This document shows, piece after piece, positions 1-64,000 of a DNA stretch of 64,000 nucleotides. The position numbers and the translations under genes are program-made. Location of the stretch: NCBI GenBank assembly GCA_036830315.1, contig DAISOU010000006.1, positions 1,212-65,211 of the forward strand, read 5' to 3'. Source of the DNA: Bacillota bacterium. GTDB taxonomy: Bacteria > Bacillota_I > Bacilli_A > RFN20 > CAG-288. Under the pieces are notes generated by a model. That model searched no databases. It was not told the DNA's origin and saw only the letters and a list, made by a program, of their open reading frames with translations. Numbering within the stretch: position 1 is the stretch's first letter; every line of letters starts with the position of its first letter.

Positions 1-1360
1 GCTGTGAATCATAGTTTTTGTAGAAACTCTCATGAATCACAACGTCTTCGGGTCTGTTTGACATCTGGTAGCAGCTGACTGAGACTAAAAGGAAGAGCAA
101 AATGGCGATGTTATATATGGTGTTGTCAATCAAGCCAATCAATTCTATAAATATCAGAAAAAGGAAGAAAAGCCACTTTTCATCGACGTGTTTAGATATG
201 CAGAGGAAATAGAGTTTTATTTCATAGAAGACAAAGGCGATAAGTCCTATCAATCCTCCTAATACCAATGTAGACAGAATAGTGTTAGAGGAGAGGATGA
301 CAATACCGGGATTCTTGACAGTGGCGATGATGGAGGTTCCGATGACAGGATTTAATTTTATCTGTTCGATGGAATAGGTGAAGAGATCTTTTCTCCATTC
401 GGCCTGTTCATTGAAGATATTGAGACTTTGAATGGCGACTAATACTCGATTGCTGAAACGTACATTGGTGCTAAGAAGAATAGTGAAGGTTATTCCGACT
501 GTTATCAGACAGCCTAAGACGATATAAGGATAGAAACGTCCGTATTTTCTGAAGGTCAGAAGAAGAAGGGGGAAGAATCCTAAGATCATGCAAAGAAGTC
601 CCGAATCAGCCGAAAGCATGATTATAGCTGATATTGCAAAAGCCTCTCCGATGATCCAGAGGAATTTCTTTTGCGATATCAGCATGCCAAAGAATGGCAG
701 TGAGATGCAAAGAAGAGTCGATGCTGTCTGACTGGTATAAGACCAGCCTAAAGTGAAGTCGATATCGACAAAGGAAAATCCGTTCTGGAAGAGATAGACT
801 AAGACTTCCAATGATATTGCAATGGCAAAGAAGGCAATTGTGTTTTCTAGATACGGAAGGGTTTCTTCTTTTCCTACGACTGTTGATATCAAAGCATATA
901 GAAGCAAGGCGACAAAAAGCGATAAGAGATAGAGAAGTGCGTCTTGGCTGATTGCTCCAGTCTGGATGGAGTTATAAAAAAAGGAAATCAGGAAAGAAAG
1001 AAGAAGAAGACCTAAGACATAGATAAGGCCTCCTCCCCGGAATCTGAGTTTGTTCAAGAAGATAAAGGTGATTATCGAAACTAAGATACAGGCCCCTATA
1101 TAATATAGATAAATAGGAATAGTCAGAAAACTGATTTTCTCTTTGCAGATGATAATCGGAAAGAGAATAAGAGGAAGATAGGCTCTTCCGTCAGGCATCA
1201 TAAGAGGAAGAAAGGCGGATAATCCTAATAGGATTGCCGGTATCCAGGCATAGTTTCCCGGTACTAGCCAAATCAAAAAAGCCAGTATCCCGACAGTCAT
1301 CGGGAAGAAGAAAGAACCAATATAGGATTTTACTCGGTTGAGCAATGTGTTGATTGGCAT
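1..1360 (-). CDS. O-antigen ligase/polymerase-like (Wzy_C-type) polytopic membrane protein, 3' end outside the window
   Basis: Absent from the ORF track because it runs off the left edge. Manual minus-strand translation from the ATG at 1360-1358 is uninterrupted. It reads MPINTLLNRVKSYIGSFFFPMTVGILAFLIW...MMPDGRAYLPLILFPIII...LSADSGLLCMILGF...NEQAEWRKDLFTYSIEQIKLNPVIGTS..., with more than 10 hydrophobic segments. The loop pattern resembles O-antigen ligase family proteins. Confidence 0.6.
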   Translation of the reverse strand, partial: MPINTLLNRVKSYIGSFFFPMTVGILAFLIWLVPGNYAWIPAILLGLSAFLPLMMPDGRAYLPLILFPIIICKEKISFLTIPIYLYYIGACILVSIITFIFLNKLRFRGGGLIYVLGLLLLSFLISFFYNSIQTGAISQDALLYLLSLFVALLLYALISTVVGKEETLPYLENTIAFFAIAISLEVLVYLFQNGFSFVDIDFTLGWSYTSQTASTLLCISLPFFGMLISQKKFLWIIGEAFAISAIIMLSADSGLLCMILGFFPLLLLTFRKYGRFYPYIVLGCLITVGITFTILLSTNVRFSNRVLVAIQSLNIFNEQAEWRKDLFTYSIEQIKLNPVIGTSIIATVKNPGIVILSSNTILSTLVLGGLIGLIAFVFYEIKLYFLCISKHVDEKWLFFLFLIFIELIGLIDNTIYNIAILLFLLVSVSCYQMSNRPEDVVIHESFYKNYDSQ

Positions 1361-1458
1361 ATATAAAGTATAGCAAAAAGAAAAGACTTAATTACTTCTC
1401 ATTTGTGTTTTGTCTGTTTGGAAGTTACAAATAAGTCCCTTAGTTATGGATAAAGGCG

Positions 1459-4400
1459 ATGAATTATAGTATATTTGTTCTAATAGAATTTATGGATAGA
1501 ATTAACACTTGGACTAATAAGGCAATCGATTGTCTTCAGCAAGGATTTGATAATCTGGCTATTTGGTTTAAGAAGACTTTTCTTCATCCTGGCGAGGCGA
1601 TGAAAACTGTCTATCTTCTTACTGTGGTAGGCCTTTGCTGTTTTGGATATACCTGGGTGACCCATAGTTTCACCGTTCCCTTAGGGGGAGATTACACTCT
1701 TCAGGAGATGACCTTCCTCTTTAACGGATACGATGACTGGCATACATTCTTCCGGACTGGTGTTTTTCCGACTTGGGACCGAAGTATTTTCTTAGGAGTC
1801 GATCAAGTCGGTGCCAACTCCTTCTATTATCTTTTCGATCCTTTCTTCCTAATCATGCTTATCTTCCCCCGCGACTGGCTTTTGACTTTGCAGGGTCTGG
1901 CTTTTGTGCCTAAGCTTGTCATCGGCGGAATGCTATTCTACTGGTATCTCAAGGAATTTGATATCTCGCCTAGAAACCGACGTGTCGGTGCTCTGGCTTA
2001 CGGATTCTGCGGTTGGTCATTCGTCTACCTGTGGTTCCACTTTATCGATTCAGCCGCCTTGTTCCCCTTAGTTCTTCTAGGTGTTGAGCGCATCTTGAAG
2101 AATCACGATCCCCGTATCTTCTTCGTCGGTTTCCTCTTAAATGCCATGGCCAGTTACTTTTTCTTTGTCGTCTTTATGTTTGGAGCCTTCTTCTACGCTG
2201 TCTTTAGATATCTGCAGACTGTCAGACAGAGAGAATCTCAGGAAAACTGGGCTTTATTCGGTCTTTTCTTCCTTTCCTTCTTAGTTGCAGTGTTTTTAGG
2301 GTGCTTTGTTCTTCTTCCCGGTATGAATGTCGCTTTAGGCATGCCAAGAAGCAATAGCAACAGCTGGCTTAACAACATCAAAGAAGCCACTTCCTTAGGG
2401 GAGATGTTCAAAGCCATCTTCAGTTATAGCAGTATCGGCGAATATCATCGTCTGACTCCGCTTGTCAACTTCCTCTTTATGCCTAATAACTGCTTCTACT
2501 CGAACTTGATGGATGTCACCGGCTATGACAATATGGCTGCCTCTATGTATACGACCATACCGATGCTATTGATGTTCTTTGTCGGATTAGTCGATGCCAT
2601 CAAAGAGAAGAAGACCAGTTATATCATTGGAATATTATTAGTTCTCTTATTGGTATTCTCACCGATCGGTTTCTATCTTTTCAGCGGATTCACTGTCGGA
2701 TATGCCAGATATTTCATCGTCCCGATGACTTATGTTCTGGTCTTTGATTTGATAACAATCGAAAAGAGAAGAAAGCTGCCTGCCACTTATCTGGATATTT
2801 CCTTTGCCATCGTCATGTTCTTGGATATCATCTCTGCTTTCTTAGTCGTCTACTATGAGAATACTTCTTCTTCTGCTCCTTATTGGGATTACAAGATGAT
2901 AGAGATCGTCTTAACGATTCCCTGGGTCTTTGTCTGTTATATCTTCATGAGAAGACTCTTCCACAAGAAGGAATTCTCCAGGGCGATGATGATACTTACT
3001 GCAATCGATGTCATTGTCATGGCCAACGTGACAATCACCTTCCAGGGCACTGTCAACACCGATTCGATGGCCGGCGGTCCTAGCAATATCAGCGAAGAGA
3101 CGAAGATCGTCGAGCTTTTGAAGTCGGATGAAAACAATGAGGATTACTATCGTATCTCCAATCCTACGGCTGACCGATACGATATCAATATCAGTCTGAG
3201 AGAAGGCTATAACGGATTAGGCGCTTTCCATTCCGTCTATGCTTTCGGTGCTCAGGACTTCTTAGTGAGAAGCCGTATCCCTTATGGCCGAGCTGATGAC
3301 TGGTCGATGGGTGTCCATAATCGGAGAATGAATATGGAGACTTTCCTAGGAACTAAGTATTATCTCGTTCCCAAGGCTGATTTGAATGATCTGATGAATA
3401 GCAGGGAATACGATATTCCCTACGGATACGTCAATATCCTCAAGATGAGCGAGAGCGAAAAGATTGCCTTGGGTGTCAATTATTCTGAAGATCTTCTCTC
3501 TTATCTGTCATCTTCTTCCTGTGATAAGGATCTTTATGTAAACAAGAACTTCGTCGATTTCGCCTTCCCTTACGATACTGTCATCAATGCCGACTGGCTC
3601 TGCACTGACTGGAGTGAGGAAAAGACTCTGAGCTGGCAGTGGAATCGCTATGAAGATATCAACGAATATCCTCTTTTGAGATATGCCATGCTCGATGACG
3701 AAGATTATCAGACTTTCTATAAAAAGAAGAAGTACAACACCGGTTCCTATACTGCAAACGGCGTGACAACCACTCTTGAGTATTCGACTACTCAGGCCAA
3801 TGCCACAAAATTTGTCCAGTCTCTTGTGACTTCCGACAGCTATGTCAAAGGCAATTCTGCTCCTATTGAATATGTCGGCGGCAAGAATAAGTTACAGGCG
3901 ACTGTCTATTCGGCTCAGTGGCCTTCGACTTCCGGCAATGTCGGCGGTGACTATCTGCAGTGGCCCTCTGATTATGATACCGAAGAAGAAAAGAAGATCT
4001 GGATCAGCAATCATCAGTTCGAATATAAGAACGGCATCAGTGCCGGAGATGTGAAGTTTGACTACGATACCCTCAAAGATGATAGCGGCAATACTGATGA
4101 CAGCTATTCCCGCGATGTTCTCTGGTATTCAAAGATCGTTCTGACTCCTAAGGATTCCGAAGGAAATCCTACCACCGTCTGCACGGAGGCAACTAGTGAC
4201 GATCCTACTTCCGGATGCTATATTTCAGTCAGAAATTCAGCGACTGGCGGTGTATACGGAATCACCGGCGGAGAAGATGACAGCAATTGCAACATTGAAT
4301 GGAGACTCTTTGATGCTGACGGAAATCTGATCTCTAAGGCTATACCTTCCTTTGACAGCTATAAGAATGCCCATGGCTACTATACTGACCGACCTGTTGC

Positions 4401-4959
4401 AAAGCTTGTCGGTATCGTCTATCAGGGAAACAAGACCACTCCCGCCTCTTTAGGACGTCCTTCTCTGTATATTCAGAGAGATTCTGATTATCAGGCTGCT
4501 ATCGACAGCCTCAAGTCTGAGCCTGTCACCATCAATTCCAGAAATGACAACACTGTCAACTTCACTGCCAATTACAGCAAGAACAAGTTTGTCGTCCTCA
4601 ACTATCCTTATCAGAATGGCTGGACGCTGACGAAGAAAAATGTCGAAAAAGACTCTGAAGACAATGAAGTCGTCACTTATAAGGAAGTTACTACCTATAA
4701 GGCTCAGGGCGGATTCATCGGTTTTGAAGCCTCAAGCGGAGAAGGAGAATACATCATCAATTACAAGTCTCCTTATTTCTCAACCGGTATGGCAATTACG
4801 GCTTTGGGGGTCTTGATTTCCTTTGTTTTCTTTGTCGCTATCGGAATCAAGAACCGCTATAGTCACTATAATGATCCTACTTTCACTTTGATGATTGAGA
4901 CTGAAAAAACTAAAAAGATAATCAAATACAAGGAGGATGACTGCGATGACGGATTGTAA
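1459..4959 (+). CDS. YfhO-family polytopic membrane protein (putative glycosyltransferase), unusually long at 1166 aa with a C-terminal TM anchor
   Basis: The N-terminal third is multi-TM with a YfhO-like motif (GGDYTLQEMTFLFNGYDDWHTFFRTGVFPTWDRSIFLGVDQVGANSFYYLFDPFF). A large soluble region follows, then a final TM (MAITALGVLISFVFFVAIGI). It is divergent from the ligase-like gene. Confidence 0.7.
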   Translation: MNYSIFVLIEFMDRINTWTNKAIDCLQQGFDNLAIWFKKTFLHPGEAMKTVYLLTVVGLCCFGYTWVTHSFTVPLGGDYTLQEMTFLFNGYDDWHTFFRTGVFPTWDRSIFLGVDQVGANSFYYLFDPFFLIMLIFPRDWLLTLQGLAFVPKLVIGGMLFYWYLKEFDISPRNRRVGALAYGFCGWSFVYLWFHFIDSAALFPLVLLGVERILKNHDPRIFFVGFLLNAMASYFFFVVFMFGAFFYAVFRYLQTVRQRESQENWALFGLFFLSFLVAVFLGCFVLLPGMNVALGMPRSNSNSWLNNIKEATSLGEMFKAIFSYSSIGEYHRLTPLVNFLFMPNNCFYSNLMDVTGYDNMAASMYTTIPMLLMFFVGLVDAIKEKKTSYIIGILLVLLLVFSPIGFYLFSGFTVGYARYFIVPMTYVLVFDLITIEKRRKLPATYLDISFAIVMFLDIISAFLVVYYENTSSSAPYWDYKMIEIVLTIPWVFVCYIFMRRLFHKKEFSRAMMILTAIDVIVMANVTITFQGTVNTDSMAGGPSNISEETKIVELLKSDENNEDYYRISNPTADRYDINISLREGYNGLGAFHSVYAFGAQDFLVRSRIPYGRADDWSMGVHNRRMNMETFLGTKYYLVPKADLNDLMNSREYDIPYGYVNILKMSESEKIALGVNYSEDLLSYLSSSSCDKDLYVNKNFVDFAFPYDTVINADWLCTDWSEEKTLSWQWNRYEDINEYPLLRYAMLDDEDYQTFYKKKKYNTGSYTANGVTTTLEYSTTQANATKFVQSLVTSDSYVKGNSAPIEYVGGKNKLQATVYSAQWPSTSGNVGGDYLQWPSDYDTEEEKKIWISNHQFEYKNGISAGDVKFDYDTLKDDSGNTDDSYSRDVLWYSKIVLTPKDSEGNPTTVCTEATSDDPTSGCYISVRNSATGGVYGITGGEDDSNCNIEWRLFDADGNLISKAIPSFDSYKNAHGYYTDRPVAKLVGIVYQGNKTTPASLGRPSLYIQRDSDYQAAIDSLKSEPVTINSRNDNTVNFTANYSKNKFVVLNYPYQNGWTLTKKNVEKDSEDNEVVTYKEVTTYKAQGGFIGFEASSGEGEYIINYKSPYFSTGMAITALGVLISFVFFVAIGIKNRYSHYNDPTFTLMIETEKTKKIIKYKEDDCDDGL

Positions 4960-6079
4960 CATTCTGTATTTTCAGGCCGGAGGACCGACGGCTGTAATCA
5001 ACGCTTCTTTTCAGGGATTATATGAAGAATATAAGAAAAAGAATCTTCCTGGTTCTTTCTATGTCTCTCCCTATGGAGTAGAAGGAATCCTCAATGACAA
5101 ACTGAAGAAGCTTTCTGATATCGGCAGCGATAAGATCGGTCATATGAACGGATCATATTTTGGTTCGGCCAGAAAGAAGCTTCCTATTTCTCCTTTGGAT
5201 CCTGAAGCCAAGAAGATCATCGAAGTTCTGAAGAAGAATCATATCGGCTATCTTTTCGTCAATGGCGGAAACGATACGATGAATACGGCCATGCTGATTT
5301 CTTCTTATGCTGAGTATTATCATTCTCCGATTGTCGCAATCGGCATACCTAAGACTGTTGATAACGATTTGGATGTCACCGATCACACTCCCGGATACGG
5401 AAGTGCGGCTCTTTATATCTCTTCCTGCATTACTGCTATCAGAAGAGATGATTTCTCTTATGAAAAGGGAAGAATCAACATCGTTGAAGTGATGGGCAGA
5501 GATTCGGGGTATCTAGCTGCCTCTTCCTATCTAACTGAAGAAAAGAAACCTGATTTCATCTATGTTCCCGAAGTCAGTTTTGACATTGATGTCTGCATGA
5601 AAAAGGCGATTTCGGTCTATGAAAAGACTGGTCACTGTCTTATTGTTGTCTCTGAGGGAATCAGAGACAAAGACGGGAATCTGATATCGGCCTTATCTAA
5701 GAAGGATGAGTTTGGGAATGTTCAGATGGGCGGAGTCGGATCTTATCTTTCTTCTCTCTTTGCCTCTAAAGGATATAAGACCAGAGCTATTGAACTTTCT
5801 CTGATTCAGAGAGCTTCTTACTTCCTTGTTTCTCCTACTGACTATAAAGAAGCCAAGAACTGCGGAAGACAGGCTTTGCGCCTTGCTCTTCATAATAAGC
5901 GCGGTGTCATGGTTACGATTGAACGTCTTTCGTCAGATCCTTATAAAGTCAGATATTCATATACCGATTTGAAGAAAGTCGGGGATCATTCTGTTTCTCT
6001 TCCTTTGAAGTATATAAACAGGGAAAAAGACAATATCAATCCTTCTTTTGCCAATTATCTTAAACCTCTTATTTCTTAA
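4946..6079 (+). CDS. 6-phosphofructokinase, PFK-A family with a PPi-dependent-type signature
   Basis: Motifs GGPTAVINAS, NGGNDT, PKTVDNDL and MGRDSGYLA. The ORF track starts at 4937, but AAGGAGG at 4930-4936 fits the second ATG at 4946 (9-nt spacer). Confidence 0.9.
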   Translation: MTDCNILYFQAGGPTAVINASFQGLYEEYKKKNLPGSFYVSPYGVEGILNDKLKKLSDIGSDKIGHMNGSYFGSARKKLPISPLDPEAKKIIEVLKKNHIGYLFVNGGNDTMNTAMLISSYAEYYHSPIVAIGIPKTVDNDLDVTDHTPGYGSAALYISSCITAIRRDDFSYEKGRINIVEVMGRDSGYLAASSYLTEEKKPDFIYVPEVSFDIDVCMKKAISVYEKTGHCLIVVSEGIRDKDGNLISALSKKDEFGNVQMGGVGSYLSSLFASKGYKTRAIELSLIQRASYFLVSPTDYKEAKNCGRQALRLALHNKRGVMVTIERLSSDPYKVRYSYTDLKKVGDHSVSLPLKYINREKDNINPSFANYLKPLIS

Positions 6080-6102
6080 TTCTGAATTTCGATATCGACA
6101 GA

Positions 6103-6127
6103 GGCTTCTCAATGAGAGGCCTTTTTT
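6103..6127 (+). terminator. Rho-independent terminator after pfk
   Basis: GGCTTCTC-AAT-GAGAGGCC stem (one G.U pair) followed by TTTTTT. Confidence 0.6.
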
Positions 6128-6179
6128 GCTGATTTCACTATAGATGGTTTATAATGATATTTTGGAGTGATAAAGACCA

Positions 6180-9020
6180 ATGACAGATAAATACAGAGAC
6201 TATATAGTCGTAAAGGGTGCGAGAGAAAACAACCTTAAAAACGTCGATGTTACTATACCTAAGAATTCCTTAGTCGTCTTTTCCGGTGTCTCAGGCTCTG
6301 GCAAGTCCACTTTGGCCTTTGATACCATCTTTGCCGAAGGACAGAGAAGATATGTCGAATCATTGTCAAGTTATGCCAGGATGTTCCTGGGTGATTTCCA
6401 GAAACCGGATGTCGACTCGATAGACGGACTATCGCCTTCTATCTCAATCGACCAGAAGACCACTTCTCATAACCCTAGATCCACAGTCGGAACGGTGACC
6501 GAGATCTACGATTACCTTCGTCTTCTTTATGCCCGTATCGGTGTTGCCTACTGCCCTAATCACAATATTCCGATTCAGGCTTCTTCTCTTCAGCAGATCT
6601 ATGACGCTATCTGCAAAAATCCCCAAGGCACCAAAGTGACCATCTATGCTCCGGTTGTCATGAATGAAAAGGGAACCCATCTGGCGACTATTCAGAAGTT
6701 CTTTGCCGCTGGTTTCAATCGCGCAAGAATCGATGATAAACCACTTACGAAGTATGAAGAATTGCCGATGCTAGACAAAAATTACAAGCATACAATCGCT
6801 TTTGCTATCGACAGGATGGTTTTAAAACCGGAAAATGAGTCCCGCCTTTTTGATTCTCTTAGAACAGCTCTTGATTTTGCCAAGGGATACGCCACTATTG
6901 AGATTGACGACAAGGAAGTTTTATATTCTGAACATCAAAGCTGTCCTATCTGCGGATACACAGTCCCGCCTTTGGAACCTCGTCTCTTTTCTTTCAACAA
7001 CCCTTTAGGCTGCTGCCCCGAATGCAATGGATTAGGAGTGAAGATCGAGGCTGACCCGGCCTTGATGATCGCTGACCCGACCAAGTCTATTGATGACGGA
7101 GCTATCGGCTGTCTCCCCAAACATAATCACGACACTATCGAGTGGAACGATTTCTACGCAATTTTAGATAAGTACGGTATTTCGACTAAGACTCCTTTCA
7201 ATCGTCTGAGTGAAAGACAGAAACACATAATCATCTATGGTCCTGATGAACCGGTGAATTATGTCTATGAGTCTCAAAACGGATCAAAGATCAATAAATC
7301 AGTTACTGAAGGACTGAAGTCCCGTATCGATCGATTGTATATGACGACCAAGTCTGAATTCATGAAGGCCTTCTACGGTTCCTTTATGAGTGAGAAGGAA
7401 TGTCCCTCCTGTCATGGAGCCCGTCTTTCTCCGATGGTATTATCCGTCAAGATCAACGGGCTCAATATCTTCGAGCTCTGTTCTCTTTCACTAGAGAAAA
7501 TCTACGCCTTCTTCCAGAACATCAAACTGACACCGATGCAGGAGAGCATCGCCAGAATGGTAATCAACGAGATCGAAAATAGACTGAAATTCTTAATCGA
7601 TGTCGGTCTTGAATACCTGACTCTTTCCCGCCAGGCTTCGACTTTGTCAGGCGGTGAAAGCCAGAGAATCAGATTGGCCACTCAGATTGGATCCAAGCTG
7701 ACTGGAGTTCTTTATGTCCTGGATGAACCCTCTATCGGTCTTCATCAGAGAGACAATGACAAACTTATCAAGACTCTCAAGGAAATGAGAGACTTAGGTA
7801 ATTCTTTGATAGTTGTCGAACATGATGAAGACACAATACTGGCTGCCGATTATGTTGTCGATATCGGAAAAGGTGCCGGCGAACACGGAGGAGAAGTCAT
7901 CTATTCGGGTACTCCTGAAGGTCTGATGAATGATAAGGATTCACTGACTGGCGATTATCTTTCGGGAAGAAAGCAGATACCGATGCCGACAAAGAGAAGA
8001 ACTTATCGTAAGGTCATGACTATCCGCAATGCCCGCTGCCATAATCTCAAGAATATCGACGTGAAGATTCCTTTAGGATGTCTGACTGTGGTCACTGGTG
8101 TATCGGGTTCAGGAAAGTCTTCTCTTATCGATGAAGTCCTCTATAAGAATGTGCGCGCCGATTTAGGTTTTAAAGAGACTGCCCCTGGTGACTGCGACGG
8201 AATTGATAACGACCGTGTTTTCAGTAAAGTCATCAATGTTTCACAGGAACCTATCGGAAGAACTCCAAGAAGCAACCCGGCTACTTATATCAAAGTATTT
8301 GATGATATACGCGATGTCTTCGCTTCGACTTCGGAAGCCAGGATCAAAGGCATGGGCAAATCCATGTTCTCTTTCAATATGCCAGGCGGTCGCTGCGAAG
8401 CCTGTCAGGGAGCCGGTGTCAAAAGGATTTCGATGAACTTCTTACCTGATGTCTATGTCACCTGTGATGTCTGTCATGGCAAGAGATATACGGATGATGT
8501 CTTATCCATTCGCTATAAAGGCAAGAGCATCGCCGATGTTCTTCATATGACAGCCGAAGATGCTCTGCAGTTCTTCCAGCCGATTCCCTCTATCAGAAAG
8601 AAGCTTCAGACTTTAGTCGATGTCGGTTTAGGCTATATGAGATTAGGCCAGGCCTCGACGACAATCTCCGGCGGTGAGGCTCAGAGAGTCAAACTCGCTT
8701 TTGAACTTGAACGTTATTCTGACGGTCATACTCTTTATATTCTCGATGAGCCGACAACCGGCCTTCATCCCGATGATATAAAGATGTTAGTGGTTGTTTT
8801 AGGGAGATTAGTCGATGAAGGCAACACTGTTGTCGTCATCGAACACAACCTCGATGTCATCAAATGTGCCGATTATCTTATCGATCTTGGACCGGAAGGC
8901 GGTGACAAGGGAGGCAACCTCGTCTTTGAGGGAACTCCGGAAGAAATCGTCGACTGCAAAGAGAGCTATACCGGCTATTATCTGAAGAAAGAGCTCGAGA
9001 AAGAAAAATATCAAAATTAG
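6180..9020 (+). CDS. uvrA: Excinuclease ABC subunit A
   Basis: 946 aa. Two ABC ATPase modules (GVSGSGKST twice, LSGGESQR / ISGGEAQR) and Zn-finger cysteines (CPICGY, CPECNG, CEACQG, CDVCHG). Confidence 0.98.
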   Translation: MTDKYRDYIVVKGARENNLKNVDVTIPKNSLVVFSGVSGSGKSTLAFDTIFAEGQRRYVESLSSYARMFLGDFQKPDVDSIDGLSPSISIDQKTTSHNPRSTVGTVTEIYDYLRLLYARIGVAYCPNHNIPIQASSLQQIYDAICKNPQGTKVTIYAPVVMNEKGTHLATIQKFFAAGFNRARIDDKPLTKYEELPMLDKNYKHTIAFAIDRMVLKPENESRLFDSLRTALDFAKGYATIEIDDKEVLYSEHQSCPICGYTVPPLEPRLFSFNNPLGCCPECNGLGVKIEADPALMIADPTKSIDDGAIGCLPKHNHDTIEWNDFYAILDKYGISTKTPFNRLSERQKHIIIYGPDEPVNYVYESQNGSKINKSVTEGLKSRIDRLYMTTKSEFMKAFYGSFMSEKECPSCHGARLSPMVLSVKINGLNIFELCSLSLEKIYAFFQNIKLTPMQESIARMVINEIENRLKFLIDVGLEYLTLSRQASTLSGGESQRIRLATQIGSKLTGVLYVLDEPSIGLHQRDNDKLIKTLKEMRDLGNSLIVVEHDEDTILAADYVVDIGKGAGEHGGEVIYSGTPEGLMNDKDSLTGDYLSGRKQIPMPTKRRTYRKVMTIRNARCHNLKNIDVKIPLGCLTVVTGVSGSGKSSLIDEVLYKNVRADLGFKETAPGDCDGIDNDRVFSKVINVSQEPIGRTPRSNPATYIKVFDDIRDVFASTSEARIKGMGKSMFSFNMPGGRCEACQGAGVKRISMNFLPDVYVTCDVCHGKRYTDDVLSIRYKGKSIADVLHMTAEDALQFFQPIPSIRKKLQTLVDVGLGYMRLGQASTTISGGEAQRVKLAFELERYSDGHTLYILDEPTTGLHPDDIKMLVVVLGRLVDEGNTVVVIEHNLDVIKCADYLIDLGPEGGDKGGNLVFEGTPEEIVDCKESYTGYYLKKELEKEKYQN

Positions 9021-9239
9021 TTTTCTTTCTTGAAGCTCTTCTTCTGGATATTTTTGTTGTGTTGACTATTGGAAAATAGTTGTTTTGAGGATGAAAATAA
9101 GGTAAAAGCTGCGACTTATTCTGTTAAGTTTCTGCTTTGATTTTCGTTTTGCTTAAATATATCCTCATATCAGATATCTAGATACCCTATTTTTGCATCT
9201 TTTAAGTTATAATATAGAACTATATATAGAGGTGCACTT

Positions 9240-10340
9240 ATGTTCACAAGTCTCGATTTGGCCAATCACTTTGGTTTCAAAGTAGTCAACGGTAACCTGA
9301 CTTCTCTTAAAAGGGAGATAACCGTAGCTGAACTTGACCGTCCCGGTCTTGAATTGCTCGGTCTTTTCCAATTTCATGAAAAAGACCGTATTATGCTTAT
9401 CGGAAACAAGGAAATGGCTTTGATAAAGGATTCTGATCCGGATTTTATTTATCATAACTGCATCCAGATTGCCAATCCCGAATGCCCGGCTATCATCATC
9501 ACTCATGATAATCCGGTTCCTGAATGTCTATTGAAGGCAGCCAAGGAAAACAACTGCCCTTTGTTTGTCTCTAATGCCGATACTTCAGATTTGATGTCTG
9601 ATATGTATATCTATCTTTCCGAGGCTTTGGCTAAGAAGACTGCTCTTCATGCCTGTTTGCTTGAGATATACGGAACCGGTGTTCTTCTTTTAGGAGAATC
9701 TGGAATCGGAAAATCTGAAATTTCCCTGGAACTCATCAAGAAGGGCCATCAGCTGATTGCCGATGACCGAGTCAATATCGCCTCTGTCCGCGGAAAACTG
9801 ATTGGGACTTGTCCGGAAAGCATCTACGGAATGATGGAAGTCAGAGGTATCGGCATCATCGATGTAGCCAGAATGTTCGGTATCAACTCCCTTTCCAAGA
9901 GAGAGCATATTAAGTTAGTTATTGATCTTATTTCCTTCAATCGCGATCAGCCGATGGAAAGAATCGGCATGAAGACAGATCGCTATGAAATCTTAGGTGA
10001 GTCTGTTCCTTTGATCAAATTGCCTGTATCTGCCGCCCGTTCTATGGCAGAGATCATTGAAGCCGCTGTCACTAACTTCAAACTTAAGGACTTTGGCTAT
10101 GATACCGGCTATGAATTCCAGAGAAGACTTTCTGAGATTCAGGAAAAACACGCCTTTGAGAAGAGACAGGCCGAAAGCATCATCCCTCAGAATCCTTATG
10201 ACGGAACCGAGAAGAAGACTATTGTCAGTATGAATCCTGAACCTGATGTTCCGATTAAACCGGACAGTCAGGGTGTTCATGTCAAATCTATACCGGTTGG
10301 CTTAGATGACGGAATCAAGAACAAGAAGTCCGGTCGCTGA
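9240..10340 (+). CDS. hprK: HPr kinase/phosphorylase with a roughly 55-aa low-complexity C-terminal tail
   Basis: P-loop GESGIGKSE, then LIADDRV and MEVRGIGIIDV. RBS AGAGGTG upstream. The position upstream of lgt matches B. subtilis. Confidence 0.95.
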   Translation: MFTSLDLANHFGFKVVNGNLTSLKREITVAELDRPGLELLGLFQFHEKDRIMLIGNKEMALIKDSDPDFIYHNCIQIANPECPAIIITHDNPVPECLLKAAKENNCPLFVSNADTSDLMSDMYIYLSEALAKKTALHACLLEIYGTGVLLLGESGIGKSEISLELIKKGHQLIADDRVNIASVRGKLIGTCPESIYGMMEVRGIGIIDVARMFGINSLSKREHIKLVIDLISFNRDQPMERIGMKTDRYEILGESVPLIKLPVSAARSMAEIIEAAVTNFKLKDFGYDTGYEFQRRLSEIQEKHAFEKRQAESIIPQNPYDGTEKKTIVSMNPEPDVPIKPDSQGVHVKSIPVGLDDGIKNKKSGR

Positions 10341-10352
10341 GAGGTTTAAACA

Positions 10353-11408
10353 ATGTCAATTAACACGCTCGCTTATCCAAACGGTCTCTTTCCCGACAGC
10401 AATGGCCGAGTAACCATTACTTTCTATGCAATCTGTATTTTAGGTGGTGCTTTATTGGCTTTGTTTTTGTCTAATTATCACGCTCATAAAGACGGATATG
10501 ACTGGACTTTCTTCGATACCATTTTTTTAGTGGCTTTCCCCGCCGGTATTATCGGAGCCCGTATCTGGTATGTCATTGCCACCTGGCCGGAAACCTCGGG
10601 AATGACAAACTTCTTCGGATATGGTTCTAATTGGGTCTGGAAGCCTTTCGCAATCTGGGAAGGCGGTCTTGCCATTCAAGGCGGTGCCATAGCCGGCGTC
10701 TTAGCCGGTATGATATTTATCAAACTAAGAAGAAAAGGAACTCATATTTTAAGAGCTGCCGACTTTGCCGTTCCGACTATCATCGTCGCTCAGGCTGTCG
10801 GCAGATGGGGTAATTTCTTCAATCAGGAAGTGTTTGGTCACGCCGTCAGTGCTGAAGCCTGGAATTTCCTTCCCTCCTTTATTACTTCTAATATGCAAAA
10901 CGGAGGTCAGGTGATGTTATCGGGAGTGATGATACCCAAAGGGTCAGTCGCTGCTCCTCTTTTCTTGATAGAAGGCGTCATCAATGTCATGTTCTATTTC
11001 CTGATTTCTTATGGATTGAAGGCTTTGGAAGGAAAACACTATGAGGAAGGCGATACTACTTTCGCTTACTTTATCGCCTATGGAATCATCAGAGCAGTCT
11101 TAGAGCCTTTGAGAAATCCGGCTTTCATCATGGGAGAAGGATCAAACGGCACCAGTGCCTCAAGAACTGATTTCAAATCCTATATGATGGCTCTGGCTTT
11201 TGTTGCAATCGGTCTTATTCTCATCTTCCTCAATCATCTTGTAAAGAATCTGTCTCGAAAAGGAAAACTGGATAACGTTCCGATTATCAGTCGTTTTACT
11301 GAAAAGCATGATGAAGCCACTAGGCTTGATATTGAAGAAGTGAGAAAAGAAGATGAAAGGAAAAGTCCTGAAAGTCAGGGGAACAGCATCCGTGAAAAAA
11401 AGGAATGA
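10353..11408 (+). CDS. lgt: Prolipoprotein diacylglyceryl transferase (extended, charged C-terminus)
   Basis: Polytopic protein with the signature GRWGNFFNQEVFG, and IWEGGLAIQGG. Confidence 0.95.
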   Translation: MSINTLAYPNGLFPDSNGRVTITFYAICILGGALLALFLSNYHAHKDGYDWTFFDTIFLVAFPAGIIGARIWYVIATWPETSGMTNFFGYGSNWVWKPFAIWEGGLAIQGGAIAGVLAGMIFIKLRRKGTHILRAADFAVPTIIVAQAVGRWGNFFNQEVFGHAVSAEAWNFLPSFITSNMQNGGQVMLSGVMIPKGSVAAPLFLIEGVINVMFYFLISYGLKALEGKHYEEGDTTFAYFIAYGIIRAVLEPLRNPAFIMGEGSNGTSASRTDFKSYMMALAFVAIGLILIFLNHLVKNLSRKGKLDNVPIISRFTEKHDEATRLDIEEVRKEDERKSPESQGNSIREKKE

Positions 11409-12036
11409 TCTCGATCTGGTCATTTTTGATTTAGATGGCACTTTAGTCGATACTGCTCTCTATATCATCATGAACTATGTCCATCTGTTTGACAAATATC
11501 ATAAGAAGATGCCTTCTCTTACTGATATGGTTTATTTTTCCGGTCCTCCTTTAGAAGACATACTTCCGAGATATTTTCCCGATGTTCCTTTTGATAAGCT
11601 AATCAGGGAATTCCGTGAATTTTCTCTTCGATATTCGAATCATTATTCAAGTCTATATGAAGGAGAGACCGATGTTCTCTCCTCTTTGAAGAAGGCTGGA
11701 TACAAGTTGGCTGTCCTGACTTCTAAAAGCCGAGAAGCTACAATTGACAATCTGCAGGGATTTGATATCTATCAGTATTTTGATTATCTTCTCTGTGTCG
11801 ATGACTGCCCGAAACCTAAGCCGGATCCTTTGGGAGTCAATATGATCCTTGATAAGCTGAAGATTGAAAGAGACAGGGCTTTAGTTATAGGAGACAGTGA
11901 ATCTGACATAGTCACTGGAAAAAATGCCGGTATCAAAACCGGCCTTGTGACTTTTGGTCTTAAGCGTCTTCCTGAAATAAAAGCTGATATAGAGTATGCT
12001 GATTACGGTGCTATCAGAAAGGACTTATTATCATGA
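11353..12036 (+). CDS. HAD-superfamily hydrolase, PpaX/phosphoglycolate-phosphatase-like
   Basis: HAD motifs FDLDGTLVDT, LTSK, KPKPDP and GDSESDI. It occupies the same position as ppaX in the B. subtilis hprK-lgt cluster. The true start may be the in-frame GTG at 11392, which would avoid most of the overlap with lgt. Confidence 0.8.
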   Translation: MKGKVLKVRGTASVKKRNDLDLVIFDLDGTLVDTALYIIMNYVHLFDKYHKKMPSLTDMVYFSGPPLEDILPRYFPDVPFDKLIREFREFSLRYSNHYSSLYEGETDVLSSLKKAGYKLAVLTSKSREATIDNLQGFDIYQYFDYLLCVDDCPKPKPDPLGVNMILDKLKIERDRALVIGDSESDIVTGKNAGIKTGLVTFGLKRLPEIKADIEYADYGAIRKDLLS

Positions 12037-12959
12037 TCGATGAAAAAGAAGTAGCCATAATCGGAATGGGACCAGGCGGTGTGTCAGCTGCTATTTATCT
12101 CTCCCGTTATGGAATGAAACCAGTCTGTTTTGAAAAAGACTTGATTGGCGGAAAGACCAATTATACGGAGAAGATCGCCAATTATGCCGGTTACCTGGAT
12201 GAAAAAGGACCTCAGTTAGGTCTCAATTTTTCACAACAGTTAGATAGGTTTGCCATTAAGACTATCTATAAGGAAGTGAAGTCGGTGATGCCTAATCCTG
12301 ACGGAACTTTTGATATTTCCTATGGAAAGGAAGTTCATACTTTCCGCTATGTGATCTTAGCTAACGGCTTAGGCGAGAAGACTTATGACGTGAAAGGCTC
12401 TGACAAATTCTCTAAGAGAGGCATCTCTCGCTGCGCTATCTGCGACGGCGCTTTCTATAAGGGAAAGAACGTCGCTGTCTTAGGAGGCGGGAACTCCGCC
12501 GTCGAAGAAGCTGCCTACTTGGCTTCTATCTGCCCTAATGTCTATCTTATTTCTCACAGCGTTCCTTTTAAGGCTGAACAGGCTGTCATGGAAGAATTCA
12601 CTTCTCACTCAAGTGCTCATATCTATGCTCCTTATGACATCAAGGAAAGCCGGGGAGACAAAATCCTCGAAGGTCTTACCTTGGTTAACTTGGAAGATAA
12701 GACAGAAGTAGACATCGATATCAACGGCTTGTTTATCTATATCGGATCGATACCGGTCAATCAGTTCCTGCTTGTCAAAGATGTGTTAGACGAACATGGT
12801 TTTGTCGTCACGGATGAAAAGATGAAGAGCAAAGTCGATGGCTTATATGCGATCGGCGACTGCAGAAAGACACCTTTAAGACAGGTGGCGACTGCGGTAA
12901 GCGATGGAGCCATCGCCGCTAACAGCATCCATACCGATTATCTGAAAAACAGGAGATAA
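12033..12959 (+). CDS. trxB: Thioredoxin-disulfide reductase
   Basis: GMGPGGVSAAIY (FAD), redox CAICDG, and GGGNSAVEEA (NADPH). ATGA start/stop overlap with the upstream gene. Confidence 0.93.
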   Translation: MIDEKEVAIIGMGPGGVSAAIYLSRYGMKPVCFEKDLIGGKTNYTEKIANYAGYLDEKGPQLGLNFSQQLDRFAIKTIYKEVKSVMPNPDGTFDISYGKEVHTFRYVILANGLGEKTYDVKGSDKFSKRGISRCAICDGAFYKGKNVAVLGGGNSAVEEAAYLASICPNVYLISHSVPFKAEQAVMEEFTSHSSAHIYAPYDIKESRGDKILEGLTLVNLEDKTEVDIDINGLFIYIGSIPVNQFLLVKDVLDEHGFVVTDEKMKSKVDGLYAIGDCRKTPLRQVATAVSDGAIAANSIHTDYLKNRR

Positions 12960-12961
12960 AG

Positions 12962-13933
12962 ATGGCGACTAAAGAGATGGCGTTTGCTAAGAAGGTCAAG
13001 AATGAGATCTCTCTCAATAGTTACAGCAAAGAAGAAAAGAAATACGTTCTTTCCGGCTTTGCCCGTAACGGAGGCTCTTTTTCGATTGGAAGCAAACCCT
13101 CTCTCTCTTTGCATACTGAAATCGCCTGCGTGGCCAAGCTTTTGTATTCCTGTCTCAAGGAATGCTATAGTCTGGCCCCGACTATCCGATATGAGAACGT
13201 CAGTCGGTTCGGAAGAGGCTTAGTCTATGAAGTCTTTGTCGAAGACAAGAGACTTTACGATGTCATGGAAGATCTGGAGATCATGAAAGACGGCATTGAA
13301 AGAATACCTCCTTCCAAAGGTCTTCACAGAAAAAGCCTTAAATTCCTGGTAGTCGGCTCTTTTTTAGCCAATGGTTCTGTCAATAACCCCTCTTCCGGTA
13401 AGACCTCCTACTTTCTGGAGATGGCTTTCTCTGATAAGGCAGACGCTAATGCCGTCAGAAGAAAACTGAATTCCTTCAAGGAAGAGAAGACGATGCTGTT
13501 CAAATATATAAAGAGACGTGACAAGCACGTCCTTTATCTAAAAAAATCAGATCAGATTTCCGTCTTTCTTTCTTATATAGGTGCAGTTGAATCCATGCTG
13601 GATTTTGAAAACGCCCGAGTCTTGAAAGACGATATGAATATCAACAACCGTCTTTCCATCTGCGATTCGGCTAATTACGGAAAGACTTTATTGGTAGCAA
13701 AAAAAGACGTCGAAGACATAGAACTTGTTCTTTCCGTTACTCCTTTAGGTCTCTTCGATTCCAAAACTCAGCTGTTTATCGAAAAGAGACTGGAAATGAA
13801 GGACTCCAACTATCGTGAATTGGCTGAGACGATGACTGAAGAGGGCATTTCCATCACTAAATCAGGGGTTGTTCACCTGATGACATCTTTGCGGGAAAAA
13901 GCTGCTCAGATACGTGAGAGAAATAAGAAATGA
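12962..13933 (+). CDS. whiA: DNA-binding protein WhiA
   Basis: 323 aa. N-terminus FAKKVKNEI...SGFARNGGS, a degenerate LAGLIDADG-like core, and a C-terminal HTH (YRELAETMTEEGISITKSGVVHLM). Confidence 0.9.
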   Translation: MATKEMAFAKKVKNEISLNSYSKEEKKYVLSGFARNGGSFSIGSKPSLSLHTEIACVAKLLYSCLKECYSLAPTIRYENVSRFGRGLVYEVFVEDKRLYDVMEDLEIMKDGIERIPPSKGLHRKSLKFLVVGSFLANGSVNNPSSGKTSYFLEMAFSDKADANAVRRKLNSFKEEKTMLFKYIKRRDKHVLYLKKSDQISVFLSYIGAVESMLDFENARVLKDDMNINNRLSICDSANYGKTLLVAKKDVEDIELVLSVTPLGLFDSKTQLFIEKRLEMKDSNYRELAETMTEEGISITKSGVVHLMTSLREKAAQIRERNKK

Positions 13934-13986
13934 GCATTTTGGGCACATATTTCTACTTTGAAATATGCTGAAAACAACGTAGATAT

Positions 13987-14017
13987 AGAGCCTTAAGGGG
14001 CTCTTTTCTTTTGTTTT
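13987..14017 (+). terminator. Rho-independent terminator after whiA
   Basis: AGAGCC-TTAAGG-GGCTCT followed by TTTCTTTTGTTTT. Confidence 0.7.
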
Positions 14018-14174
14018 GCAAAAAGAGTCATGTTGGGAAAAATATCATTTATCAAGGAAAAACTAATAAAAAAGCTTATAAAACATATAGTTTTATGTAA
14101 TAAAACTTGAAGACCGGATTATTTTCAATATGCAAAAATATCAATTTTTCTTAAATGAAAACCAAGCTGCTTGC

Positions 14175-14199
14175 TGCGCATCGTGCACGCAAATGCGCA
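14175..14199. promoter_or_regulatory. Nested GC-rich palindrome upstream of gap (candidate operator)
   Basis: TGCGCAT-CGTGCACG-CAA-ATGCGCA. This is a 7-nt inverted repeat flanking an 8-nt perfect palindrome, embedded in an otherwise very AT-rich 400-bp intergenic region about 140 nt upstream of the gap ATG. Confidence 0.3.
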
Positions 14200-14278
14200 T
14201 ACAAATACCTAAAATGATTATCATTAGTGCAAAATGATACTATGAAAGCCCTATTTTATTCAAAAATAGATAATAAAC

Positions 14279-14307
14279 CTTTATTTTTTCTATTTTAATT
14301 GTATAAT
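14279..14307 (+). promoter_or_regulatory. Candidate gap operon promoter
   Basis: TATAAT at 14302-14307 preceded by TG, with a weak -35 CTTTAT at 17-nt spacing. About 28 nt upstream of the gap ATG and RBS AAGGAGG. Confidence 0.4.
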
Positions 14308-14335
14308 CTTTTTGTAACTAAGGAGGACATAATAA

Positions 14336-15376
14336 ATGTCTATTAAAGTTGCGATCAATGGATTCGGTCGTATCGGTCGTCTTGCCTTCAGACGTGCTTA
14401 TGAGATGAACAAGGAAGCTGGAGAGAATGTCTTCGAAATTGTTGCCATCAACGATCTCGTACCTGCTGAAACTCTTGCCTACTTACTTAAATATGACACT
14501 ACTCATCGTACTTGGAATGCTGACAAGATTTCTTCTGAAGATAACAATATCGTCTTCGATGGTCACAAGATCCCTGTCTTAGGACAGAAAGATCCTCATG
14601 ATCTTCATTGGGGCGAATATGGTGTCGATGTCGTCTTAGAGTGCACTGGCCGCTTAAAGAGCCATGAAGATGGCGATGTCCATATGGAGAATGGTGCCAA
14701 GGGTGTTATCATCTCTGCTCCTTCTTCCTCCAAGGATATTCCTACTTATGTCTATGGCGTCAACACTGATAAGCTCACCAAGGACCAGACCATCATCTCT
14801 GGTGCTTCCTGCACTACCAATTGCTTAGCTCCTATGATGAAGGTTCTCAATGATACCTTTGGTGTCACTGGCGGAACTATGACTACTGTTCACGCTTATA
14901 CCAACGATCAGAGAATTCTTGATCTCGCTGGCTCCAACCTCCGTCGTGCCCGTGCCGGTGCCGCTAACATCGTTCCTACCACTACTGGTGCTGCCAAGGC
15001 TGTCGGCAAGGTCATTCCTGAACTCAATGGTGTCTTAAACGGAAATGCTATCCGTGTTCCTGTCACTGATGGTTCCATCTGCGATTGCACACTTCTCTTA
15101 AAGAAGCCTGCCACTGCCGAAGAGATCAACGCTGCCATGAAGAAGGCCGCTGAGGGTGAACTCAAGGGCATTCTTGCCTACAATGAAGATGAAATCGTTT
15201 CCTCCGATATTCTCGGAAGAACTGAAGGTTCCATCTTTGATGCCACTCTTACTATGATCATTCCTGCCGGTGATGTTAACTTTGTCAAGGTCGCTTCTTG
15301 GTATGATAATGAATATTCATTCACCTGCCAGATGATGAGACTTGCTAAGCTCTACGGCGAAGTCCTTAATAAGTAG
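14336..15376 (+). CDS. gap: Glyceraldehyde-3-phosphate dehydrogenase
   Basis: INGFGRIGR and the active site SCTTNCLAP, with WYDNE near the C-terminus. Strong RBS. Confidence 0.97.
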   Translation: MSIKVAINGFGRIGRLAFRRAYEMNKEAGENVFEIVAINDLVPAETLAYLLKYDTTHRTWNADKISSEDNNIVFDGHKIPVLGQKDPHDLHWGEYGVDVVLECTGRLKSHEDGDVHMENGAKGVIISAPSSSKDIPTYVYGVNTDKLTKDQTIISGASCTTNCLAPMMKVLNDTFGVTGGTMTTVHAYTNDQRILDLAGSNLRRARAGAANIVPTTTGAAKAVGKVIPELNGVLNGNAIRVPVTDGSICDCTLLLKKPATAEEINAAMKKAAEGELKGILAYNEDEIVSSDILGRTEGSIFDATLTMIIPAGDVNFVKVASWYDNEYSFTCQMMRLAKLYGEVLNK

Positions 15377-15391
15377 TAATTAGCGATTTCG

Positions 15392-15423
15392 ATGGCGGCA
15401 GGTCTTCCTGCCGCCATTTATCT
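15392..15423 (+). terminator. Intergenic gap-pgk stem-loop (partial terminator or processing signal)
   Basis: 11-bp perfect stem ATGGCGGCAGG-TCTT-CCTGCCGCCAT. Only a short, weak T-run follows. Confidence 0.45.
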
Positions 15424-15447
15424 AAACTGCTATAGGAGAATTTAAAA

Positions 15448-16710
15448 ATGAAAAAATTAGTTTCTGACTTGGATGTCAGCGGAAAAAAGGTTTTAGTCAG
15501 AGTAGATTTCAACGTTCCTCATAAGAATGGTGTCATTTCCGATGACAATCGTATTTCAGCTGCTGTTCCCACAATTGCCGAATTAGTCAACAAGAATGCC
15601 AAAGTTATCCTCATGTCTCATTTAGGCAAAATCAAATGGGGCAAAGTCGATGATGAGGAAATCAACAAGGAATTGAAGGGCAATGACCTTTCAATCGCTG
15701 TCGAACCTTTTGAAAAGCATTTAGCTGAGAAAGTCGGTCACGCTGTCAAGGTAACTTTCTGCCCTGCCACCCGTGGCGAAGAGCTCAAGAATGCCGTCAA
15801 TGCCTTACATGATGGCGAAGTTCTCTTAGTTCAGAACACCCGTTATGAAAAGGGTGAGACCAAGAACAATCCCGAACTCGCTGCTGAATGGGCTTCTCTC
15901 TGTGATGCCTTTGTCATGGATGCTTTCGGTTCTGCTCACAGAGCTCATGCCTCCACTGTCGGTGTTCCGACTATTTTGGCTCAGGAAGGAAAGCCTACTG
16001 CTGTCGGTTTCTTAGTCAAGAAGGAAATCGAAGGCTTAGGCCGCTGTGTCAACTGCCCGGAAGACGGAAAGCCTTATATCGCCATCTTAGGCGGTGCCAA
16101 GATTTCCGATAAGATCCAGGTCATTGATTCTTTAGTCAAAAAATGTGACAAGATCTTGATCGGCGGCGGTATGTCTTATACCTTCAAGTATGCCTTAGGC
16201 AAGACCATTGGCAATTCTCTCTGCGAGAAAGACCAGGTCGAATATGCCAGAAAGCTGATGCTTACTGGCAAAATCATTCTTCCTATCGATACCAAGATCG
16301 CTACTTCCTTTGATGATCCTCAGGATATCCACGTCATCAACACTGATGCCAATGATGTCAAGGAAGCCGGTATTCCTGATGGCTATGAAGGAATGGATAT
16401 CGGACCTGAGACTGAAGAGCTCTTCACTAAGAACATCCTTCAGGCCAAGACCATTTTCTGGAATGGACCTATGGGTGTCTTTGAATTACCTGAATTTCAG
16501 GAGGGAACCAAGGCAGTCTGCAAGGCCTGCGCTGAAGCTACTAAGAAGGGTGCCTTCTCAGTAATCGGCGGCGGTGATTCTGCTTCTGCTGCCAAGGAAT
16601 TCGGTTATGCCGATAAGTTCAGCCACGTTTCAACCGGTGGCGGAGCTTCTCTTGAACTCATCCAATTTGATGGTCATCTTCCGGGAATCGATGACATTGA
16701 AGATAAGTAA
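15448..16710 (+). CDS. pgk: Phosphoglycerate kinase
   Basis: RVDFNVP, MSHLG, WNGPMGVFE and STGGGASLE. Confidence 0.97.
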   Translation: MKKLVSDLDVSGKKVLVRVDFNVPHKNGVISDDNRISAAVPTIAELVNKNAKVILMSHLGKIKWGKVDDEEINKELKGNDLSIAVEPFEKHLAEKVGHAVKVTFCPATRGEELKNAVNALHDGEVLLVQNTRYEKGETKNNPELAAEWASLCDAFVMDAFGSAHRAHASTVGVPTILAQEGKPTAVGFLVKKEIEGLGRCVNCPEDGKPYIAILGGAKISDKIQVIDSLVKKCDKILIGGGMSYTFKYALGKTIGNSLCEKDQVEYARKLMLTGKIILPIDTKIATSFDDPQDIHVINTDANDVKEAGIPDGYEGMDIGPETEELFTKNILQAKTIFWNGPMGVFELPEFQEGTKAVCKACAEATKKGAFSVIGGGDSASAAKEFGYADKFSHVSTGGGASLELIQFDGHLPGIDDIEDK

Positions 16711-16732
16711 ATCCCAGAAAGAGTATTGAATT

Positions 16733-17494
16733 ATGGCACGTAAAAAATTCTTAATGGGCAACTGGAAGATGAATCACACTATCGCTGAGGCTAATGCCTT
16801 CTGCGATGCCGTGAAAGATTCCGGTCTTGTCAAAGAAGCCCGTAACAAAGGCGTTTTGTTAGGAATTGCTCCTAGCTATATCGCTTTACAGGCTGTCAGA
16901 AAACATGCTCATGGTTTAGTTGTCGCTTCTCAGGATGCACATTATATGAACCATGGCGCCTATACTTCATCTGTTTCCATTCCGATGCTTAAGGAAATCA
17001 ACATCGATTGGTCCATCATCGGTCACAGTGAGAAGAGAACCTATGAAGGTGAGACTTCTCTGACCTGCAACCGCAAGATCAAGGCCTTAGTAGCTGAACG
17101 TTTCCACGTTGTCTATTGTGTCGGTGAAACCGCTAAGGAATATGATGAAGGCATTACCAAGGATGTTATCCGTGAACAGGTCTTAACCGGACTTATGGGT
17201 ATCACCAAGGAAACCATTCCTTATATTGTCATTGCCTATGAACCTGTCTGGTCCATTGGAACTGGCAAAAATGCTTCTGTTGAAATCGCTGTAGATATCT
17301 GCGGATATATCCGTTCTATCATCGAAGAACTCTTTGGCAAAGTCGCCGCTCAGAAAGTTCTTGTCCTCTACGGCGGAAGTGTCAAGCCTGAAAACATTCA
17401 CGAATACCTCAAGGCCAGTGATGTCGATGGCGCTTTAGTCGGCGGAGCTTCTCTCAAAGCTGATTCCTTCAAAGCTCTTTTAGAAAACATCTAA
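16733..17494 (+). CDS. tpiA: Triosephosphate isomerase
   Basis: GNWKMN, IGHSERR-like IGHSEKR, AYEPVWSIGTG and YGGSV. Confidence 0.97.
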   Translation: MARKKFLMGNWKMNHTIAEANAFCDAVKDSGLVKEARNKGVLLGIAPSYIALQAVRKHAHGLVVASQDAHYMNHGAYTSSVSIPMLKEINIDWSIIGHSEKRTYEGETSLTCNRKIKALVAERFHVVYCVGETAKEYDEGITKDVIREQVLTGLMGITKETIPYIVIAYEPVWSIGTGKNASVEIAVDICGYIRSIIEELFGKVAAQKVLVLYGGSVKPENIHEYLKASDVDGALVGGASLKADSFKALLENI

Positions 17495-17502
17495 AACAGA
17501 CA

Positions 17503-17536
17503 AGCCGCTTTTCCTTATCGGAAGAGCGGCTTTTTC
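17503..17536 (+). terminator. Rho-independent terminator after tpiA
   Basis: 12-bp stem AGCCGCTTTTCC / GGAAGAGCGGCT (one G.U pair), 5-nt loop, then TTTTT. Confidence 0.8.
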
Positions 17537-17633
17537 AATGCCTATTTTTAAGCGGATATCTTGTATTTTCGTCGGTTTTGGTTATTCTATATATAATTGA
17601 TAACTACCCAACAAAAAAAAGGAGCATCTAAGC

Positions 17634-18392
17634 ATGAATGAGTTTACGCCAGAAGCCACCAAGCAGGAAAACGTTGGCAAAAATGAGAGAAAACACGCTG
17701 AGTTTTCAATGATGAGAGTTATGCTCTGGTTAGGAATCGGATTACTGATCACAGCTGTTGTATCTCTGACTTATCCTAATCTTCTGCTTTTTATCTTTAA
17801 AGATGATGTCGATGGTATGAATATCGCCTATGTGGCTACACTGGCAGTCAGTATCGTCATGATGCTGGTATCTATGCTTGTCGTTCATCTTAAGGCGTCG
17901 AAGAAGGATTCGGCCTTGAGTCCGATATTCTATCTTATTTATACAATCTCAGTCGGATTCCTTCTGTCATCGGTGTTCCTGACCATACTCGGTTCTGAAC
18001 AAAGCGATGCTATCGGAACTATCTCAGTTGCCTTCTTTGTCACTGCCGGCTGTTTCATCGTGATGGGACTTATCGGTTTTCTCACTAAGAGAAGTCTCAA
18101 TATTCTGATTCCTCTTATCATCACCTTGGTGATCGGAGCCGTTATCATCTCTTTAGTCAACTTCTTCATGCAGTCTTCAATCGTCTATTGGATCACTGAC
18201 TTTGTTCTCTTCGGCGTCATTCTTGTCATCACCGCTGTCGATATCAACAACATCAAAAAGATCGCTGAGGCTGGTGTCTTCTACAGTTCTCTGAACATGT
18301 CTATCTACTGCGCTTTCTCTCTTTATGTCGATTTCATCAATATCTTCATCAGAGTTCTGATGTATGTGGCGATGTCTAAACGTAACAGCTAG
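17634..18392 (+). CDS. Bax inhibitor-1/YccA (TMBIM) family membrane protein, copy A
   Basis: Seven hydrophobic segments and the family-typical C-terminus SIYCAFSLYVDFINIFIRVL. RBS AAGGAG. Confidence 0.85.
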   Translation: MNEFTPEATKQENVGKNERKHAEFSMMRVMLWLGIGLLITAVVSLTYPNLLLFIFKDDVDGMNIAYVATLAVSIVMMLVSMLVVHLKASKKDSALSPIFYLIYTISVGFLLSSVFLTILGSEQSDAIGTISVAFFVTAGCFIVMGLIGFLTKRSLNILIPLIITLVIGAVIISLVNFFMQSSIVYWITDFVLFGVILVITAVDINNIKKIAEAGVFYSSLNMSIYCAFSLYVDFINIFIRVLMYVAMSKRNS

Positions 18393-18405
18393 AAAAACAA
18401 TTGAT

Positions 18406-18434
18406 AAGCGCAGCTAAAAAAGCTGCGCTTTTTC
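18406..18434 (+). terminator. Rho-independent terminator
   Basis: AAGCGCAGCT-AAAAA-AGCTGCGCTT followed by TTT. Confidence 0.8.
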
Positions 18435-18540
18435 ATTGCTATCAATATGGATATTAATATCTCGCAAAAATAAGAAAAATAATTATTCCATCGGCGTTTT
18501 AAAGGAATATAATCAGGGACTAGTGAGGAATTTATCATAT

Positions 18541-20826
18541 ATGAATAAAAGAAAAAACGTTTCGACAAAAATGAACCTGTCATTGCTGGTAATGATATCC
18601 GTTCTTCTGACAGGATGTGCTAAGGCTAATAACTCCTCTGTTTCGAGTTCTTCGGACTTCTCTTCATCTTTGTCTAGCTCTCTTCTTTCTAAATATACAG
18701 TGACTTGGAAGAACGATGACGGGTCAGTGTTAGAGACTGACTTGAATGTCGAAGAAGGAACTCTTCCTACCTATGACGGAGAAACTCCTATTAAGAACAA
18801 AACTGCTCAGTACAGTTATGTTTTCAAAGGCTGGGATAAGGCAGTTGTCAAAGTGACGGGTGATACGACTTATACTGCTACCTATACTTCTTCTGTCAAC
18901 AGTTACAAAGTCACCTGGGAAAATTATGACGGCAGTGTCATCAAAAGCGAGATGGTCGAATACGGAACAACTCCAAGTTATTCCGGAGTCAGACCAGCTA
19001 AGGCCGCTGATTTTGATCATGTCTATGTCTTCGACGGCTGGAACGAGGATGTTGCTCCAGTCAAAGGAGAAGTCGTCTATAAAGCCAAATATCTGACCGA
19101 GGATAACAATCTTCTTTATCAGCTTTCTGATGATGGGGGCTATCATGTCAGTGCCGATAAAGACGATACAAAGCAGGATATTATTAAATCTCTTATTATT
19201 CCTGACACCTATGATGACGGAGTCAACGGAGTGAGAGATGTCACGGTCGTAGAGGACTTTATCATGGACGGAAGTGATTCCCTTACCTCTCTTTCAATCG
19301 GAGCCAACGTGGAAGAAATCTATGGATATACATTTCTGGGATGTTCTCTTCTGACTTCTGTCTCTGTCGGCAATAAGATCAGACGCATTAGTTCAATGGC
19401 TTTTTCAAACACGGGAATTCAAACCGCCTTTTCGAAAAGCGGGGAAGATATCGGCTATCTTACTTCAGAAGACGGATCGGTGAAATACGCTATGTTTGCC
19501 AAAGACGGCATCAAAAGCGTCAGTCTTGATGAAAAGACTATTGCTATCAAGAGTTCTCTCTTTGAAAACAATACTTCTCTTACTAAAGCGACCCTCAATG
19601 AAAACCTGGCCCTTATCGGTTCTTCTGTATTTAGGGGCTGTTCTTCTTTGTCTGAGTTGTCTGTAGGGAGCAAATTGTCATCTATCGATTATGCCGCTTT
19701 CGATTCTACGGCCTTGATCTCTGCTTTTGACTCATCGGCGGATGACTTGTTGTATTTATCACCTGAATCTGACCCGTCTGTCTCTTATCTGATCGCCTCT
19801 AAATCAAAGCTTGAAAAAGCGACTTTGAAAAAAGGAACCAGATTACTGGCAACCGGAGCTTTTTCCATGAATGACAGTCTGACTTCTGTCACTTTAAATG
19901 ATGATCTTTCATTTTTAGGATATTCTTCTTTTGAGGAGTGCAGTAAACTGGCTTCAATAGTCATTCCTGACAGCGTTACGGAAATAAGAGATTACTGTTT
20001 TCAAAACTGCGGTCTTTTGTCTTCGGTTACCCTTCCTAAAAACCTTGACAGAATCAGCGATAGTACTTTTGCAAAATGCAAGAGTCTTAAATCTATTGAG
20101 CTTCCGTCTTCTTTGAAAGTGATTGGAGACTCCGCTTTTTCTGAGGCGGGATTGACTGCTGTTTCTATTCCTAGCTCCATTGAGAACATCGAGTATAATG
20201 CGTTTCTAAAATGCCAGGATCTTGTAGAAATCAAGATGATTGGCGACAATGACAAGTATCAGGTTACTGGAAACTGCGTCATTAAAAAAGAAAATCACAC
20301 AATGGTTTTAGGCTGTAAGGCTTCCGTTATTCCAAGTGATGGCAGTGTAAAGGCTCTTGGCAAGTATGTTTTTAGCGGTCTGACGGGCTTTACTTCTGTC
20401 TCTGTTCCTTCATCTGTTACTGAGATTGGGGAAAACTGCTTCATGAATTGCATCAATCTCACTCAAGTCACCTTAAATGAAGGACTTAAGAAAATCGACG
20501 ATTTCGCTTTTGAAATATGTTCCAAGCTCTCTTCGCTTGTTCTTCCTTCAAGTCTTACCTCAATTGGAAGACAGGCATTTGAAAGATGCAATGCCCTGTC
20601 TTCAATTGTCATTCCTTCTTCTGTCACGGCAATTGGTCCTTCTATAACCTGGGCCCATCCTTTAGGCTATACTGATATCTTCTGTGAAGCGACTGCAAAG
20701 CCTGATACTTGGAATAAGGACTGGGATCAGAATGCCAAGGCTGTTTATTGGTATAGTGAAACAAGTAACACTGATGGCAAACATTGGAGATATGTAGACG
20801 GTGTTCCGACAGTCTGGGCTGCCTGA
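18541..20826 (+). CDS. Surface lipoprotein with Listeria-Bacteroides-type repeats followed by BspA-type leucine-rich repeats
   Basis: Start taken at MNKRKNVSTKMNLSLLVMISVLLTGC (lipobox LTGC, Cys26). Two repeats fit the pattern YxVTWxNxDGSV...G..P.Y.G..P.K......Y.F.GW. About 10 LRR_5-like units follow (IPxSVTxIgxxAFxxCxxLxSVxL). Confidence 0.85.
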   Translation: MNKRKNVSTKMNLSLLVMISVLLTGCAKANNSSVSSSSDFSSSLSSSLLSKYTVTWKNDDGSVLETDLNVEEGTLPTYDGETPIKNKTAQYSYVFKGWDKAVVKVTGDTTYTATYTSSVNSYKVTWENYDGSVIKSEMVEYGTTPSYSGVRPAKAADFDHVYVFDGWNEDVAPVKGEVVYKAKYLTEDNNLLYQLSDDGGYHVSADKDDTKQDIIKSLIIPDTYDDGVNGVRDVTVVEDFIMDGSDSLTSLSIGANVEEIYGYTFLGCSLLTSVSVGNKIRRISSMAFSNTGIQTAFSKSGEDIGYLTSEDGSVKYAMFAKDGIKSVSLDEKTIAIKSSLFENNTSLTKATLNENLALIGSSVFRGCSSLSELSVGSKLSSIDYAAFDSTALISAFDSSADDLLYLSPESDPSVSYLIASKSKLEKATLKKGTRLLATGAFSMNDSLTSVTLNDDLSFLGYSSFEECSKLASIVIPDSVTEIRDYCFQNCGLLSSVTLPKNLDRISDSTFAKCKSLKSIELPSSLKVIGDSAFSEAGLTAVSIPSSIENIEYNAFLKCQDLVEIKMIGDNDKYQVTGNCVIKKENHTMVLGCKASVIPSDGSVKALGKYVFSGLTGFTSVSVPSSVTEIGENCFMNCINLTQVTLNEGLKKIDDFAFEICSKLSSLVLPSSLTSIGRQAFERCNALSSIVIPSSVTAIGPSITWAHPLGYTDIFCEATAKPDTWNKDWDQNAKAVYWYSETSNTDGKHWRYVDGVPTVWAA

Positions 20827-21000
20827 TATCAAAAAAGCTGTTTTCTTTAAAAAAGCATAGTCGATAGAGATTTTTAACCGTTGTTTTATCTTGAGAGGAT
20901 CAAGAGTTTTTCAACGAACATTCAGATGAATATCGGATATGTATATTCAAATAGTTTTAGGATGCTTATCTTTTTTAAAGAAAATAGACACTTGTACATC

Positions 21001-21028
21001 TTGAAAATGAGAAAAACAAATATATAAT
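21001..21028 (+). promoter_or_regulatory. Candidate promoter of BI-1 copy B
   Basis: TTGAAA (21001-21006), 16-nt spacer, TATAAT (21023-21028). Confidence 0.45.
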
Positions 21029-21059
21029 ACAATTGTCTATTAAATATAGGAGGCTCAAA

Positions 21060-21821
21060 ATGGAGTATTACGTCTATGAAGAACCGGAAAAGAAAGCAAC
21101 TAAGATAGTCAAAGATAACGGAGTCCGTTTCTCGATGGGAAAGGTCTTGCTCTGGCTTTCGTTAGGTTTGGTTCTGACTGGTGTTGTCGCTTTGTCGATG
21201 CCTGATTTCTTATTGCTCTGCTGTGGAAACAACGCTTCTGCTTTATCGACTTCTTATACAGTCTCTTTGAGTATCGCTGTTGTAGTGATGGTATTCTCCT
21301 CTTTGCTTATGTGGATTCCAAGTTTCAAGAAGGATTCTCCCTGGACAATAGTTTCCTATGTTCTGTTTACTATTGCCATGGGTGTGGTTCTTTCCACTTC
21401 TTTCTTATGGGTTTTAGGTATTGATGACAAGGATGCCATAGCAAGCATATCCATTTCTTTTTTCATTACAGCTGCCTGCTATCTGATTTTAGGAGTGATC
21501 GGGACTGTCTCCAAAAAGAACTTCAATGTCATTACTCCCGTGATCTTTGCCTTGTTCTGGGGAGTTCTGATTCTTTCTCTTATTTCTTTCTTCCTGCCTT
21601 TAGAACCGATATATATCATCACTGATGTCATTTCCTTTGCTGTCATTCTTTTAGTTACCGCCGTCGATTTCAACAACGTAAAAAGACTGGCCTCCTGTTA
21701 TCCGTTCCACAATTCCACTTCTCTGGCTATCTATTGTGCCTATAATCTCTACCTGGATTTCATCTATATTTTTGTCAGAGTTCTCTTTTATACAGTCTTT
21801 TTTAGAAATCGTAACCGCTAG
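21060..21821 (+). CDS. Bax inhibitor-1/YccA family membrane protein, copy B (paralog of 17634-18392)
   Basis: Alignable along its whole length with copy A (for example AIYCAYNLYLDFIYIFVRVL). AGGAGG at 21048-21053 supports the ATG at 21060 rather than the TTG at 21033. Confidence 0.85.
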   Translation: MEYYVYEEPEKKATKIVKDNGVRFSMGKVLLWLSLGLVLTGVVALSMPDFLLLCCGNNASALSTSYTVSLSIAVVVMVFSSLLMWIPSFKKDSPWTIVSYVLFTIAMGVVLSTSFLWVLGIDDKDAIASISISFFITAACYLILGVIGTVSKKNFNVITPVIFALFWGVLILSLISFFLPLEPIYIITDVISFAVILLVTAVDFNNVKRLASCYPFHNSTSLAIYCAYNLYLDFIYIFVRVLFYTVFFRNRNR

Positions 21822-21893
21822 TCAGCGAGTAGACAAAAAACAATCAGATTCCTTATTCCTTATATATGTAGTATTATTCTCAAATAATAGTTT

Positions 21894-21933
21894 GGCGATA
21901 TTCATGGCAAAAACTCCATGTTTATCGCCTTTT
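21894..21933 (+). terminator. Rho-independent terminator after BI-1 copy B
   Basis: GGCGATA...TATCGCC outer stem with an inner CATGG/CCATG stem, followed by TTTT. Confidence 0.6.
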
Positions 21934-21967
21934 CACTATCCACAGCACCGGGAGTATCAAAAAACCT

Positions 21968-21996
21968 TTGACAATGTGATTGATAGTCATTATAAT
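21968..21996 (+). promoter_or_regulatory. Consensus sigma-A promoter of the rpsL-rpsG-fusA-tuf operon
   Basis: TTGACA (21968-21973), exactly 17 nt of spacer, then TATAAT (21991-21996). Confidence 0.75.
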
Positions 21997-22002
21997 TTCC
22001 TT

Positions 22003-22104
22003 GTCTGTAATTCGGGCTTTGGCCCGCTCTTTTTATGGAAAGAGCCGGATACGCCCGGGGTTGTGGACAATAGGTTCTTTATTTAAAATCCGGGAGGAAA
22101 AAGA
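22003..22104 (+). promoter_or_regulatory. Structured ~100-nt 5' leader of rpsL
   Basis: Three consecutive hairpins: CGGGC-TTTG-GCCCG (22013-22026), CTCTTT-N6-AAAGAG (22027-22044) and CCGG-N6-CCGG (22045-22058). CCCGG at 22054-22058 can alternatively pair with CCGGG at 22090-22094, which overlaps the SD GGGAGG. Confidence 0.35.
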
Positions 22105-22530
22105 ATGCCTACTATTAATCAGTTGGTTCGCCATGAGAGAAAACAGCCTGTTTACAAATCAAAGGCTCCTGCTCTTGGCAAAAGATGGGATTCCCTTAAC
22201 AAGAAAGAGCACTCTATTGATGCTCCTCAGAAGAAGGGTGTCTGCACACGTGTCGGTACGATGACTCCTAAGAAGCCTAACTCAGCTGCTCGTAAGTACG
22301 CCAGAGTCAGACTCTCCAACGGCTATGAAGTCACTGCCTATATCGGCGGCGAAGGTCATAACCTTCAGGAGCACAAAGTAGTTCTTATCCGTGGTGGACG
22401 TGTTCGTGATTTACCTGGTGTCAGATATCACATCGTCCGCGGCGCTATGGAATGCTTTGGTGTTGAGAACCGTAAACAAGGCCGTTCTCTTTACGGGACG
22501 AAGAAGGATGGAAGCATCCAGAAGAAGTAA
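22105..22530 (+). CDS. rpsL: 30S ribosomal protein S12
   Basis: MPTINQL..., [11 protein letters not shown] and [14 protein letters not shown]. Confidence 0.98.
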
Positions 22531-22544
22531 GGAGATAACGAACA

Positions 22545-23018
22545 ATGCCTAGAAAGAATGGTTCTATTCAGAAGAGAGACGTCTTACCCGATCCGATATA
22601 CAACTCCAAGCTTGTCACCCGTCTTATTAACAGAATTATGTTAGACGGAAAGAAAGGTACCGCTGAGACTATTCTCTATGGTGCTTTCGATAAGGTTGCT
22701 GCCAAGACTGGCAAACAGGCTATCGAAGTCTTCGAAATTGCTTTAGGCAACATCATGCCTGAAGTCGAACTCAAGGCTCGTCGTGTCGGTGCCTCCAACT
22801 ATCAGGTCCCTGTCGAAGTAGCTCCGGAACGTAAGGTTACCTTAGGACTTCGCTGGCTAGTCACCTTTGCTCGTCTCAGAAATGAGAAGAACATGACTGA
22901 TAAGCTCGCTGGCGAAATCATCGATGCCGCTAATGGCACCGGCGGTGCCTGCAAGCGCAGAGAAGATATGCATAAGACTGCTGAAGCCAATAAGGCCTAC
23001 GCTCACTATCGTTGGTAG
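22545..23018 (+). CDS. rpsG: 30S ribosomal protein S7
   Basis: MPRK...[22 protein letters not shown]...AHYRW. Confidence 0.98.
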
Positions 23019-23055
23019 TCTTGCAGATAAGTAATCTATAAAAGGAGAAAACCCT

Positions 23056-25185
23056 ATGGGAATGGATAATGATCAGGCGATGGTTTCAAGCTATGAAGCT
23101 GTCCCGCTTGACAAAGTAAGAAATATTGGCATCATGGCTCACATCGATGCCGGCAAAACCACTACATCAGAACGTATTCTCTTCTTCACCGGCAAGACTC
23201 ATAAAATAGGAGAAGTTCATAATGGCGGTGCCTCTATGGACTTCGATGAACAGGAACAGAAGCGTGGTATCACTATTTACTCCGCTGCCACTACCTGTCT
23301 ATGGAAAGGCTATCGTATCAACTTGATTGATACTCCTGGCCACGTCGACTTCACCGCTGAGGTTGAAAGATCTCTTCGTGTTCTCGATGGTGCTGTCTGT
23401 GTTCTTGATGGAAAGAATGGCGTTGAGCCTCAGACTGAGACTGTCTGGAGACAGGCTGACAAATACGATATTCCTCGTATTGTCTTCGTCAACAAGCTCG
23501 ATGCAACTGGCGCAGATTTCGAGATGAGTGTCGCTTCCGTCAAGGAGAAGTTAGGTGGAAATGGCGTCGCCATTGCCTATCCTATCGGTCTTGAACAGCG
23601 CTTATTAGGTCTTATCGACTTAGTTAAGATGGAAGCTTGGATCTGGGATATCGATCCTAAGAAGTCAGAAGAAATGGCTCCGAAGATTGTCCCTCTCGAT
23701 CAGGTTCCGGCCGAATATGCTCACGATGTTGAGCAGGCTAAGCTCTACAGAAGCCATATGATCGATCAGTTAGCCAACTATGATGACGATATCATGAATG
23801 CTGTTCTCGAAGAGAAAGAGCCTGATGTCGAAACCATCAAGAAGGCCATCAGAAAAGCTGTTATCGCTGTTAAGCTCTATCCTTGCATCCCCGGTTCTGC
23901 TTACAAGAACAAATCAGTCCAGTACTTATTGGACTGTGTCCGTGACTATTTACCTGCTCCTACTGATGTTCCTGCCGCTGTCGGCAAGGACAAAGACGGA
24001 CAGCCTGTCACCTGTGCCACTGATTCTAAAGCTCCGTTTGTCGCTTTAGCCTTCAAGATCACAACTGACCAGTTCGGTACCAAGTGCTTCTTCCGTGTCT
24101 ACTCTGGCACCGTCAAGGCTGGCTCCTATGTCTATAACGTCCGTAAGGGAACTAAGGAACGTGTCTCCCGTCTTATCTTAGTCAACGCTTCTTCTTCTGA
24201 AGCTATCACTGAGGCTAAGGCCGGTGAAATCGCTGCCGCTATCGGCTTCTCTTCAACTAGAACCGGTGATACTCTCGTCGGCGAAAATGATCCTCGTACT
24301 ACTCTCGAGACCATCAAGTTCGCTGATCCTGTCATCTCCGAGGCTATCGAGCCTTCTAGCAAGAACGATCAGGATAAGATGGCTAATGCCCTTATCAAGT
24401 TCACTGAAGAAGATCCTACTTTCCACTACTATACCAATGAAGAGACCGGTCAGGGTATCATCGCCGGTGTCGGCGAACTTCAGCTTGATGTCAACGTCAC
24501 TCGTTTACGCAATGACTACGGCATTCAGGTTAAGGTCGGTGCCCCTCAGGTCGCTTATCGTGAAACCATCAAAACTGCTGCTGACTGCGAAGGTAAATAT
24601 ATCAAGCAGTCGGGCGGTCATGGTCAATATGGTCACGTCGTCTTCAAGATGGAGCCTAATCCCGGCAAGGGCATCGAAGTCCTCGATGCTGTCACCGGTG
24701 GTGCCATTCCTAAGGAATTCATCAAGCCTTCTCTCGATGGCTTGAAGGAATCTCTTGAAAGAGGTATGGTTGCCGGCTATCCTGTAATTGACGTCAAAGC
24801 CACCTTGTTCGATGGTTCCTACCATGATGTCGACTCTTCCGAAGCTGCTTACAAGTTAGCTTCCGCTCAGGCTGTCAGGGTTGCCGCTACCAAGTGCTCT
24901 CCTGTCATTCTTGAACCTATTGTCAAAGCAGACATCACTACTCCTCTTGATTATGTCGGTACCGTCATGGGCGATATCAGCTCCAGACGTGGACAGGTCG
25001 AGGGTATGGTTCAGAAGGCCAATGCTCAAGTCATTACTGCCTTCATCCCGCTTGCCAATATGTTCGGTTATATCAGCGATCTTCGCTCTATGACTCAGGG
25101 ACGCGGTATCTACACTATGGAATTCGATCACTATCAGGAAGTCCCTCGTTCTGTACAAGAAGACATCATTAAGACCAGAGGTTAA
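23056..25185 (+). CDS. fusA: Elongation factor G
   Basis: [22 protein letters not shown] and NKLD, with full-length EF-G domains. Confidence 0.98.
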
Positions 25186-25201
25186 TACACGCCTATTCTT
25201 C

Positions 25202-25230
25202 TTGAAATGAAGATAATAAAAGTGTATAGT
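25202..25230 (+). promoter_or_regulatory. Candidate internal promoter for tuf
   Basis: TTGAAA (25202-25207), 17-nt spacer, TATAGT (25225-25230), located in the fusA-tuf spacer. Confidence 0.5.
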
Positions 25231-25262
25231 CATTAAGAATCTAATTTGGAGGAAAATTAACT

Positions 25263-26447
25263 ATGGCTAAACAGAAGTTCGACCGTTCTAGACCGAACGT
25301 TAACATCGGTACTATCGGTCACGTCGATCACGGCAAGACTACCCTTACTGCTGCTATCACTCAGGTGTTAGCTAAGGATGGCTTAGCTGTCGCTATGAAG
25401 TACGATCAGGTTGATGCTGCCCCTGAAGAGAAGGCTCGTGGTGTTACTATTAACGCCGCCCATATCGAATACGAAACTGCGACCAGACATTATTGTCACG
25501 TCGACTGCCCTGGCCATGCTGACTACATCAAGAACATGATCACTGGTGCTGCTCAGATGGATGGCGCTATCCTTGTTGTCGCTGCTACTGATGGTGTTAT
25601 GCCTCAGACCCGTGAGCACGTTTTACTTGCTCGTCAGGTCGGTGTTCCTTACATCGTCGTCTTCCTTAACAAGTGCGATATGGTAGATGATCCCGAATTA
25701 ATCGATCTCGTTGAGATGGATGTTCGTGAACTTCTTTCCAAGTATGGCTATCCGGGAGATGATGTTCCGGTCATCCGTGGTTCTGCCTTAAAGGCTCTCA
25801 ACGGCGATGTCGAAGCTCAGAAGGCTATTGTTGAATTAATGAATGCTGTCGATACCTATATTCCTACTCCTACCCGTGATAACGATAAGCCTTTCTTAAT
25901 GGCTGTCGAAGATGTTATGACCATCACTGGCCGTGGCACCGTCGCTACCGGCAGAGTCGAAAGAGGTCTCCTCAAGCCTAACGATGAAGTTGAAATCGTT
26001 GGTATCATGGATACTCGTAAGGCTATCTGCACTTCACTCGAAATGTTCCGTAAGACTCTTGACTTCGCTGAAGCTGGTGACAACGTCGGTGCCTTGTTAA
26101 GAGGTGTCGATCGTGATCAGATCATCCGTGGTCAGGTTCTCTGCAAGCCTGGATCAGTCACTCCTCACAAGAAGTTTGAAGCCCAGGTCTACATCTTAAA
26201 GAAGGAAGAGGGTGGACGTCACACTGCTTTCACTAACAACTATCGTCCTCAGTTCTACTTCAGAACTACTGATGTCACTGGAACTATCACTTTACCTGAA
26301 GGAACTCAGATGGTCATGCCTGGCGATAACGTCTCCCTGACTGTTGAGCTTATCCATCCTGTCGCTATCGAAAACCAGACCAAGTTCTCCATCCGTGAAG
26401 GTGGTCACACTGTCGGTGCCGGTAACGTCTCCAAGCTTCTCGACTAA
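25263..26447 (+). CDS. tuf: Elongation factor Tu
   Basis: [18 protein letters not shown] and NKCD. 394 aa. Confidence 0.98.
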
Positions 26448-26466
26448 TCAGTTTTAAGAAAATTAA

Positions 26467-26497
26467 GGCCCGCCTTCAAAAGCGGGTCTTTTTTTGT
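26467..26497 (+). terminator. Rho-independent terminator after tuf
   Basis: GGCCCGC-CTTCAAAA-GCGGGTC followed by TTTTTTTGTTT. Confidence 0.8.
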
Positions 26498-26522
26498 TTC
26501 TTTTCATATATAATAGATAGCA

Positions 26523-27743
26523 ATGATCAAAAAAGTGTTTAGCGATTACGCTGATAGAAAAAACGCCAGAAAAGGTCGAAGATTTGTGGTTCTTCTCATC
26601 GATTTCTTTACGACGGTCATTTTCTCCTTTCTTATTTTCGGCGTCCTTTCCTATCCGGTCTTATCTAACCTTTCCTTTGTTGAGGAATATTCTACTAATG
26701 CGACCAAACAGGGAGAAGAACTCTATCTTCTTGTCGGTTCGACCAGACTTCAGACCTACGATAAAGAATCTTCTTCTTTAGTCAAAGTCGAAAAAGACGG
26801 TAAAAACTATATCACTTCTCTTTTGAAGACTTCCTTCTTTAAAAGCGGAGAGGATTACTATGAATTAGTCGACAACAAGAAAGTTAAGAAAGAGATTTCT
26901 GAGTCTGATACTTTCCTTTCCAGCAAGGATAACGACTCTCCAAAAGACAATCTCTCTTATTATTTTCTCAGTTTTTCTTCTGAAAACGGAATCCATGAGG
27001 TCAGAACCAGGAAGGATTTTAATTCTTCTATTTTGAAATTGGACGGCGACAACAAAGACTTGGTGACTGCTGATTTTGATATCAGTCAGGATGTCTTCTA
27101 CCTCAATTCCCAGAACAGCAATGATCTGATTTCCTATCTCAATTACGGTGAGACGGGAAAATCAGGAGAGACTTTATATAATCGTCTCCTCGATATCTAC
27201 GCAAGCGGCGTTAATGTCGGAATTAAAGAAGTGGAGACTTCCTATCAGCCCTATAAGGATGCACTTGCTCTCTTACAGCAGTATTCTGGATCTTATGCCC
27301 GATGTTTTGACGTAGCCTTCATCCTTTCCTATCTTTTGGGATTTCTTATTGTCTATCTTGTCTTCCCTCTCTGCTTCAAAAACGGAAAGACAATCGGATA
27401 TAAGTTCTTTTCGATGGCTCTTGTCAGAAACGACCTGGATAAACCTCGCTTTGTGAACTATCTTATCAAGTATTTGGTTTTATTCGTGGCTGAATTCTGC
27501 GGCGTGTTCTTCCTTCCTCTCTTTTTAGGGAGACTGAATCTGATGTCTTTTTCTCTTGTTGGCTCTGTCACTATGTTCCAGCTTCTCTTCTTCTCTTTGA
27601 TGATCGCTTTGGTTTCCTTAGTCTTCTTCTTTGTCTCCAAAGACAATCAGACCCTGAGTGAATTTGCCTCTTTGACATATACTGTCGATATCACTGAACA
27701 CGAAGACCGATTGGAAGAAGGAAAAACGATATTTGGAGAATAA
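26523..27743 (+). CDS. RDD-family membrane protein with a large insert between TM1 and TM2
   Basis: N-terminal RRFVVLLIDFF...TM1, then a ~220-aa hydrophilic insert, then TMs carrying GKTIGYKFFSMALVRND. This is the R/D/D-type pattern of RDD proteins. Confidence 0.6.
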   Translation: MIKKVFSDYADRKNARKGRRFVVLLIDFFTTVIFSFLIFGVLSYPVLSNLSFVEEYSTNATKQGEELYLLVGSTRLQTYDKESSSLVKVEKDGKNYITSLLKTSFFKSGEDYYELVDNKKVKKEISESDTFLSSKDNDSPKDNLSYYFLSFSSENGIHEVRTRKDFNSSILKLDGDNKDLVTADFDISQDVFYLNSQNSNDLISYLNYGETGKSGETLYNRLLDIYASGVNVGIKEVETSYQPYKDALALLQQYSGSYARCFDVAFILSYLLGFLIVYLVFPLCFKNGKTIGYKFFSMALVRNDLDKPRFVNYLIKYLVLFVAEFCGVFFLPLFLGRLNLMSFSLVGSVTMFQLLFFSLMIALVSLVFFFVSKDNQTLSEFASLTYTVDITEHEDRLEEGKTIFGE

Positions 27744-27744
27744 A

Positions 27745-28734
27745 ATGAACGAAACAATCCTCGAGAAGTCAGAAGAATACACTGATGTCGAATATACAAA
27801 TGCCCCACTGCATAAAAGATGGTTTGCCGGAATAATCGACATTTTCGTCATGGCTATTATCGCCCTGCTTCTTTACGGTCTTTCGATGATCGTGACTGAA
27901 AAGGTACCCGCCTATCAGAAGTTATCTACTGAGAACGATAAGATCCAGCTGGATTCAGGATTATATGTCAAAGACGGCGACAAGAACCGTCTTCTGACTT
28001 TTTATCTCGATGACAGCGAGAAGACAGACAAGGAAAAGAAAGAAGCATACAGCAAGGCTTTGGATGAATTCTATGTCAATTCTCTCTTCTTTGAAGATGA
28101 CCGGGGATCAGTTTCCTATCAGGAGAGAAAGAAGGCAGCCGTCGATGACAAATCCAATCTGGTTTTTGTTCTTTCGGGCACGGAATATGTTGAAAACGGA
28201 TATTCTGATACTATCTACTGCTCGTTCTATAAAAACGAAATCGAAAAATATGCTTCTGCTCAGCTTTCTCTTAATTCTAAGTATTCTGACAACAACAGAA
28301 TGATTGTCATCGTCTCGATTGCCGAACTCTTTATATGCGGAGCTTTTGGTTTTTCCTTCTCTTTCATTTTGATGCCTTTGTTCATCAAAAGAGGACGAAG
28401 GACAATCGGCATGTATCTCTTTAAGATCTCTCTTATCGGAGTGGATGCCCTCAATGTCAGAGGGAAGACACTTGTAGCCAGAAATCTTCTTCTTTTCTTT
28501 GTCGGCTATGTTTTTTCTGTCTTTACGGTCTTGATTCCTCTCATCGTTTCGATTACTATGATGCATTTATTTAAGACACATCAGGATTTCTTCGATTACA
28601 TAACTAATACTTATGTGGTTGATACTACAAAGCAGGACGTCTATCTTGATTTCTATGAGTATGATTCGAGAAAAGGAATGAAAAAAGAAGCTTCTATCGA
28701 AAAAGTGGATTTTAAGTTAACTGACAGAAACTGA
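27745..28734 (+). CDS. RDD-family membrane protein, second split copy
   Basis: KRWFAGIIDIF...TM1, a ~150-aa insert, then GRRTIGMYLFKISLIGVD. GGAG at 27735-27738 supports the ATG at 27745, one nt after the upstream TAA. Confidence 0.6.
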   Translation: MNETILEKSEEYTDVEYTNAPLHKRWFAGIIDIFVMAIIALLLYGLSMIVTEKVPAYQKLSTENDKIQLDSGLYVKDGDKNRLLTFYLDDSEKTDKEKKEAYSKALDEFYVNSLFFEDDRGSVSYQERKKAAVDDKSNLVFVLSGTEYVENGYSDTIYCSFYKNEIEKYASAQLSLNSKYSDNNRMIVIVSIAELFICGAFGFSFSFILMPLFIKRGRRTIGMYLFKISLIGVDALNVRGKTLVARNLLLFFVGYVFSVFTVLIPLIVSITMMHLFKTHQDFFDYITNTYVVDTTKQDVYLDFYEYDSRKGMKKEASIEKVDFKLTDRN

Positions 28735-28774
28735 TAAAACGCTTTACAATCTGTGGCATTTCAATTTGGCGGGG

Positions 28775-28803
28775 TTGATAAAAAGACCTCATACCCTTAT
28801 AAT
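28775..28803 (+). promoter_or_regulatory. Near-consensus promoter of the ABC/nuclease operon
   Basis: TTGATA (28775-28780), 17-nt spacer, TATAAT (28798-28803). Confidence 0.65.
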
Positions 28804-28825
28804 TAGTCTTACTATATATATTTAT

Positions 28826-28840
28826 ATGTAACCGCTATCC
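28826..28840 (+). promoter_or_regulatory. cre-like element in the operon leader
   Basis: ATGTAACCGCTATCC matches the degenerate cre consensus WTGNAANCGNWNNCW at 14 of 15 positions. It lies between the -10 box and the RBS. Confidence 0.3.
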
Positions 28841-28865
28841 TCAACTTATTAAAAGGGGTCAAGTT

Positions 28866-30383
28866 ATGGAAATTAAGATGAAGCATCTGACGAAGACTTT
28901 TCCAGGCAATCCGAAGAAGCACATTCCTGATACGACAGCTGTCAACGATCTCAACATCGATGTCAAGGATGGTGAACTGTTAGGTCTTCTGGGTCCTTCA
29001 GGCTGTGGCAAATCAACTACTCTCTATATGATAGCTGGTCTAAAACAACCTACCGATGGCGAAATCTGGTTTGGCGATGAAGAAGTCACTCATCTAGCTC
29101 CTGAAAAGAGGGGAATCGGCTTAGTTTTCCAAAACTATGCCTTATATCCTCATCTTTCAGTGTATGACAATGTCTCTTTCCCTCTTACCAATCTGAGAGT
29201 TGAGACTTTTGCCGTTGACCATAAACTGGTCAACATCGATACTCTTCTTGCTGTCTTAAAGGATTCTGACACCCTGATCAACATCATCGAAAAGTCAGCC
29301 TTCAAGGGCAAGATCAGCAAAGACGGTGCTTCAAGAGCTATCGTCAATCACTATCATATCGTCACAAATTCTGCCAATACTTTATTTAAGTATCATCTTC
29401 ATGATACCAAAGAAGACAGAACTGAACTTCTCAATTCCATTTGCACCCGTCTTGAAGAAGACAAAGCCAAGGAAATTGCTTCTATCAATGAAAAGTTCTC
29501 CAAGAACAAGATCGGCGTAGAAACAGCTAAAGATGATGACACGAAGAACAAGTTCAAGCTTCAGCCTCATTCCATCAACGACCATTATGAGTTCCTCGAC
29601 TATAACGGCGAGAAAATTCCTCAGAAGAGACATCTCACTAAAGATGAAATCGATTCTCTGGTTCAGGAAGCAGCCCGTCTGGTTCAGATTGAAGACTTCC
29701 TCGATCGTAAGCCCAGTGAATTATCCGGCGGTCAGCAGCAGCGTGTCGCTATCGCCAGAGCCTTAGTCAAGAAACCGAGAGTTCTTCTTCTCGATGAACC
29801 TTTAAGCAACCTTGATGCCAGACTCAGGCTTCAGACTCGTGAAGAAATCAGAAGAATTCAGCAGGAGACTCATATCACCACTGTCTTCGTCACTCACGAT
29901 CAGGATGAGGCCATGTCTATCTGCGATGATATCGTCGTCATGAAAAACGGCGTCGCCATGCAGGAAAACCATCCTCAGGAAATCTACAAGGATCCTGACT
30001 GTCTCTTTGTCGCCAAGTTCTTAGGTAATCCGCCTATCAACGTCTTTAAAGGCGAAATAAAGAATCATCAGGTCATCGTCAATGGCGAAGTCATTCTCGA
30101 AAACGAGAAACTCGCCGATAATCCTGAAGTCTTTGCCGCTATCCGTCCGGAAGGATTCTTATGTGACGGCAATGAGGGTGTTTTAACTCTTGATGTCGAC
30201 AGCATCCTGACTATGGGACGCGATATCTCTCTCGTCTGCTCAAATCCTGCCTTTGTCGGAGAAAAGATCAAAATCATTGTCGACAGCGATATCAAGGTAT
30301 CAGTCGGCAAAGTCAAATTCGGCATCCGTCCCAATAAGATTTTCTTATTTGACGGCCAGACCGAACAGAGAATACGTTTTTAG
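28866..30383 (+). CDS. ABC transporter ATP-binding protein, MalK/UgpC/MsmK type, with a ~150-aa insert in the helical subdomain
   Basis: Walker A GPSGCGKST, Q-loop LVFQNYALYPHLSV, signature LSGGQQQRVAIARAL, Walker B LLLDEPLSNLD, H-loop VTHDQ, and a C-terminal TOBE-like regulatory domain. The Q-loop to signature distance is about 190 aa, against about 40 aa in canonical MalK. Confidence 0.9.
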   Translation: MEIKMKHLTKTFPGNPKKHIPDTTAVNDLNIDVKDGELLGLLGPSGCGKSTTLYMIAGLKQPTDGEIWFGDEEVTHLAPEKRGIGLVFQNYALYPHLSVYDNVSFPLTNLRVETFAVDHKLVNIDTLLAVLKDSDTLINIIEKSAFKGKISKDGASRAIVNHYHIVTNSANTLFKYHLHDTKEDRTELLNSICTRLEEDKAKEIASINEKFSKNKIGVETAKDDDTKNKFKLQPHSINDHYEFLDYNGEKIPQKRHLTKDEIDSLVQEAARLVQIEDFLDRKPSELSGGQQQRVAIARALVKKPRVLLLDEPLSNLDARLRLQTREEIRRIQQETHITTVFVTHDQDEAMSICDDIVVMKNGVAMQENHPQEIYKDPDCLFVAKFLGNPPINVFKGEIKNHQVIVNGEVILENEKLADNPEVFAAIRPEGFLCDGNEGVLTLDVDSILTMGRDISLVCSNPAFVGEKIKIIVDSDIKVSVGKVKFGIRPNKIFLFDGQTEQRIRF

Positions 30384-30393
30384 AGTGTGAAAG

Positions 30394-31338
30394 ATGGAAA
30401 GCAAGAATAATTGGAAGGCGTGGCTCTATTTAGCACCAGTCATCATTCTGACCGCCGTCTTTACTTTTTACCCCATTATCAACACTGTCGGCATTTCTTT
30501 TCTGAAGAACTATAACTCTCTTCAGCATACTTATGATGGTTTCACCTTTGATAACTATCTGGAGATCTTAATGATCAAGCCCTTCAGATCGACTGTGGTC
30601 GGCGATGTTTTCATCACTGACTTTATTCAGGTGGCTCTGCCTAATACTTTGCTGATCACCTTTATCACTGTTCCGATCTCTATTTTCCTGGCCTTGGCTA
30701 TCGCTATCGCCTTGAACTCAATAAAAATCCTGAAGAAACTCTTCCAGACTATCTTCTTCATGCCCTATGTCACAAATGCCATCGCTATCGGTATGGTTTT
30801 CTCCGTTATCTTCGACAATAACGGTATTGTGAACTACATATTCGGCAGTGACGTTCATTGGCTGTATGCCGGAAGCGGAGCTAACCCCAATTATTGGGCG
30901 GCTTTATTTGCTCTATCGGTCTATATCATCTGGCATTCGCTCCCCTATAAGATTCTCATCTTCTTAGGCGGTCTTCAGAATATCGACAATCAGTATTATG
31001 ATGCTGCCAAAATCGATGGTTCTTCTATGATGAAAATCATAAGAAGAGTCACTATTCCTCTTTTATCTCCTCAGATTCTCTATGTCATGATCACTTCCTT
31101 TATCGGCGCCTTTAAGGAATACACGAGCGTAGTCGCTATCTTCGGAGTCGGAGGCGGATCATTTGACGGAACGACCGGTCCTACTTCGATGAAGACTGTC
31201 GCTTTTTACATCTATGATCAGATGAGTTCGACTACCACCTTGCAATATGCAGCTGCAGCGGCTGTCATTCTCTTGATTATCATTTTGATATTCACAGCTG
31301 TTCAGAAGGTTGTCGCTAAGCGGAGGGTCCATTATTAA
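30394..31338 (+). CDS. Sugar-type ABC permease (MalF/UgpA-like)
   Basis: Six TM segments and an EAA-like loop YYDAAKIDGSSMMKIIRRVTIPLLSP. Confidence 0.9.
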   Translation: MESKNNWKAWLYLAPVIILTAVFTFYPIINTVGISFLKNYNSLQHTYDGFTFDNYLEILMIKPFRSTVVGDVFITDFIQVALPNTLLITFITVPISIFLALAIAIALNSIKILKKLFQTIFFMPYVTNAIAIGMVFSVIFDNNGIVNYIFGSDVHWLYAGSGANPNYWAALFALSVYIIWHSLPYKILIFLGGLQNIDNQYYDAAKIDGSSMMKIIRRVTIPLLSPQILYVMITSFIGAFKEYTSVVAIFGVGGGSFDGTTGPTSMKTVAFYIYDQMSSTTTLQYAAAAAVILLIIILIFTAVQKVVAKRRVHY

Positions 31339-32322
31339 ATGAATAACTATCAAGCTAATGAACCAGGCAGAGCTTTAGAGCTTAATGCCTCAACTAGCAA
31401 TCTCCACCTGGTTATCAAGAACGAACATCAGTCGACTGCCGTCAAGGAGAAGGTGACGAAAGTCAATCATGTTGTCGCTCTCGTTCTCACCTATGCCTTC
31501 TTGGTTCTGGTCGCTTTGCTTTTTATCTTCCCCTTCTACTGGATGGTCATCACCTCCTTCAAGAGCGGTGATGAAATCAAAGGATTCTTGGAAGGTTATG
31601 AAGGAGTTCAGACTTTCTGGCCGATCCAGTTTGTCAATAACTACGCTAACTTAAGCAAGAAATTCGATTTCAGTACCTATGGCGGTAACACTTTGCTTGT
31701 CGGCTTCTTCTCGACTTTAGGTACATTGATTACCTGTATCTTAAGTGCCTTTGCCTTCGCCCGTCTTGACTTCAAGGGCAAGAACTTCATGTTCACTCTC
31801 TTGCTCTCCACTATGATGATTCCGGGTGAAATGATGGTTATCACCAACTATATCTCTGTCTCTAACCTTCAGTGGACTGACGGCTCTCGTACCGGCGCTT
31901 ACTTAGCTATGATCATTCCTTTCATGGTATCTATCTTCTACATCTATCTTTTGAGACAGAACTTCATGCAGATACCTAATGAATTGTATTTAGCTGCCAA
32001 AGTAGACGGCAAGTCTGACTGGCAGTATCTGTGGAAAGTCATGGTTCCGTTAGCTATGCCTACCTTGATCACTATCTTCATCCTCAAGCTGATGGGTGCC
32101 TGGAACTCCTATATCTGGCCTAACTTGATTGCCGGCGGAAACGAAGAATTCAAATTGGTGTCTAACGGTCTCAGAGATTCCTTCCAGACTGGCACCAACT
32201 TCGATGAGTACGGACGCCAGATGGCTGCCACTGTCTTAGTTACCTTACCTCTTCTTCTTGTCTTCGTTCTCTTTAGAAAATATATTATGCGCGGCGTCAG
32301 CCGTGCAGGTATAAAGGGTTGA
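31339..32322 (+). CDS. Sugar-type ABC permease (MalG/UgpE-like)
   Basis: EAA loop LYLAAKVDGKSDWQYLWKVMVPLAMP. Its start codon directly abuts the upstream stop. Confidence 0.9.
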   Translation: MNNYQANEPGRALELNASTSNLHLVIKNEHQSTAVKEKVTKVNHVVALVLTYAFLVLVALLFIFPFYWMVITSFKSGDEIKGFLEGYEGVQTFWPIQFVNNYANLSKKFDFSTYGGNTLLVGFFSTLGTLITCILSAFAFARLDFKGKNFMFTLLLSTMMIPGEMMVITNYISVSNLQWTDGSRTGAYLAMIIPFMVSIFYIYLLRQNFMQIPNELYLAAKVDGKSDWQYLWKVMVPLAMPTLITIFILKLMGAWNSYIWPNLIAGGNEEFKLVSNGLRDSFQTGTNFDEYGRQMAATVLVTLPLLLVFVLFRKYIMRGVSRAGIKG

Positions 32323-32350
32323 TCAGAAAGTTCAAATAGAGGAAACACAT

Positions 32351-33814
32351 ATGAAAAAACCAGTCTTGATGATGTTGATGGCTGTCTCTCTCATCGCTAC
32401 CGGCTGCGGTTCGGATACAAGCAGTATCACCGGTAACAAGGATAAGGTAATCACCTTCTGGCACTGTATCGGACACGATAAGACCAAGAATCTTCAGGTC
32501 ATCATCGATAAGTTCAATGACGAGCATTCCACAGCTAAAGGCGGTGACGGCTATTCTGTCACAGCTGAAAAGCTTGCCGGTGACTATGATTCTCTGCATG
32601 ATTCCGTCAAAACCAAGCTCAATGCCGGCTATGTTCCGTCTATCACCATGGGTTATCCGGATTCCTTTGCCGAATATATCGGAACTGGCGGAGCTTCCGC
32701 TTCTAAGATTCTCAAGTTAGATGACCTTATTTCCGCTGATACTACCTTCAAGACCGGCGACTTTGTCACTGAGTACTACAATGAAGGAACTGGCTATCAG
32801 TATGAAGGCACTTATTCTCTTCCTCTTTATAAGTCCACTGAAGTCATGTACTACAACATCGATATGTTCCAGGGCACTACTTTCTATAAGAACAACAAGA
32901 GTGCTACCTATGGAGCAAATAATGCCGTATTAGGCAATCCCACTACTTGGGACTGGGATACTTTTGTCTATGTCGGAAAACAGATTCAGGCTGAACTCGG
33001 CGGTTCGACTTCTGATTTCCACGCTATCGGCTATGATTCTGATTCTAACCTCTTCATCAGTCAGATGGCTCAGAGAGATATTCCCTTCACTACTGCCGAA
33101 GGAAAAGGCGAAGCACATTTCAAGTTTATCGGATCTGATGGCAATCCTGATGCCAGATTGTCTTCCTTTGCTCAGAGTGTTTATGATTTAGCCATTGATA
33201 ACAATGACAACAAGGGAACTGTCTTAGTCACTAAGGGCTCCTATGGTTCTTATGCCTCTGACTTATTCAAGAAGAAGAAGGTCATGTTCACTATCGGTTC
33301 CACCGGCGGTTCTGCCTATAACGAACCTAACGGTTCCTTCACCTGCGGTCTTTCTTCAGTTCCTTCCTATAACAACAACAAGAAGTACATCATGCAGGGT
33401 CCATCTCTCTGCTTCTTTGATACCAAGGACACCGCCAAGGAAAAGGCAGCCTGGGAATTCTATTCCAAGTTTGTCTCCGATGCTTCTTTGAATGCTGCCT
33501 TAGCTCTTGAAAACTCCTACGATCCTATTAAGACCGCTTCTTATGAAACTGACAATTACAAGGAGTGGACCTCTTTAGGTGTCACTTCCGAAGGTGTTGA
33601 TGATACTTCAAAACAGCTCCAGTATCGTATCCCTAACCTCACTAAGACTTTGAAAGACAATTATATGACTTCTCCTGTCTTTATCGGTTCTAGCGCTGCC
33701 AGAACCGAAATCGGAAACATCATCAAGTACGCTAAGGAAAAAGGCGGAAAGGTCAATGATGCTATCAAACAGGCTTATACCAACTGTGTATTAGCTTCTA
33801 CCGATAAGGCATAA
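32351..33814 (+). CDS. Lipoprotein, family-1 extracellular solute-binding protein of the ABC importer
   Basis: Signal peptide plus lipobox MKKPVLMMLMAVSLIATGC (Cys19). 487 aa with an SBP_bac_1-like composition (ITFWHCIG...). It sits directly after the two permeases. Confidence 0.85.
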   Translation: MKKPVLMMLMAVSLIATGCGSDTSSITGNKDKVITFWHCIGHDKTKNLQVIIDKFNDEHSTAKGGDGYSVTAEKLAGDYDSLHDSVKTKLNAGYVPSITMGYPDSFAEYIGTGGASASKILKLDDLISADTTFKTGDFVTEYYNEGTGYQYEGTYSLPLYKSTEVMYYNIDMFQGTTFYKNNKSATYGANNAVLGNPTTWDWDTFVYVGKQIQAELGGSTSDFHAIGYDSDSNLFISQMAQRDIPFTTAEGKGEAHFKFIGSDGNPDARLSSFAQSVYDLAIDNNDNKGTVLVTKGSYGSYASDLFKKKKVMFTIGSTGGSAYNEPNGSFTCGLSSVPSYNNNKKYIMQGPSLCFFDTKDTAKEKAAWEFYSKFVSDASLNAALALENSYDPIKTASYETDNYKEWTSLGVTSEGVDDTSKQLQYRIPNLTKTLKDNYMTSPVFIGSSAARTEIGNIIKYAKEKGGKVNDAIKQAYTNCVLASTDKA

Positions 33815-33825
33815 AGGAGAAAAAA

Positions 33826-35607
33826 ATGAGAAAAAACAAGTATCTGATTGCGTTATCCCTCATCTCTTTCTTAGGCACCTCTTTGGCATCCTGTCAACAG
33901 CCTTCTTCCGTTGATACTTCTTCCTCGTCTTCCTCTTCCACTGTTATCGAAGATGTCGATGTAGTCGCTAACACTCACTTAAAACTCGATGCTGATATCT
34001 TCACCAAGGTCATGACGAATAAGACTTCAGCTGCCTATGACAAGACCAAAGCTGATTTCAATGCCACCGGCATTGAAAGAATGCTGACAGATTCTGACTA
34101 TGCTCCGAATAAACAAGATGCTGTATTCACCAATTATGTCGATGGTGATACTACTCAGCTGACTACCTATAACGGCAATTATACTGTCAAAGTCAGATAC
34201 CTGGCTGTCGATACTCCCGAATCCACTTCCGAGATTGAAGAGTGGGGCAAATCTGCTTCTCTTTTCAACAAGGGAATTCTCAGCAAAGCCAAACATGTCA
34301 TCATTCAGTCGGCTAAATCTGCCAAGACGGGAAAAGAAGCTATCCCTGATATCGACACATATCAAAGATCTTTAGCCTATGTCTGGTATTCCAATGCCGA
34401 TACTCCGACTCAGGATACTTTCAGAAACCTGAATCTGGAATTGGTCTATAACGGCTATTCCATCTTCTCTGGTGAACAAAGCGAGATGGATGCTGATTTC
34501 TACAATGCTTTCATGCAGGCTAATGACATCGCCAGATATAAGAAGCTTCATATCTATACCGACAAGGTCAATTCTGACGAACATTATTATTATGATGCCC
34601 CTCAGAAGTTAGGTCTTGATACTCTTTACAATGAAGACTATTACACCAATACTGCTGCCGGCGGATACAAGTATTCAACTTATTGCGATGAGTACACTCA
34701 CTGGACTTTTGAAGGTGTTGTCAGCCGTAAGGTCGGAAACGCTTTCTATATCCAGGATCAGATTGACGGAAAGTATTATGGCCTTTATGTCTTTACTTTG
34801 AGAAGTTATGCTCCTATTGTCATCGGAAACAGAATCAAAGTAACTGGCGTCTTGTCCTTCTATGGCGGCGCTTATGAATTAAGTGGTGTCTCCTATTCTT
34901 TCTTCAATCATGCTGAAGGAGATATCGAATACGTCACTGATACTGACGGCAAGAAAGTCACTGAGACTGTCACTCCTGTCGAAGTAACAGCCGGTCAGAT
35001 GGCAAGCGGCGATTATCCCTGTGTCTTAGTCAAACTCAAAGGCACTGGAACCGACAATAACATTTACTTCAACACCTATTTCACCAAGTATGGTTCAAAT
35101 TCCTTTGGCGGATCTGAAGAAATCAACATGTATAACAGTGCCTATCCTTTCTACAACACTGATAACAAGATTGTTGTCTTTGGAAAACTTGGCTCTGATA
35201 CCGCCAATGTCACTTCTTCTGACTCTGACGATATCATCCGTGTCGTTGTTCCTTCTGATATCGTCTTATCAGATCCTGTCGATGACAAGGCTATCGTCAC
35301 TTACAAATACTTTACCGGAACCTTAAATTCAGCAGGTAAAGAAGGCTATCATTACTATGTTGACAAGACAGTCGAAAACAATGCCTTGTTGGCATCTCAG
35401 TTAGAAGACGGAACTAAAACCTATGATTCCTTAGATGAAGCAACTAAAAAGGCTGTAACCCGTACTTCTTTTGTCAGAAAGAAAGTCAATGACGCTGTCG
35501 GTATTGCCCAGAACTATATTTCCGCTTCCGGTAAGACCGCCAAGTATTCTCTCAACATCTGCTCTGCTCGCAATGACTTTGATAATTTCGCTGAGGTCGG
35601 TGAATAA
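33826..35607 (+). CDS. Lipoprotein with a staphylococcal-nuclease (SNase/thermonuclease) domain plus an OB-like C-terminal module
   Basis: Lipobox LGTSLASC (Cys23). SNase catalytic pattern YVDGDTT...VRYLAVDTPES...YQRSLAYVW. Downstream OB-like segment FEGVVSRKVGNAFYIQDQIDGKYYGLYVF...IKVTGVLSFYGGAYELS. Confidence 0.85.
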   Translation: MRKNKYLIALSLISFLGTSLASCQQPSSVDTSSSSSSSTVIEDVDVVANTHLKLDADIFTKVMTNKTSAAYDKTKADFNATGIERMLTDSDYAPNKQDAVFTNYVDGDTTQLTTYNGNYTVKVRYLAVDTPESTSEIEEWGKSASLFNKGILSKAKHVIIQSAKSAKTGKEAIPDIDTYQRSLAYVWYSNADTPTQDTFRNLNLELVYNGYSIFSGEQSEMDADFYNAFMQANDIARYKKLHIYTDKVNSDEHYYYDAPQKLGLDTLYNEDYYTNTAAGGYKYSTYCDEYTHWTFEGVVSRKVGNAFYIQDQIDGKYYGLYVFTLRSYAPIVIGNRIKVTGVLSFYGGAYELSGVSYSFFNHAEGDIEYVTDTDGKKVTETVTPVEVTAGQMASGDYPCVLVKLKGTGTDNNIYFNTYFTKYGSNSFGGSEEINMYNSAYPFYNTDNKIVVFGKLGSDTANVTSSDSDDIIRVVVPSDIVLSDPVDDKAIVTYKYFTGTLNSAGKEGYHYYVDKTVENNALLASQLEDGTKTYDSLDEATKKAVTRTSFVRKKVNDAVGIAQNYISASGKTAKYSLNICSARNDFDNFAEVGE

Positions 35608-35882
35608 TGTCTGAGAATCTTGATGATCGTACCAGAAGCCAAAAGCTTCACCAGGAAAGCCAGAAGGAATATGACAAAGCTCAGAATGCGCTTTGCTTCG
35701 TGGTTTTAGGTGCTATCTTTCTAGCTATCGGCATCATCTTCATTTTCTTGGCAAATAAGAGAGAGAACAATTTAGGACTGATAGCAGGCGGTGGCTTCTT
35801 GATCTATGGCGGAATCAAATTCTTCATCGCCTTCAAAAACAGACGCGTAATTCTCAGAGAAATCAACACTCTGAAGAAATAA
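35607..35882 (+). CDS. Small 2-TM membrane protein (91 aa)
   Basis: Two hydrophobic helices (ALCFVVLGAIFLAIGIIFIFL and GLIAGGGFLIYGGIKFFIAF). Its ATG shares one nt with the nuclease stop (TAATG), implying translational coupling. Confidence 0.55.
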   Translation: MSENLDDRTRSQKLHQESQKEYDKAQNALCFVVLGAIFLAIGIIFIFLANKRENNLGLIAGGGFLIYGGIKFFIAFKNRRVILREINTLKK

Positions 35883-35900
35883 AGAAAGGAAATTGCTTAT

Positions 35901-37796
35901 ATGAAAAAACAGCTCACATTAGGTATTTTAGCTTTGTTATCGTTCGGTTTGGTTTCTTGTGCCAATAATACCCCTTCTTCTTCTGTTTCCAGTACTACAT
36001 CTCAGGAGCAGACATCTCAGCCAAGCTCAGTAAACAATGACGATCTTTCAATTACATATAGCGGTGATGCCAAAGTCGGTTCAAGCATAACCTTTGTTTC
36101 AAAGTTCCAGAATTCTCCTATTGTTGATCAGACTGCTGTTGTCTATACTGCTAATCCTGCTGATTCAATGACAATCACTGGCAACAAAGCTGACTTATTG
36201 AAGAGCGGCGATGTCACTGTCACAGCTACCTATACTAAGGACGGCACTACTTTGACTAAAACCTTAACTATCACTATTGAAGAGGGTGTTGTTATTTCTA
36301 CCATTGCTGAAGTTAAAACCAAGAAAGCTGGTGATGTTGTACTTATTCGCGGTGTTATAACTGCTTCTGCTGGAACTTCAGCCTATATCTCTGATGCAAC
36401 TGGCGGTATCTATATTTATAATTTCTCCTATGATAAAGATGATACGGCTATAAAGAACAAGAGATTCACTGTCGGTCAGAGTGTTGAAATGTGTTCGGTA
36501 GTCGCCTTCCATGGAGGTGCCATCCAGCTTTCTAACTACAGCGGCGGAAAAATCGCTAACACTTATGCTAAGACTATTGACACTGAAATCACTCCTAAGG
36601 CTCCGACTACTTTAAATGAAACCGGAATAGCTTCTTTAGATAAGGATTTAGGTGTTGGTGAATTATATTCTTTTGCTGCTACTTATGTCAGTGGTGCACC
36701 AGTAGCCAATGTAAGAGGAACTGTCAACTTCAATATTGGCTCTACCAAAGTTGCTATGGTTACCAATGGTTCAAGCTCAAAAATGTATGATCCTGATATT
36801 TCTGATTTGATTTCCACTTTCAATAGTCTTGATTTAAAGGCGGGTGATATGGTTACTATTACTTCTCCATATATGGGACAATATTACAACGTCAATCAGT
36901 TTGCTTATTATAGCAGTGGCACCAAAATGATTAAAAAAGCTCTTGCTATCTCTGCATCTGATAACCATTATGTCGGTCAGACTGTTACTTTAAGTGGTTC
37001 TTATGCAGGTGAAGCTGCTACTGGAACGACTTTTGCTATCACTGCCGGCTCCGATTTAGCCACTTTGACTGGCTCATCTTTGGCTATCACAGGCGCTGGT
37101 GATATCACTGTTGAAGGCACCTATGTCTTGGATAGTGTTACTTACAAGAAGTCTATAACTATCACTGCCAGGGATTTAAGTGCTGTTTCCACAGTCGCTG
37201 CTGCCAAAGCCCTTGAAGACGGCGAATATGTCACTGTCGAAGGCAAGATTGTCGCTGACAATGGAAAAACCAGTTTTGTTGTCGCTGACGCCACTGGCGG
37301 ATTCTTTGGCTTTGTCGCAGATCCTAACACTTCCGATACTGCCTTAACCAATAATAAAGTTGTGTCTGATTCAACTGTGAAAATCACTGGTGTTATTTCC
37401 ACTTATAATGGCGTTAAAGAAATCACCGTCAAACATTCAGAAGCCGGTACTATCCCTGCTGTAATTGCAACTACAGCTACTGAAGTCACTCCTTTGGCTA
37501 CCGAGAACTTAGCCGATGAAGCGGGCTTTAAAGCCAAGGCTTCTGCTGCTCTTGCTTTGACAAATGGCGGAAACATGTATTCTTTAACAGCAAAGTTCAA
37601 GTCTCTTAATAAAGCCACTGCTACTTTCACTATCGGAGCTACTGAGTTCTTTGTCTATTATCCGTCTGAAGCTGCAGCTACCGGCGCTAACTTAGTTGCT
37701 GATTCCAACTATAACATTGTTGGCGCTTATCAGATCTATAGTTCTAAGGTTGAATTTGTTCTGATGGTCAATGGCTGTTCAGTTGTTGCCGCCTAA
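35901..37796 (+). CDS. Surface lipoprotein with duplicated Ig-like (Big_2-like) plus OB-like modules
   Basis: Lipobox FGLVSC (Cys20). Two Big_2-like segments (ITYSGDAKVGSSITF...VTVTATYTKDGTTLTKTLTITI and ISASDNHYVGQTVTL...ITVEGTYVLDSVTYKKSITITA). Each is followed by an OB-like segment (VVLIRGVITASAGTSAYISDATGGIYIY...VVAFHGGAIQLS and YVTVEGKIVADNGKTSFVVADATGGFFGF...ITGVISTYNGVKEIT). Confidence 0.7.
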   Translation: MKKQLTLGILALLSFGLVSCANNTPSSSVSSTTSQEQTSQPSSVNNDDLSITYSGDAKVGSSITFVSKFQNSPIVDQTAVVYTANPADSMTITGNKADLLKSGDVTVTATYTKDGTTLTKTLTITIEEGVVISTIAEVKTKKAGDVVLIRGVITASAGTSAYISDATGGIYIYNFSYDKDDTAIKNKRFTVGQSVEMCSVVAFHGGAIQLSNYSGGKIANTYAKTIDTEITPKAPTTLNETGIASLDKDLGVGELYSFAATYVSGAPVANVRGTVNFNIGSTKVAMVTNGSSSKMYDPDISDLISTFNSLDLKAGDMVTITSPYMGQYYNVNQFAYYSSGTKMIKKALAISASDNHYVGQTVTLSGSYAGEAATGTTFAITAGSDLATLTGSSLAITGAGDITVEGTYVLDSVTYKKSITITARDLSAVSTVAAAKALEDGEYVTVEGKIVADNGKTSFVVADATGGFFGFVADPNTSDTALTNNKVVSDSTVKITGVISTYNGVKEITVKHSEAGTIPAVIATTATEVTPLATENLADEAGFKAKASAALALTNGGNMYSLTAKFKSLNKATATFTIGATEFFVYYPSEAAATGANLVADSNYNIVGAYQIYSSKVEFVLMVNGCSVVAA

Positions 37797-37897
37797 TATC
37801 AGTAATACAATTAAGCTAGTTTAAATCGGACAGACTTATTTATTAACTTGACTATTAACCCGAAAACAACAATAATAGATAAGCTTGTCTGGTTTAT

Positions 37898-37988
37898 GGA
37901 GCAATACCCAAGTTGGTGAAGGGGCGTCCCTGCTAAGGACGTAGTAGGAGTAATCCTAGCGAGAGTTCAAGTCTCTCTTGCTCCGCCA
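37898..37988 (+). tRNA. tRNA-Ser (anticodon GCU), class II with a long variable arm and an encoded CCA
   Basis: Acceptor GGAGCAA/TTGCTCC. Anticodon stem CGTCC/GGACG with loop CTGCTAA. Variable arm TAGGA-GTAA-TCCTA. T arm GAGAG-TTCAAGT-CTCTC. Discriminator G plus CCA. Confidence 0.93.
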
Positions 37989-38001
37989 TGTAGTTTGTAT
38001 G

Positions 38002-38033
38002 CGAACACCTGAAAAGGTGTTCGTTTTTATTTG
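38002..38033 (+). terminator. Rho-independent terminator after tRNA-Ser
   Basis: CGAACACC-TGAAAA-GGTGTTCG followed by TTTTTATTT. Confidence 0.8.
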
Positions 38034-38257
38034 TGCGGTCTGAAAAATGTTGATTAACGTGTAGGTTAGTGTAGGTAAAAAATGTCCATCTCTTCAAAGA
38101 AAAAGTCGAGTCCTTCTTAAAACGTCCTCTATAAGGCGTGAATTAAGTCTGATGCCTTGGTTTTTCTGTGGTGAGTCGAGACCCGCCAGAGGCGGATTTT
38201 GGCGGTGATATAGAACTTCTTGTAGGGGTAAGTCTTAGCAAGGTTTTGTTTTAACCC

Positions 38258-38285
38258 AAATGAAAAGACAGGGGCAAGGCCCCTG
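38258..38285 (-). terminator. Terminator of the AraC-family gene
   Basis: CAGGGGC-N3-GCCCCTG stem. On the minus strand it is followed by TCTTTTCATTT. Confidence 0.65.
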
Positions 38286-38316
38286 CCTTTGTCGATTAAG
38301 AGACTCTGCTTACAGG

Positions 38317-39195
38317 CTATTTGTTCTTTATCGGAATCCAGATAAAGGAAACATCATCTTTTGAGCCATTGTTTTTCATCGCATAACATTCGATTGTCAT
38401 AGGATCGGCGATATCATAGTCAGGATTGCCGGGAATCCATTCTTCGAATATTTTAGTGTTCACAGACTGAAGAGCCTCAGGAAGGGGTCCTACGCACTTA
38501 AATTTGGCCCATTTCGAGGCTTTGATCTTATAGATCTTCATTCCTTCAGGTATCTTACCGCCTTTATAGGGACCGGCGATGATGTATTTGAAGTCAGTGG
38601 TGTTATTGTTGTCGGCCAGACAGACGCCGTACATGCCGATACTGTTTTCTCTGATGGCTTTGTCTACTTCTGTCTCGTTTCCCTTGTTTTCACAATGCTT
38701 GGTTATAAATTCTTTCCAGAACAGAGGAATAGTCTTATAGCTGTTTTCAAACTTGGCTGTCTTTTCATATCCGATTATGGAAAACTCCTTCATCTCTTCT
38801 ACGATGTAATCCATTTGATTACCTCCTTTGATACTGATTGAGACCTGTAAAGGAAGGAAGATCTTTATCTTTGATGGTTCTTTTCTTAGGTCGTGAGGTG
38901 AAAGAGAATGAAAACGTGTGAAGGCTTTAGTAAAGCTTTCTGGTGTCTCATAACCATATTTATAGGCGATATCAATGATCTTATCCTTTCCTTTGATGAC
39001 ATCAAAAGCCGAAAGACAGAGGCGTCTGTTTCTGACGTATTCGCCAAGTGTATAACCGGTTAAGATGGCAAATCCTTTCTGCAGATAAAAAGGGGAGACA
39101 CCGTTCTTTCTGCAGATGACAGAAAGATCGATGTCAGAAGTCAGATTAGACTCGATGTATTCGACAGTGCCTTTGATTGTAGCAAGCCAATCCAT
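38317..39195 (-). CDS. AraC-family transcriptional regulator with a GyrI-like effector-binding domain
   Basis: N-terminal AraC double HTH (VSPFYLQKGFAILTGYTLGEYVRNRRL...IAYKYGYETPESFTKAFTRFHSLSP). The C-terminal ~160 aa are GyrI-like (MDYIVEEMKEFSIIGYEK...WIPIK). Confidence 0.85.
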   Translation of the reverse strand: MDWLATIKGTVEYIESNLTSDIDLSVICRKNGVSPFYLQKGFAILTGYTLGEYVRNRRLCLSAFDVIKGKDKIIDIAYKYGYETPESFTKAFTRFHSLSPHDLRKEPSKIKIFLPLQVSISIKGGNQMDYIVEEMKEFSIIGYEKTAKFENSYKTIPLFWKEFITKHCENKGNETEVDKAIRENSIGMYGVCLADNNNTTDFKYIIAGPYKGGKIPEGMKIYKIKASKWAKFKCVGPLPEALQSVNTKIFEEWIPGNPDYDIADPMTIECYAMKNNGSKDDVSFIWIPIKNK

Positions 39196-39527
39196 TACCC
39201 TTCTTCCTCTCTTGATGACAAGGATATTGTAGTTTCATAGATAGTGATATTCCTGTCATTATTTGCTGTCTTTTGTCTTTTTTGATTATAACATGCTAAA
39301 TGATTTCTTTCTTGAAAGATATTGGTCTTTAAAACGATTGAAAAAACGGCATATATTCAGTTTTTAAGCTGATTTTTCTGTAAAACCCCTTTCCAGCTTA
39401 CATTTTTGTTCAAAAAATGGTATACTAATGCAGATAAGACGAGCAACTGTTGACTTCAATTTATAACGGTTAACCCGCTTAGAACTAAGCCGAGTATTTT
39501 TTTGTCGGACAGAAAGGAGGCGCTGCC

Positions 39528-40028
39528 ATGAATATCAATGATAAAGTGATTGACAGAAACGGTCGTATCTTTAAGATTGAGAGCCTTGTCAATAAGGATT
39601 TCGGTAATGGTCCTACCCCCTATTTTGTCTTGTGCCCGATGTTTTCATATGATTTCAATCCTGGCTATCGCTGCTTTGTCCCTTCTGACAAAGCTGACAA
39701 TATTCTTCGCCCTATCATGAACCGCGAAGAAGCCTTGGAACTTATCGACTCCTTAGAATCATTGGAATCGTTCAGCAATGTCAATCCCCGTGAAAGAAAA
39801 GTCTATTTCCAGAATGTTGTCTCCAAAGGCAACAGAAGTGAGATTTGCCGTGTCATCAAGACTTTGACTGAATATCGCGAAGAGAGAAAGAAAGAGAACA
39901 AACCCTTCTCTGATTTCGATCAAAGACTGTTGGCCAGTCTCCAGGCTTTGTTTGATGACGAAATTTCTTTGGCTCTCAACATTCCCACCAAAGACGTTAA
40001 CTCGTTTATTAAGAACCGTGTCAATTGA
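39528..40028 (+). CDS. CarD/CdnL-family RNA-polymerase-binding regulator-like protein
   Basis: The N-terminal Tudor-like segment INDKVIDRNGRIFKIESLVNKDFGNGPTPYFVLCP...VPSDKADNILRPIMNREEALELID, plus a helical C-terminus, matches the CarD_CdnL_TRCF pattern. RBS AAAGGAGG. Confidence 0.7.
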   Translation: MNINDKVIDRNGRIFKIESLVNKDFGNGPTPYFVLCPMFSYDFNPGYRCFVPSDKADNILRPIMNREEALELIDSLESLESFSNVNPRERKVYFQNVVSKGNRSEICRVIKTLTEYREERKKENKPFSDFDQRLLASLQALFDDEISLALNIPTKDVNSFIKNRVN

Positions 40029-40051
40029 ACAGAAAATAGTTGCAGACAAAA

Positions 40052-40087
40052 ATAAAAAACCGTCACTTCTGATTTGTGACGGTTTTT
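40052..40087. terminator. Bidirectional terminator between convergent genes
   Basis: AAAAAACCGTCAC-N9-GTGACGGTTTTT, with A-run and T-run flanks on the two sides. Confidence 0.75.
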
Positions 40088-40103
40088 ACATATTTTCTCT
40101 GTT

Positions 40104-40472
40104 TTACTTATCGAAGGTATCAACTAAGAAATTTACGGCATCAGCAATCTGTTTCTTGTGATCTTCATCAAGGTTTTTGATGGCATCGTTGATACTGATA
40201 AGATGTTTGTCAATCTGCATCTGGGTGATATAGTCATTGACGTTGCTTTCAGTATCGCTTCCATCGGAGTCTTTTGATCTTTTTCCGACCAAGAAGTCGA
40301 TAGATACGTGGAAAACATTCGCGAGTTTAATCAAAGTATTGATATTTGGTTCAATACGTCCGATTTCATAATCCGAAATGTTGTACTGCTTGATCTTCAG
40401 CTTTGCGGCTAATTCAGCCTGAGTCAGACCGGCCTTTCTTCTCAGAAAACGTAAGTTCTCTTTTAGTTTCAT
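40104..40472 (-). CDS. XRE-family HTH transcriptional regulator
   Basis: LRFLRRKAGLTQAELAAKLKIKQYNISDYEIGRIEPNINTLIKLANVFHVSIDFLVG. Confidence 0.85.
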   Translation of the reverse strand: MKLKENLRFLRRKAGLTQAELAAKLKIKQYNISDYEIGRIEPNINTLIKLANVFHVSIDFLVGKRSKDSDGSDTESNVNDYITQMQIDKHLISINDAIKNLDEDHKKQIADAVNFLVDTFDK

Positions 40473-40679
40473 GTTTTTTCCTCCTTCTTTACATGCCCCG
40501 ATGTCTAATAGATATTATAATGTGTTTAGCAATAAAAGTAGTCTAAAATGTGCAAAAATATGCAATTTATGTTCAAAGTATAGTAATTGTCCTTACTTTC
40601 CTTTAAATAACATTGAAAATGCTAAAAACAAAATATATGTATTTGCTTTTTTTATTGCGAATAGACTATTCTATTACGT

Positions 40680-41528
40680 ATGTCAGAAATCAACGAAATT
40701 AACTGGTTTCCGGGCCATATGAAGAAGGCTATCGGAAAAATACAGGAAAAAATCAAGCAATGTGACGGCGTTATTGAGATTGGTGATGCGAGAGCTCCTT
40801 TCTCTTCTTTTCCTGATTATCTTGATCGGATTACCGAAGGAAAAGTAAAAGTGCTGGTTTTTTCCAAATCAGATCTGGCTGACCCTTCTTTGTTTAGAAA
40901 ACAGCTTGATACTTATAAGGAAAAAGGATTTGAACCTTTTGCTTTTGATCTTCGCAGTTCCAAAGCCAGTAAGCCTATGATCAACTATCTTTCGACTTTG
41001 AAAACCAAGGCTGATGAAAGGTATCAGCGCCTTGGTTTTCCTCTTCCTCCTAAAAGGTTCATCGTCTTAGGCATTCCTAATGTCGGCAAGTCGACTTTTA
41101 TCAATTGTCTGGCCGGCAAAAAGAAGGCAGAAGTCGAGAACAGGCCTGGTAAGACCAGAGCCGAGCCTCTGATTCACGTTTCCGACAAACTGTTCATCTT
41201 TGATGCTCCTGGTATTCTTGAACCTAATTATGAAGATAAGACTGAGATTGCCAAGCTTGCTGTCTTAGGTTCTGTCAAGACTGAGATTCTTCCTATTGTT
41301 GCCTTGACTGATTTTATGATGGATTATCTAAAGAGTCATTATCCCGATAATGTAAAGAACCGTTATAACGTTTCTCTTGAAGGAAATGATGCTGAGATAT
41401 TTAAGGATATTGCTTCTAAAAGAGGTTTCCTTTCTAATGGCGGCACACCTGACTCTGACAGAGCCAGACTGATGGTTCTGAAAGAACTTCGAGCCGGTGA
41501 ACTTGGAAGGATTACTCTGGATGAGTAG
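40680..41528 (+). CDS. rbgA: Ribosome biogenesis GTPase A (YlqF)
   Basis: INWFPGHMKKA, the circularly permuted GTPase order (SKSD before GIPNVGKST), and DAPGIL. Confidence 0.9.
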   Translation: MSEINEINWFPGHMKKAIGKIQEKIKQCDGVIEIGDARAPFSSFPDYLDRITEGKVKVLVFSKSDLADPSLFRKQLDTYKEKGFEPFAFDLRSSKASKPMINYLSTLKTKADERYQRLGFPLPPKRFIVLGIPNVGKSTFINCLAGKKKAEVENRPGKTRAEPLIHVSDKLFIFDAPGILEPNYEDKTEIAKLAVLGSVKTEILPIVALTDFMMDYLKSHYPDNVKNRYNVSLEGNDAEIFKDIASKRGFLSNGGTPDSDRARLMVLKELRAGELGRITLDE

Positions 41529-42165
41529 CTCTCTTTTCGACTTTGATCAAAAGCAGCGCCAGTTAAATAACGTCATTGAGATAGCCGGTTTTGATGAGGC
41601 GGGACGTGGTCCATTGGCCGGTCCTGTAAGCTGTGCCGGTGTTGTTCTTCCTCCCTCTTATCACAATGACATGATCAACGATTCCAAGAAACTGACCGAC
41701 AAAGAAAGAAGAGAACTTTTTATCGATATTAAAAAAGTTGCTCTTTCTTATTTTGTCCTATTAGTACCAGTAGAAACGATAGACTCTATCAATATTTTAG
41801 AGGCTGACAGATTAGGAATGGAGTCTTGTCTTTGTGAGATTGAAAAGAAAATAAAGGTTGATTTCATCATCACTGATTATATGAGCCTTCATACGAAGAC
41901 TCCTCTTCTTTCGATTCCTAAGGGGGATGCCACTTCTATTTCAGTTGCCGCCGCTTCGATTCTTGCCAAGGTCACCCGTGATGACTATATGATCGAATTG
42001 GATAAGAAGTATCCTCAATATGGCTTTGCTAAGAATAAGGGCTATGGAACTAAAAAACACTTAGAGGCTTTAAAAGAATTCGGATATGTCAAAGGTGTTC
42101 ACCGACTCAGTTTTGAGCCTGTCAAAAGCATGTATCTTGGCATTGAACAGCTGATTCTTTTTTAG
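41521..42165 (+). CDS. rnhB: Ribonuclease HII
   Basis: AGFDEAGRGPLAGPV and DSKKLT. The ATG at 41521 overlaps the rbgA stop. The rbgA-rnhB order matches Bacillus. Confidence 0.92.
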   Translation: MSSSLFDFDQKQRQLNNVIEIAGFDEAGRGPLAGPVSCAGVVLPPSYHNDMINDSKKLTDKERRELFIDIKKVALSYFVLLVPVETIDSINILEADRLGMESCLCEIEKKIKVDFIITDYMSLHTKTPLLSIPKGDATSISVAAASILAKVTRDDYMIELDKKYPQYGFAKNKGYGTKKHLEALKEFGYVKGVHRLSFEPVKSMYLGIEQLILF

Positions 42166-42220
42166 AGAATTCTGAATAAAACCCTCTTCCGGCCTAATAA
42201 CAGGTAGGGAGGGTGTTTAA

Positions 42221-43024
42221 ATGAACATCAAAGCGCGTGAGCTTCTTTTGACATTGTCGGTCAGGTTTCATGGAGACTGGAAGGAGATTTATTCGGCCAT
42301 CAAGAGAAAAGAACCTGTTGATGACAAAGATATAAAACAGGCGTTTGATCAGACTAAATCCAAGTTCATCTCTCTTTTGGATGACGAATATCCGGTCTTC
42401 TTCAAAAATGCCTCCAATCCTCCCTTTATTGTCTACTATTACGGTAACCTGTCTCTTTTGGAAAAAAAGTATCGTCTCGGAGTCATCGGAACCAGAAATC
42501 CGACTCTTTATCAAAACGACACGGTTTATCGTCTTATTTCAGAAACCGAAGACAAAATGAAGAACGATTTAGTTTTAGTCTCAGGGATGGCTCGCGGCTT
42601 AGATCAGACGGCGATGGAAGCCGCTCTTAGCAAGAAAGCCCCGGTTATATCCATCATCGGTTCTGGTATCGACAATCCCTATCCGGAATTCAACAAGGGG
42701 ATTTACGACTACTGCAAGACAGAAAACGGATTGGTTCTATCTGAATATCCGGGAATGGAAGCAGCTAAGCCGGATAATTTCGTATTCAGAAACAGACTGT
42801 TGGCTATGGTATCAGAAGTCATTTTTGTCGGAGGAGGCAAAAATCGTTCCGGTACCTCATCGACTGTCAGACAGGCTTTGGATCTCAACCGGGAAATCAT
42901 GGCTCTGCCCTGTGATATCACCGGCGATGATCTCACTAATTCTCTGATAAATGATGGCGCCGGATCAGTTTTGACATCTGATGATTTGGTGATGGCTCTG
43001 AAAAACAGGATGAACATTTTGTAG
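42221..43024 (+). CDS. dprA: DNA-processing protein DprA (short form, Rossmann core only)
   Basis: GTRNPTLYQ, SGMARGLDQTAMEAAL, GSGIDNPYP, FVFRNRLLA and RSGTSSTVRQALDLNREI. Confidence 0.85.
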   Translation: MNIKARELLLTLSVRFHGDWKEIYSAIKRKEPVDDKDIKQAFDQTKSKFISLLDDEYPVFFKNASNPPFIVYYYGNLSLLEKKYRLGVIGTRNPTLYQNDTVYRLISETEDKMKNDLVLVSGMARGLDQTAMEAALSKKAPVISIIGSGIDNPYPEFNKGIYDYCKTENGLVLSEYPGMEAAKPDNFVFRNRLLAMVSEVIFVGGGKNRSGTSSTVRQALDLNREIMALPCDITGDDLTNSLINDGAGSVLTSDDLVMALKNRMNIL

Positions 43025-43077
43025 CTATATATATTGATAAATATTCCCTTAGCATAGCTAAGGGGAAAAAAAGGGGC

Positions 43078-43106
43078 TTGACAAAACCCCCAAGTGTTTT
43101 AATAAT
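43078..43106 (+). promoter_or_regulatory. Candidate topA promoter
   Basis: TTGACA (43078-43083), 17-nt spacer, AATAAT (43101-43106). Confidence 0.5.
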
Positions 43107-43132
43107 ATGTTGCTAATTTGAGGAGTGTGCAC

Positions 43133-45256
43133 ATGAAACTGATTATTGTCGAGTCCCCGCACAAGTGCGAGACCATCGGAAAGTTCTTAGGCAAGGATTA
43201 CAAAGTAATGGCCAGCAAAGGCCATATTCGTGATTTGACTAACCACGGAAAGATGGGTTTAGGTGTTGATATTGAGAATTCATTTAAGCCTCAGTATGAA
43301 GTGTCTCCTGATAAAGCCCCTGTAGTAAAAGAATTACAGAGTGCAGTATCAAAAGCTGATGAAGTGTATCTTGCAACCGACCCTGACCGTGAAGGAGAAG
43401 CTATTTCCTGGCATCTGGCTCAGGTCTTAAATCTTGACGTCGCCACTACTAAACGTCTGGAGTTTCACGAAATCACTAAGCCGGCTATCACTAAGGCTCT
43501 TGCTAATCCGCGTATCATCGATATGAATCTGGTGGAATCACAGGAAACCAGAAGAATCATCGATCGTCTGATGGGTTTCCGTCTTTCTGCCCTGCTTCAA
43601 AAGAAGATCAAGTCTAAATCTGCCGGCCGTGTTCAGTCGGTAGTTCTGAAGTTCATCGTCGACCGTGAAAAGGAAATCAAGGAATTCGTTCCTGAGGAAT
43701 TCTGGACGATTGACGCTATCTTCAATCAGGATGATAAGTCTGTCAAAGCTGATTTAGCCTCCTATAAGGGCAAGACTGTCAAGATCACCAATGGCGATGA
43801 AGCGACTAAGATCGTCTCCGAATTACCTGATAAGTTCACAGTCAAGTCACTCAAGAGCGAAATCAGAAAACGTGAAGCCAAGCCTCCGTTTATTACTTCC
43901 ACCCTCCAGCAGGAAGCGTTCACTCAGTTCCACTTCTCAACCAAAAAGACCGCTTCTGTTGCTCAGAAGCTCTATGAAGGCGAAGAAATCAACGGTTCAT
44001 CCACTGGTTTGATCACTTACATGAGAACTGATTCCACTCGTCTTTCAGATGAATTCAAGGATGCTGCCAAAGACCATATCATCACCACTTACGGCGAAGA
44101 ATTCTTAGGCACTGTTCATATGCAGAAGAGCAATAAGAATGTTCAGGATGCTCATGAAGCTATCCGTCCTACTGATATCTCATTGACTCCGGAAGTCGTC
44201 AAGCCTTTCCTGGCTCATGACGAATATCAGCTTTATTCTCTGATCTACGAAAGAGCCTTGGCTTCTTTGATGTCAGCCAGAAAAGACAAGGTCACTTCAC
44301 TGGTCTTAACCGGCAATGAATATGACTTCACCGCTTCTTCAACTTCACCTGTTTTCCCCGGTTACTGCAAAATCTATGGCAAGTACGAGGAAAAAGAAGA
44401 TACCAATAATCTTCCTGATGTTCAGGAAGGTCAGGTCATGGATAAAGGCGAAGTCAACAAGACTCAGCACTTCACCAAACCTAAGCCTCGTTACAATGAA
44501 GGCAAAGTCGTTAAGCTCATGCAGGAAAACGGCATCGGCCGTCCTTCCACTTATGCTACGACCATCACTACTTTGTTAGGCCGTGATTATGTCGAGAGTC
44601 AGAAGGGATCTTTAGTCCCGACTGAACAGGGCATTATGACCTCTGACCGTTTAGAGGAATACTTCCCCAAGTATATGGATGTCAATTATACTGCCGGAAT
44701 GGAAACAGCTTTGGATCAGATTGCCGAAGGCAAGACTGACAAGCTTAAGCTGTTGAATGATTTCTGGGGAGAATTCCAGACCTTCTATGCTGATGCCGAT
44801 AAGAAAATGGAGAAAGTTCAGCCTAAGGAAGTAGGCAGAAACTGCCCTAAATGCGGCTCTCCTTTAGTTATGAGACACGGAAAGTACGGAGACTTTGTCG
44901 GCTGTTCCAACTATCCTGAATGCAACTACATCGAAAAGAACAAACCCGAAGTCGTCGAAGGACATGTCTGTCCCAAGTGCGGAGCTCCTCTTGTCAAGAG
45001 AGTCGGTAAGAAAGGCGCTTTTGTCGGCTGCTCCAACTATCCTAAGTGCAACTACATGGAATCTCTTGACGGCAAGGAACTGACCAATGAGAAGAAACCG
45101 GTTGTCATACCTGACGATGCTCCTCTCTGCCCTTCCTGCCATACCGGACATCTGATTGAGAAGAAGAGCCGCTGGGGCAAAACCTTCATCGGCTGTTCCA
45201 ATTATCCTAAGTGCCATTACATCCAAAAGGACGTCAAAGACAAGAAGGAAGAATAA
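43133..45256 (+). CDS. topA: DNA topoisomerase I with three C-terminal C4 zinc ribbons
   Basis: TOPRIM MKLIIVESP...ATDPDREGE, the active-site region TYMRTDS, and three copies of CPxC...GCSNYPxC. GAGGAG at 43120-43125 supports the ATG at 43133. Confidence 0.97.
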   Translation: MKLIIVESPHKCETIGKFLGKDYKVMASKGHIRDLTNHGKMGLGVDIENSFKPQYEVSPDKAPVVKELQSAVSKADEVYLATDPDREGEAISWHLAQVLNLDVATTKRLEFHEITKPAITKALANPRIIDMNLVESQETRRIIDRLMGFRLSALLQKKIKSKSAGRVQSVVLKFIVDREKEIKEFVPEEFWTIDAIFNQDDKSVKADLASYKGKTVKITNGDEATKIVSELPDKFTVKSLKSEIRKREAKPPFITSTLQQEAFTQFHFSTKKTASVAQKLYEGEEINGSSTGLITYMRTDSTRLSDEFKDAAKDHIITTYGEEFLGTVHMQKSNKNVQDAHEAIRPTDISLTPEVVKPFLAHDEYQLYSLIYERALASLMSARKDKVTSLVLTGNEYDFTASSTSPVFPGYCKIYGKYEEKEDTNNLPDVQEGQVMDKGEVNKTQHFTKPKPRYNEGKVVKLMQENGIGRPSTYATTITTLLGRDYVESQKGSLVPTEQGIMTSDRLEEYFPKYMDVNYTAGMETALDQIAEGKTDKLKLLNDFWGEFQTFYADADKKMEKVQPKEVGRNCPKCGSPLVMRHGKYGDFVGCSNYPECNYIEKNKPEVVEGHVCPKCGAPLVKRVGKKGAFVGCSNYPKCNYMESLDGKELTNEKKPVVIPDDAPLCPSCHTGHLIEKKSRWGKTFIGCSNYPKCHYIQKDVKDKKEE

Positions 45257-45261
45257 ACTAC

Positions 45262-45293
45262 ATCCCGCAGCAAACCTGCGGGATTTTTCTTTT
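45262..45293 (+). terminator. Rho-independent terminator after topA
   Basis: ATCCCGCAG-CAAAC-CTGCGGGAT followed by TTTTCTTTT. Confidence 0.85.
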
Positions 45294-45312
45294 ATAGGTT
45301 ATAATAGTTTTT

Positions 45313-46965
45313 GTGGAAAACGAAAACGAAAAGAATAACCGAATCGCCCTGGCCCTTGATCAGGATCTCAATGATTTCATGGTCTATCTGACTGGTGTTT
45401 TAAACTACTCTTATAAGACCAGAATCAGTTATGGCGAAGACGTGGCCTGTTTTATTCTTTTCCTTCAGGGACGTCATATCGAAAAGAAAGATGTCGACAG
45501 GGAGACAATCCGCTCTTTTCTTTTGACTCTCAATAAAACCGGACTTGAGAAAAGCTCTGTCAAAAGAGCTCTGTCTGCTCTTAGGCATTTCTATCGGTAT
45601 CTATATCGATACAAAGGATACCTGTCTAATCCCTTTGACTCAGTCCATAGTCCCAAAACTCCTAAAAAGCTTCCTGAATTCCTCACGATGGATGAAGTCA
45701 ATGATTTCCTCGACTCCAATAAGAAGAGGGATGATCCTCTTTCAAAAAGAGATCAGGCAATCTTAGAACTGATGTTTGCTTCCGGACTCAGAGCTTCTGA
45801 GACTATCGGACTGCAGATAAGAGACGTTGACTTTTCCTCCCGTCTTTTGAAGATCCACGGAAAAGGCAGAAAGGACCGCTTGGTTCCTTTCAATAAGGCT
45901 TCTAAAGAGGCCCTTCTTCTCTATCTGGAACAGATCCGTCCCTCTTTGATAAAAGGAGAAGACGAAAGCGAAGATCTGGTCTTTCTTAACGGAAGAGGAA
46001 AACCTCTGACAGAAAGAGGACTGGAGTATCTTATCTCTGAGGCTGCCTTAAAAGCCGGATTCACATTGAAGGTTCACCCCCATATGCTCCGCCATTCATT
46101 TGCTACCGAATTGCTCAACAGCGGAACTGACTTACGAATCATTCAGGATCTACTTGGGCATTCATCCATCAGGACCACGTCCATCTATACCCATGTCACT
46201 TATGAAGACTTGAAGAAAACCTATGAGGAGTGCTTTCCAAAAGCACATATAACAAACAACATGAAAGAAAAAAGAGCTGTTATCTTCGACTTTAACGGGA
46301 CGATGTTCTTCGATGAGGAAAAACATATTGAAAGCTGGAAAGATTTTTCTCTGCAGGAATTCAATCGAGAGATAAAAGACGAGGAATTTCCTCTTCGTAT
46401 CCATGGACACAACAATGAAGATATTCTTTCTTTTCTTTCCGGAAGAAAGTTCTCAATTGAGGAGACAGCGGTCTATGCCGAAAGAAAAGAAAGACTTTAT
46501 CAGTCTCTGTGTGAGAAAGATACAGCTAACCTTCATCTGGTAAAAGGACTGACTCAATTTCTCGATATTCTCAAAGAAAACAACATTCCTTTTGCGATTG
46601 CCACTGCCAGTATGAAACCTAATGTCGACTGGTATATCAAGACTTTCGGACTTGACAGGTGGTTTACCGCTAAGACCATTATCTATGATGACGGAACACT
46701 CACTGAAGGAAAGCCGGCTCCGATGATATATCAGAGAGCTATGAAGGCTCTCGATATCAAACCGGAAGAGACGGTGATATTCGAAGATGCCATCTCCGGA
46801 GTCAAGAGCGCCTATGCTGCTAAGGCCAAATATGTCATCGCCGTTGAGAAGGAAGAAAGAAGAGAGCAGTTTATGAAGATGAAGGAAGTCGATGATGTCA
46901 TTCTGGACTTCACTTCTCTTCCTCAGATTGTCTGGGAATTTTTAGGACTTCTCAATCAAAATTAA
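45313..46965 (+). CDS. xerC: Tyrosine recombinase XerC/CodV fused in frame to a C-terminal HAD (beta-phosphoglucomutase-like) domain
   Basis: Residues 1-315 form a complete Xer recombinase (LRASE, HPHMLRHSFAT, LLGHSSIRTTSIYTHV). Residues 317-550 carry HAD motifs (IFDFNGTM, ATAS, GKPAP, EDAISGV). There is no stop codon and no SD at the junction (46240-46263). Confidence 0.85.
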   Translation: MENENEKNNRIALALDQDLNDFMVYLTGVLNYSYKTRISYGEDVACFILFLQGRHIEKKDVDRETIRSFLLTLNKTGLEKSSVKRALSALRHFYRYLYRYKGYLSNPFDSVHSPKTPKKLPEFLTMDEVNDFLDSNKKRDDPLSKRDQAILELMFASGLRASETIGLQIRDVDFSSRLLKIHGKGRKDRLVPFNKASKEALLLYLEQIRPSLIKGEDESEDLVFLNGRGKPLTERGLEYLISEAALKAGFTLKVHPHMLRHSFATELLNSGTDLRIIQDLLGHSSIRTTSIYTHVTYEDLKKTYEECFPKAHITNNMKEKRAVIFDFNGTMFFDEEKHIESWKDFSLQEFNREIKDEEFPLRIHGHNNEDILSFLSGRKFSIEETAVYAERKERLYQSLCEKDTANLHLVKGLTQFLDILKENNIPFAIATASMKPNVDWYIKTFGLDRWFTAKTIIYDDGTLTEGKPAPMIYQRAMKALDIKPEETVIFEDAISGVKSAYAAKAKYVIAVEKEERREQFMKMKEVDDVILDFTSLPQIVWEFLGLLNQN

Positions 46966-47016
46966 CATCATTTGTCTTGAGAATATTATAATTAATAAAC
47001 AGTGGAGGAGAATACC

Positions 47017-48219
47017 ATGCACAACGAAAGAAAACTGATTGACGGACTCTATTATGTCGGAGCCAGTGATAGAAGGCTGACCAAGTTTGAGAATCTCTTG
47101 CCTTTGGAAAGAGGAGTCTCTTATAATTCCTATCTCTTCATCGAAGAAAAAACCTGTTTGTTTGATACTGTCGATATCTCGGTGACTCGTCAGTTTCTCG
47201 ATAACATCGATTTTCTTCTCAAAGACCGAAAACTTGATTATCTGGTCATTTCCCATATGGAACCTGATCATTGCTACAACATCAGGGAAGTCTTGCTCAG
47301 ACATCCTGAGACTGTCGTCGTTGGCAATGCCAAGACTTTTTCTTTCCTGAAACAGTTCTTCCCTGATCTCGACTTAGAAGGACATACCTTAGTAGTCAAA
47401 GAAGGGGATACTCTGGCCTTTGGAAAGAGAGTATTTCATTTCGTGATGACTCCGATGGTCCATTGGCCGGAAGTCATGATGACTTATGAGGAAAAGGACG
47501 GACTTCTCTTCTCAGCCGACGCTTTCGGAACCTTTAAGTCCTTAGACGGAAACATGTTTGCCGATCAGGTTGACTATGACCGCGATTGGTTAGATGAATC
47601 CCGAAGATATTACACCAATATCGTCGGCAAATACGGCATGCAGGTTCAGATGGCCTTTAAAAAGCTGTCTTCCCTGAATATCAAAATGATCCTTCCTCTT
47701 CACGGACCGGTCTACCGCAATGATATCGCCTATATTCTTGACAAATATCAGAAGTGGTCGACTTATGAACCGGAAAAGAAAGGTGTCATCATCATCTATG
47801 GCTCCATGTACGGCGATAATGAAAACGCCGCCGAGATTCTCGCCTCTTCTCTCTCAGAGGACGGCGTAATGGACATCAGAGTCTATGACGCTTCCATGGT
47901 CGATCCTTCCTTCTTAGTCTCTGAGTCCTTTAGAGTCTCTAACATCGTTTTGATAGCTCCCACTTACAATATGACCATCTATCCTGCTATCGACGTCTAT
48001 CTTGATGACATGCTGAGAATGGGACTTAAGAACAGAACCTTTTCTCTGATTCAGAACGGAAGCTGGTGCCCAGCTTCTCTAGGTCTGATGAAGAAGAAAC
48101 TTTCTCTGACTCCTTCCTTTAAATTCACAGCGACAGAAGTGACTGTTTCTTCCTCGGTCAATGAGAAGACCAGAGAAGATCTTAAGAAGGTAGCTAAAGA
48201 GATTGTTCAGTCTCTCTGA
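47017..48219 (+). CDS. Flavodiiron protein (FprA-type metallo-beta-lactamase plus flavodoxin)
   Basis: Diiron ligand pattern SHMEPDH, MVHWPE, SADAFG and LPLHGP. The flavodoxin domain has IIIYGSMYGDNE. GGAGGAG at 47004-47010 supports the ATG at 47017. Confidence 0.85.
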   Translation: MHNERKLIDGLYYVGASDRRLTKFENLLPLERGVSYNSYLFIEEKTCLFDTVDISVTRQFLDNIDFLLKDRKLDYLVISHMEPDHCYNIREVLLRHPETVVVGNAKTFSFLKQFFPDLDLEGHTLVVKEGDTLAFGKRVFHFVMTPMVHWPEVMMTYEEKDGLLFSADAFGTFKSLDGNMFADQVDYDRDWLDESRRYYTNIVGKYGMQVQMAFKKLSSLNIKMILPLHGPVYRNDIAYILDKYQKWSTYEPEKKGVIIIYGSMYGDNENAAEILASSLSEDGVMDIRVYDASMVDPSFLVSESFRVSNIVLIAPTYNMTIYPAIDVYLDDMLRMGLKNRTFSLIQNGSWCPASLGLMKKKLSLTPSFKFTATEVTVSSSVNEKTREDLKKVAKEIVQSL

Positions 48220-48328
48220 TTAGTCTAAAAAGCGATGATAATGGCGATTTTTCTATCAAAACACTTTCAATTGTCAAGCGTGGCAGTTATACTATTTTTA
48301 TAAGGAGTGTTAGGAAAGATTTCAAAAT

Positions 48329-49162
48329 ATGCCCTTATCATTGTACTTAATCGATGGTGTGACCATCGCTGATAATATTGTCGTCATTGTTCTGATGCTT
48401 TTGGTGTCTGTTTTCTTAGCTGTAAAGATAAACCGACTGGCGATTTGGATTTTTTACGGTGTCACTAATATCGCCTTCATAGTCGGATTGTTTGTTCCTC
48501 TTCCGACTTTGACTATCGTCAGTCTCAGTCTCATCATCGGCGGCACTGTCTTACTCGGTTTCATCAACTCGGGTATGATAAGAAAGTTTGTCGTCAAGCC
48601 TCCTAAGATCGATAAGACTTTCAACAGCAAATCCAGCAGCTACAATCAGGAGAAGCTGATCAATAACATCGTCACTGCTGTCAACTGGCTTTCAAAGAAC
48701 CGAGTCGGTGCTTTGATAACATTTGAAAGAGAAACAGACTTAGGTGAGTTCATGAAGAGCGGCTCTATCATCAATTGTCCGGTCACTCCCGAAATCATTG
48801 AGACTATCTTCTATGAGGGAACCAGATTACATGATGGTGCCATCATCATCAGAGGCGACACCATCGTTGCTGCTGCTGTCTACTATCCTCCGACTACCAG
48901 TCCCCAGCTTGGAAAATTCGGTGCCCGTCACCGGGCGGCCTTAGGAATCAGCGAAGTCACCGATGCGGTGACTATCGTCGTTTCGGAAGAGACGGGACGT
49001 ATCTCCATCACTCATGGCGGTATGATCGACTCGGTCAAATCTGATGAATTCGAAAAGATCTTCCGCTATCGTCTCGCCGGTCAGAAAAACGATGTCCTTC
49101 CTAAGCCGACTGCTCCTGTAGCTCCTATCAAACCTCATAATGAATTTAAGAACAGACATTAG
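48329..49162 (+). CDS. cdaA: Membrane-anchored diadenylate cyclase
   Basis: Three N-terminal TM segments, then the DAC domain with GALITFERE, HDGAIIIRG, GARHRAALG and VSEETGRIS. Confidence 0.9.
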   Translation: MPLSLYLIDGVTIADNIVVIVLMLLVSVFLAVKINRLAIWIFYGVTNIAFIVGLFVPLPTLTIVSLSLIIGGTVLLGFINSGMIRKFVVKPPKIDKTFNSKSSSYNQEKLINNIVTAVNWLSKNRVGALITFERETDLGEFMKSGSIINCPVTPEIIETIFYEGTRLHDGAIIIRGDTIVAAAVYYPPTTSPQLGKFGARHRAALGISEVTDAVTIVVSEETGRISITHGGMIDSVKSDEFEKIFRYRLAGQKNDVLPKPTAPVAPIKPHNEFKNRH

Positions 49163-49188
49163 AAAAAAGACTTTAAACAAATAAACAG

Positions 49189-49220
49189 GCCTCCTTGGTT
49201 CTTACTAAGGAGGCTTTTTT
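49189..49220 (+). terminator. Rho-independent terminator after cdaA
   Basis: GCCTCCTT-N10-AAGGAGGC followed by TTTTTT. Confidence 0.85.
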
Positions 49221-49423
49221 AAAATCCCGGTGATGCTACTTAAGTATCAAATTCCTCTGTTCTTTTTTCTGAAAACCGCATGTGTCTTTTCTTTGTTTCT
49301 TATAAGTTCGCTTTATTATTCAATTCCTCTCTTTTTGACTATCTGTTCTTCCACTAGACAAAAACCCTTTTATCTATGGTAAAATAGGTGAACATAAAAA
49401 GAATTTTACCAAGGAGGCGTGAA

Positions 49424-50134
49424 ATGTCTACACCGCATAATGAAGCGAAGGAAAATGATTTTGCTAAGACTGTCTTGATGCCAGGAGATCCTTTACGTGC
49501 CAAGTTCATCGCTGAGAATTATCTCAAAGATGTCAAAGTGATCAACACGGTCAGAAACATGCTGGCTTATACTGGCACCTATAAGGGCAAGAGAGTATCA
49601 GTCATGGGTTCGGGTATGGGTATGCCTTCAATTGGCATCTATGCCTATGAGCTCTATCACTTCTACAATGTCGATCGTATTATCAGAATCGGATCAGCCG
49701 GTTCGACTGTCAAAGACCTCAAGCTTTTCGATATCGTCATTGCCATGGGTGCATCAACTGATTCCAATTGGGCTGAACAATACAATCTTCCCCATGGAAC
49801 TTTGGCCGGTGTTGCCGATTATGGTACTTTAAAGGAAGCTGTGGATGCAGCTGAGAAATTCGGTTATCACTATAAGGTGGGACAGGTCTTCTCTTCCGAT
49901 CATTTCTATAATGATCCCAAAGAAGTCTGGGGACGCTGGGCTGAGATGGGAACCTTATGTATCGAGATGGAGACCTACGGACTCTACTGCACTGCTCAGG
50001 AAGCTCACAAGGAAGCTTTGGCTATCCTCACTATCTCCGATTCTCTTCTCACTCATCAGGAAACCACTTCTGAGGAACGTGTCAATTCCTTCACTCATAT
50101 GATGGATGTTGCCTTAAGCTGCATCAAAGAATAA
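49424..50134 (+). CDS. deoD: Purine nucleoside phosphorylase, DeoD type
   Basis: MSTPHNEA...VLMPGDPLRAKFIA, GSGMGMPSIGIY, RIGSAGS and EMETYGLY. AAGGAGG at 49411-49417 supports the ATG at 49424. Confidence 0.92.
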   Translation: MSTPHNEAKENDFAKTVLMPGDPLRAKFIAENYLKDVKVINTVRNMLAYTGTYKGKRVSVMGSGMGMPSIGIYAYELYHFYNVDRIIRIGSAGSTVKDLKLFDIVIAMGASTDSNWAEQYNLPHGTLAGVADYGTLKEAVDAAEKFGYHYKVGQVFSSDHFYNDPKEVWGRWAEMGTLCIEMETYGLYCTAQEAHKEALAILTISDSLLTHQETTSEERVNSFTHMMDVALSCIKE

Positions 50135-50141
50135 AGAGAGC

Positions 50142-50804
50142 ATGGTTTTTGGAATATTAGTCATCATTTTGATTATTCTTACTGTAATCTTCCTAATCGG
50201 AGGACTCTTTTATGATGAAATCAACGATTTCATCGAGAAAAAGTTCTATCAGCACAAAGTATACAAATCTCTCCATTATTACGCGGAAGAGAATGATCAG
50301 CTTCTTTTAAACAACGTCATTCTCTATCTAGGCGATGACAGTGACAAACCCACAGTCTTTGACCATATTCTTCTAGCCGACAAATATATCTATCTTGTTC
50401 ACGACATCTATGCCAAAGGTGCTTTATACGGAAACATAGAAGACAACTCCCTCTTTTTGAAAGACTATGATATGAAAGCCCATAAAGTCACTAATGAAGT
50501 GATCAGAAACCTTGCCAGGATGAGATTCCTTGAAAAGGCACTTGATATCAATCCTAATGAGAAGCTCTTCTTTTCGGTTGTCGTCTACAATTCCTCATTG
50601 ATCGTGCCTCGCGAATTGAAGACAAAGACTGTCGGAAATCTTTTCCTCTCAGTCGATGAACTTGAGAAGACTATCAAGATGGCTGAAGATGATCAGGTAT
50701 CAAATATCAAACATGAGATGACTCAGAAGGTTTTGGATATGCTTTTAGAGAGATCGGATAAGACCAAAGCAGATTTAAAGAAAAAAAGAAACAAATCTGT
50801 ATAA
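50142..50804 (+). CDS. Membrane-anchored NERD-like domain protein (tentative)
   Basis: N-terminal TM, then LLLNNVILYLGDDSDKPTVFDHILLADKYIYLVHDIYAKGALYGN, which resembles the NERD core. The assignment is weak. Confidence 0.45.
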   Translation: MVFGILVIILIILTVIFLIGGLFYDEINDFIEKKFYQHKVYKSLHYYAEENDQLLLNNVILYLGDDSDKPTVFDHILLADKYIYLVHDIYAKGALYGNIEDNSLFLKDYDMKAHKVTNEVIRNLARMRFLEKALDINPNEKLFFSVVVYNSSLIVPRELKTKTVGNLFLSVDELEKTIKMAEDDQVSNIKHEMTQKVLDMLLERSDKTKADLKKKRNKSV

Positions 50805-50812
50805 TAGGCTCT

Positions 50813-52978
50813 ATGAAGAAAATATCTCTGCCTGTCAAGGGCATGTACTGTTCTCACTGCGCAAAAGCAGTCGAGGACTCTCTTTCCAAAGTCGGCGCCA
50901 AAGGCAAAGTCGATCTAACTCATAATCAGGTCACTTTGACCTATGATGAGAAGAAGACCAGTCTTGAGCTTTTAAAGAGAGCGGTTAAAAGAGCCGGTTA
51001 TACCTTAGTTATCGAAGAAGAGAAAAAGAAATTTGATTATTCTTTGGTTCTAACCGGTGTTTCAATCGCTGTTTTGATCCTCAGCCTTTTAGGGATGATT
51101 CATCATCTCGGTGTTCATAATTCCTTCTTTGCCCTCATAGGTTCAGATCTTTCTTTCTTTATCTTGGCGACTGTATCAATTTTGATTTTGGGTATACCGT
51201 TCTTTATCCGGGCCTTCAAAGGTCTTCTTTATAAGAATATCGGCATGGACTTTCTCATCTCCTTTTCAGCTTTGGTAAGTTATGGATTATCGATCTATAT
51301 CATGGTGAAGAATATCTCCTTAGGCTACTATCCTAATGAGATGCATATGCAGGACCCCGGTTATCTGATGACATATTTCGATGCGGCCTCTATGACTCTC
51401 TCTATCATTACCTTAGGGCATAGGGTCATCGACTCCATCAAGACAAAAGCGGCTGGAAACTACAAAAAAGAAAATACGACTGGTCCTGTCACTGCTCATC
51501 TGATTCATAAGAACGGAAAAATCGACGATGTCGATGCCGATTTTATCGACGTCGATGATAAGATTCAGGTCTTGGCGGGAGAATTGATACCGGTTGACGG
51601 CACTTGTCTTTCGGGTCCTTTCTATGTCGATGAAAGCTCCCTGACTGGAGAGAGCAACCCCCGTGTTATCTATTCTGGTGACAAAGTCTATGGAGGAACA
51701 GTTTTGATGAACGGCCCTCTCTCCATGAAGGCTGATAAGATCGCATTGGATTCCCTATATTCTGGAATCATGAATGAGTCCTATGTGTTAGATGAGAAGA
51801 AAGGTCAGCTTTATAAAATTTCAGATAGGATCGCCCTCATATTTACTCCGGCTATCCTGTTAATTTCCTTAATCGCCTTCTTTATCTGTTACTTTGGACT
51901 GGGAATCGGTGTCGAACAGAGTATTATCCGTTCTGTATCCGTCCTTTCAGTCAGCTGTCCCTGCGCTTTCGGTTTAGCTGTTCCCATAGCCAGCATGTCG
52001 GGCTATGATCTTTCGATGAAACACGGAATACTGTTTAAAAGCGGTGATACTTTCGAAAAAGTGAGAAAGATCAAAGCTATCGTCTTTGATAAGACCGGTA
52101 CTTTATCACAAGGTCTCTTCTCTTTAGTCGGAAGAGAAGGAGACGACAGCTATCTAGCTCTTGTCAAAGCTCTGGAAAAGAAATCCCGTCATCCCCTGTC
52201 AAAAGCCTTCCTGACTTCTTTTTCTCAAGTTGAGGATATCTCTCTTGAAGGAGAAGTAAAGGAAATACCCGGTGTTGGATTATCGTATGACAAATATCTC
52301 CTTGGAAATCAGACCACTGTCAAAGACAAGAAAGTCAGCGATGCTCTTCGATCCTTTATCGATTCCAACAAAGACAATACAATCGTCTATCTTTCTGATG
52401 ACAAAGAAATTATTTCGGCTTTTGCCTTAGCTGATATTCTCAAAGAAGATGCCAGACAGACGATAAAGAAGCTGACTTCTCTAGGAATCAAATGCTATAT
52501 GTTGACTGGAGACCGAAAAGAATATGCTTACAGACAGGCCGAAATTGCCGGAATTGACAGAGAAAATGTCTATTATGAGATGACTCCGACATCAAAGGCG
52601 GAGGTCTTAAGACAAATCCGAAAGAAAAACGGAAACATAAGTTATGTCGGGGATGGCATCAACGATGCTTTGGCTTTAAAGGAAAGCGACTTGTCTTTTG
52701 CTTCCTATCAAGGCAGTTCTCTGGCTTTGTCTTCCGCCGATGCTCTTTTGCTGAAACCGGAGTTATCGATTATCGTGGATGCTCTTTTGATCTCCAGAAA
52801 GACTTATCTGATAATTATTGAGAACTTTATCTGGGCAATACTATATAATGTCTGCATGATACCTTTGGCTATCATGGGTTATCTTCTGCCGTCTTTGGGT
52901 GCTTTATTAATGATCTTCTCTAATCTGACTTTAACCGTCAATAGTTTGAGACTTCGTTTGTATAAACCTGATAAATAG
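50813..52978 (+). CDS. copA: Copper-translocating P1B-type ATPase
   Basis: HMA domain GMYCSHC, TM CPC motif (SVSCPCAFG), DKTGTLS, SRHPLS and GDGINDA. Confidence 0.92.
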   Translation: MKKISLPVKGMYCSHCAKAVEDSLSKVGAKGKVDLTHNQVTLTYDEKKTSLELLKRAVKRAGYTLVIEEEKKKFDYSLVLTGVSIAVLILSLLGMIHHLGVHNSFFALIGSDLSFFILATVSILILGIPFFIRAFKGLLYKNIGMDFLISFSALVSYGLSIYIMVKNISLGYYPNEMHMQDPGYLMTYFDAASMTLSIITLGHRVIDSIKTKAAGNYKKENTTGPVTAHLIHKNGKIDDVDADFIDVDDKIQVLAGELIPVDGTCLSGPFYVDESSLTGESNPRVIYSGDKVYGGTVLMNGPLSMKADKIALDSLYSGIMNESYVLDEKKGQLYKISDRIALIFTPAILLISLIAFFICYFGLGIGVEQSIIRSVSVLSVSCPCAFGLAVPIASMSGYDLSMKHGILFKSGDTFEKVRKIKAIVFDKTGTLSQGLFSLVGREGDDSYLALVKALEKKSRHPLSKAFLTSFSQVEDISLEGEVKEIPGVGLSYDKYLLGNQTTVKDKKVSDALRSFIDSNKDNTIVYLSDDKEIISAFALADILKEDARQTIKKLTSLGIKCYMLTGDRKEYAYRQAEIAGIDRENVYYEMTPTSKAEVLRQIRKKNGNISYVGDGINDALALKESDLSFASYQGSSLALSSADALLLKPELSIIVDALLISRKTYLIIIENFIWAILYNVCMIPLAIMGYLLPSLGALLMIFSNLTLTVNSLRLRLYKPDK

Positions 52979-52989
52979 GAGGAGAGTTT

Positions 52990-53175
52990 ATGGTTGAAAT
53001 CAAAGTTAACGATATGAAATGCGGACATTGTGTGATGAATATTCAGAAGGCTTTGGAAAAAGAAGACATCAATGGTGTTGTCTCTTTGGAAAAGAAGACA
53101 GTCACAGTCGACGAGAAAGACGTTGATCTCGCCACTGACTGCATCATCAAGGCCGGCTATCATCTTGACAGATAA
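52990..53175 (+). CDS. copZ: Copper chaperone, HMA-domain protein
   Basis: 61 aa with the metal site MKCGHC. Strong RBS AGGAGGAG. Immediately downstream of copA. Confidence 0.8.
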   Translation: MVEIKVNDMKCGHCVMNIQKALEKEDINGVVSLEKKTVTVDEKDVDLATDCIIKAGYHLDR

Positions 53176-53275
53176 TCCGTTTCTGTTTCATATCTGTCTT
53201 TTGTTCTAAGATTCGTTTTTTAAATAGTGGTTTTATGTTGGCTTTAAAGTTACAATATAATTTGTGTAAAGTGCT

Positions 53276-54505
53276 ATGAAAGATAAAGAAACAAATAAAA
53301 AAATCAAAGAAAAGCAGAAAAGAATAGTTACTAAGGGCCTGCCTAAGACTCTTGCTCTTTTATTATTGCCTGTTTTTCTTCTGCAGATTCTAGTCGTTTG
53401 TGCTCCCAGCACCTATTTTCTCTCTCTTCTTCTGACCTATTTCATCCTGCCGATGTTCTATACCGTTGAAAAACGTCTTCGTTTTGCCGTTTCCGGAATC
53501 GGAAAAGACAACTTTTCCTATAAAGACGGCTATGACTCCTTTTTTGGCGGAGTTCAAGGCGGAATATTCGGTGTTATCTTTGTCATCATTGAAGCTTTCC
53601 TAGTCGGTATTCTCTGTTATTTCCTCGTCAGCTTAGCCAGTGTCAGCATTATCAACTGCTTCGAAGGCGCTAATGACGTCTATCAGCATATGATTGAGAT
53701 GATGAGCAGCCCCAACGCTTCCATGAATGAATTGATGGAGTATCTGATGAGTGAAGGTCATCTTTTGATTCAGCCTCTGACTGTCATCGTCGGCTTAGTC
53801 GTCTTCATACCGGAATTATTGATCGTCTTCTACTTCCTAAACACTAACCTTGATGACCATTATCTTTGCACGATTGTTCTTCCTGACATCGACAAGAATA
53901 TCTCGGCCTCTCAGGCCAGAAGCATCTGCCGCAGCTCTTTTGGACGACCGATCAGAAATAAGAGACTCAGTATTTCTCTTGGCATGAATTGGCCTTATTA
54001 TCTTGCCTTCACAATCTTCTATGGCGTTATTCTCTACGTCTGCTCTTTTATCACTTCCTCCAATATCATGCTCCTTCCTCTTATCGTCATGATAGCTCCC
54101 ACCATTTCTCTGTTTTTCGGTATGTTCTTAGATTATTTCTGCTTAGGAAACGAATATGCAGTCTTAGAAGTCATCTCGGGTGATCTTGTCAATCTTCTTC
54201 CTCTCCCTATGCAGGAATCTATCAGCCGCACTTATAATGATCCTCACTATAATCACGGCGAGGAATCGGCAATAAGAGGTGCTTTCATTCCGCCAAGATC
54301 TTATGACAGCCACGATTTTGGAAATAACAGTTTCCGTGCAACGGACAGAGGATTCAATCCTAGCGGTTTTGAATCTGAAGGCACTTATCAGCCTAAGGAC
54401 AGCAGCGATGATTCTTCAAAAGAAGACGAACAGCCTACCGGCGTGGTAATAGATTTATCAAGTCAGGAAAAGAAGAAGAATTCTGATAAGGGGGATAAAA
54501 AATGA
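53276..54505 (+). CDS. Polytopic membrane protein of unknown function with a disordered charged C-terminal tail
   Basis: About 6 hydrophobic segments and no motif I recognise. Its stop overlaps the next start (ATGA). Confidence 0.6.
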   Translation: MKDKETNKKIKEKQKRIVTKGLPKTLALLLLPVFLLQILVVCAPSTYFLSLLLTYFILPMFYTVEKRLRFAVSGIGKDNFSYKDGYDSFFGGVQGGIFGVIFVIIEAFLVGILCYFLVSLASVSIINCFEGANDVYQHMIEMMSSPNASMNELMEYLMSEGHLLIQPLTVIVGLVVFIPELLIVFYFLNTNLDDHYLCTIVLPDIDKNISASQARSICRSSFGRPIRNKRLSISLGMNWPYYLAFTIFYGVILYVCSFITSSNIMLLPLIVMIAPTISLFFGMFLDYFCLGNEYAVLEVISGDLVNLLPLPMQESISRTYNDPHYNHGEESAIRGAFIPPRSYDSHDFGNNSFRATDRGFNPSGFESEGTYQPKDSSDDSSKEDEQPTGVVIDLSSQEKKKNSDKGDKK

Positions 54506-57450
54506 TCTCTGTTGGCATCGATATCGGTTCTACTACTATCAAAGCCGTAGTATTAAATGATGATCAAGTCATCTACAAATCATATGAAAGACATTATTCG
54601 AGAATCTCCGAGAAATTAGGAGAAGTTCTCGATGAGCTGAAAAAGGGACCGCTGAATGGAATCAGTGAGGTTCCTCTTTCTTTTTCTGGCTCTGCCGGCA
54701 TGGGAATCTCTGAAAACTGCAAATTTCCTTTTTATCAGGAAGTCTATGCTACCCGTGAAGCGACAAAGAAATATTATCCCAAGACCGATTGTATTATCGA
54801 ATTGGGCGGCGAAGACGCCAAGATTCTTTTCCTCACTGACGGTGTTGAAGTCAGAATGAACGGAACCTGTGCCGGCGGCACAGGTGCTTTCATCGATCAG
54901 ATGGCCTCGCTTTTGAATGTTCCGGTCGAGAAAATAAACGACTTGGCAAAGGGCTATGAGAGAACTTATACTATCGCCTCTCGCTGCGGAGTCTTTGCAA
55001 AAAGCGATATCCAGCCTCTTCTTAATCAGGGCGCCAGAAAAGAAGACGTGGCTGAATCAATTTTCTATTCTGTCGTCAATCAGACCATAGCCGGTCTTGC
55101 CCAAGGCCGTGAGATTACAGGCAATGTCATGTATCTGGGCGGGCCTTTGACTTTCATGTCCGAACTGAGAAATGCTTTTGACAAATCCTTGAAGGTCCAA
55201 GGACTTCTTCCTGAGAATTCATTGTATTTCGTCGCTTTGGGAGCAGCTTTGTTAGCCAAGAACGACAAGCCCATTGTCTTAGACTCGATAATGGATAAAG
55301 TCCGTTCTTACAGAAACAACGAAAACTTCTCCTATATCGATCCTTTATTCAAAGACGAGAATGAATATGATGCTTTTAAAAAGAGACACGACGAAGACAA
55401 AGTCGATATTCTTCCTTTGGCTGATTATGTCGGCCCCCTGTATTTAGGTGTGGATTCAGGTTCTACTACTTTGAAATCAGTACTCATCGATAAAGACTGC
55501 AATATCCGCTATACGTCCTATGTCCCAAATAAAGGAGATCCTATCTCTTTATTGAAAGACATGCTTATCGATATCTACGAAAAGAAGAACAAGGATGCCT
55601 ATATTGCCGGTTCCTCGGCCACAGGCTACGGAGAGGACTTAGCGAAGAACGCCTTTAGCTTTGATCACGGAATCGTTGAGACGATGGCTCATTTCACCGC
55701 TGCCAAGCACTTCCTTCCCGATGTCGAATTCGTCATCGATATCGGCGGTCAGGATATCAAGTGCTTTAGAATCAGAAAAGGTGTCATCGACGATATCTTC
55801 TTGAATGAAGCCTGTTCGTCAGGCTGCGGATCATTTCTGCAGACTTTTGCCTCTTCTTTAGGCTACTCTATTGCTGACTTTGCCAAACTGGCCTTGTTTG
55901 CAAAGAGACCTGTCAACTTAGGAAGCCGCTGCACAGTCTTTATGAATTCCTCTGTCAAGCAGGCTCAGAAAGATGGTGCCACTGTCAACGATATCGCTGC
56001 CGGTCTTGATATCTCAGTTGTCAAGAACGCACTCTATAAAGTCATCCGCTGTGGAAGCAAGGATGAGTTAGGTAAGAGAATTGTGGTTCAGGGCGGAACC
56101 TTCCTTAACGATGCTGTTTTACGTGCGTTTGAAAAAGAACTCGGCGTCGATGTCATCCGATCTAATATTGCCGGTCTGATGGGAGCTTATGGAGCTGCCT
56201 TGGACGCAAAAGACCTTCATCTTGAAGAATCAAAGATGTTAACAGAAGACAAACTCAGAGACTTCAAGAGAAAAGTCAATTCTGTAGTGTGCCAAGGCTG
56301 CAATAATCACTGCAAGCTCACTATCTCGGTCTTCGATGACAAGAGAATATTTATCGGCGGTAACAGATGCGAGAAGCCGGTGACAAAGAAAGCCACTGAT
56401 CTCTCTCTTGATCTTTTTGATTTCAAGAACCGCTATCTGAAGACCTTCAATAACGAAAAAGCCGACCCCTCTCTTTATAAGAGAGGAAAAATCGGTCTTC
56501 CGATGGGCCTTAACTACTATGAGCTTCTTCCTTTCTGGTCCACTTTCTTCACTTCTCTGAAGTTCCAGGTAGTCTTATCCGACCCTTCTTCTGCAAAACT
56601 ATATCATGAAGGACAGATGACTATTCCTTCTGACACTGTCTGTTATCCGGCTAAGCTGATGCATGGCCATGTCATCAACCTTATCGACAAAGGCGTTAAG
56701 ACCATCTTCTATCCCTGCATGTCCTATAACGTTGAGGAAAAAGGAACTGACAATCACTATAATTGCCCAGTCGTCGCTTATTATTCCGAAGTCATCAAAG
56801 CCAATATCAAGGCTTTGAAGACAAACGGAATCCTTTATCTCAGCGACTATGTCAACTTATCGATGAGGAACTTCTTCCCGAAGAAAATCTACGAACAGTT
56901 AGTTCAGTTCTTCCCTGATCTTACCTATTTCGAAGTGAAAAGAGCGTCTGATTTAGCTTATGACGCTTATCGAAAATATGAGATCATCACTTCCAGAAAA
57001 GGCGAAGAGATAATCGAAGATGCCAGAAAACAGCATAAGACAATCATCGTCCTTGCCGGACGTCCGTATCATGTCGATCCTCTTATCAATCACGACATCG
57101 ACAAACTGATCTTAGGCTATGACTGTGCCATTGTCAGCGAAGACGTCATCGCAAGACTTGAAAAGAAACCAGAACCCAGTCATGTTCTCAACCAATGGAC
57201 TTATCATTCACGCCTTTATAAAGCCGCCGAATATGTCAAAGACCAAGAAGACATGCAGTTAGTTCAGCTGGTGTCTTTTGGCTGTGGAGTCGATGCTGTG
57301 ACAAGCGATGAAGTCCGTGATATTCTCGAAAGAAACGGAAAGATCTATACTCAGGTCAAGATAGATGAAGTCACTAATCTTGGCACAGTCAAAATCAGAA
57401 TCCGTTCTCTTTTGGAAGCCTTGAGACGTCAGAAGGAGAGCAAGATATGA
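54502..57450 (+). CDS. Double BcrAD/BadFG-type ATPase (2-hydroxyacyl-CoA dehydratase activase-like) fused to a Cys-rich linker and a dehydratase-like domain
   Basis: Two actin-fold ATPase modules (GIDIGSTTIKAVV and GVDSGSTTLKSVL). Each carries the cluster-ligand contexts (GTCAGGTGAF/SRCGVFAKS and EACSSGCGSF/SRCTVFMNS). These are followed by CQGCNNHC...NRCEKP and a C-terminal domain with VCYPAKL. Confidence 0.85.
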   Translation: MISVGIDIGSTTIKAVVLNDDQVIYKSYERHYSRISEKLGEVLDELKKGPLNGISEVPLSFSGSAGMGISENCKFPFYQEVYATREATKKYYPKTDCIIELGGEDAKILFLTDGVEVRMNGTCAGGTGAFIDQMASLLNVPVEKINDLAKGYERTYTIASRCGVFAKSDIQPLLNQGARKEDVAESIFYSVVNQTIAGLAQGREITGNVMYLGGPLTFMSELRNAFDKSLKVQGLLPENSLYFVALGAALLAKNDKPIVLDSIMDKVRSYRNNENFSYIDPLFKDENEYDAFKKRHDEDKVDILPLADYVGPLYLGVDSGSTTLKSVLIDKDCNIRYTSYVPNKGDPISLLKDMLIDIYEKKNKDAYIAGSSATGYGEDLAKNAFSFDHGIVETMAHFTAAKHFLPDVEFVIDIGGQDIKCFRIRKGVIDDIFLNEACSSGCGSFLQTFASSLGYSIADFAKLALFAKRPVNLGSRCTVFMNSSVKQAQKDGATVNDIAAGLDISVVKNALYKVIRCGSKDELGKRIVVQGGTFLNDAVLRAFEKELGVDVIRSNIAGLMGAYGAALDAKDLHLEESKMLTEDKLRDFKRKVNSVVCQGCNNHCKLTISVFDDKRIFIGGNRCEKPVTKKATDLSLDLFDFKNRYLKTFNNEKADPSLYKRGKIGLPMGLNYYELLPFWSTFFTSLKFQVVLSDPSSAKLYHEGQMTIPSDTVCYPAKLMHGHVINLIDKGVKTIFYPCMSYNVEEKGTDNHYNCPVVAYYSEVIKANIKALKTNGILYLSDYVNLSMRNFFPKKIYEQLVQFFPDLTYFEVKRASDLAYDAYRKYEIITSRKGEEIIEDARKQHKTIIVLAGRPYHVDPLINHDIDKLILGYDCAIVSEDVIARLEKKPEPSHVLNQWTYHSRLYKAAEYVKDQEDMQLVQLVSFGCGVDAVTSDEVRDILERNGKIYTQVKIDEVTNLGTVKIRIRSLLEALRRQKESKI

Positions 57451-58769
57451 GCGAAGAATTAAAGAGAGATAAAACCGGACGTATCATCTTCACCAAGAAG
57501 ATGAAAAAGGATTACACCATTCTTTTCCCCATGATGGCTCCTATTCATTTTGTCATGCTCCAGAAGGTCTTCAATCACTACGGATATCACGCTGAGCTAT
57601 TGACTGATACTTCTCCTGAAATTGCTCAGACCGGTCTAAAGTATATTCAAAACGATATGTGCTATCCGGCTATCTTAAGCTGCGGGCAGATGATTCACGC
57701 TCTTCAAAGCGGCAAGTATGACCTTCATCATGTCGCCTTGATGATTTCTCAGACTGGTGGAGGCTGCCGTGCCTCTAACTATATTTCTCTTTTGAGAAAA
57801 GGACTGAAAAGAGCCGGTCTTGATTACGTTCCGACAGTGAGTGTCAACATGTCTCATTTGGAACCGAATCCTGGCATGAAGATTACTCTGCCTTTGATAA
57901 GAAGAGCTGCTGCTGCTGTTATCTACGGCGACATGCTGATGGTCTTGAAGAATCAGGCTGAGCCTTATGAAATAAACAAAGGCGAAACCATGGAGAAGGT
58001 TCGAAAATGGCAGGACTATCTCTCAGAGCAGATTCTCCACAGTGACGCTTATAAGATGAAGAAAGTAAAAAGAATACTTAATGATATCGCTTCAGATTTT
58101 GACACGATCAAATTAGACGGCAAACCTCGAGTCAAGGTCGGCATTGTCGGCGAAATCTATGTAAAATACGCCGCTCTTGGCAATAACAATCTGGAACAGT
58201 TCTTACGTGATCAAGATTGTGAAGTCAACCTTCCCGGCATGATGAATTTCATCATCTTCAAAGTAGACAACCGTATCGAAGACTGCAATCTTTATGGCGG
58301 ACATCAGATCAAGAAGATGATCTGTTCCTGGCTTTTTGATTTCTGCACCGGTATGCAGAATGCCTTTAATGACGCCATCAAAGAACATTCTCATTTCCAA
58401 GTTCCTTCCACCTACGCCCATGTCAGAGAACTAGTCAAAGGAATCAACGGATATGGAAACAAGATGGGAGAAGGCTGGCTATTAACCGGTGAGATGCTGG
58501 AGTTAGCTGATTCGGGATACGAAAACATTGTCTGCACACAGCCTTTTGGCTGTCTTCCTAATCATATTTCCGGAAAGGGAATGATAAGAAGAGTCAGAGA
58601 AGCTGACAGCAGAGCCAACATTGTCGCTGTTGATTATGATGCCGGTGCTCCGAAAGTCAATCAGGAAAACCGCATCAAACTGATGCTTTCCATCGCTAAG
58701 GAAAACCTTGAAAAAAAAGAAGCTGAGTCTCAGAAGGAGAACTCAGCTGTTAAGGCTGAAGACAAGTAG
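57447..58769 (+). CDS. 2-hydroxyacyl-CoA dehydratase-like / activase-associated subunit
   Basis: MCYPAIL and QTGGGCRASNY motifs. ATGA coupling to the upstream activase-like gene. In other anaerobes this part is, from memory, often fused to the preceding protein. Confidence 0.7.
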   Translation: MSEELKRDKTGRIIFTKKMKKDYTILFPMMAPIHFVMLQKVFNHYGYHAELLTDTSPEIAQTGLKYIQNDMCYPAILSCGQMIHALQSGKYDLHHVALMISQTGGGCRASNYISLLRKGLKRAGLDYVPTVSVNMSHLEPNPGMKITLPLIRRAAAAVIYGDMLMVLKNQAEPYEINKGETMEKVRKWQDYLSEQILHSDAYKMKKVKRILNDIASDFDTIKLDGKPRVKVGIVGEIYVKYAALGNNNLEQFLRDQDCEVNLPGMMNFIIFKVDNRIEDCNLYGGHQIKKMICSWLFDFCTGMQNAFNDAIKEHSHFQVPSTYAHVRELVKGINGYGNKMGEGWLLTGEMLELADSGYENIVCTQPFGCLPNHISGKGMIRRVREADSRANIVAVDYDAGAPKVNQENRIKLMLSIAKENLEKKEAESQKENSAVKAEDK

Positions 58770-59488
58770 AGCAGAGATATCTTATCGATAGAGTCTAATG
58801 AGAAGTCCTTGCTGATTTTATTTAAGCCGTTGATAGCGGCTTTTTTAAATCCTTCAAAATAGAAGGCGTTTTTATCAGTGGGTATAATCAAAGTATTTCC
58901 ATAACGGAAGACACCGTCAGTCGGATTATTCAAGTCAGCAATTATACTGCTGGAATCGATATCGGTTCTGGCTAAGAAGGCGTGGAAGAGTGATCTTGTG
59001 AATAAGACGGCCTGATTGAAGATGATTTCTTTGTTCTTGTCAAAATAGGAAAGAAGCTTCTTATCGATCTGATTGTTTTCATTGGCAAGATCGATGATAA
59101 CCAAAGGAGAAAAACGTGCCAATAAATCAGGAAGCATTACTTTATCTAAATCAAAGAGGAAGGAATCCAATGTTCTGAGAGCATTGCTTTTCTCGTTTTC
59201 CATCCGACTTCTATATTCTTGAGGGACTCGTCTGACAATATTGCTGAAATAGGTTTGGAAAGTAGTTTCTCCAAGCTGTGATTTCTCTTTCCCCTGTCCT
59301 TTTAAGATGATGGCATTAGCGACTAAGGAATACAGATAAAAAGAAATCAAGGACTGTTTGGTATCTTCGACATACCCCATTCCATTGATATCAAAACGAT
59401 TGGTGACTTCTTTGTCATTTAAGAAAAAAGAAATTCCTTTTTCATCGACAAGACTATTTACAGCATTGATAATATCTAATTTGTTCAT
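58730..59488 (-). CDS. Hypothetical cytoplasmic protein (252 aa)
   Basis: A long ORF in AT-rich DNA with a plausible protein composition. Extended -10 TGCTATAAT lies about 17 nt upstream of the ATG. No motif recognised. Confidence 0.55.
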   Translation of the reverse strand: MNKLDIINAVNSLVDEKGISFFLNDKEVTNRFDINGMGYVEDTKQSLISFYLYSLVANAIILKGQGKEKSQLGETTFQTYFSNIVRRVPQEYRSRMENEKSNALRTLDSFLFDLDKVMLPDLLARFSPLVIIDLANENNQIDKKLLSYFDKNKEIIFNQAVLFTRSLFHAFLARTDIDSSSIIADLNNPTDGVFRYGNTLIIPTDKNAFYFEGFKKAAINGLNKISKDFSLDSIDKISLLYLSSALTAEFSF

Positions 59489-59551
59489 GTTGGTTTATGG
59501 TTAAATTATAGCATAAGAAATAGAGGAAGAAAGCATAAATAGTTTTGGTGA

Positions 59552-59953
59552 TTATTTGACTGTTTTCTTTCCTTTGACGTTGAGAATGATGGCATATATG
59601 AGTTTGGATAATGAAAGAGCAGATAACACAAATCCTACAATGGCAATTAGAAAGAAAATAACAATCTGTGAAAAATCTCCATGCAGACCAGAAACAAGGA
59701 AGAAAGAGGAAACTATAAATGTAGAAACAAAGACCGATAAGTTGACTGCTATGTTCTCTTCAAATTGTGACCAGAAAATGAAAGAGAGAGCTGAATTTGC
59801 TATGGTACCTACTGCCAATAAAACTATTATTGTTATTAGGACAGGGGTTGAAGAAATAAAAGGATTGTAGTTCTGCACAAACATTAAAGAACAGATGAAG
59901 GTGTTGATAATCGAAATAGCGACTAGCGTTTTACTGATTAAATTTTTATTCAT
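59552..59953 (-). CDS. Hypothetical 4-TM membrane protein (133 aa)
   Basis: Four hydrophobic helices and RBS AAAGGAA 8 nt upstream of the ATG. No motif recognised. Confidence 0.55.
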   Translation of the reverse strand: MNKNLISKTLVAISIINTFICSLMFVQNYNPFISSTPVLITIIVLLAVGTIANSALSFIFWSQFEENIAVNLSVFVSTFIVSSFFLVSGLHGDFSQIVIFFLIAIVGFVLSALSLSKLIYAIILNVKGKKTVK

Positions 59954-60474
59954 GATATTTTCCTTTATTAATTAATCGAAAAGGAATATTTGGTGTAAGC
60001 AACATTAGGTATAAAAAAGCTTTATGAACGATATAAGCACAAAGATAAATCGATGGACTGGTTTCTGCAAAAGTTCTTTTCTGTTCCTTCTTGTCTGTTT
60101 TTAGTATGGGACGGAAAACTATGATAGACAAGCTGTAATTAGAAAATACTATGTTTTATCCATGTCTGGTTTATATGTTGAAAACTATGTTTTCTTTCAA
60201 GTATTTATTTTAAAAAAGGAAGTTTTCAGTGCTTTTTAAAAAAATTTTTTTCATTAACGAGATGAGACTGGATATCATACAGAACGACAAAACTATTACA
60301 AAGAAATATAACTGAGATTTTCAGGAGTCTTATCCCTTTCACGGATCTGATTACTTCACTGATTAGGGATTACAGACTGAGGAACACGGTTAAGTGAAAG
60401 ATGCGGACAAGTATTGGTTTCAGTTTGTTTTTTATAGACAATATTATAGAAATAGATTTATTGAATAGGTGTTA

Positions 60475-60530
60475 TTGAAGTATTGAAGTAACTATCGAAG
60501 TTCATAGAAGTAATACTTCTAAATTACTTC
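60475..60530. repeat. 56-bp direct repeat, copy 1 (upstream of the AlbA_2 gene)
   Basis: TTGAAGTATTGAAGTAACTATCGAAGTTCATAGAAGTAATACTTCTAAATTACTTC. It is 53/56 identical to 62032-62087. It contains four direct GAAGT units and the inverted repeat AGAAGT-N3-ACTTCT. Confidence 0.9.
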
Positions 60531-60551
60531 GTTTTATGCTATTATCATAAT
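60524..60551 (+). promoter_or_regulatory. Candidate promoter of the AlbA_2 gene, with the -35 inside repeat copy 1
   Basis: TTACTT (60524-60529), 16-nt spacer, CATAAT (60546-60551). Confidence 0.35.
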
Positions 60552-60565
60552 ATGAAGCGGAGGTT

Positions 60566-62035
60566 ATGGCAATGACATTTGAAGAATTATTTCCTGATGC
60601 TACTTTACAGTCCTTTGATGTTGAGTTTAAAGGATTTCTTGGCAGTGGTCCAGATGAAAAAGGATTAAGCAGTGAAGTCGGATGGCTGAAAACACTGGTG
60701 GCTTTTGCTAATGGCGCTGGCGGGTCTTTATTTGTAGGAGTTGAAAATAAAACCCATAAGATTGTGGCACTTGACCTTAATAGTGCCGATAAACAAATTC
60801 AATTGGTATACCGGACCTGCAAACAGAGAACAGACCCATTTATCGAACCTCTCATTAGTAAAATTGATATTCCATTTCCAAATGAAACGAGGGTTGTTAT
60901 CAGAATTGAGATTAAGCCTTCATCTCTGTTGCCGGTGCTTCTTAAAGACAGGGGCGGGTCTTTTGCTCTTGTCAGGAGATTTGGCCAAACTGATCTAGCT
61001 ACCTCGGAAGAACTACGAGAATTGGCACAAAAGAGCTCTGATATTTCCTTTGATGAATATCCAACTAAGGAATTGTTTAGCAATAACGATTTTACTTCTT
61101 TCTTCGAGTCTTATCAGGAACATAATGGAAGTCCTTTGGATCCAAAATATTTAATCAGTAAAGGTTTTATGGACATAAATGGATATCTTAGCCGAGGTGC
61201 TTTGCTTTTTAAAGACGAATGCAAAGATCCCAAAACAATGATATCTATTGTTAAATACCCTGGTATAGATAAAGGGTCCAGTGAATTGCTTTATGTGGAA
61301 AAACTAATTGGACCTATTCATACTTTGATATTGAAGGCGGCCAATATCATTCAAGCTCAATCTGTAAATGGTATTAAAAAAACCTCCTCAGGCGAGAAAA
61401 AAATCTTTTCTTTTCCTGCCAGATCTCTTTTGGAAGGAATTGCCAATGCGTTTGCTCATCGAAACTATTGGATTGGCGGTTCTCAGATTCAAATATCTAT
61501 TTTCAAGGATCGAGTGGAAATTGTTTCCCCGGGGTCTTTGTTGGGTCTTCAAAATCTTCCCAAGGATAAGGATATTAAAAACATCAAACCTCGCCATCGT
61601 AACGAAGTCATTTGCAATGCCCTTTCTCTTTTAGGCTTGATTCAAGGTTTAGGAACTGGTTTTGACAAAATTGCCGATGACTATCGAATGGCTGATGAAG
61701 CTCATCAGCCCTATGTAGAGAGTTCTCCATCCTCCTTCTCTTTGACACTCCCAGATCTTATGTATGCCCAAGGTGTAGTCGGAACAGATAATCCTGCTCC
61801 TGCCATTGCTCTTATCGGAGCCGGGCAATTAAGTGCTAAAGAAAACCAAGTTCTCTCTTTTTGTTACCCTAGAAAACGAACCTTGAAAGAAATAGCTCAA
61901 TTTCTTGGAATTTCAGTATCTTCATATTTGAAGGGCGAACTACTTGGGGGCCTGATAACAAAAGGTTATCTTATTCAAAGTGACCAAAGACCAGCCTCCT
62001 ATTTGACTTCTAGAGAAAAGGTCTATTTGATTTGA
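60566..62035 (+). CDS. Schlafen/AlbA_2 domain plus HATPase_c_4 domain protein with a C-terminal wHTH-like region (often annotated as a RecG-like putative regulator)
   Basis: AlbA_2-like FDVEFKG...EVGWLKTLVAFANGAGGSLFVGVENKTHKIVAL. HATPase_c_4-like LLEGIANAFAHRNYWIGGSQIQISIFKDRVEIVSPGSL. GGAGG at 60559-60563 favours the second ATG at 60572. Confidence 0.8.
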   Translation: MAMTFEELFPDATLQSFDVEFKGFLGSGPDEKGLSSEVGWLKTLVAFANGAGGSLFVGVENKTHKIVALDLNSADKQIQLVYRTCKQRTDPFIEPLISKIDIPFPNETRVVIRIEIKPSSLLPVLLKDRGGSFALVRRFGQTDLATSEELRELAQKSSDISFDEYPTKELFSNNDFTSFFESYQEHNGSPLDPKYLISKGFMDINGYLSRGALLFKDECKDPKTMISIVKYPGIDKGSSELLYVEKLIGPIHTLILKAANIIQAQSVNGIKKTSSGEKKIFSFPARSLLEGIANAFAHRNYWIGGSQIQISIFKDRVEIVSPGSLLGLQNLPKDKDIKNIKPRHRNEVICNALSLLGLIQGLGTGFDKIADDYRMADEAHQPYVESSPSSFSLTLPDLMYAQGVVGTDNPAPAIALIGAGQLSAKENQVLSFCYPRKRTLKEIAQFLGISVSSYLKGELLGGLITKGYLIQSDQRPASYLTSREKVYLI

Positions 62036-62087
62036 AGTATTGAAGTAACTATCGAAGTTAATAGAAGTAATACTTCTAAACAACTTC
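62032..62087. repeat. 56-bp direct repeat, copy 2 (starts at the stop codon of the AlbA_2 gene)
   Basis: TTGAAGTATTGAAGTAACTATCGAAGTTAATAGAAGTAATACTTCTAAACAACTTC. See copy 1. Confidence 0.9.
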
Positions 62088-62186
62088 TATATTGTTGATT
62101 GGTCTTTGTTTTAAAGCGTTTTGTCCTATGCTGTTTTTAGGATTAACACTCTAGGTTCTTAACTAGATAGGCTTGTTTTTGGAATG

Positions 62187-62230
62187 AAACAGTTCTTTTC
62201 GATACTGATTCGAGACGGAAAGAACTGTTT
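62187..62230 (+). other. 12-bp perfect stem-loop between the cassette and guaA
   Basis: AAACAGTTCTTT-N20-AAAGAACTGTTT. The loop contains an inner TCGA...TCGA pairing. It is followed by ATCATCCTTTTATT, a weak U-tract. Confidence 0.5.
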
Positions 62231-62314
62231 ATCATCCTTTTATTCTGATACTTTCGTTTTAGGGTTTATCTCTATCTCTTTTTCGGCTATAATTCTTTCT
62301 TGAGGTAAAAAAAC

Positions 62315-63856
62315 ATGGCTGAAGACAAAGTGGTCGTCATTGATTTTGGAGGTCAGTACAACCAACTCATCGCTCGTAGAGTCAGACAGTGTCATGTCTA
62401 TTCAGAAGTTCTTCCTTATACTATCGATATCGATACATTAAAGGATGAAAGTATTAAGGGTATCATCTTTACCGGTGGACCAAATTCCGTATATGATGAG
62501 AAATCCCCTCATATTGATAAGAGAATTTTTGAATTGGGAAAACCTATTTTAGGTATTTGCTATGGAGCCCAGCTGATCGCTTATGAATTAGGCGGTAAAG
62601 TTGAGCATGCCACTAAATCAGAATACGGAAAGACCATAGTACATAAAGTGACCAAAGGTCCCTTGATGAATCGTGTCAACGATACTACTGAAGTCTTTAT
62701 GTCTCATACTGATCAGGTGACAAAGATACCGGAAGGATTTGAGCTTTTATGTTCTTCTGATAACTGCAGGTATTCTGCTTTTGAAAACGTCGCTAAAAAT
62801 ATTTATGCAACTCAATTCCATCCCGAAGTTGAACACTCTGTACAGGGACAGAGGATCATCGAGAACTTTGTTCTTGATATCTGCCGCTGTAATCCTTCTT
62901 GGAAACCTTCTTCCTTTATCGATATGCAAGTTGAGAAGATCAGAGAGAAAGTCGGTGATAAAAAAGTAATCTGTGGTCTTTCGGGCGGTGTTGACAGTTC
63001 TGTCACTGCTGCTTTGATTTCAAAAGCCATCGGCAAGAACCTATATTGTGTTTTCGTCAATCATGGTCTGATGAGAAAAAATGAAGCAGAAGAAGTAAAA
63101 CGCGTATTTGGAAACAAAGAGAGATTCGAATTGAATTTCATATCTGTTGATGCTTCATCTTTGTTTTTCAACAAACTAAAAGGCCTTACTGATCCGGAAG
63201 ATAAAAGAAAAGCAATCGGTCATACTTTCTTAGAAGTGTTTGAAGAAGAATCAAATAAGATTCCTGAAGCTGAATACTTGGCTCAGGGAACTATCTATCC
63301 TGACAGAATAGAATCCGGATTGGGAATATCAGCAAAAATCAAATCGCATCACAATGTGGGCGGTCTTCCCAAAAACATCAAGTTCAAGGGCTTAGTCGAA
63401 CCTCTTGACTTCCTTTTCAAGGACGAAGTCAGAGAAGTCGGAAGATTATTAGGTCTTCCTTCTACTATTGTCGACAGACAGCCTTTCCCTGGACCTGGTT
63501 TAGGTATCAGAATCATCGGTGAAGTAACACCTGATAAAGTACATATTGTTCAGGAAGCCGATTATATCTTCCGCGAAGAAATCAAAAAAGCCGGCTTAGA
63601 CAAGAATATCAGTCAGTATTTTGCTGCTTTATCCAATATGAGATCAGTAGGTGTCATGGGTGATAGCCGCACTTATGACTATGCGGTTGTCTTAAGAGCA
63701 GTTCAGACTGATGACTTTATGACAGCGAAGCCTTATCCGCTTCCCTATGATGTTCTTTCTGTTATTGTCGATAGAATCGTCAACGAAGTCAAAGGCGTTA
63801 ATCGTGTCGTCTATGACTTTACCTCTAAGCCTCCGTCAACTATTGAATTAGAGTAG
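62315..63856 (+). CDS. guaA: GMP synthase (glutamine-hydrolysing)
   Basis: GATase domain (ILGICYGAQL, HPE), ATP-PPase SGGVDSS, and C-terminal PPSTIELE. Confidence 0.97.
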   Translation: MAEDKVVVIDFGGQYNQLIARRVRQCHVYSEVLPYTIDIDTLKDESIKGIIFTGGPNSVYDEKSPHIDKRIFELGKPILGICYGAQLIAYELGGKVEHATKSEYGKTIVHKVTKGPLMNRVNDTTEVFMSHTDQVTKIPEGFELLCSSDNCRYSAFENVAKNIYATQFHPEVEHSVQGQRIIENFVLDICRCNPSWKPSSFIDMQVEKIREKVGDKKVICGLSGGVDSSVTAALISKAIGKNLYCVFVNHGLMRKNEAEEVKRVFGNKERFELNFISVDASSLFFNKLKGLTDPEDKRKAIGHTFLEVFEEESNKIPEAEYLAQGTIYPDRIESGLGISAKIKSHHNVGGLPKNIKFKGLVEPLDFLFKDEVREVGRLLGLPSTIVDRQPFPGPGLGIRIIGEVTPDKVHIVQEADYIFREEIKKAGLDKNISQYFAALSNMRSVGVMGDSRTYDYAVVLRAVQTDDFMTAKPYPLPYDVLSVIVDRIVNEVKGVNRVVYDFTSKPPSTIELE

Positions 63857-64000
63857 TTTCTAATATTGATTCATCTTTTAGTGACTGATGACAGAGTTTT
63901 GCATTTGTCCATTTTTTAATGGAATGAAATAATAGAAAATAGATAATTATTTGAAAAAAACGTAATAATTCTAATTGTATTCATTTTAGAAATTGTTAGT

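Follow-up and report, generated by a model that had tools for sequence, protein, structure and literature searches.

Organisation of the operon

Seven open reading frames, all on the plus strand, span positions 28866–37796 of the window, by which we mean the whole 64,000-nucleotide stretch of DNA analysed. They encode an ABC ATPase (gene 1), two permeases (genes 2 and 3), a substrate-binding lipoprotein (gene 4), a nuclease lipoprotein (gene 5), a small membrane protein (gene 6) and a large lipoprotein (gene 7). The host is an uncultured gut Bacilli bacterium. Spacers from gene 1 to gene 7 measure 10, 0, 28, 11, −1 and 18 nt, every start codon is preceded by an SD-like purine run, and all ORF coordinates and spacers were exactly as described in the original prediction. 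The near-consensus promoter it had proposed was also recovered. This sigma-70-like site, TTGATA-17-TATAAT (28775–28803, plus strand, 11/12 match), lies 62 nt upstream of the gene 1 ATG inside a 131-nt gap, and is one of only two sites of its quality in 9.9 kb on both strands. No Rfam element was found in the leader.

Terminator-like matches numbered 10, against 7.1 ± 2.8 in shuffled sequences, and those inside the operon were weak stems and tails, none of them convincing. The first strong terminator downstream of the operon promoter, and the only strong one found, is an intrinsic terminator with a 10-bp stem and a T-run (terminator match 38001–38024, annotated as 38001–38034, plus strand). The earlier claim of an uninterrupted operon interior was upheld, but this terminator follows a tRNA-Ser(GCT) gene (37898–37988, plus strand) rather than gene 7 directly. 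The tRNA has its own promoter-like site (37848–37876) and is possibly also reached by read-through from the operon. The promoter at 28775 probably drives a single transcript covering genes 1–7.

Alternatively, genes 5–7 could form a unit of their own that follows the transporter by chance, with a 10/12 promoter-like site at 35579–35608 to serve it. However, this site overlaps the start codon of gene 6, such sites are modestly commoner than in shuffled sequence (28 vs 17.9 ± 4.6), and no terminator interrupts the stretch from gene 4 to gene 7, where the spacers are 11, −1 and 18 nt.

The ABC importer

Gene 1 (28866–30383, plus strand, 505 aa) encodes a MalK/UgpC-type ATPase with an ABC_tran domain (E = 2e-37) and a UgpC-like match (E = 4e-103) that falls under the NCBIfam equivalog cut-off. 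The motifs were located at residues 43 (Walker A), 87 (Q-loop), 286 (LSGGQ), 306 (Walker B) and 343 (H-loop). The Q-loop and signature motif are 197 aa apart, compared with ~50 in MalK; this spacing and the homologue alignments place a ~145-aa insertion in the helical subdomain between the two motifs (29202–29639, plus strand). Distant ATPase homologues align to gene 1 as residues 1–128 plus 253–504, and the insertion is restricted to the close clade, where the ATPases measure 481–590 aa as against 353–369 aa in Izemoplasmatales. The permeases, both BPD_transp_1 proteins, are UgpA/MalF-like (gene 2, 30394–31338, plus strand, 314 aa) and UgpE/MalG-like (gene 3, 31339–32322, plus strand, 327 aa).

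The binding protein and its putative cargo

The substrate-binding lipoprotein (gene 4, 32351–33814, plus strand, 487 aa) carries a less canonical lipobox, IATGC. Searched alone, it matched no Pfam family and gave weak matches in the PDB. Ligand inference was based on the profile of its family and on four conserved residues. The profile's best match among solved structures was 7C0F (E = 1.8e-33), the Thermus dinucleotide (U3G)-binding protein (SI Table S5, PMC12718374), followed by UgpB (~1e-28) and the GPC-binding UgpB of Mtb (1e-17). Y79, S162, S317 and Y390 of gene 4 align with Y42, S121, S247 and Y323 of UgpB as equivalents of its phosphate ligands, and none of the four varies among 34 family members. 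G3P-, GPC- and U3G-binding proteins share these Tyr/Ser residues, whereas glucose binders do not (PMC12718374). The glycerol-clamping tryptophans of UgpB, W169 and W172, are replaced by Y228 and N233. Together, the invariant phosphate-coordinating residues and the absent tryptophans point to a phosphoester as the cargo, for example 3'-nucleotides, dinucleotides or short oligonucleotides, although the four residues would fit glycerophosphodiesters equally well.

That caveat bears on a second reading of the locus, in which the transporter is genuinely Ugp-like and takes up sn-glycerol-3-phosphate or glycerophosphodiesters, and the nuclease adjoins it only through a shared phosphorus-acquisition regulon. 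The best NCBIfam names for genes 1–4 are UgpC, UgpA, UgpE and UgpB, the second-best solved relative of the binding-protein family is UgpB itself, with phosphate ligands conserved, and Mycoplasma homologues are usually annotated as such importers, M. pneumoniae MPN134-136 being depicted as a putative ABC system for G3P (PMC3178575). Nucleases of B. subtilis also reclaim phosphate from eDNA (PMC11458576). Yet the NCBIfam scores all lie far under their equivalog cut-offs (33 bits vs 411 for UgpB), the glycerol clamp is missing, the nearest solved relative is a dinucleotide binder with a larger pocket, and the operon lacks a GlpQ-type phosphodiesterase. We therefore consider this reading unlikely.

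Somewhat less likely again, in our judgement, is an importer of unphosphorylated carbohydrate (deoxyribose or ribose, nucleosides, or an oligosaccharide), with the surface proteins serving adhesion, remodelling of biofilm eDNA or escape from host DNA traps. CUT1 systems mostly import sugars, SBP_bac_8 and SBP_bac_1 were matched by 19 and 13 of the 34 binding-protein homologues, respectively, and the Izemoplasmatales binding proteins were suggested to function in nucleoside or nucleobase transport (Wasmund et al.). Against this stand the invariant Tyr/Ser quartet reported absent from glucose-type binders, and the maltose, trehalose and oligosaccharide binders, which trailed U3GBP and UgpB by at least 20 orders of magnitude in searches with the family profile. 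No nucleotidase or phosphatase is encoded in the operon, hence none to make nucleosides; dephosphorylated products may still be the cargo if such an enzyme is encoded elsewhere. The original prediction had weighed an ordinary di- or oligosaccharide binder against its own reading; in silico, gene 4 falls instead within the phosphoester-binding UgpB/U3GBP subcluster of CUT1 proteins.

The nuclease lipoprotein

Gene 5 (33826–35607, plus strand, 593 aa) encodes a lipoprotein (lipobox LASC) combining an SNase domain with an OB module. The catalytic domain (~aa 83–243; 34072–34554, plus strand) matches SNase PF00565 over residues 122–243 (E = 2e-11), and its fold compares with that of S. aureus nuclease at a target-normalised TM-score of ~0.78. 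All motifs of the intact catalytic pattern claimed earlier were found (DGDT, RYLAVDTPE and YQRSLAYVW), with D108, R124, D129, T130, E132, Y179 and R181 mapping to D21, R35, D40, T41, E43, Y85 and R87 of the S. aureus enzyme. Across 51 homologues the catalytic and Ca2+ ligand residues are invariant or >90% conserved.

Downstream of this domain, the AlphaFold2 (AF2) model shows a five-strand OB barrel (aa 283–362; 34672–34911, plus strand), also recognised by hhalign and weakly matching the OB of the ExoVII large subunit and LEF-3 in BFVD. The beta-rich, clade-specific C-terminal region (aa 363–593; 34912–35604, plus strand) was confidently modelled and matched no known family.

OB modules of the downstream lipoprotein

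The product of gene 6 (35607–35882, plus strand) is 91 aa long and has two TM helices. The gene begins on the last nucleotide of the gene 5 stop codon, a 1-nt overlap, and keeps this position in the close clade. Gene 7 (35901–37796, plus strand, 631 aa; lipobox LVSC) is a lipoprotein with a duplicated Ig–OB–second barrel architecture, as seen by hhalign and AF2. The first unit comprises a Big_2-type Ig-like domain (aa 44–127; 36030–36281), OB module 1 (aa 128–222; 36282–36566) and the second barrel X1 (aa 223–340; 36567–36920), the second a further Ig-like domain (aa 341–424; 36921–37172), OB module 2 (aa ~424–520; 37173–37460) and X2 (aa 521–631; 37461–37793), all on the plus strand. The Ig-like copies matched each other at 97% hhalign probability and X2 matched X1 at 96%; homologues of gene 7 match Big_2/aBig_2.

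The threefold OB-like signature reported across genes 5 and 7 is, on sequence profiles, real homology and not chance. The gene 5 module aligned with OB modules 1 (hhalign probability 95%, E = 4e-8) and 2 (96.6%, E = 6e-10) of gene 7, and the latter aligned with each other (99.4%, E = 2e-21). OB module 2 matches BOF (PF04076, 26.7 bits vs a cut-off of 25.8) and stress_OB_fold (NF033674, 36.1 vs 35). The modules were modelled as five-strand barrels, and for the gene 7 model Foldseek ranked tandem-OB DNA binders highest among PDB entries (HIN-200 with dsDNA, RPA70, LEF-3, CST and BRCA2; probability 1.0), although TM-scores to HIN domains reached only 0.43–0.47 and the model has a pTM of 0.44. X1 paired with OB module 1 resembles, in the model, a HIN/RPA-like tandem OB. 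Structure prediction, Foldseek and HMM searches thus favour OB-type barrels over carbohydrate-binding sandwiches. OB folds can bind ligands other than nucleic acids, and we know of no established ligand for the BOF/YgiW family. Adhesins and S-layer proteins can also contain Ig-like and OB domains, and some Foldseek results for gene 7 were S-layer matches, which would suit the adhesion role of the carbohydrate reading. Homologues of the downstream protein in other lineages match the tRNA_anti-codon/tRNA_anti_2 families of nucleic-acid-binding OB domains and a lamin tail domain.

Distribution of the module

A neighbourhood survey of transporter and nuclease found the order ATPase–permease–permease–binding protein–SNase in 59 of 81 non-redundant species-level loci, among them loci of RFN20-like Bacilli, Izemoplasmatales, Acholeplasmatales and some Clostridia. 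Nearly all 59 carry OB modules within the nuclease protein and in one to five copies downstream. Where an untruncated locus has a generic SNase but no gene for the transporter, OB modules are missing as well (9/9). The OB-bearing module is the common form outside Mycoplasma; the OB proteins that the original prediction described as an expansion are real, but not special to this genome.

An SNase gene directly downstream of the binding-protein gene in 59 loci of distant lineages exceeds what regulon co-membership would demand of a Ugp-like importer, and such strict synteny also weighs against a carbohydrate importer. Gene 7 belongs to a fast-evolving family, with 86 cluster representatives at E ≤ 1e-3 among 1.84 billion, which could suit an independent downstream unit; as the gene order persists across lineages as far apart as RFN20-like Bacilli, Izemoplasmatales and Clostridia, we regard a chance neighbourhood as highly improbable.

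A candidate nucleic acid scavenging module

We favour, with reasonable though far from complete confidence, the interpretation that the seven genes form a module on the external side of the membrane which binds, cuts and imports pieces of extracellular DNA or RNA. The OB-fold arrays, two Ig–OB–OB' units in gene 7 and one OB in gene 5, would hold the nucleic acid, judging from fold and homology, and the SNase domain, its catalytic site intact, would cleave it. SNase-type enzymes leave 3'-phosphorylated mono- and dinucleotides. The gene 4 lipoprotein would capture a phosphate-bearing product, the likeliest candidates being a 3'-NMP, a dinucleotide and a very short oligonucleotide, and deliver it to the importer made up of the permease pair and the MalK/UgpC-type ATPase, with the gene 6 protein as an accessory, perhaps a membrane organiser. 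Lgt is encoded in the window (10353–11408), making lipoprotein anchoring plausible. All in silico tests that the original prediction had set against its tether, cut and import pathway supported it. For genome-reduced relatives of Mollicutes among the Bacilli, the module may be a means of nucleotide salvage, of obtaining P, N and C, or both, and the binding protein sharpens the ligand hypothesis to a testable one, phosphorylated nucleotides.

Comparison with known systems

The suggested counterpart in Mycoplasma is the MslA/P80–SNase–ABC system, although only one of the 34 binding-protein homologues touches Pfam Lipoprotein_X (MG185/MG260). In M. agalactiae the binding protein MAG_5030, the SNase MAG_5040 and the ABC genes are transcribed as one polycistronic RNA, and the MAG_5040 nuclease is active (PMC3585158). 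In M. gallisepticum, MslA binds both ss and dsDNA, and the authors put forward a bind-cut-import model (PMC4045577). The same concept is in print for the ‘DNA-degradation loci’ of Izemoplasmatales, which combine nucleases, ABC transporters and a nucleic-acid-binding/lamin-tail protein (PMC8289736), and in cultured X. coldseepsis DNA induces a DNA-degradation cluster with a thermonuclease and ABC transporters (PMC8397711). Because bind-cut-import was already in print (PMC3585158, PMC4045577, PMC8289736), the finding is less novel than the original prediction implied, and the operon is a further example of a module earlier proposed for mycoplasmas and Izemoplasmatales.

A seven-gene operon spans an ABC importer and a surface nuclease

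Seven genes on the + strand occupy positions 28866-37796 and are numbered here from 5′ to 3′. They encode a MalK/UgpC-type ATPase (gene 1, 28866-30383, 505 aa), two permeases (gene 2, 30394-31338, 314 aa; gene 3, 31339-32322, 327 aa), a solute-binding protein (SBP) lipoprotein (gene 4, 32351-33814, 487 aa), an SNase-OB lipoprotein (gene 5, 33826-35607, 593 aa), a small protein with two transmembrane helices (2-TM; gene 6, 35607-35882, 91 aa) and an Ig-OB-barrel lipoprotein (gene 7, 35901-37796, 631 aa). The same-strand layout and the spacers of 10, 0, 28, 11, -1 and 18 nt given in the original prediction match our ORF list exactly, and an SD-like purine run lies upstream of every one of the seven starts. 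The gap 5′ of gene 1 (131 nt) holds the promoter-like sequence TTGATA-17-TATAAT at 28775-28803, an 11/12 match for which one further site is equally good in 9.9 kb on both strands. GC content is even over the operon region, and an Rfam scan of 26000-39500 detected no riboswitch or leader element, the sole match being a tRNA.

The original prediction also placed no terminator before the end of the last gene, and this stands in part. No strong terminator occurs earlier, but the first (38001-38024) lies 3′ of a tRNA-Ser(GCT) gene (37898-37988), which starts 101 nt past gene 7 and has a promoter-like site of its own (TTGACT-17-AATAAT; unit 37848-38034). As this sole strong terminator is common to the operon and the tRNA, read-through from the operon into tRNA-Ser(GCT) is possible. 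Terminator-like hits within the operon are weak and not commoner than in shuffled sequence (10 versus 7.1 ± 2.8), and promoter-like and terminator-like hits inside the operon were dismissed on a frequency modestly above that of shuffled sequence and on poor placement.

ENA metagenome contig ERZ724032 NODE_310 carries an identical copy of the operon (28866-37796), which also matches the MAG GCA_002399505.1, where a disruption of gene 6 is only apparent and corresponds to a scaffold gap of 185 N. Directly 5′ of the operon promoter are two overlapping genes for RDD-family membrane proteins (26523-27743, 406 aa; 27733-28734, 333 aa). This pair holds the same position in almost every locus of the close clade, at identities down to 28-30% (survey loci L022, L025 and L026), and its constant position may reflect a functional link with the operon rather than mere synteny. 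Most close-clade loci keep the RDD neighbours, and EF-Tu and EF-G precede the pair wherever the contig extends that far.

Elsewhere in the window, a gene for Lgt (prolipoprotein diacylglyceryl transferase, 10353-11408) supports lipoprotein anchoring, while a PNP_UDP_1 nucleoside phosphorylase (49388-50134) and GMP synthase (62315-63856) are consistent with nucleotide salvage. At 17634-21821, two Bax1-I family membrane paralogues flank a BspA-type surface protein of 796 aa with leucine-rich repeats (LRR_5, E 7e-86). The gene at 45313-46965 (550 aa) combines a tyrosine recombinase (Phage_integrase plus SAM-like N-domain, XerC/D-like) with a HAD-family hydrolase domain at the C-terminus, a fusion also called in the relatives L002 and L004.

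Transporter ATPase and permeases

The ATPase and the two CUT1 permeases share the operon with the nuclease gene, with spacers of 0-28 nt. Gene 1 matches ABC_tran (E 2e-37) and resembles UgpC, GlcV, PotA and MalK, every score falling under the equivalog cut-off; both permeases match BPD_transp_1, gene 2 being of the UgpA/MalF type and gene 3 of the UgpE/MalG type. The ATPase motifs are all found (Walker A at residue 43, Q-loop 87, LSGGQ 286, Walker B 306, H-loop 343), and the distance from Q-loop to signature is ~197 residues where MalK has roughly 50, indicating an insertion of ~145 aa that motif spacing places at 29202-29639 on the + strand (gene 1 residues ~113-258). Distant homologues from Izemoplasmatales and Clostridia are 353-369 aa long and align as residues 1-128 plus 253-504, whereas close-clade ATPases (481-590 aa) keep the insertion, which is thus clade-specific. 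Mycoplasma UgpC-like ATPases are likewise unusually long.

The nuclease and OB-array lipoproteins

Gene 5 bears out the predicted SNase lipoprotein with an intact catalytic pattern, carrying the lipobox LASC and, at residues 122-243, an SNase domain (PF00565, E 2e-11) in which D108/R124/D129/T130/E132/Y179/R181 correspond to D21/R35/D40/T41/E43/Y85/R87 of SNase. The catalytic and Ca2+-binding residues are all conserved, with little or no variation among 51 homologues. The AF2 model (pLDDT 87.5, pTM 0.81) superposes on S. aureus nuclease with a target-normalised TM-score of ~0.78. A Foldseek search of the full model against the PDB gave 251 matches at E ≤ 0.001, among which variants of S. aureus nuclease predominated, and was uninformative for the C-terminal half; a BFVD search returned weak OB-type matches to the ExoVII large subunit, LEF-3 and SSBs. 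Residues 292-353 are modelled as a five-strand barrel, the first of three OB-like modules.

The remainder of the protein (residues 363-593, 34912-35604, ~230 aa) is beta-rich and confidently modelled, with invariant motifs such as YGGSEE-N-YN--YPFYNT-N, and is limited to the close clade. No family was found for it by hhalign against every other module or with a 12-sequence profile against PDB and Pfam, and it may be an undescribed domain family. Gene 6 starts within the nuclease stop codon (TAATG) and encodes 91 aa with two TM helices; in the close clade it always sits between the nuclease and OB-lipoprotein genes, at 31-58% identity and without a family match.

In gene 7, hhalign paired OB1 (128-222) with OB2 (424-520) at 99.4% probability, Ig1 (44-127) with Ig2 (340-424) at 97%, and the second barrels X1 (222-340) and X2 (520-631) at 96%, so that the protein is a duplicated three-domain unit. 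The OB module of gene 5 matched OB1 and OB2 at 95% and 96.6%, respectively. Indeed, the OB-like module originally noted three times over genes 5 and 7 is upheld by these alignments (95-99.4%), by the five-strand barrels also seen by DSSP of the AF2 models of both proteins, and by OB family models: OB2 exceeds the cut-offs of Pfam BOF (26.7 versus 25.8 bits) and NCBIfam stress_OB_fold NF033674 (36.1 versus 35), and tRNA_anti-codon, under cut-off for the window proteins, is matched in homologues.

The gene 7 model has a pLDDT of 80.9 and a pTM of 0.44, the latter fitting a beads-on-a-string arrangement. Its best PDB matches by Foldseek are HIN-200 proteins (p204, AIM2, IFI16, p202), several with dsDNA bound, together with further DNA-binding tandem-OB proteins (RPA70, baculovirus LEF-3, CST, BRCA2, RADX). 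Every HIN match covers ~225 aligned columns (prob 1.0, target-normalised TM-score 0.43-0.47), and on this span each modelled OB-X pair is best read as a tandem OB unit of HIN/RPA-like type. Gene 7 belongs to a small, rapidly evolving family: 86 cluster representatives among 1.84 billion reach E ≤ 1e-3.

The solute-binding protein and its predicted ligand class

Gene 4 lies 11 nt upstream of the nuclease gene. As a single query its protein matched no Pfam family and gave only weak PDB matches (E ~0.05) to solved UgpB/U3G-type relatives. We gathered 34 gene 4 homologues from syntenic loci, and this family profile was informative where the single sequence was not. Among the homologues, 19/34 match SBP_bac_8 and 13/34 SBP_bac_1. 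Lipoprotein_X, the family of Mycoplasma MG185/MG260, is matched weakly by one of the 34 (E 6e-5), whereas the gene 4 protein itself gives no match, and membership of gene 4 in this MG185/P80/MslA family is not claimed.

Against the PDB, the profile matched the 7C0F series best (E 1.8e-33), then E. coli UgpB (4AQ4, 6X84; E about 1e-28), marine UgpB 9LFF (E 9e-27) and the GPC-binding UgpB of M. tuberculosis (6R1B, E 1e-17), with maltose, trehalose and oligosaccharide binders at E 1e-12 or worse. 7C0F is the Thermus binding protein for U3G (uridylyl-3′-5′-phosphoguanosine) (PMC12718374, SI Table S5), its structure being credited there to Chandravanshi et al. 2021. The G3P-, GPC- and U3G-binding proteins strictly share two Tyr and two Ser that coordinate phosphate, which glucose binders do not conserve, and the two Trp of the glycerol clamp are UgpB-specific (PMC12718374). 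We aligned E. coli UgpB, its sequence confirmed against 4AQ4 (E 2e-287), to the profile. UgpB Y42/S121/S247/Y323 align with gene 4 Y79/S162/S317/Y390, all four invariant in the 34 sequences; from the E. coli structure and consistent numbering offsets, these UgpB residues presumably correspond to the published Tyr64/342 and Ser143/266. The clamp positions W169/W172 of UgpB are Y228/N233 in gene 4, which scores 33.4 bits against the UgpB model NF008211 (cut-off 411).

The profile matches, the invariant Tyr/Ser quartet and the missing Trp clamp together place the gene 4 protein, on sequence grounds, in the CUT1 phosphoester-binding SBP subcluster (UgpB/GPC/U3G); it is not UgpB proper and is predicted not to be an ordinary sugar binder. 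It shares the Tyr/Ser/Ser/Tyr phosphate positions with Thermus 7C0F and E. coli UgpB 4AQ4, its best and second-best solved relatives; unlike them it carries ~80 aa extra at the C-terminus and appears lipid-anchored, and identity to both is low.

These comparisons bear on what the transporter carries. The main rival is a Ugp-like glycerophosphodiester importer with the nuclease co-located for phosphorus scavenging, a reading that would suit the UgpB matches and the shared phosphate positions but not the missing clamp, and which we consider unlikely. An importer of neutral sugars or nucleosides would leave the phosphate quartet and the poorer ranking of the sugar binders to be explained, and is more doubtful still. 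A cargo consisting specifically of phosphorylated nucleic-acid fragments is a serious candidate, to which we give somewhat less than even weight.

The module recurs in other genomes

One genome per species was scanned with SNase family patterns, giving 80 loci and, with L004, 81 non-redundant loci, which were examined by tblastn with the seven window proteins, ORF maps and an HMM of the OB modules. The transporter adjoins the nuclease in the exact order ATPase-permease-permease-SBP-SNase at 59/81 loci; a further ten are truncated upstream and three have partial transporter-like matches only. The other nine lack any transporter gene and are generic SNases (staphylococci, actinobacteria and others). 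The OB-module HMM found nothing in these nine loci or in the three partial ones. The nuclease protein contains an OB module at almost every one of the 59, and a downstream protein of 600-1650 aa adds one to five more. An accidental neighbourhood is hard to reconcile with this constancy and we regard it as very improbable.

Carriers of the module are labelled Bacilli bacterium, uncultured Mollicutes UMGS171, Clostridium sp. CAG:568, Ca. Onthovivens, Izemoplasmatales (including UBA5603), Acholeplasmatales and a few Clostridia. The window host is presumably an animal-gut, RFN20-like Bacilli lineage, judging from MAG labels. The Izemoplasmatales loci (L030-L067 and L077, with UBA5603 as L060) have the same order with OB modules downstream, and their large downstream proteins also match aBig_2, tRNA_anti-codon/tRNA_anti_2 and a lamin tail domain. 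Only the close clade (L004-L026) has the 2-TM gene, the insertion in the ATPase and the C-terminal domain of the nuclease.

Tandem SBP or SNase genes occur in some modules (L026 on CAYJLA010000006.1, L040, L042, L045, L050, L054 and L059); L026 has two SBPs and two SNase-like genes, and L040 and L054 two SBPs each. This doubling suggests that ligand or substrate range has diversified.

A proposed hold, cut, capture and import model

Micrococcal-type nucleases leave 3′-phosphorylated mono- and dinucleotides. In the mechanism we propose, the OB arrays would hold DNA or RNA at the cell surface, the SNase of gene 5 would cut it, the gene 4 SBP would capture the phosphorylated fragments so released and the ABC system would import them. 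We judge this overall reading probable, counting as established the operon-like anatomy, intact SNase site, OB folds, lipoboxes, phosphoester-type SBP and strict synteny. The capture, cutting and import interpretation of the original prediction is thereby supported as a hypothesis, with layout, SNase site, OB folds and synteny in agreement. More tentatively, the transporter could be the founding member of a widespread type of ABC importer for 3′-NMPs, dinucleotides or short oligonucleotides, rather than nucleosides, fed by a surface HIN/RPA-like tandem-OB DNA receptor and a nuclease.

Genome-reduced bacteria draw heavily on extracellular DNA for nutrients and nucleotides, and we know of no cargo assigned to the 'sugar-type' ABC transporter linked to the nuclease since its first detection in mycoplasmas. 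If the proposal is true, it would explain how nucleotides enter genome-reduced Bacilli, and by extension mycoplasmas, without being dephosphorylated, and would give the orphan Thermus dinucleotide-binding SBP subcluster a physiological role. Homologues use the standard genetic code, hence the SBP, nuclease and OB modules are directly expressible in E. coli and the ligand question is readily testable.

Comparison with known systems

The Mycoplasma precedent of a nuclease beside an ABC operon, cited in the original prediction, is borne out by the literature (PMC3585158, PMC4045577). In M. agalactiae, a polycistronic transcript covers the SNase MAG_5040 and its neighbours on either side, the SBP-like P80 and an ABC system; the nuclease was proposed to supply the transporter with nucleotide precursors (PMC3585158). 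In M. gallisepticum the SBP-like lipoprotein has a homologue, MslA, described in PMC4045577 as binding ss and dsDNA, and an explicit bind-cut-import model for its system was published there and repeated in reviews (PMC9740415, PMC12115388). The loci compared here (M. agalactiae MAG_5030(P80)-MAG_5040-MAG_5050-5070, M. gallisepticum MslA, M. bovis MBOVPG45_0307-0311, M. pneumoniae MPN133-136 and the M. hyopneumoniae mhp379 locus) share with the window a surface SNase lipoprotein adjoining a MalK/UgpC-type ATPase and two CUT1 permeases, a solute-binding-type lipoprotein gene immediately 5′ of the nuclease gene, and a published model in which polynucleotide is bound and cut and precursors imported (PMC3585158, PMC4045577, PMC9740415). 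They differ in a circularly permuted order (SBP-SNase-ATPase-permease-permease, against ATPase-permease-permease-SBP-SNase in the window) and in lacking the extra 2-TM gene, and polynucleotide binding in them is credited to SBP-like MslA itself; the window organism also uses the standard genetic code. PMC3585158 and PMC12115388 make no mention of an OB fold for the Mycoplasma operons, and no OB-array lipoprotein is reported there.

In Izemoplasmatales, the 'DNA-degradation loci' combine genes for extracellular nucleases with ABC transporters whose SBP homologues adjoin nucleases, and they encode a large secreted protein bearing a lamin tail and nucleic-acid-binding domains (PMC8289736, Wasmund et al. 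2021). In a cultured Izemoplasma (X. coldseepsis zrk13), DNA induces a cluster with a thermonuclease and ABC transporters (PMC8397711). Many Izemoplasmatales genomes, including UBA5603 (L060), share the ATPase-permease-permease-SBP-SNase-OB protein core; however, their loci are larger, with several nucleases, 3′-5′ exonucleases, phosphohydrolases and phosphate transporters, and nuclease and lamin-tail domains are further parts of their large protein. None of the seven window genes encodes an exonuclease, phosphohydrolase, phosphate transporter or lamin tail, the last occurring in Izemoplasmatales homologues only; the window operon has instead the clade-specific C-terminal nuclease domain, 2-TM protein and ATPase insertion.

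OB-bearing surface nucleases are also already known. B. subtilis YhcR, S. sanguinis SWAN and Shewanella ExeM are surface sugar-non-specific nucleases fused to OB-fold nucleic-acid-binding domains, and YhcR, which is Ca2+-dependent and likewise contains an SNase-type domain, contributes to the reclaiming of eDNA (PMC11458576, PMC4118848). Unlike gene 5, yhcR is not encoded with an ABC importer. In 2004, Oussenko et al. reportedly described YhcR as sortase-anchored (LPXTG), with a 5′-nucleotidase domain and OB at the N-terminus. Gene 5 is anchored by a lipobox and has its OB after the nuclease domain, and a domain and motif search of it found neither an LPXTG motif nor a nucleotidase or metallophosphatase domain.

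Given the published Mycoplasma, Izemoplasmatales and YhcR precedents, the window operon belongs to an already known type of module. The module is not peculiar to Mycoplasma, being kept in RFN20-like gut Bacilli, Izemoplasmatales, Acholeplasmatales and some Clostridia. New here are its breadth and constancy outside Mycoplasma with OB arrays as a regular component, the predicted tandem-OB (HIN/RPA-like) architecture of the gene 7 lipoprotein, and the placing of the SBP in a phosphoester/dinucleotide-binding subcluster, which makes the ligand question specific and cheap to test.

Follow-up and report, generated by a model that had tools for sequence, protein, structure and literature searches.

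A prokaryotic Schlafen-GHKL ATPase-winged-helix gene bracketed by two near-identical repeat arrays that may be its own operator sites

The window, that is, the whole 64,000-nucleotide stretch of DNA that was analysed, contains a direct repeat of 56 nt (60475-60530 and 62032-62087) whose two copies are identical at 53 of 56 positions and are spaced 1557 nt from start to start. The ORF at 60566-62035 is the sole one between the two repeats. The initial annotation had described two 56-bp repeats around exactly one gene, and recomputing the identity and the ORF content gave the same picture. The features of the locus are the following.

59998-62257, no strand assigned: segment without detectable counterpart in the two nearest species, G012 and G042 (genome comparison)
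60351-60357, forward strand: isolated TTACTTC unit, lying 118 nt before copy 1 (sequence)
60475-60530, forward strand: upstream array, copy 1 (repeat comparison and genome search)
60524-60563, forward strand: candidate promoter and ribosome-binding site, inferred from the sequence
60566-62035, forward strand: Schlafen-GHKL ATPase-wHTH gene, 489 aa from ATG 60566 (ORF, Pfam, structure model)
60617-60961, forward strand: SLFN_AlbA_2 (Schlafen nuclease-type) domain, residues 18-132 (Pfam PF04326, E 1.2e-13)
61478-61750, forward strand: HATPase_c_4 (GHKL-type ATPase) domain, residues 305-395 (Pfam PF13749, E 1.3e-16)
61835-62008, forward strand: C-terminal winged helix-turn-helix (Pfam, AF2, fold search)
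62032-62087, forward strand: downstream array, copy 2, matching copy 1 at 53/56 positions (repeat comparison and genome search)
62187-62230, forward strand: hairpin with 15-nt arms, 93% complementary, and a 14-nt loop, then a weak T-run (inverted-repeat search)

The more likely start of the gene is ATG 60572, which gives a protein of 487 aa, since a ribosome-binding site GGAGG (60559-60563) lies 8 nt before it and public gene calls have the same 487 aa. The AlbA_2 and HATPase_c_4 domains that had been proposed from the sequence were both recovered by Pfam with the E-values listed above, together with the C-terminal HTH. A conserved E290/N294 box is located just upstream of the HATPase_c_4 domain, and residues E290, N294, H298 and G365 were invariant in 78 aligned sequences. 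The AF2 model of the protein (pLDDT 92.9) displayed a clear wHTH at residues 424-481, with block-mean pLDDT values of 88-97. It comprises helices at residues 424-432, 440-447 and 453-465, the last being the predicted recognition helix, and wing strands at 469-471 and 478-481; a Sigma70_r4-like Pfam match was found at residues 421-452 (E 4.5e-6). A Foldseek search matched 3LMM over the full length, as well as the N-domains of human SLFN14, 5, 11 and 13 (E 6e-6 to 2e-3), the wHTH proteins Zalpha, ZitR and RosR, and histidine-kinase catalytic domains. A sequence search against solved structures gave no match where the fold search had found 3LMM, and no NCBIfam model matched the protein. PADLOC returned weak partial matches to Schlafen-bearing Argonaute-associated models (E 6e-4).

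The gene product is a prokaryotic Schlafen of the GHKL-ATPase and winged-helix class ("Schlatpase-HTH", pSlfn HisKinase-HTH, COG2865), with which, as with PDB 3LMM, it shares the domain order Schlafen/AlbA_2, GHKL ATPase and wHTH. The class is among the commonest bacterial Schlafen classes and makes up about a fifth (19.2%) of prokaryotic Schlafens, according to the accessible text of Taboada et al. (Nat Microbiol 2026, PMC13056530). The same text reports Schlafen nucleases as anti-phage tRNases and states that two of seven expressed systems gave defence, the only ones named there being an Ig-like fusion (RorSlfn5) and a DUF262 fusion. In SLFN-pAgo, the Schlatpase module is reported to drive ATP-dependent tetramerisation (bioRxiv 10.64898/2026.05.29.728809). 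The terms 'direct repeat' and 'operator' are absent from the text of both papers, and their accessible portions describe neither an HTH function nor a cis element for the class. Compared with the pSlfn HisKinase-HTH proteins described in these two papers, the window adds putative cognate arrays and their bracketing of the gene, and its allele has Q15 in place of the first catalytic glutamate.

This substitution, in codon 15 (60608-60610), falls in the RNase motif region just before the AlbA_2 domain, where Q15-x4-E20-x-K22 stands in place of the E-x4-E-x-K of the family. With Q at position 15, the window allele departs from the catalytic pattern E-x4-(E/D)-x-K (PMC13056530). At least 90% of the 78 aligned relatives carry E in this column, as does a strain that is 99.3% identical (L024, E15). 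The nuclease of the Q15 allele may, judging from these residues, be weakened or inactive. The doubt over its activity arises from the replaced glutamate, while the family assignment rests on the fold and the domains.

Each repeat copy contains four direct GAAGT units (starting in copy 1 at 60477, 60485, 60497 and 60507) and two inverted ACTTC units (60515 and 60526). In copy 1, the units follow the order TTGAAGTA, TTGAAGTA, TCGAAGTT and TAGAAGTA, after which come the inverted TACTTCTA and TTACTTC. A perfect 17-nt palindrome, TAGAAGTAATACTTCTA, is located at 60505-60521 in copy 1 and at 62062-62078 in copy 2. The four GAAGT units and the inverted AGAAGT-N3-ACTTCT of the initial annotation were all located in each copy, and the further TTACTTC at 60351-60357 is present. 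Copy 2, which had been said to start at the stop codon, begins one base ahead of the TGA (62033-62035), so that the TGA lies inside its first unit. The two copies differ at three positions, 60503 and 60524-60525.

The 28-nt core of the repeat matched twice in the window, compared with no match in 100 shuffles. A search for further copies of the 56-mer, as had been proposed earlier, found only the two known ones in the whole 1.68-Mb genome, both at the Schlafen gene. When the upstream and downstream flanks of 804 genomic ORFs with a length of 250 aa or more were matched against each other, the Schlafen gene alone scored at least 20 (its score was 45 and that of the runner-up 17). A generic REP/BIME-like element is ruled out by the two genome copies, and pattern matches elsewhere were at the level of the reversed-pattern control.

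A -35-like hexamer, TTACTT (60524-60529), overlaps the last unit of copy 1 and is followed by two -10 candidates, an extended TGcTATTAT (60537-60545) or CATAAT (60546-60551). It is plausible from these motifs that the -35 of the Schlafen gene lies inside copy 1, and copy 1, being upstream of the -10, is probably not transcribed. The counterpart of the hexamer in copy 2 is changed to CAACTT. The Schlafen transcript may terminate at the hairpin at 62187-62230, in which case copy 2 would fall in the 3' UTR. A scan for consensus promoters and terminators listed neither the candidate promoter nor this hairpin.

Arrays of this type are widespread among the relatives of the gene. A 6-mer repeated at least four times within 160 nt upstream was found at 67 of 82 homologous loci, as against 32 of 831 control ORFs, and the array-bearing loci belong to Treponema, Lachnospiraceae, Bacilli, Selenomonas and others. 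The upstream arrays sit just before the start codon, each with its own short motif, which according to the clade is TTGAAGT, GTGAAGT, CTAGAAA or AACATT. Within one genome, the arrays are gene-specific and not common to different genes. The GAAGT units are spaced 11-12 nt apart in 151 of 188 same-strand cases, compared with 8 nt for the first two units of copy 1, and they mostly point in the direction of the gene (234 in the same direction versus 51 in the opposite one).

A second, near-identical array at the stop codon was identified in 9 of 10 relatives in the genus and in about 12 of 67 elsewhere. The same-genus homologues are 33-42% identical, and 9 of 10 have flank repeats of their own (39-120 nt, 85-100% identical). 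Of 20 bracketed loci, 17 have a downstream copy whose start lies between -11 and +18 nt relative to the stop codon. Relatives of the gene in many gut bacteria show the same bracketing layout with different motifs. Outside the genus, the downstream copy is missing from most relatives and is therefore dispensable for function. In G049, one relative has a downstream array only.

These observations bear on the question of what reads the arrays. A host transcription factor might do so, or the repeats might act as a signal in the 5' or 3' UTR RNA, for example through a hairpin of AGAAGT-N3-ACTTCT, and the palindrome could indeed fold as a 6-bp hairpin in the 3' UTR. Nor did a test of co-variation between residues and bases detect a winged-helix-specific signal, the motif class following the whole-protein phylogeny; three winged-helix columns were among the 20 most informative against 2.9 expected, in a test that is confounded by phylogeny. 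The pairing of Y455/H with GAAGT/GAAA is suggestive, with L048 as an exception. However, the motif varies among paralogues in one genus and moves with the gene between phyla, and a host factor cannot explain arrays that behave in this way. The phasing of the direct units at 11-12 nt is the signature of a DNA face, copy 1 is probably untranscribed, and an Rfam search of the repeats and their surroundings found no family at E <= 1. We regard a host factor or an RNA signal as highly improbable.

The gene had been placed in an accessory islet, and the comparison with related genomes agrees with this. The Schlafen cassette is missing beside guaA in 29 same-genus genomes, and in the two nearest species both the gene and the repeat are absent from this place; in G012, a 133-aa gene is followed by 443 nt and guaA, and in G042 a 252-aa gene by 184 nt and guaA. 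Homology with G012 stops near 59997, and homology with both species restarts at 62258. The intervening segment consists of a 477-nt ORF-poor leader, the cassette and a 170-nt trailer, and the Schlafen gene is the only protein-coding gene of the cassette. The comparison shows that array, promoter and gene, with or without the second array, form a self-contained accessory cassette that was gained in this lineage between the 133-aa membrane-protein gene and guaA. Since the empty sites lack a copy, the repeats belong to the cassette itself rather than being a duplicated target, and a target-site duplication or att scar is ruled out on the same ground. An integron attC cassette is ruled out as well by the presence of the same array on both sides, the phased direct units and the gene-specific arrays.

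The gene and its arrays were found in unrelated genomic contexts, and the motif accompanies the gene from one context or phylum to another. When cassettes from unrelated contexts are compared, their homology sets in at the outer boundary of the array region and breaks off either with the stop codon or at the far end of the downstream array. Plasmids and phages rarely carry the gene (3 records from plasmids, plus 6 faecal contigs that are labelled as phage but unannotated), so that neither a plasmid nor a phage origin is supported. Arrays without a gene occur in G010, G041, G004 and G057, and a search of 44 other genomes of the genus found one related array elsewhere in the genus, in G010. An exact-pattern search for an empty or solo site returned only a same-species contig with both copies from public metagenomes and no match in the genome collection. 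An exact look-up of the Schlafen protein gave no match, and that of GuaA returned only contigs with the identical arrangement.

The initial annotation had offered attL/attR-like sites or recombination scars of an excisable cassette as one option. Under such an explanation, the repeats would be the working ends of a mobile single-gene cassette, att-like sites first and operators second. A circular array-promoter-gene unit could integrate and excise at a resident array through array-with-array recombination, or, much as with an LTR, every transfer could involve a copying mechanism that remakes the terminal direct repeat. What stands of this option is the inserted accessory cassette, absent from 29 genomes at the syntenic site and with empty sites beside guaA in G012 and G042, as the proposed empty-site check had sought; the single repeat copy that the check expected there is missing. 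Related cassettes with both arrays in unrelated contexts, with homology stopping at the array edges, favour mobile ends, as does an identity within the locus far above that between loci. The abutment of copy 2 on the stop codon fits a compact circle. On the other hand, the segment specific to the lineage, 59998-62257, extends beyond the repeats, the cassette is without a recombinase, and no integrase was found by Pfam among the scanned neighbour genes. The gene-less solo arrays also suit this explanation, yet a search of 30 genomes of the genus for an occupied version of a syntenic solo-array site found none. Most relatives do without a downstream copy when they move, and two of them (L051 and L056) lie in unrelated contexts at 96% identity without one, which indicates that the second copy is not needed for transfer. 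We consider it unlikely that the repeats are mobile ends.

The other option of the initial annotation, in which the encoded wHTH protein binds the repeats as paired operator arrays, has more support than the first. Its supported part consists of the phased own-motif promoter arrays in relatives, the motif moving with the gene, and mismatches that avoid the units; binding of the arrays by the protein, and looping, are inferred from the sequence. We find it probable that the repeats are the operator or docking arrays of the encoded protein, in a self-contained accessory cassette that moves horizontally. The winged helix would read the GAAGT units, of which four are direct, one forms a head-to-head pair and one more is inverted. 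Occupancy of the upstream array, on the -35 region, would set the protein's own transcription, and such host-independent autoregulation would be useful for a potentially toxic RNase gene moving between hosts. The downstream array, beginning in the stop codon, would be a second docking site, and an ATP-driven oligomer could bridge both arrays and loop out the 1.56-kb gene.

The motif units are under constraint, in that between paired copies mismatches affect 4.3% of the unit positions versus 8.9% of the positions elsewhere (p = 0.005, conservative definition). In a second strain, 99.3% identical, the gene has 10 synonymous and 5 non-synonymous changes, and none falls in either repeat. In L006, L008 and L026, whose proteins are 65-80% identical, array likeness is 95-98% within a locus but falls to 69-77% between loci. 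This shows that the array pair is kept alike by concerted evolution, although near-identity of the spacers within a locus is also expected from recent duplication.

Duplication is the basis of a further explanation, in which only the upstream array matters and the copy after the gene arose as a by-product and has no function. The array and the gene would have been doubled together, by unequal crossing-over or as a tandem duplication, and the second gene then lost, leaving a stray operator after the stop. Tandem cassettes do occur, since in L011 the end of a second paralogue lies directly upstream of the upstream array; the downstream copy is missing in most relatives, and the altered part of copy 2 in the window is the -35-like hexamer. 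However, the mismatches between copies avoid the motif units, random deletions would not give 17 of 20 loci a downstream copy that begins at the stop codon, and the three related cassettes named above all keep the pair homogenised. In addition, the sequence behind copy 2 in the window contains no relic of a second promoter or gene. A functionless downstream copy appears distinctly unlikely. The solo arrays and the tandem paralogue elsewhere suggest that the two direct repeats ease deletion or duplication of the gene by recombination.

The arrangement of two own-operator arrays, as we favour it, resembles several known systems. In phage lambda, the OL and OR arrays lie about 2 kb apart and flank the gene of the CI repressor, one array overlaps its own promoter, and looping tunes autoregulation. 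The likeness lies in two multi-site arrays around the gene with one at its own promoter, looping being only proposed here. In lambda, the operators are 17-mer palindromes whose spacers have diverged, whereas the present arrays are near-identical phased direct repeats, and CI is a small dedicated repressor where the present protein is a nuclease-ATPase fusion. In P1 incC-repA-incA, phased short direct repeats occur on both sides of a winged-helix Rep gene and act in handcuffing and promoter-overlapping autorepression. This likeness is one of geometry only, namely arrays on both sides of a gene for a winged-helix protein, as the present locus has no Rep-initiator homology and no sign of an origin and is chromosomal and single-copy. 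An iteron plasmid replicon is ruled out by the Schlafen/GHKL/wHTH domains and the lack of a Rep family match. The C proteins and C-boxes of restriction-modification systems represent a mobile defence cassette with its own HTH and operator, which gives host-independent timing of a dangerous enzyme. The present cassette likewise has its own HTH and operator array; it differs in that the HTH is fused to the effector, the operator array is phased and multi-unit, and a second copy follows the gene.

A bolder proposal would treat the arrays and the Schlatpase-HTH protein as a new recombinase-less mobile or amplifiable single-gene unit, in which the protein synapses its two private arrays. Should it be true, array-with-array exchange would excise the gene, re-insert it at orphan 'landing-pad' arrays, duplicate it and delete it, and this would explain the 95-98% likeness of the copies, the homology ends at array edges and the persistent solo arrays. 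We regard this as a long shot.

A private phased array for each gene offers a testable handle on the control of potentially toxic RNase-ATPases, on what the DNA-binding tail reads, and on why these genes are gained and lost readily. The array is also a simple sequence signature for annotating cassettes and their relics, the solo arrays. The window itself is a further well-documented example of this layout, and new from it are the within-species polymorphism from catalytic Glu to Gln and the clean empty sites in sister species.

Two private, unit-constrained and homogenised arrays of short repeated units flank the Schlafen-GHKL-wHTH gene of the window in a self-contained, horizontally acquired cassette. 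As the initial annotation had claimed, the flanking sequences are 56-nt direct repeats, identical at 53 of 56 positions, with a single ORF between them:

60475-60530: upstream array (copy 1)
60566-62035, + strand: Schlafen gene
62032-62087: downstream array (copy 2), starting 1557 nt after the start of copy 1

Each copy holds four direct GAAGT and two inverted ACTTC units, including the perfect 17-nt palindrome TAGAAGTAATACTTCTA, and copy 2 does begin at the stop codon, the TGA (62033-62035) falling inside its first unit; both points agree with the earlier reading. The three mismatches between the copies lie at 60503 and 60524-60525. A 28-nt core of the repeat matched twice in the window and not once in 100 shuffles. 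In a flank-similarity control, upstream and downstream flanks were compared for all 804 ORFs that reach 250 aa or more in the window's own assembly, G000 (1.68 Mb, 60 contigs, 41% G+C), where the Schlafen gene scored 45 and the runner-up 17. A bracketing pair far beyond chance was confirmed, and a check for further copies of the 56-mer returned none beyond these two in the whole assembly. An isolated TTACTTC unit is present at 60351-60357, within the ORF-poor stretch upstream of copy 1.

The true start of the gene is likely ATG 60572, giving 487 aa, because GGAGG stands 8 nt before it and public gene calls are of that length. The Pfam domains of the encoded protein are:

residues 18-132: SLFN_AlbA_2 (E 1.2e-13)
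residues 305-395: HATPase_c_4 (E 1.3e-16)
residues 421-452: Sigma70_r4-like HTH (E 4.5e-6)

No NCBIfam model matched the protein, and PADLOC gave weak partial matches only. The AlphaFold2 model (input alignment of 78 sequences) had a mean pLDDT of 92.9 and predicted a C-terminal winged helix with helices at 424-432, 440-447 and 453-465 and wing strands at 469-471 and 478-481. Foldseek matched the full length to PDB 3LMM (C. diphtheriae DIP2311, E 2e-18), followed by the nuclease N-domains of human SLFN14, 5, 11 and 13, histidine-kinase catalytic domains and winged-helix proteins. The protein belongs to the 'HisKinase-HTH' class, which makes up 19.2% of prokaryotic Schlafens (PMC13056530). The class has also been named 'Schlatpase' with a C-terminal HTH, a module for which an ATP-dependent oligomer is known (bioRxiv 10.64898/2026.05.29.728809).

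Of 45 genomes of the genus, 40 have a GuaA homologue, and none of the 29 other genomes examined had a Schlafen gene within 1.5 kb of guaA, which bears out the proposal of an accessory insertion. Empty sites, which had been expected to retain a single repeat copy, were indeed present in the nearest species (guaA 80-81% identical), with a 133-aa gene, 443 nt and guaA in genome G012 and a 252-aa gene, 184 nt and guaA in genome G042; the single copy was absent from both. The repeats as a duplicated target were accordingly rejected, neither site holding any copy, and the repeats therefore came in with the cassette. Homology of the window to the nearest species stops near 59997 and resumes at 62258, so the lineage-specific segment extends wider than the repeats. 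Copy 1 is separated from the 133-aa membrane-protein gene by 520 nt without a convincing ORF (59954-60474), mostly (from ~59998) without a counterpart in these species. Contigs of the same species recovered from other samples (L023, L024) are arranged identically. Further upstream, 54502-58769 encodes a 982-aa BcrAD_BadFG/DUF2229 CoA-enzyme-activase-type protein and a 440-aa DUF2229-like protein; in G042 these neighbours have likewise been kept beside guaA, which confines the variable spot to the interval from the 252-aa gene to guaA. At 62187-62230, upstream of guaA and inside the lineage-specific segment, a hairpin (15-nt arms) that is not conserved in G012 or G042 may terminate the Schlafen transcript.

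The best homologues in genomes of the genus are just 33-42% identical, and 9 of 10 are bracketed by direct repeats of their own (39-120 nt, 85-100% identical within a locus). The sequence of these repeats differs from locus to locus, with GTGAAGT, CCTAGAAA, TTTCTAGA, CTAGAAG, TTGAAGTA, ATTGAAGT or ACTTAGTAA as the unit. For a wider survey, 80 loci were fetched from a species-representative genome collection (Treponema, Lachnospiraceae, Bacilli, Selenomonas, Coriobacteriaceae and others). At 67 of 82 family loci, vs 32 of 831 control ORFs of G000, the 160 nt before the start contain some 6-mer at least four times; for at least five times the counts are 56 of 82 vs 3 of 831. The motif class (TTGAAGT, GTGAAGT, CTAGAAA, AACATT) follows the protein clade. 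GAAGT units are spaced 11-12 nt apart in 151 of 188 same-strand neighbour pairs and are oriented with the gene 234 times vs 51 against it. Outside the genus the downstream copy is in the minority (a score of 20 or more at 14 of 67 loci, ~12 of them iteron-type); it begins -11 to +18 nt from the stop codon in 17 of 20 bracketed loci. From this survey, a promoter-proximal, helically phased site array is therefore the universal feature and the stop-codon copy a frequent addition. In the cultured carrier Butyrivibrio proteoclasticus B316, seven phased TGAAGT units lead up to the RBS of BPR_RS20465, a gene of pCY360, and none follows it downstream. This gene (L181, NC_014389.1 51592-58034), annotated 'ATP-binding protein', adjoins a short tyrosine-recombinase gene, and a clean terminator hairpin stands where the downstream array would be. 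The G049 gene (L145, G049:C99:2380-3960; 81% identical to L006) has an array only after its stop codon, with no CTAGAAA unit in the 300 nt upstream of its start. In CTAGAAA-class arrays (L005, L006, L008, L026, L145-L148), the two unit clusters are separated by a spacer of ~45 nt that varies from locus to locus yet keeps a short TTATCG-like core and then a run rich in A and T, perhaps a second conserved element.

Nucleotide homology between related loci sets in where the array region begins, ~140-177 nt before the start codon, and runs to the stop codon (+0 to +11) or, in bracketed loci, as far as the outer end of the downstream array (+91 to +101). Even when translated, the flanking DNA is unrelated (0 tblastx hits among five loci). 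A 1.6-kb cassette consisting of a ~60 nt leader, TTGAAGT array, promoter and gene is 96% identical in unrelated Clostridia/Lachnospiraceae MAG contexts (L051 413-2032, L056 1339-2958), its homology stopping 9 nt past the stop codon. The array thus travels with the gene across genomes and phyla, the gene being the sole protein that the cassette encodes. Such boundaries would suit a mobile cassette that works through its array ends; neither terminal repeats nor a target duplication is evident in the L051/L056 cassette, and we consider this explanation unlikely. The co-travel of array and gene is the main argument for the encoded winged helix reading the array, and it speaks against the arrays being a host-factor or RNA signal, an explanation that we consider very improbable. 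The co-variation test added no support for binding: the motif class was predicted about equally well by columns throughout the protein, with the winged helix supplying 3 of the top 20 columns vs 2.9 expected. A pairing of Y455/H with GAAGT/GAAA is tempting and has one exception.

Across 20 bracketed loci, copy-versus-copy mismatches were depleted in units (4.3% vs 8.9% in spacers, odds ratio 0.45, p = 0.005) under a deliberately conservative unit definition, a lenient one giving a much stronger contrast. At three loci with proteins 65-80% identical (L006, L008, L026), the two arrays of a locus agree at 95-98% but those of different loci at only 69-77%, the spacers having diverged between loci; the pair has evolved in concert or been regenerated repeatedly. 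A downstream copy that is a neutral duplication remnant would be in keeping with its minority status outside the genus; with the units constrained and the pair homogenised, we judge this quite unlikely. In the operator and bridging mechanism, which as a whole we regard as moderately probable, the winged helix would bind the array units, and occupancy of the upstream array, which appears to cover the -35 of what is plausibly an extended -10 promoter, would autoregulate transcription independently of the host. An ATP-dependent oligomer of the module would bridge the two arrays, and the direct repeats would incidentally mediate deletion and duplication. Both the class of protein and the underlying principle (an HTH with an operator of its own; operator pairs at a distance) are already known. 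The terms 'direct repeat' and 'operator' are absent from PMC13056530 and bioRxiv 10.64898/2026.05.29.728809, and family-wide cognate arrays and the bracketing layout are unmentioned in both.

Arrays without a gene were also identified. Elsewhere in the genus, the exact palindrome TAGAAGTAATACTTCTA occurs only in G010:C2, where a gene-less array (7380-7480; L016 ~1490-1590; L150) combines it with two related units at ~32-nt spacing, between a 269-aa and a 114-aa ORF. There is no Schlafen homologue within 2.4 kb, and a cassette of the window's type has probably been lost here, leaving the array as its relic. A complete gene-less CTAGAAA-class array is present in G057 (L146, G057:C1:121480-121590), and three others (L147, G041:C16; L148, G010:C9; L149, G004:C9) occupy one syntenic site with flanks 79-88% identical, where their units are being lost one at a time; no array is present in G048, the genome closest to G010 at this site. 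G010 and G004 have no cognate Schlafen gene elsewhere in the genome. As none of 30 genomes of the genus was found to have the gene at the syntenic site, the origin of solo arrays by array-with-array deletion is one that we infer. In L011, a short contig (G021:C123), the 72-nt arrays are 100% identical (967-1127 and 2504-2661), and the 65 nt just beyond the upstream one are 78% identical to the gene's own 3' end, marking the 3' end of a second paralogue; this suggests head-to-tail tandem paralogous cassettes, an arrangement that would thus occur in the family.

Codon 15 of the window gene (60608-60610) is CAG (Gln), at a position that in at least 90% of relatives is the first catalytic Glu of the Schlafen E-x4-E-x-K RNase motif, and the nuclease of this Q15 allele may be impaired. 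A strain 99.3% identical (L024, JGI contig Ga0172377_10006693) has GAG (E15) through one base change at 60608. Its gene differs from that of the window by 10 synonymous and 5 non-synonymous changes, with 0 changes in either repeat; the gene is under purifying selection overall. The same strain carries Ser at R286, a position nearly invariant in the family.
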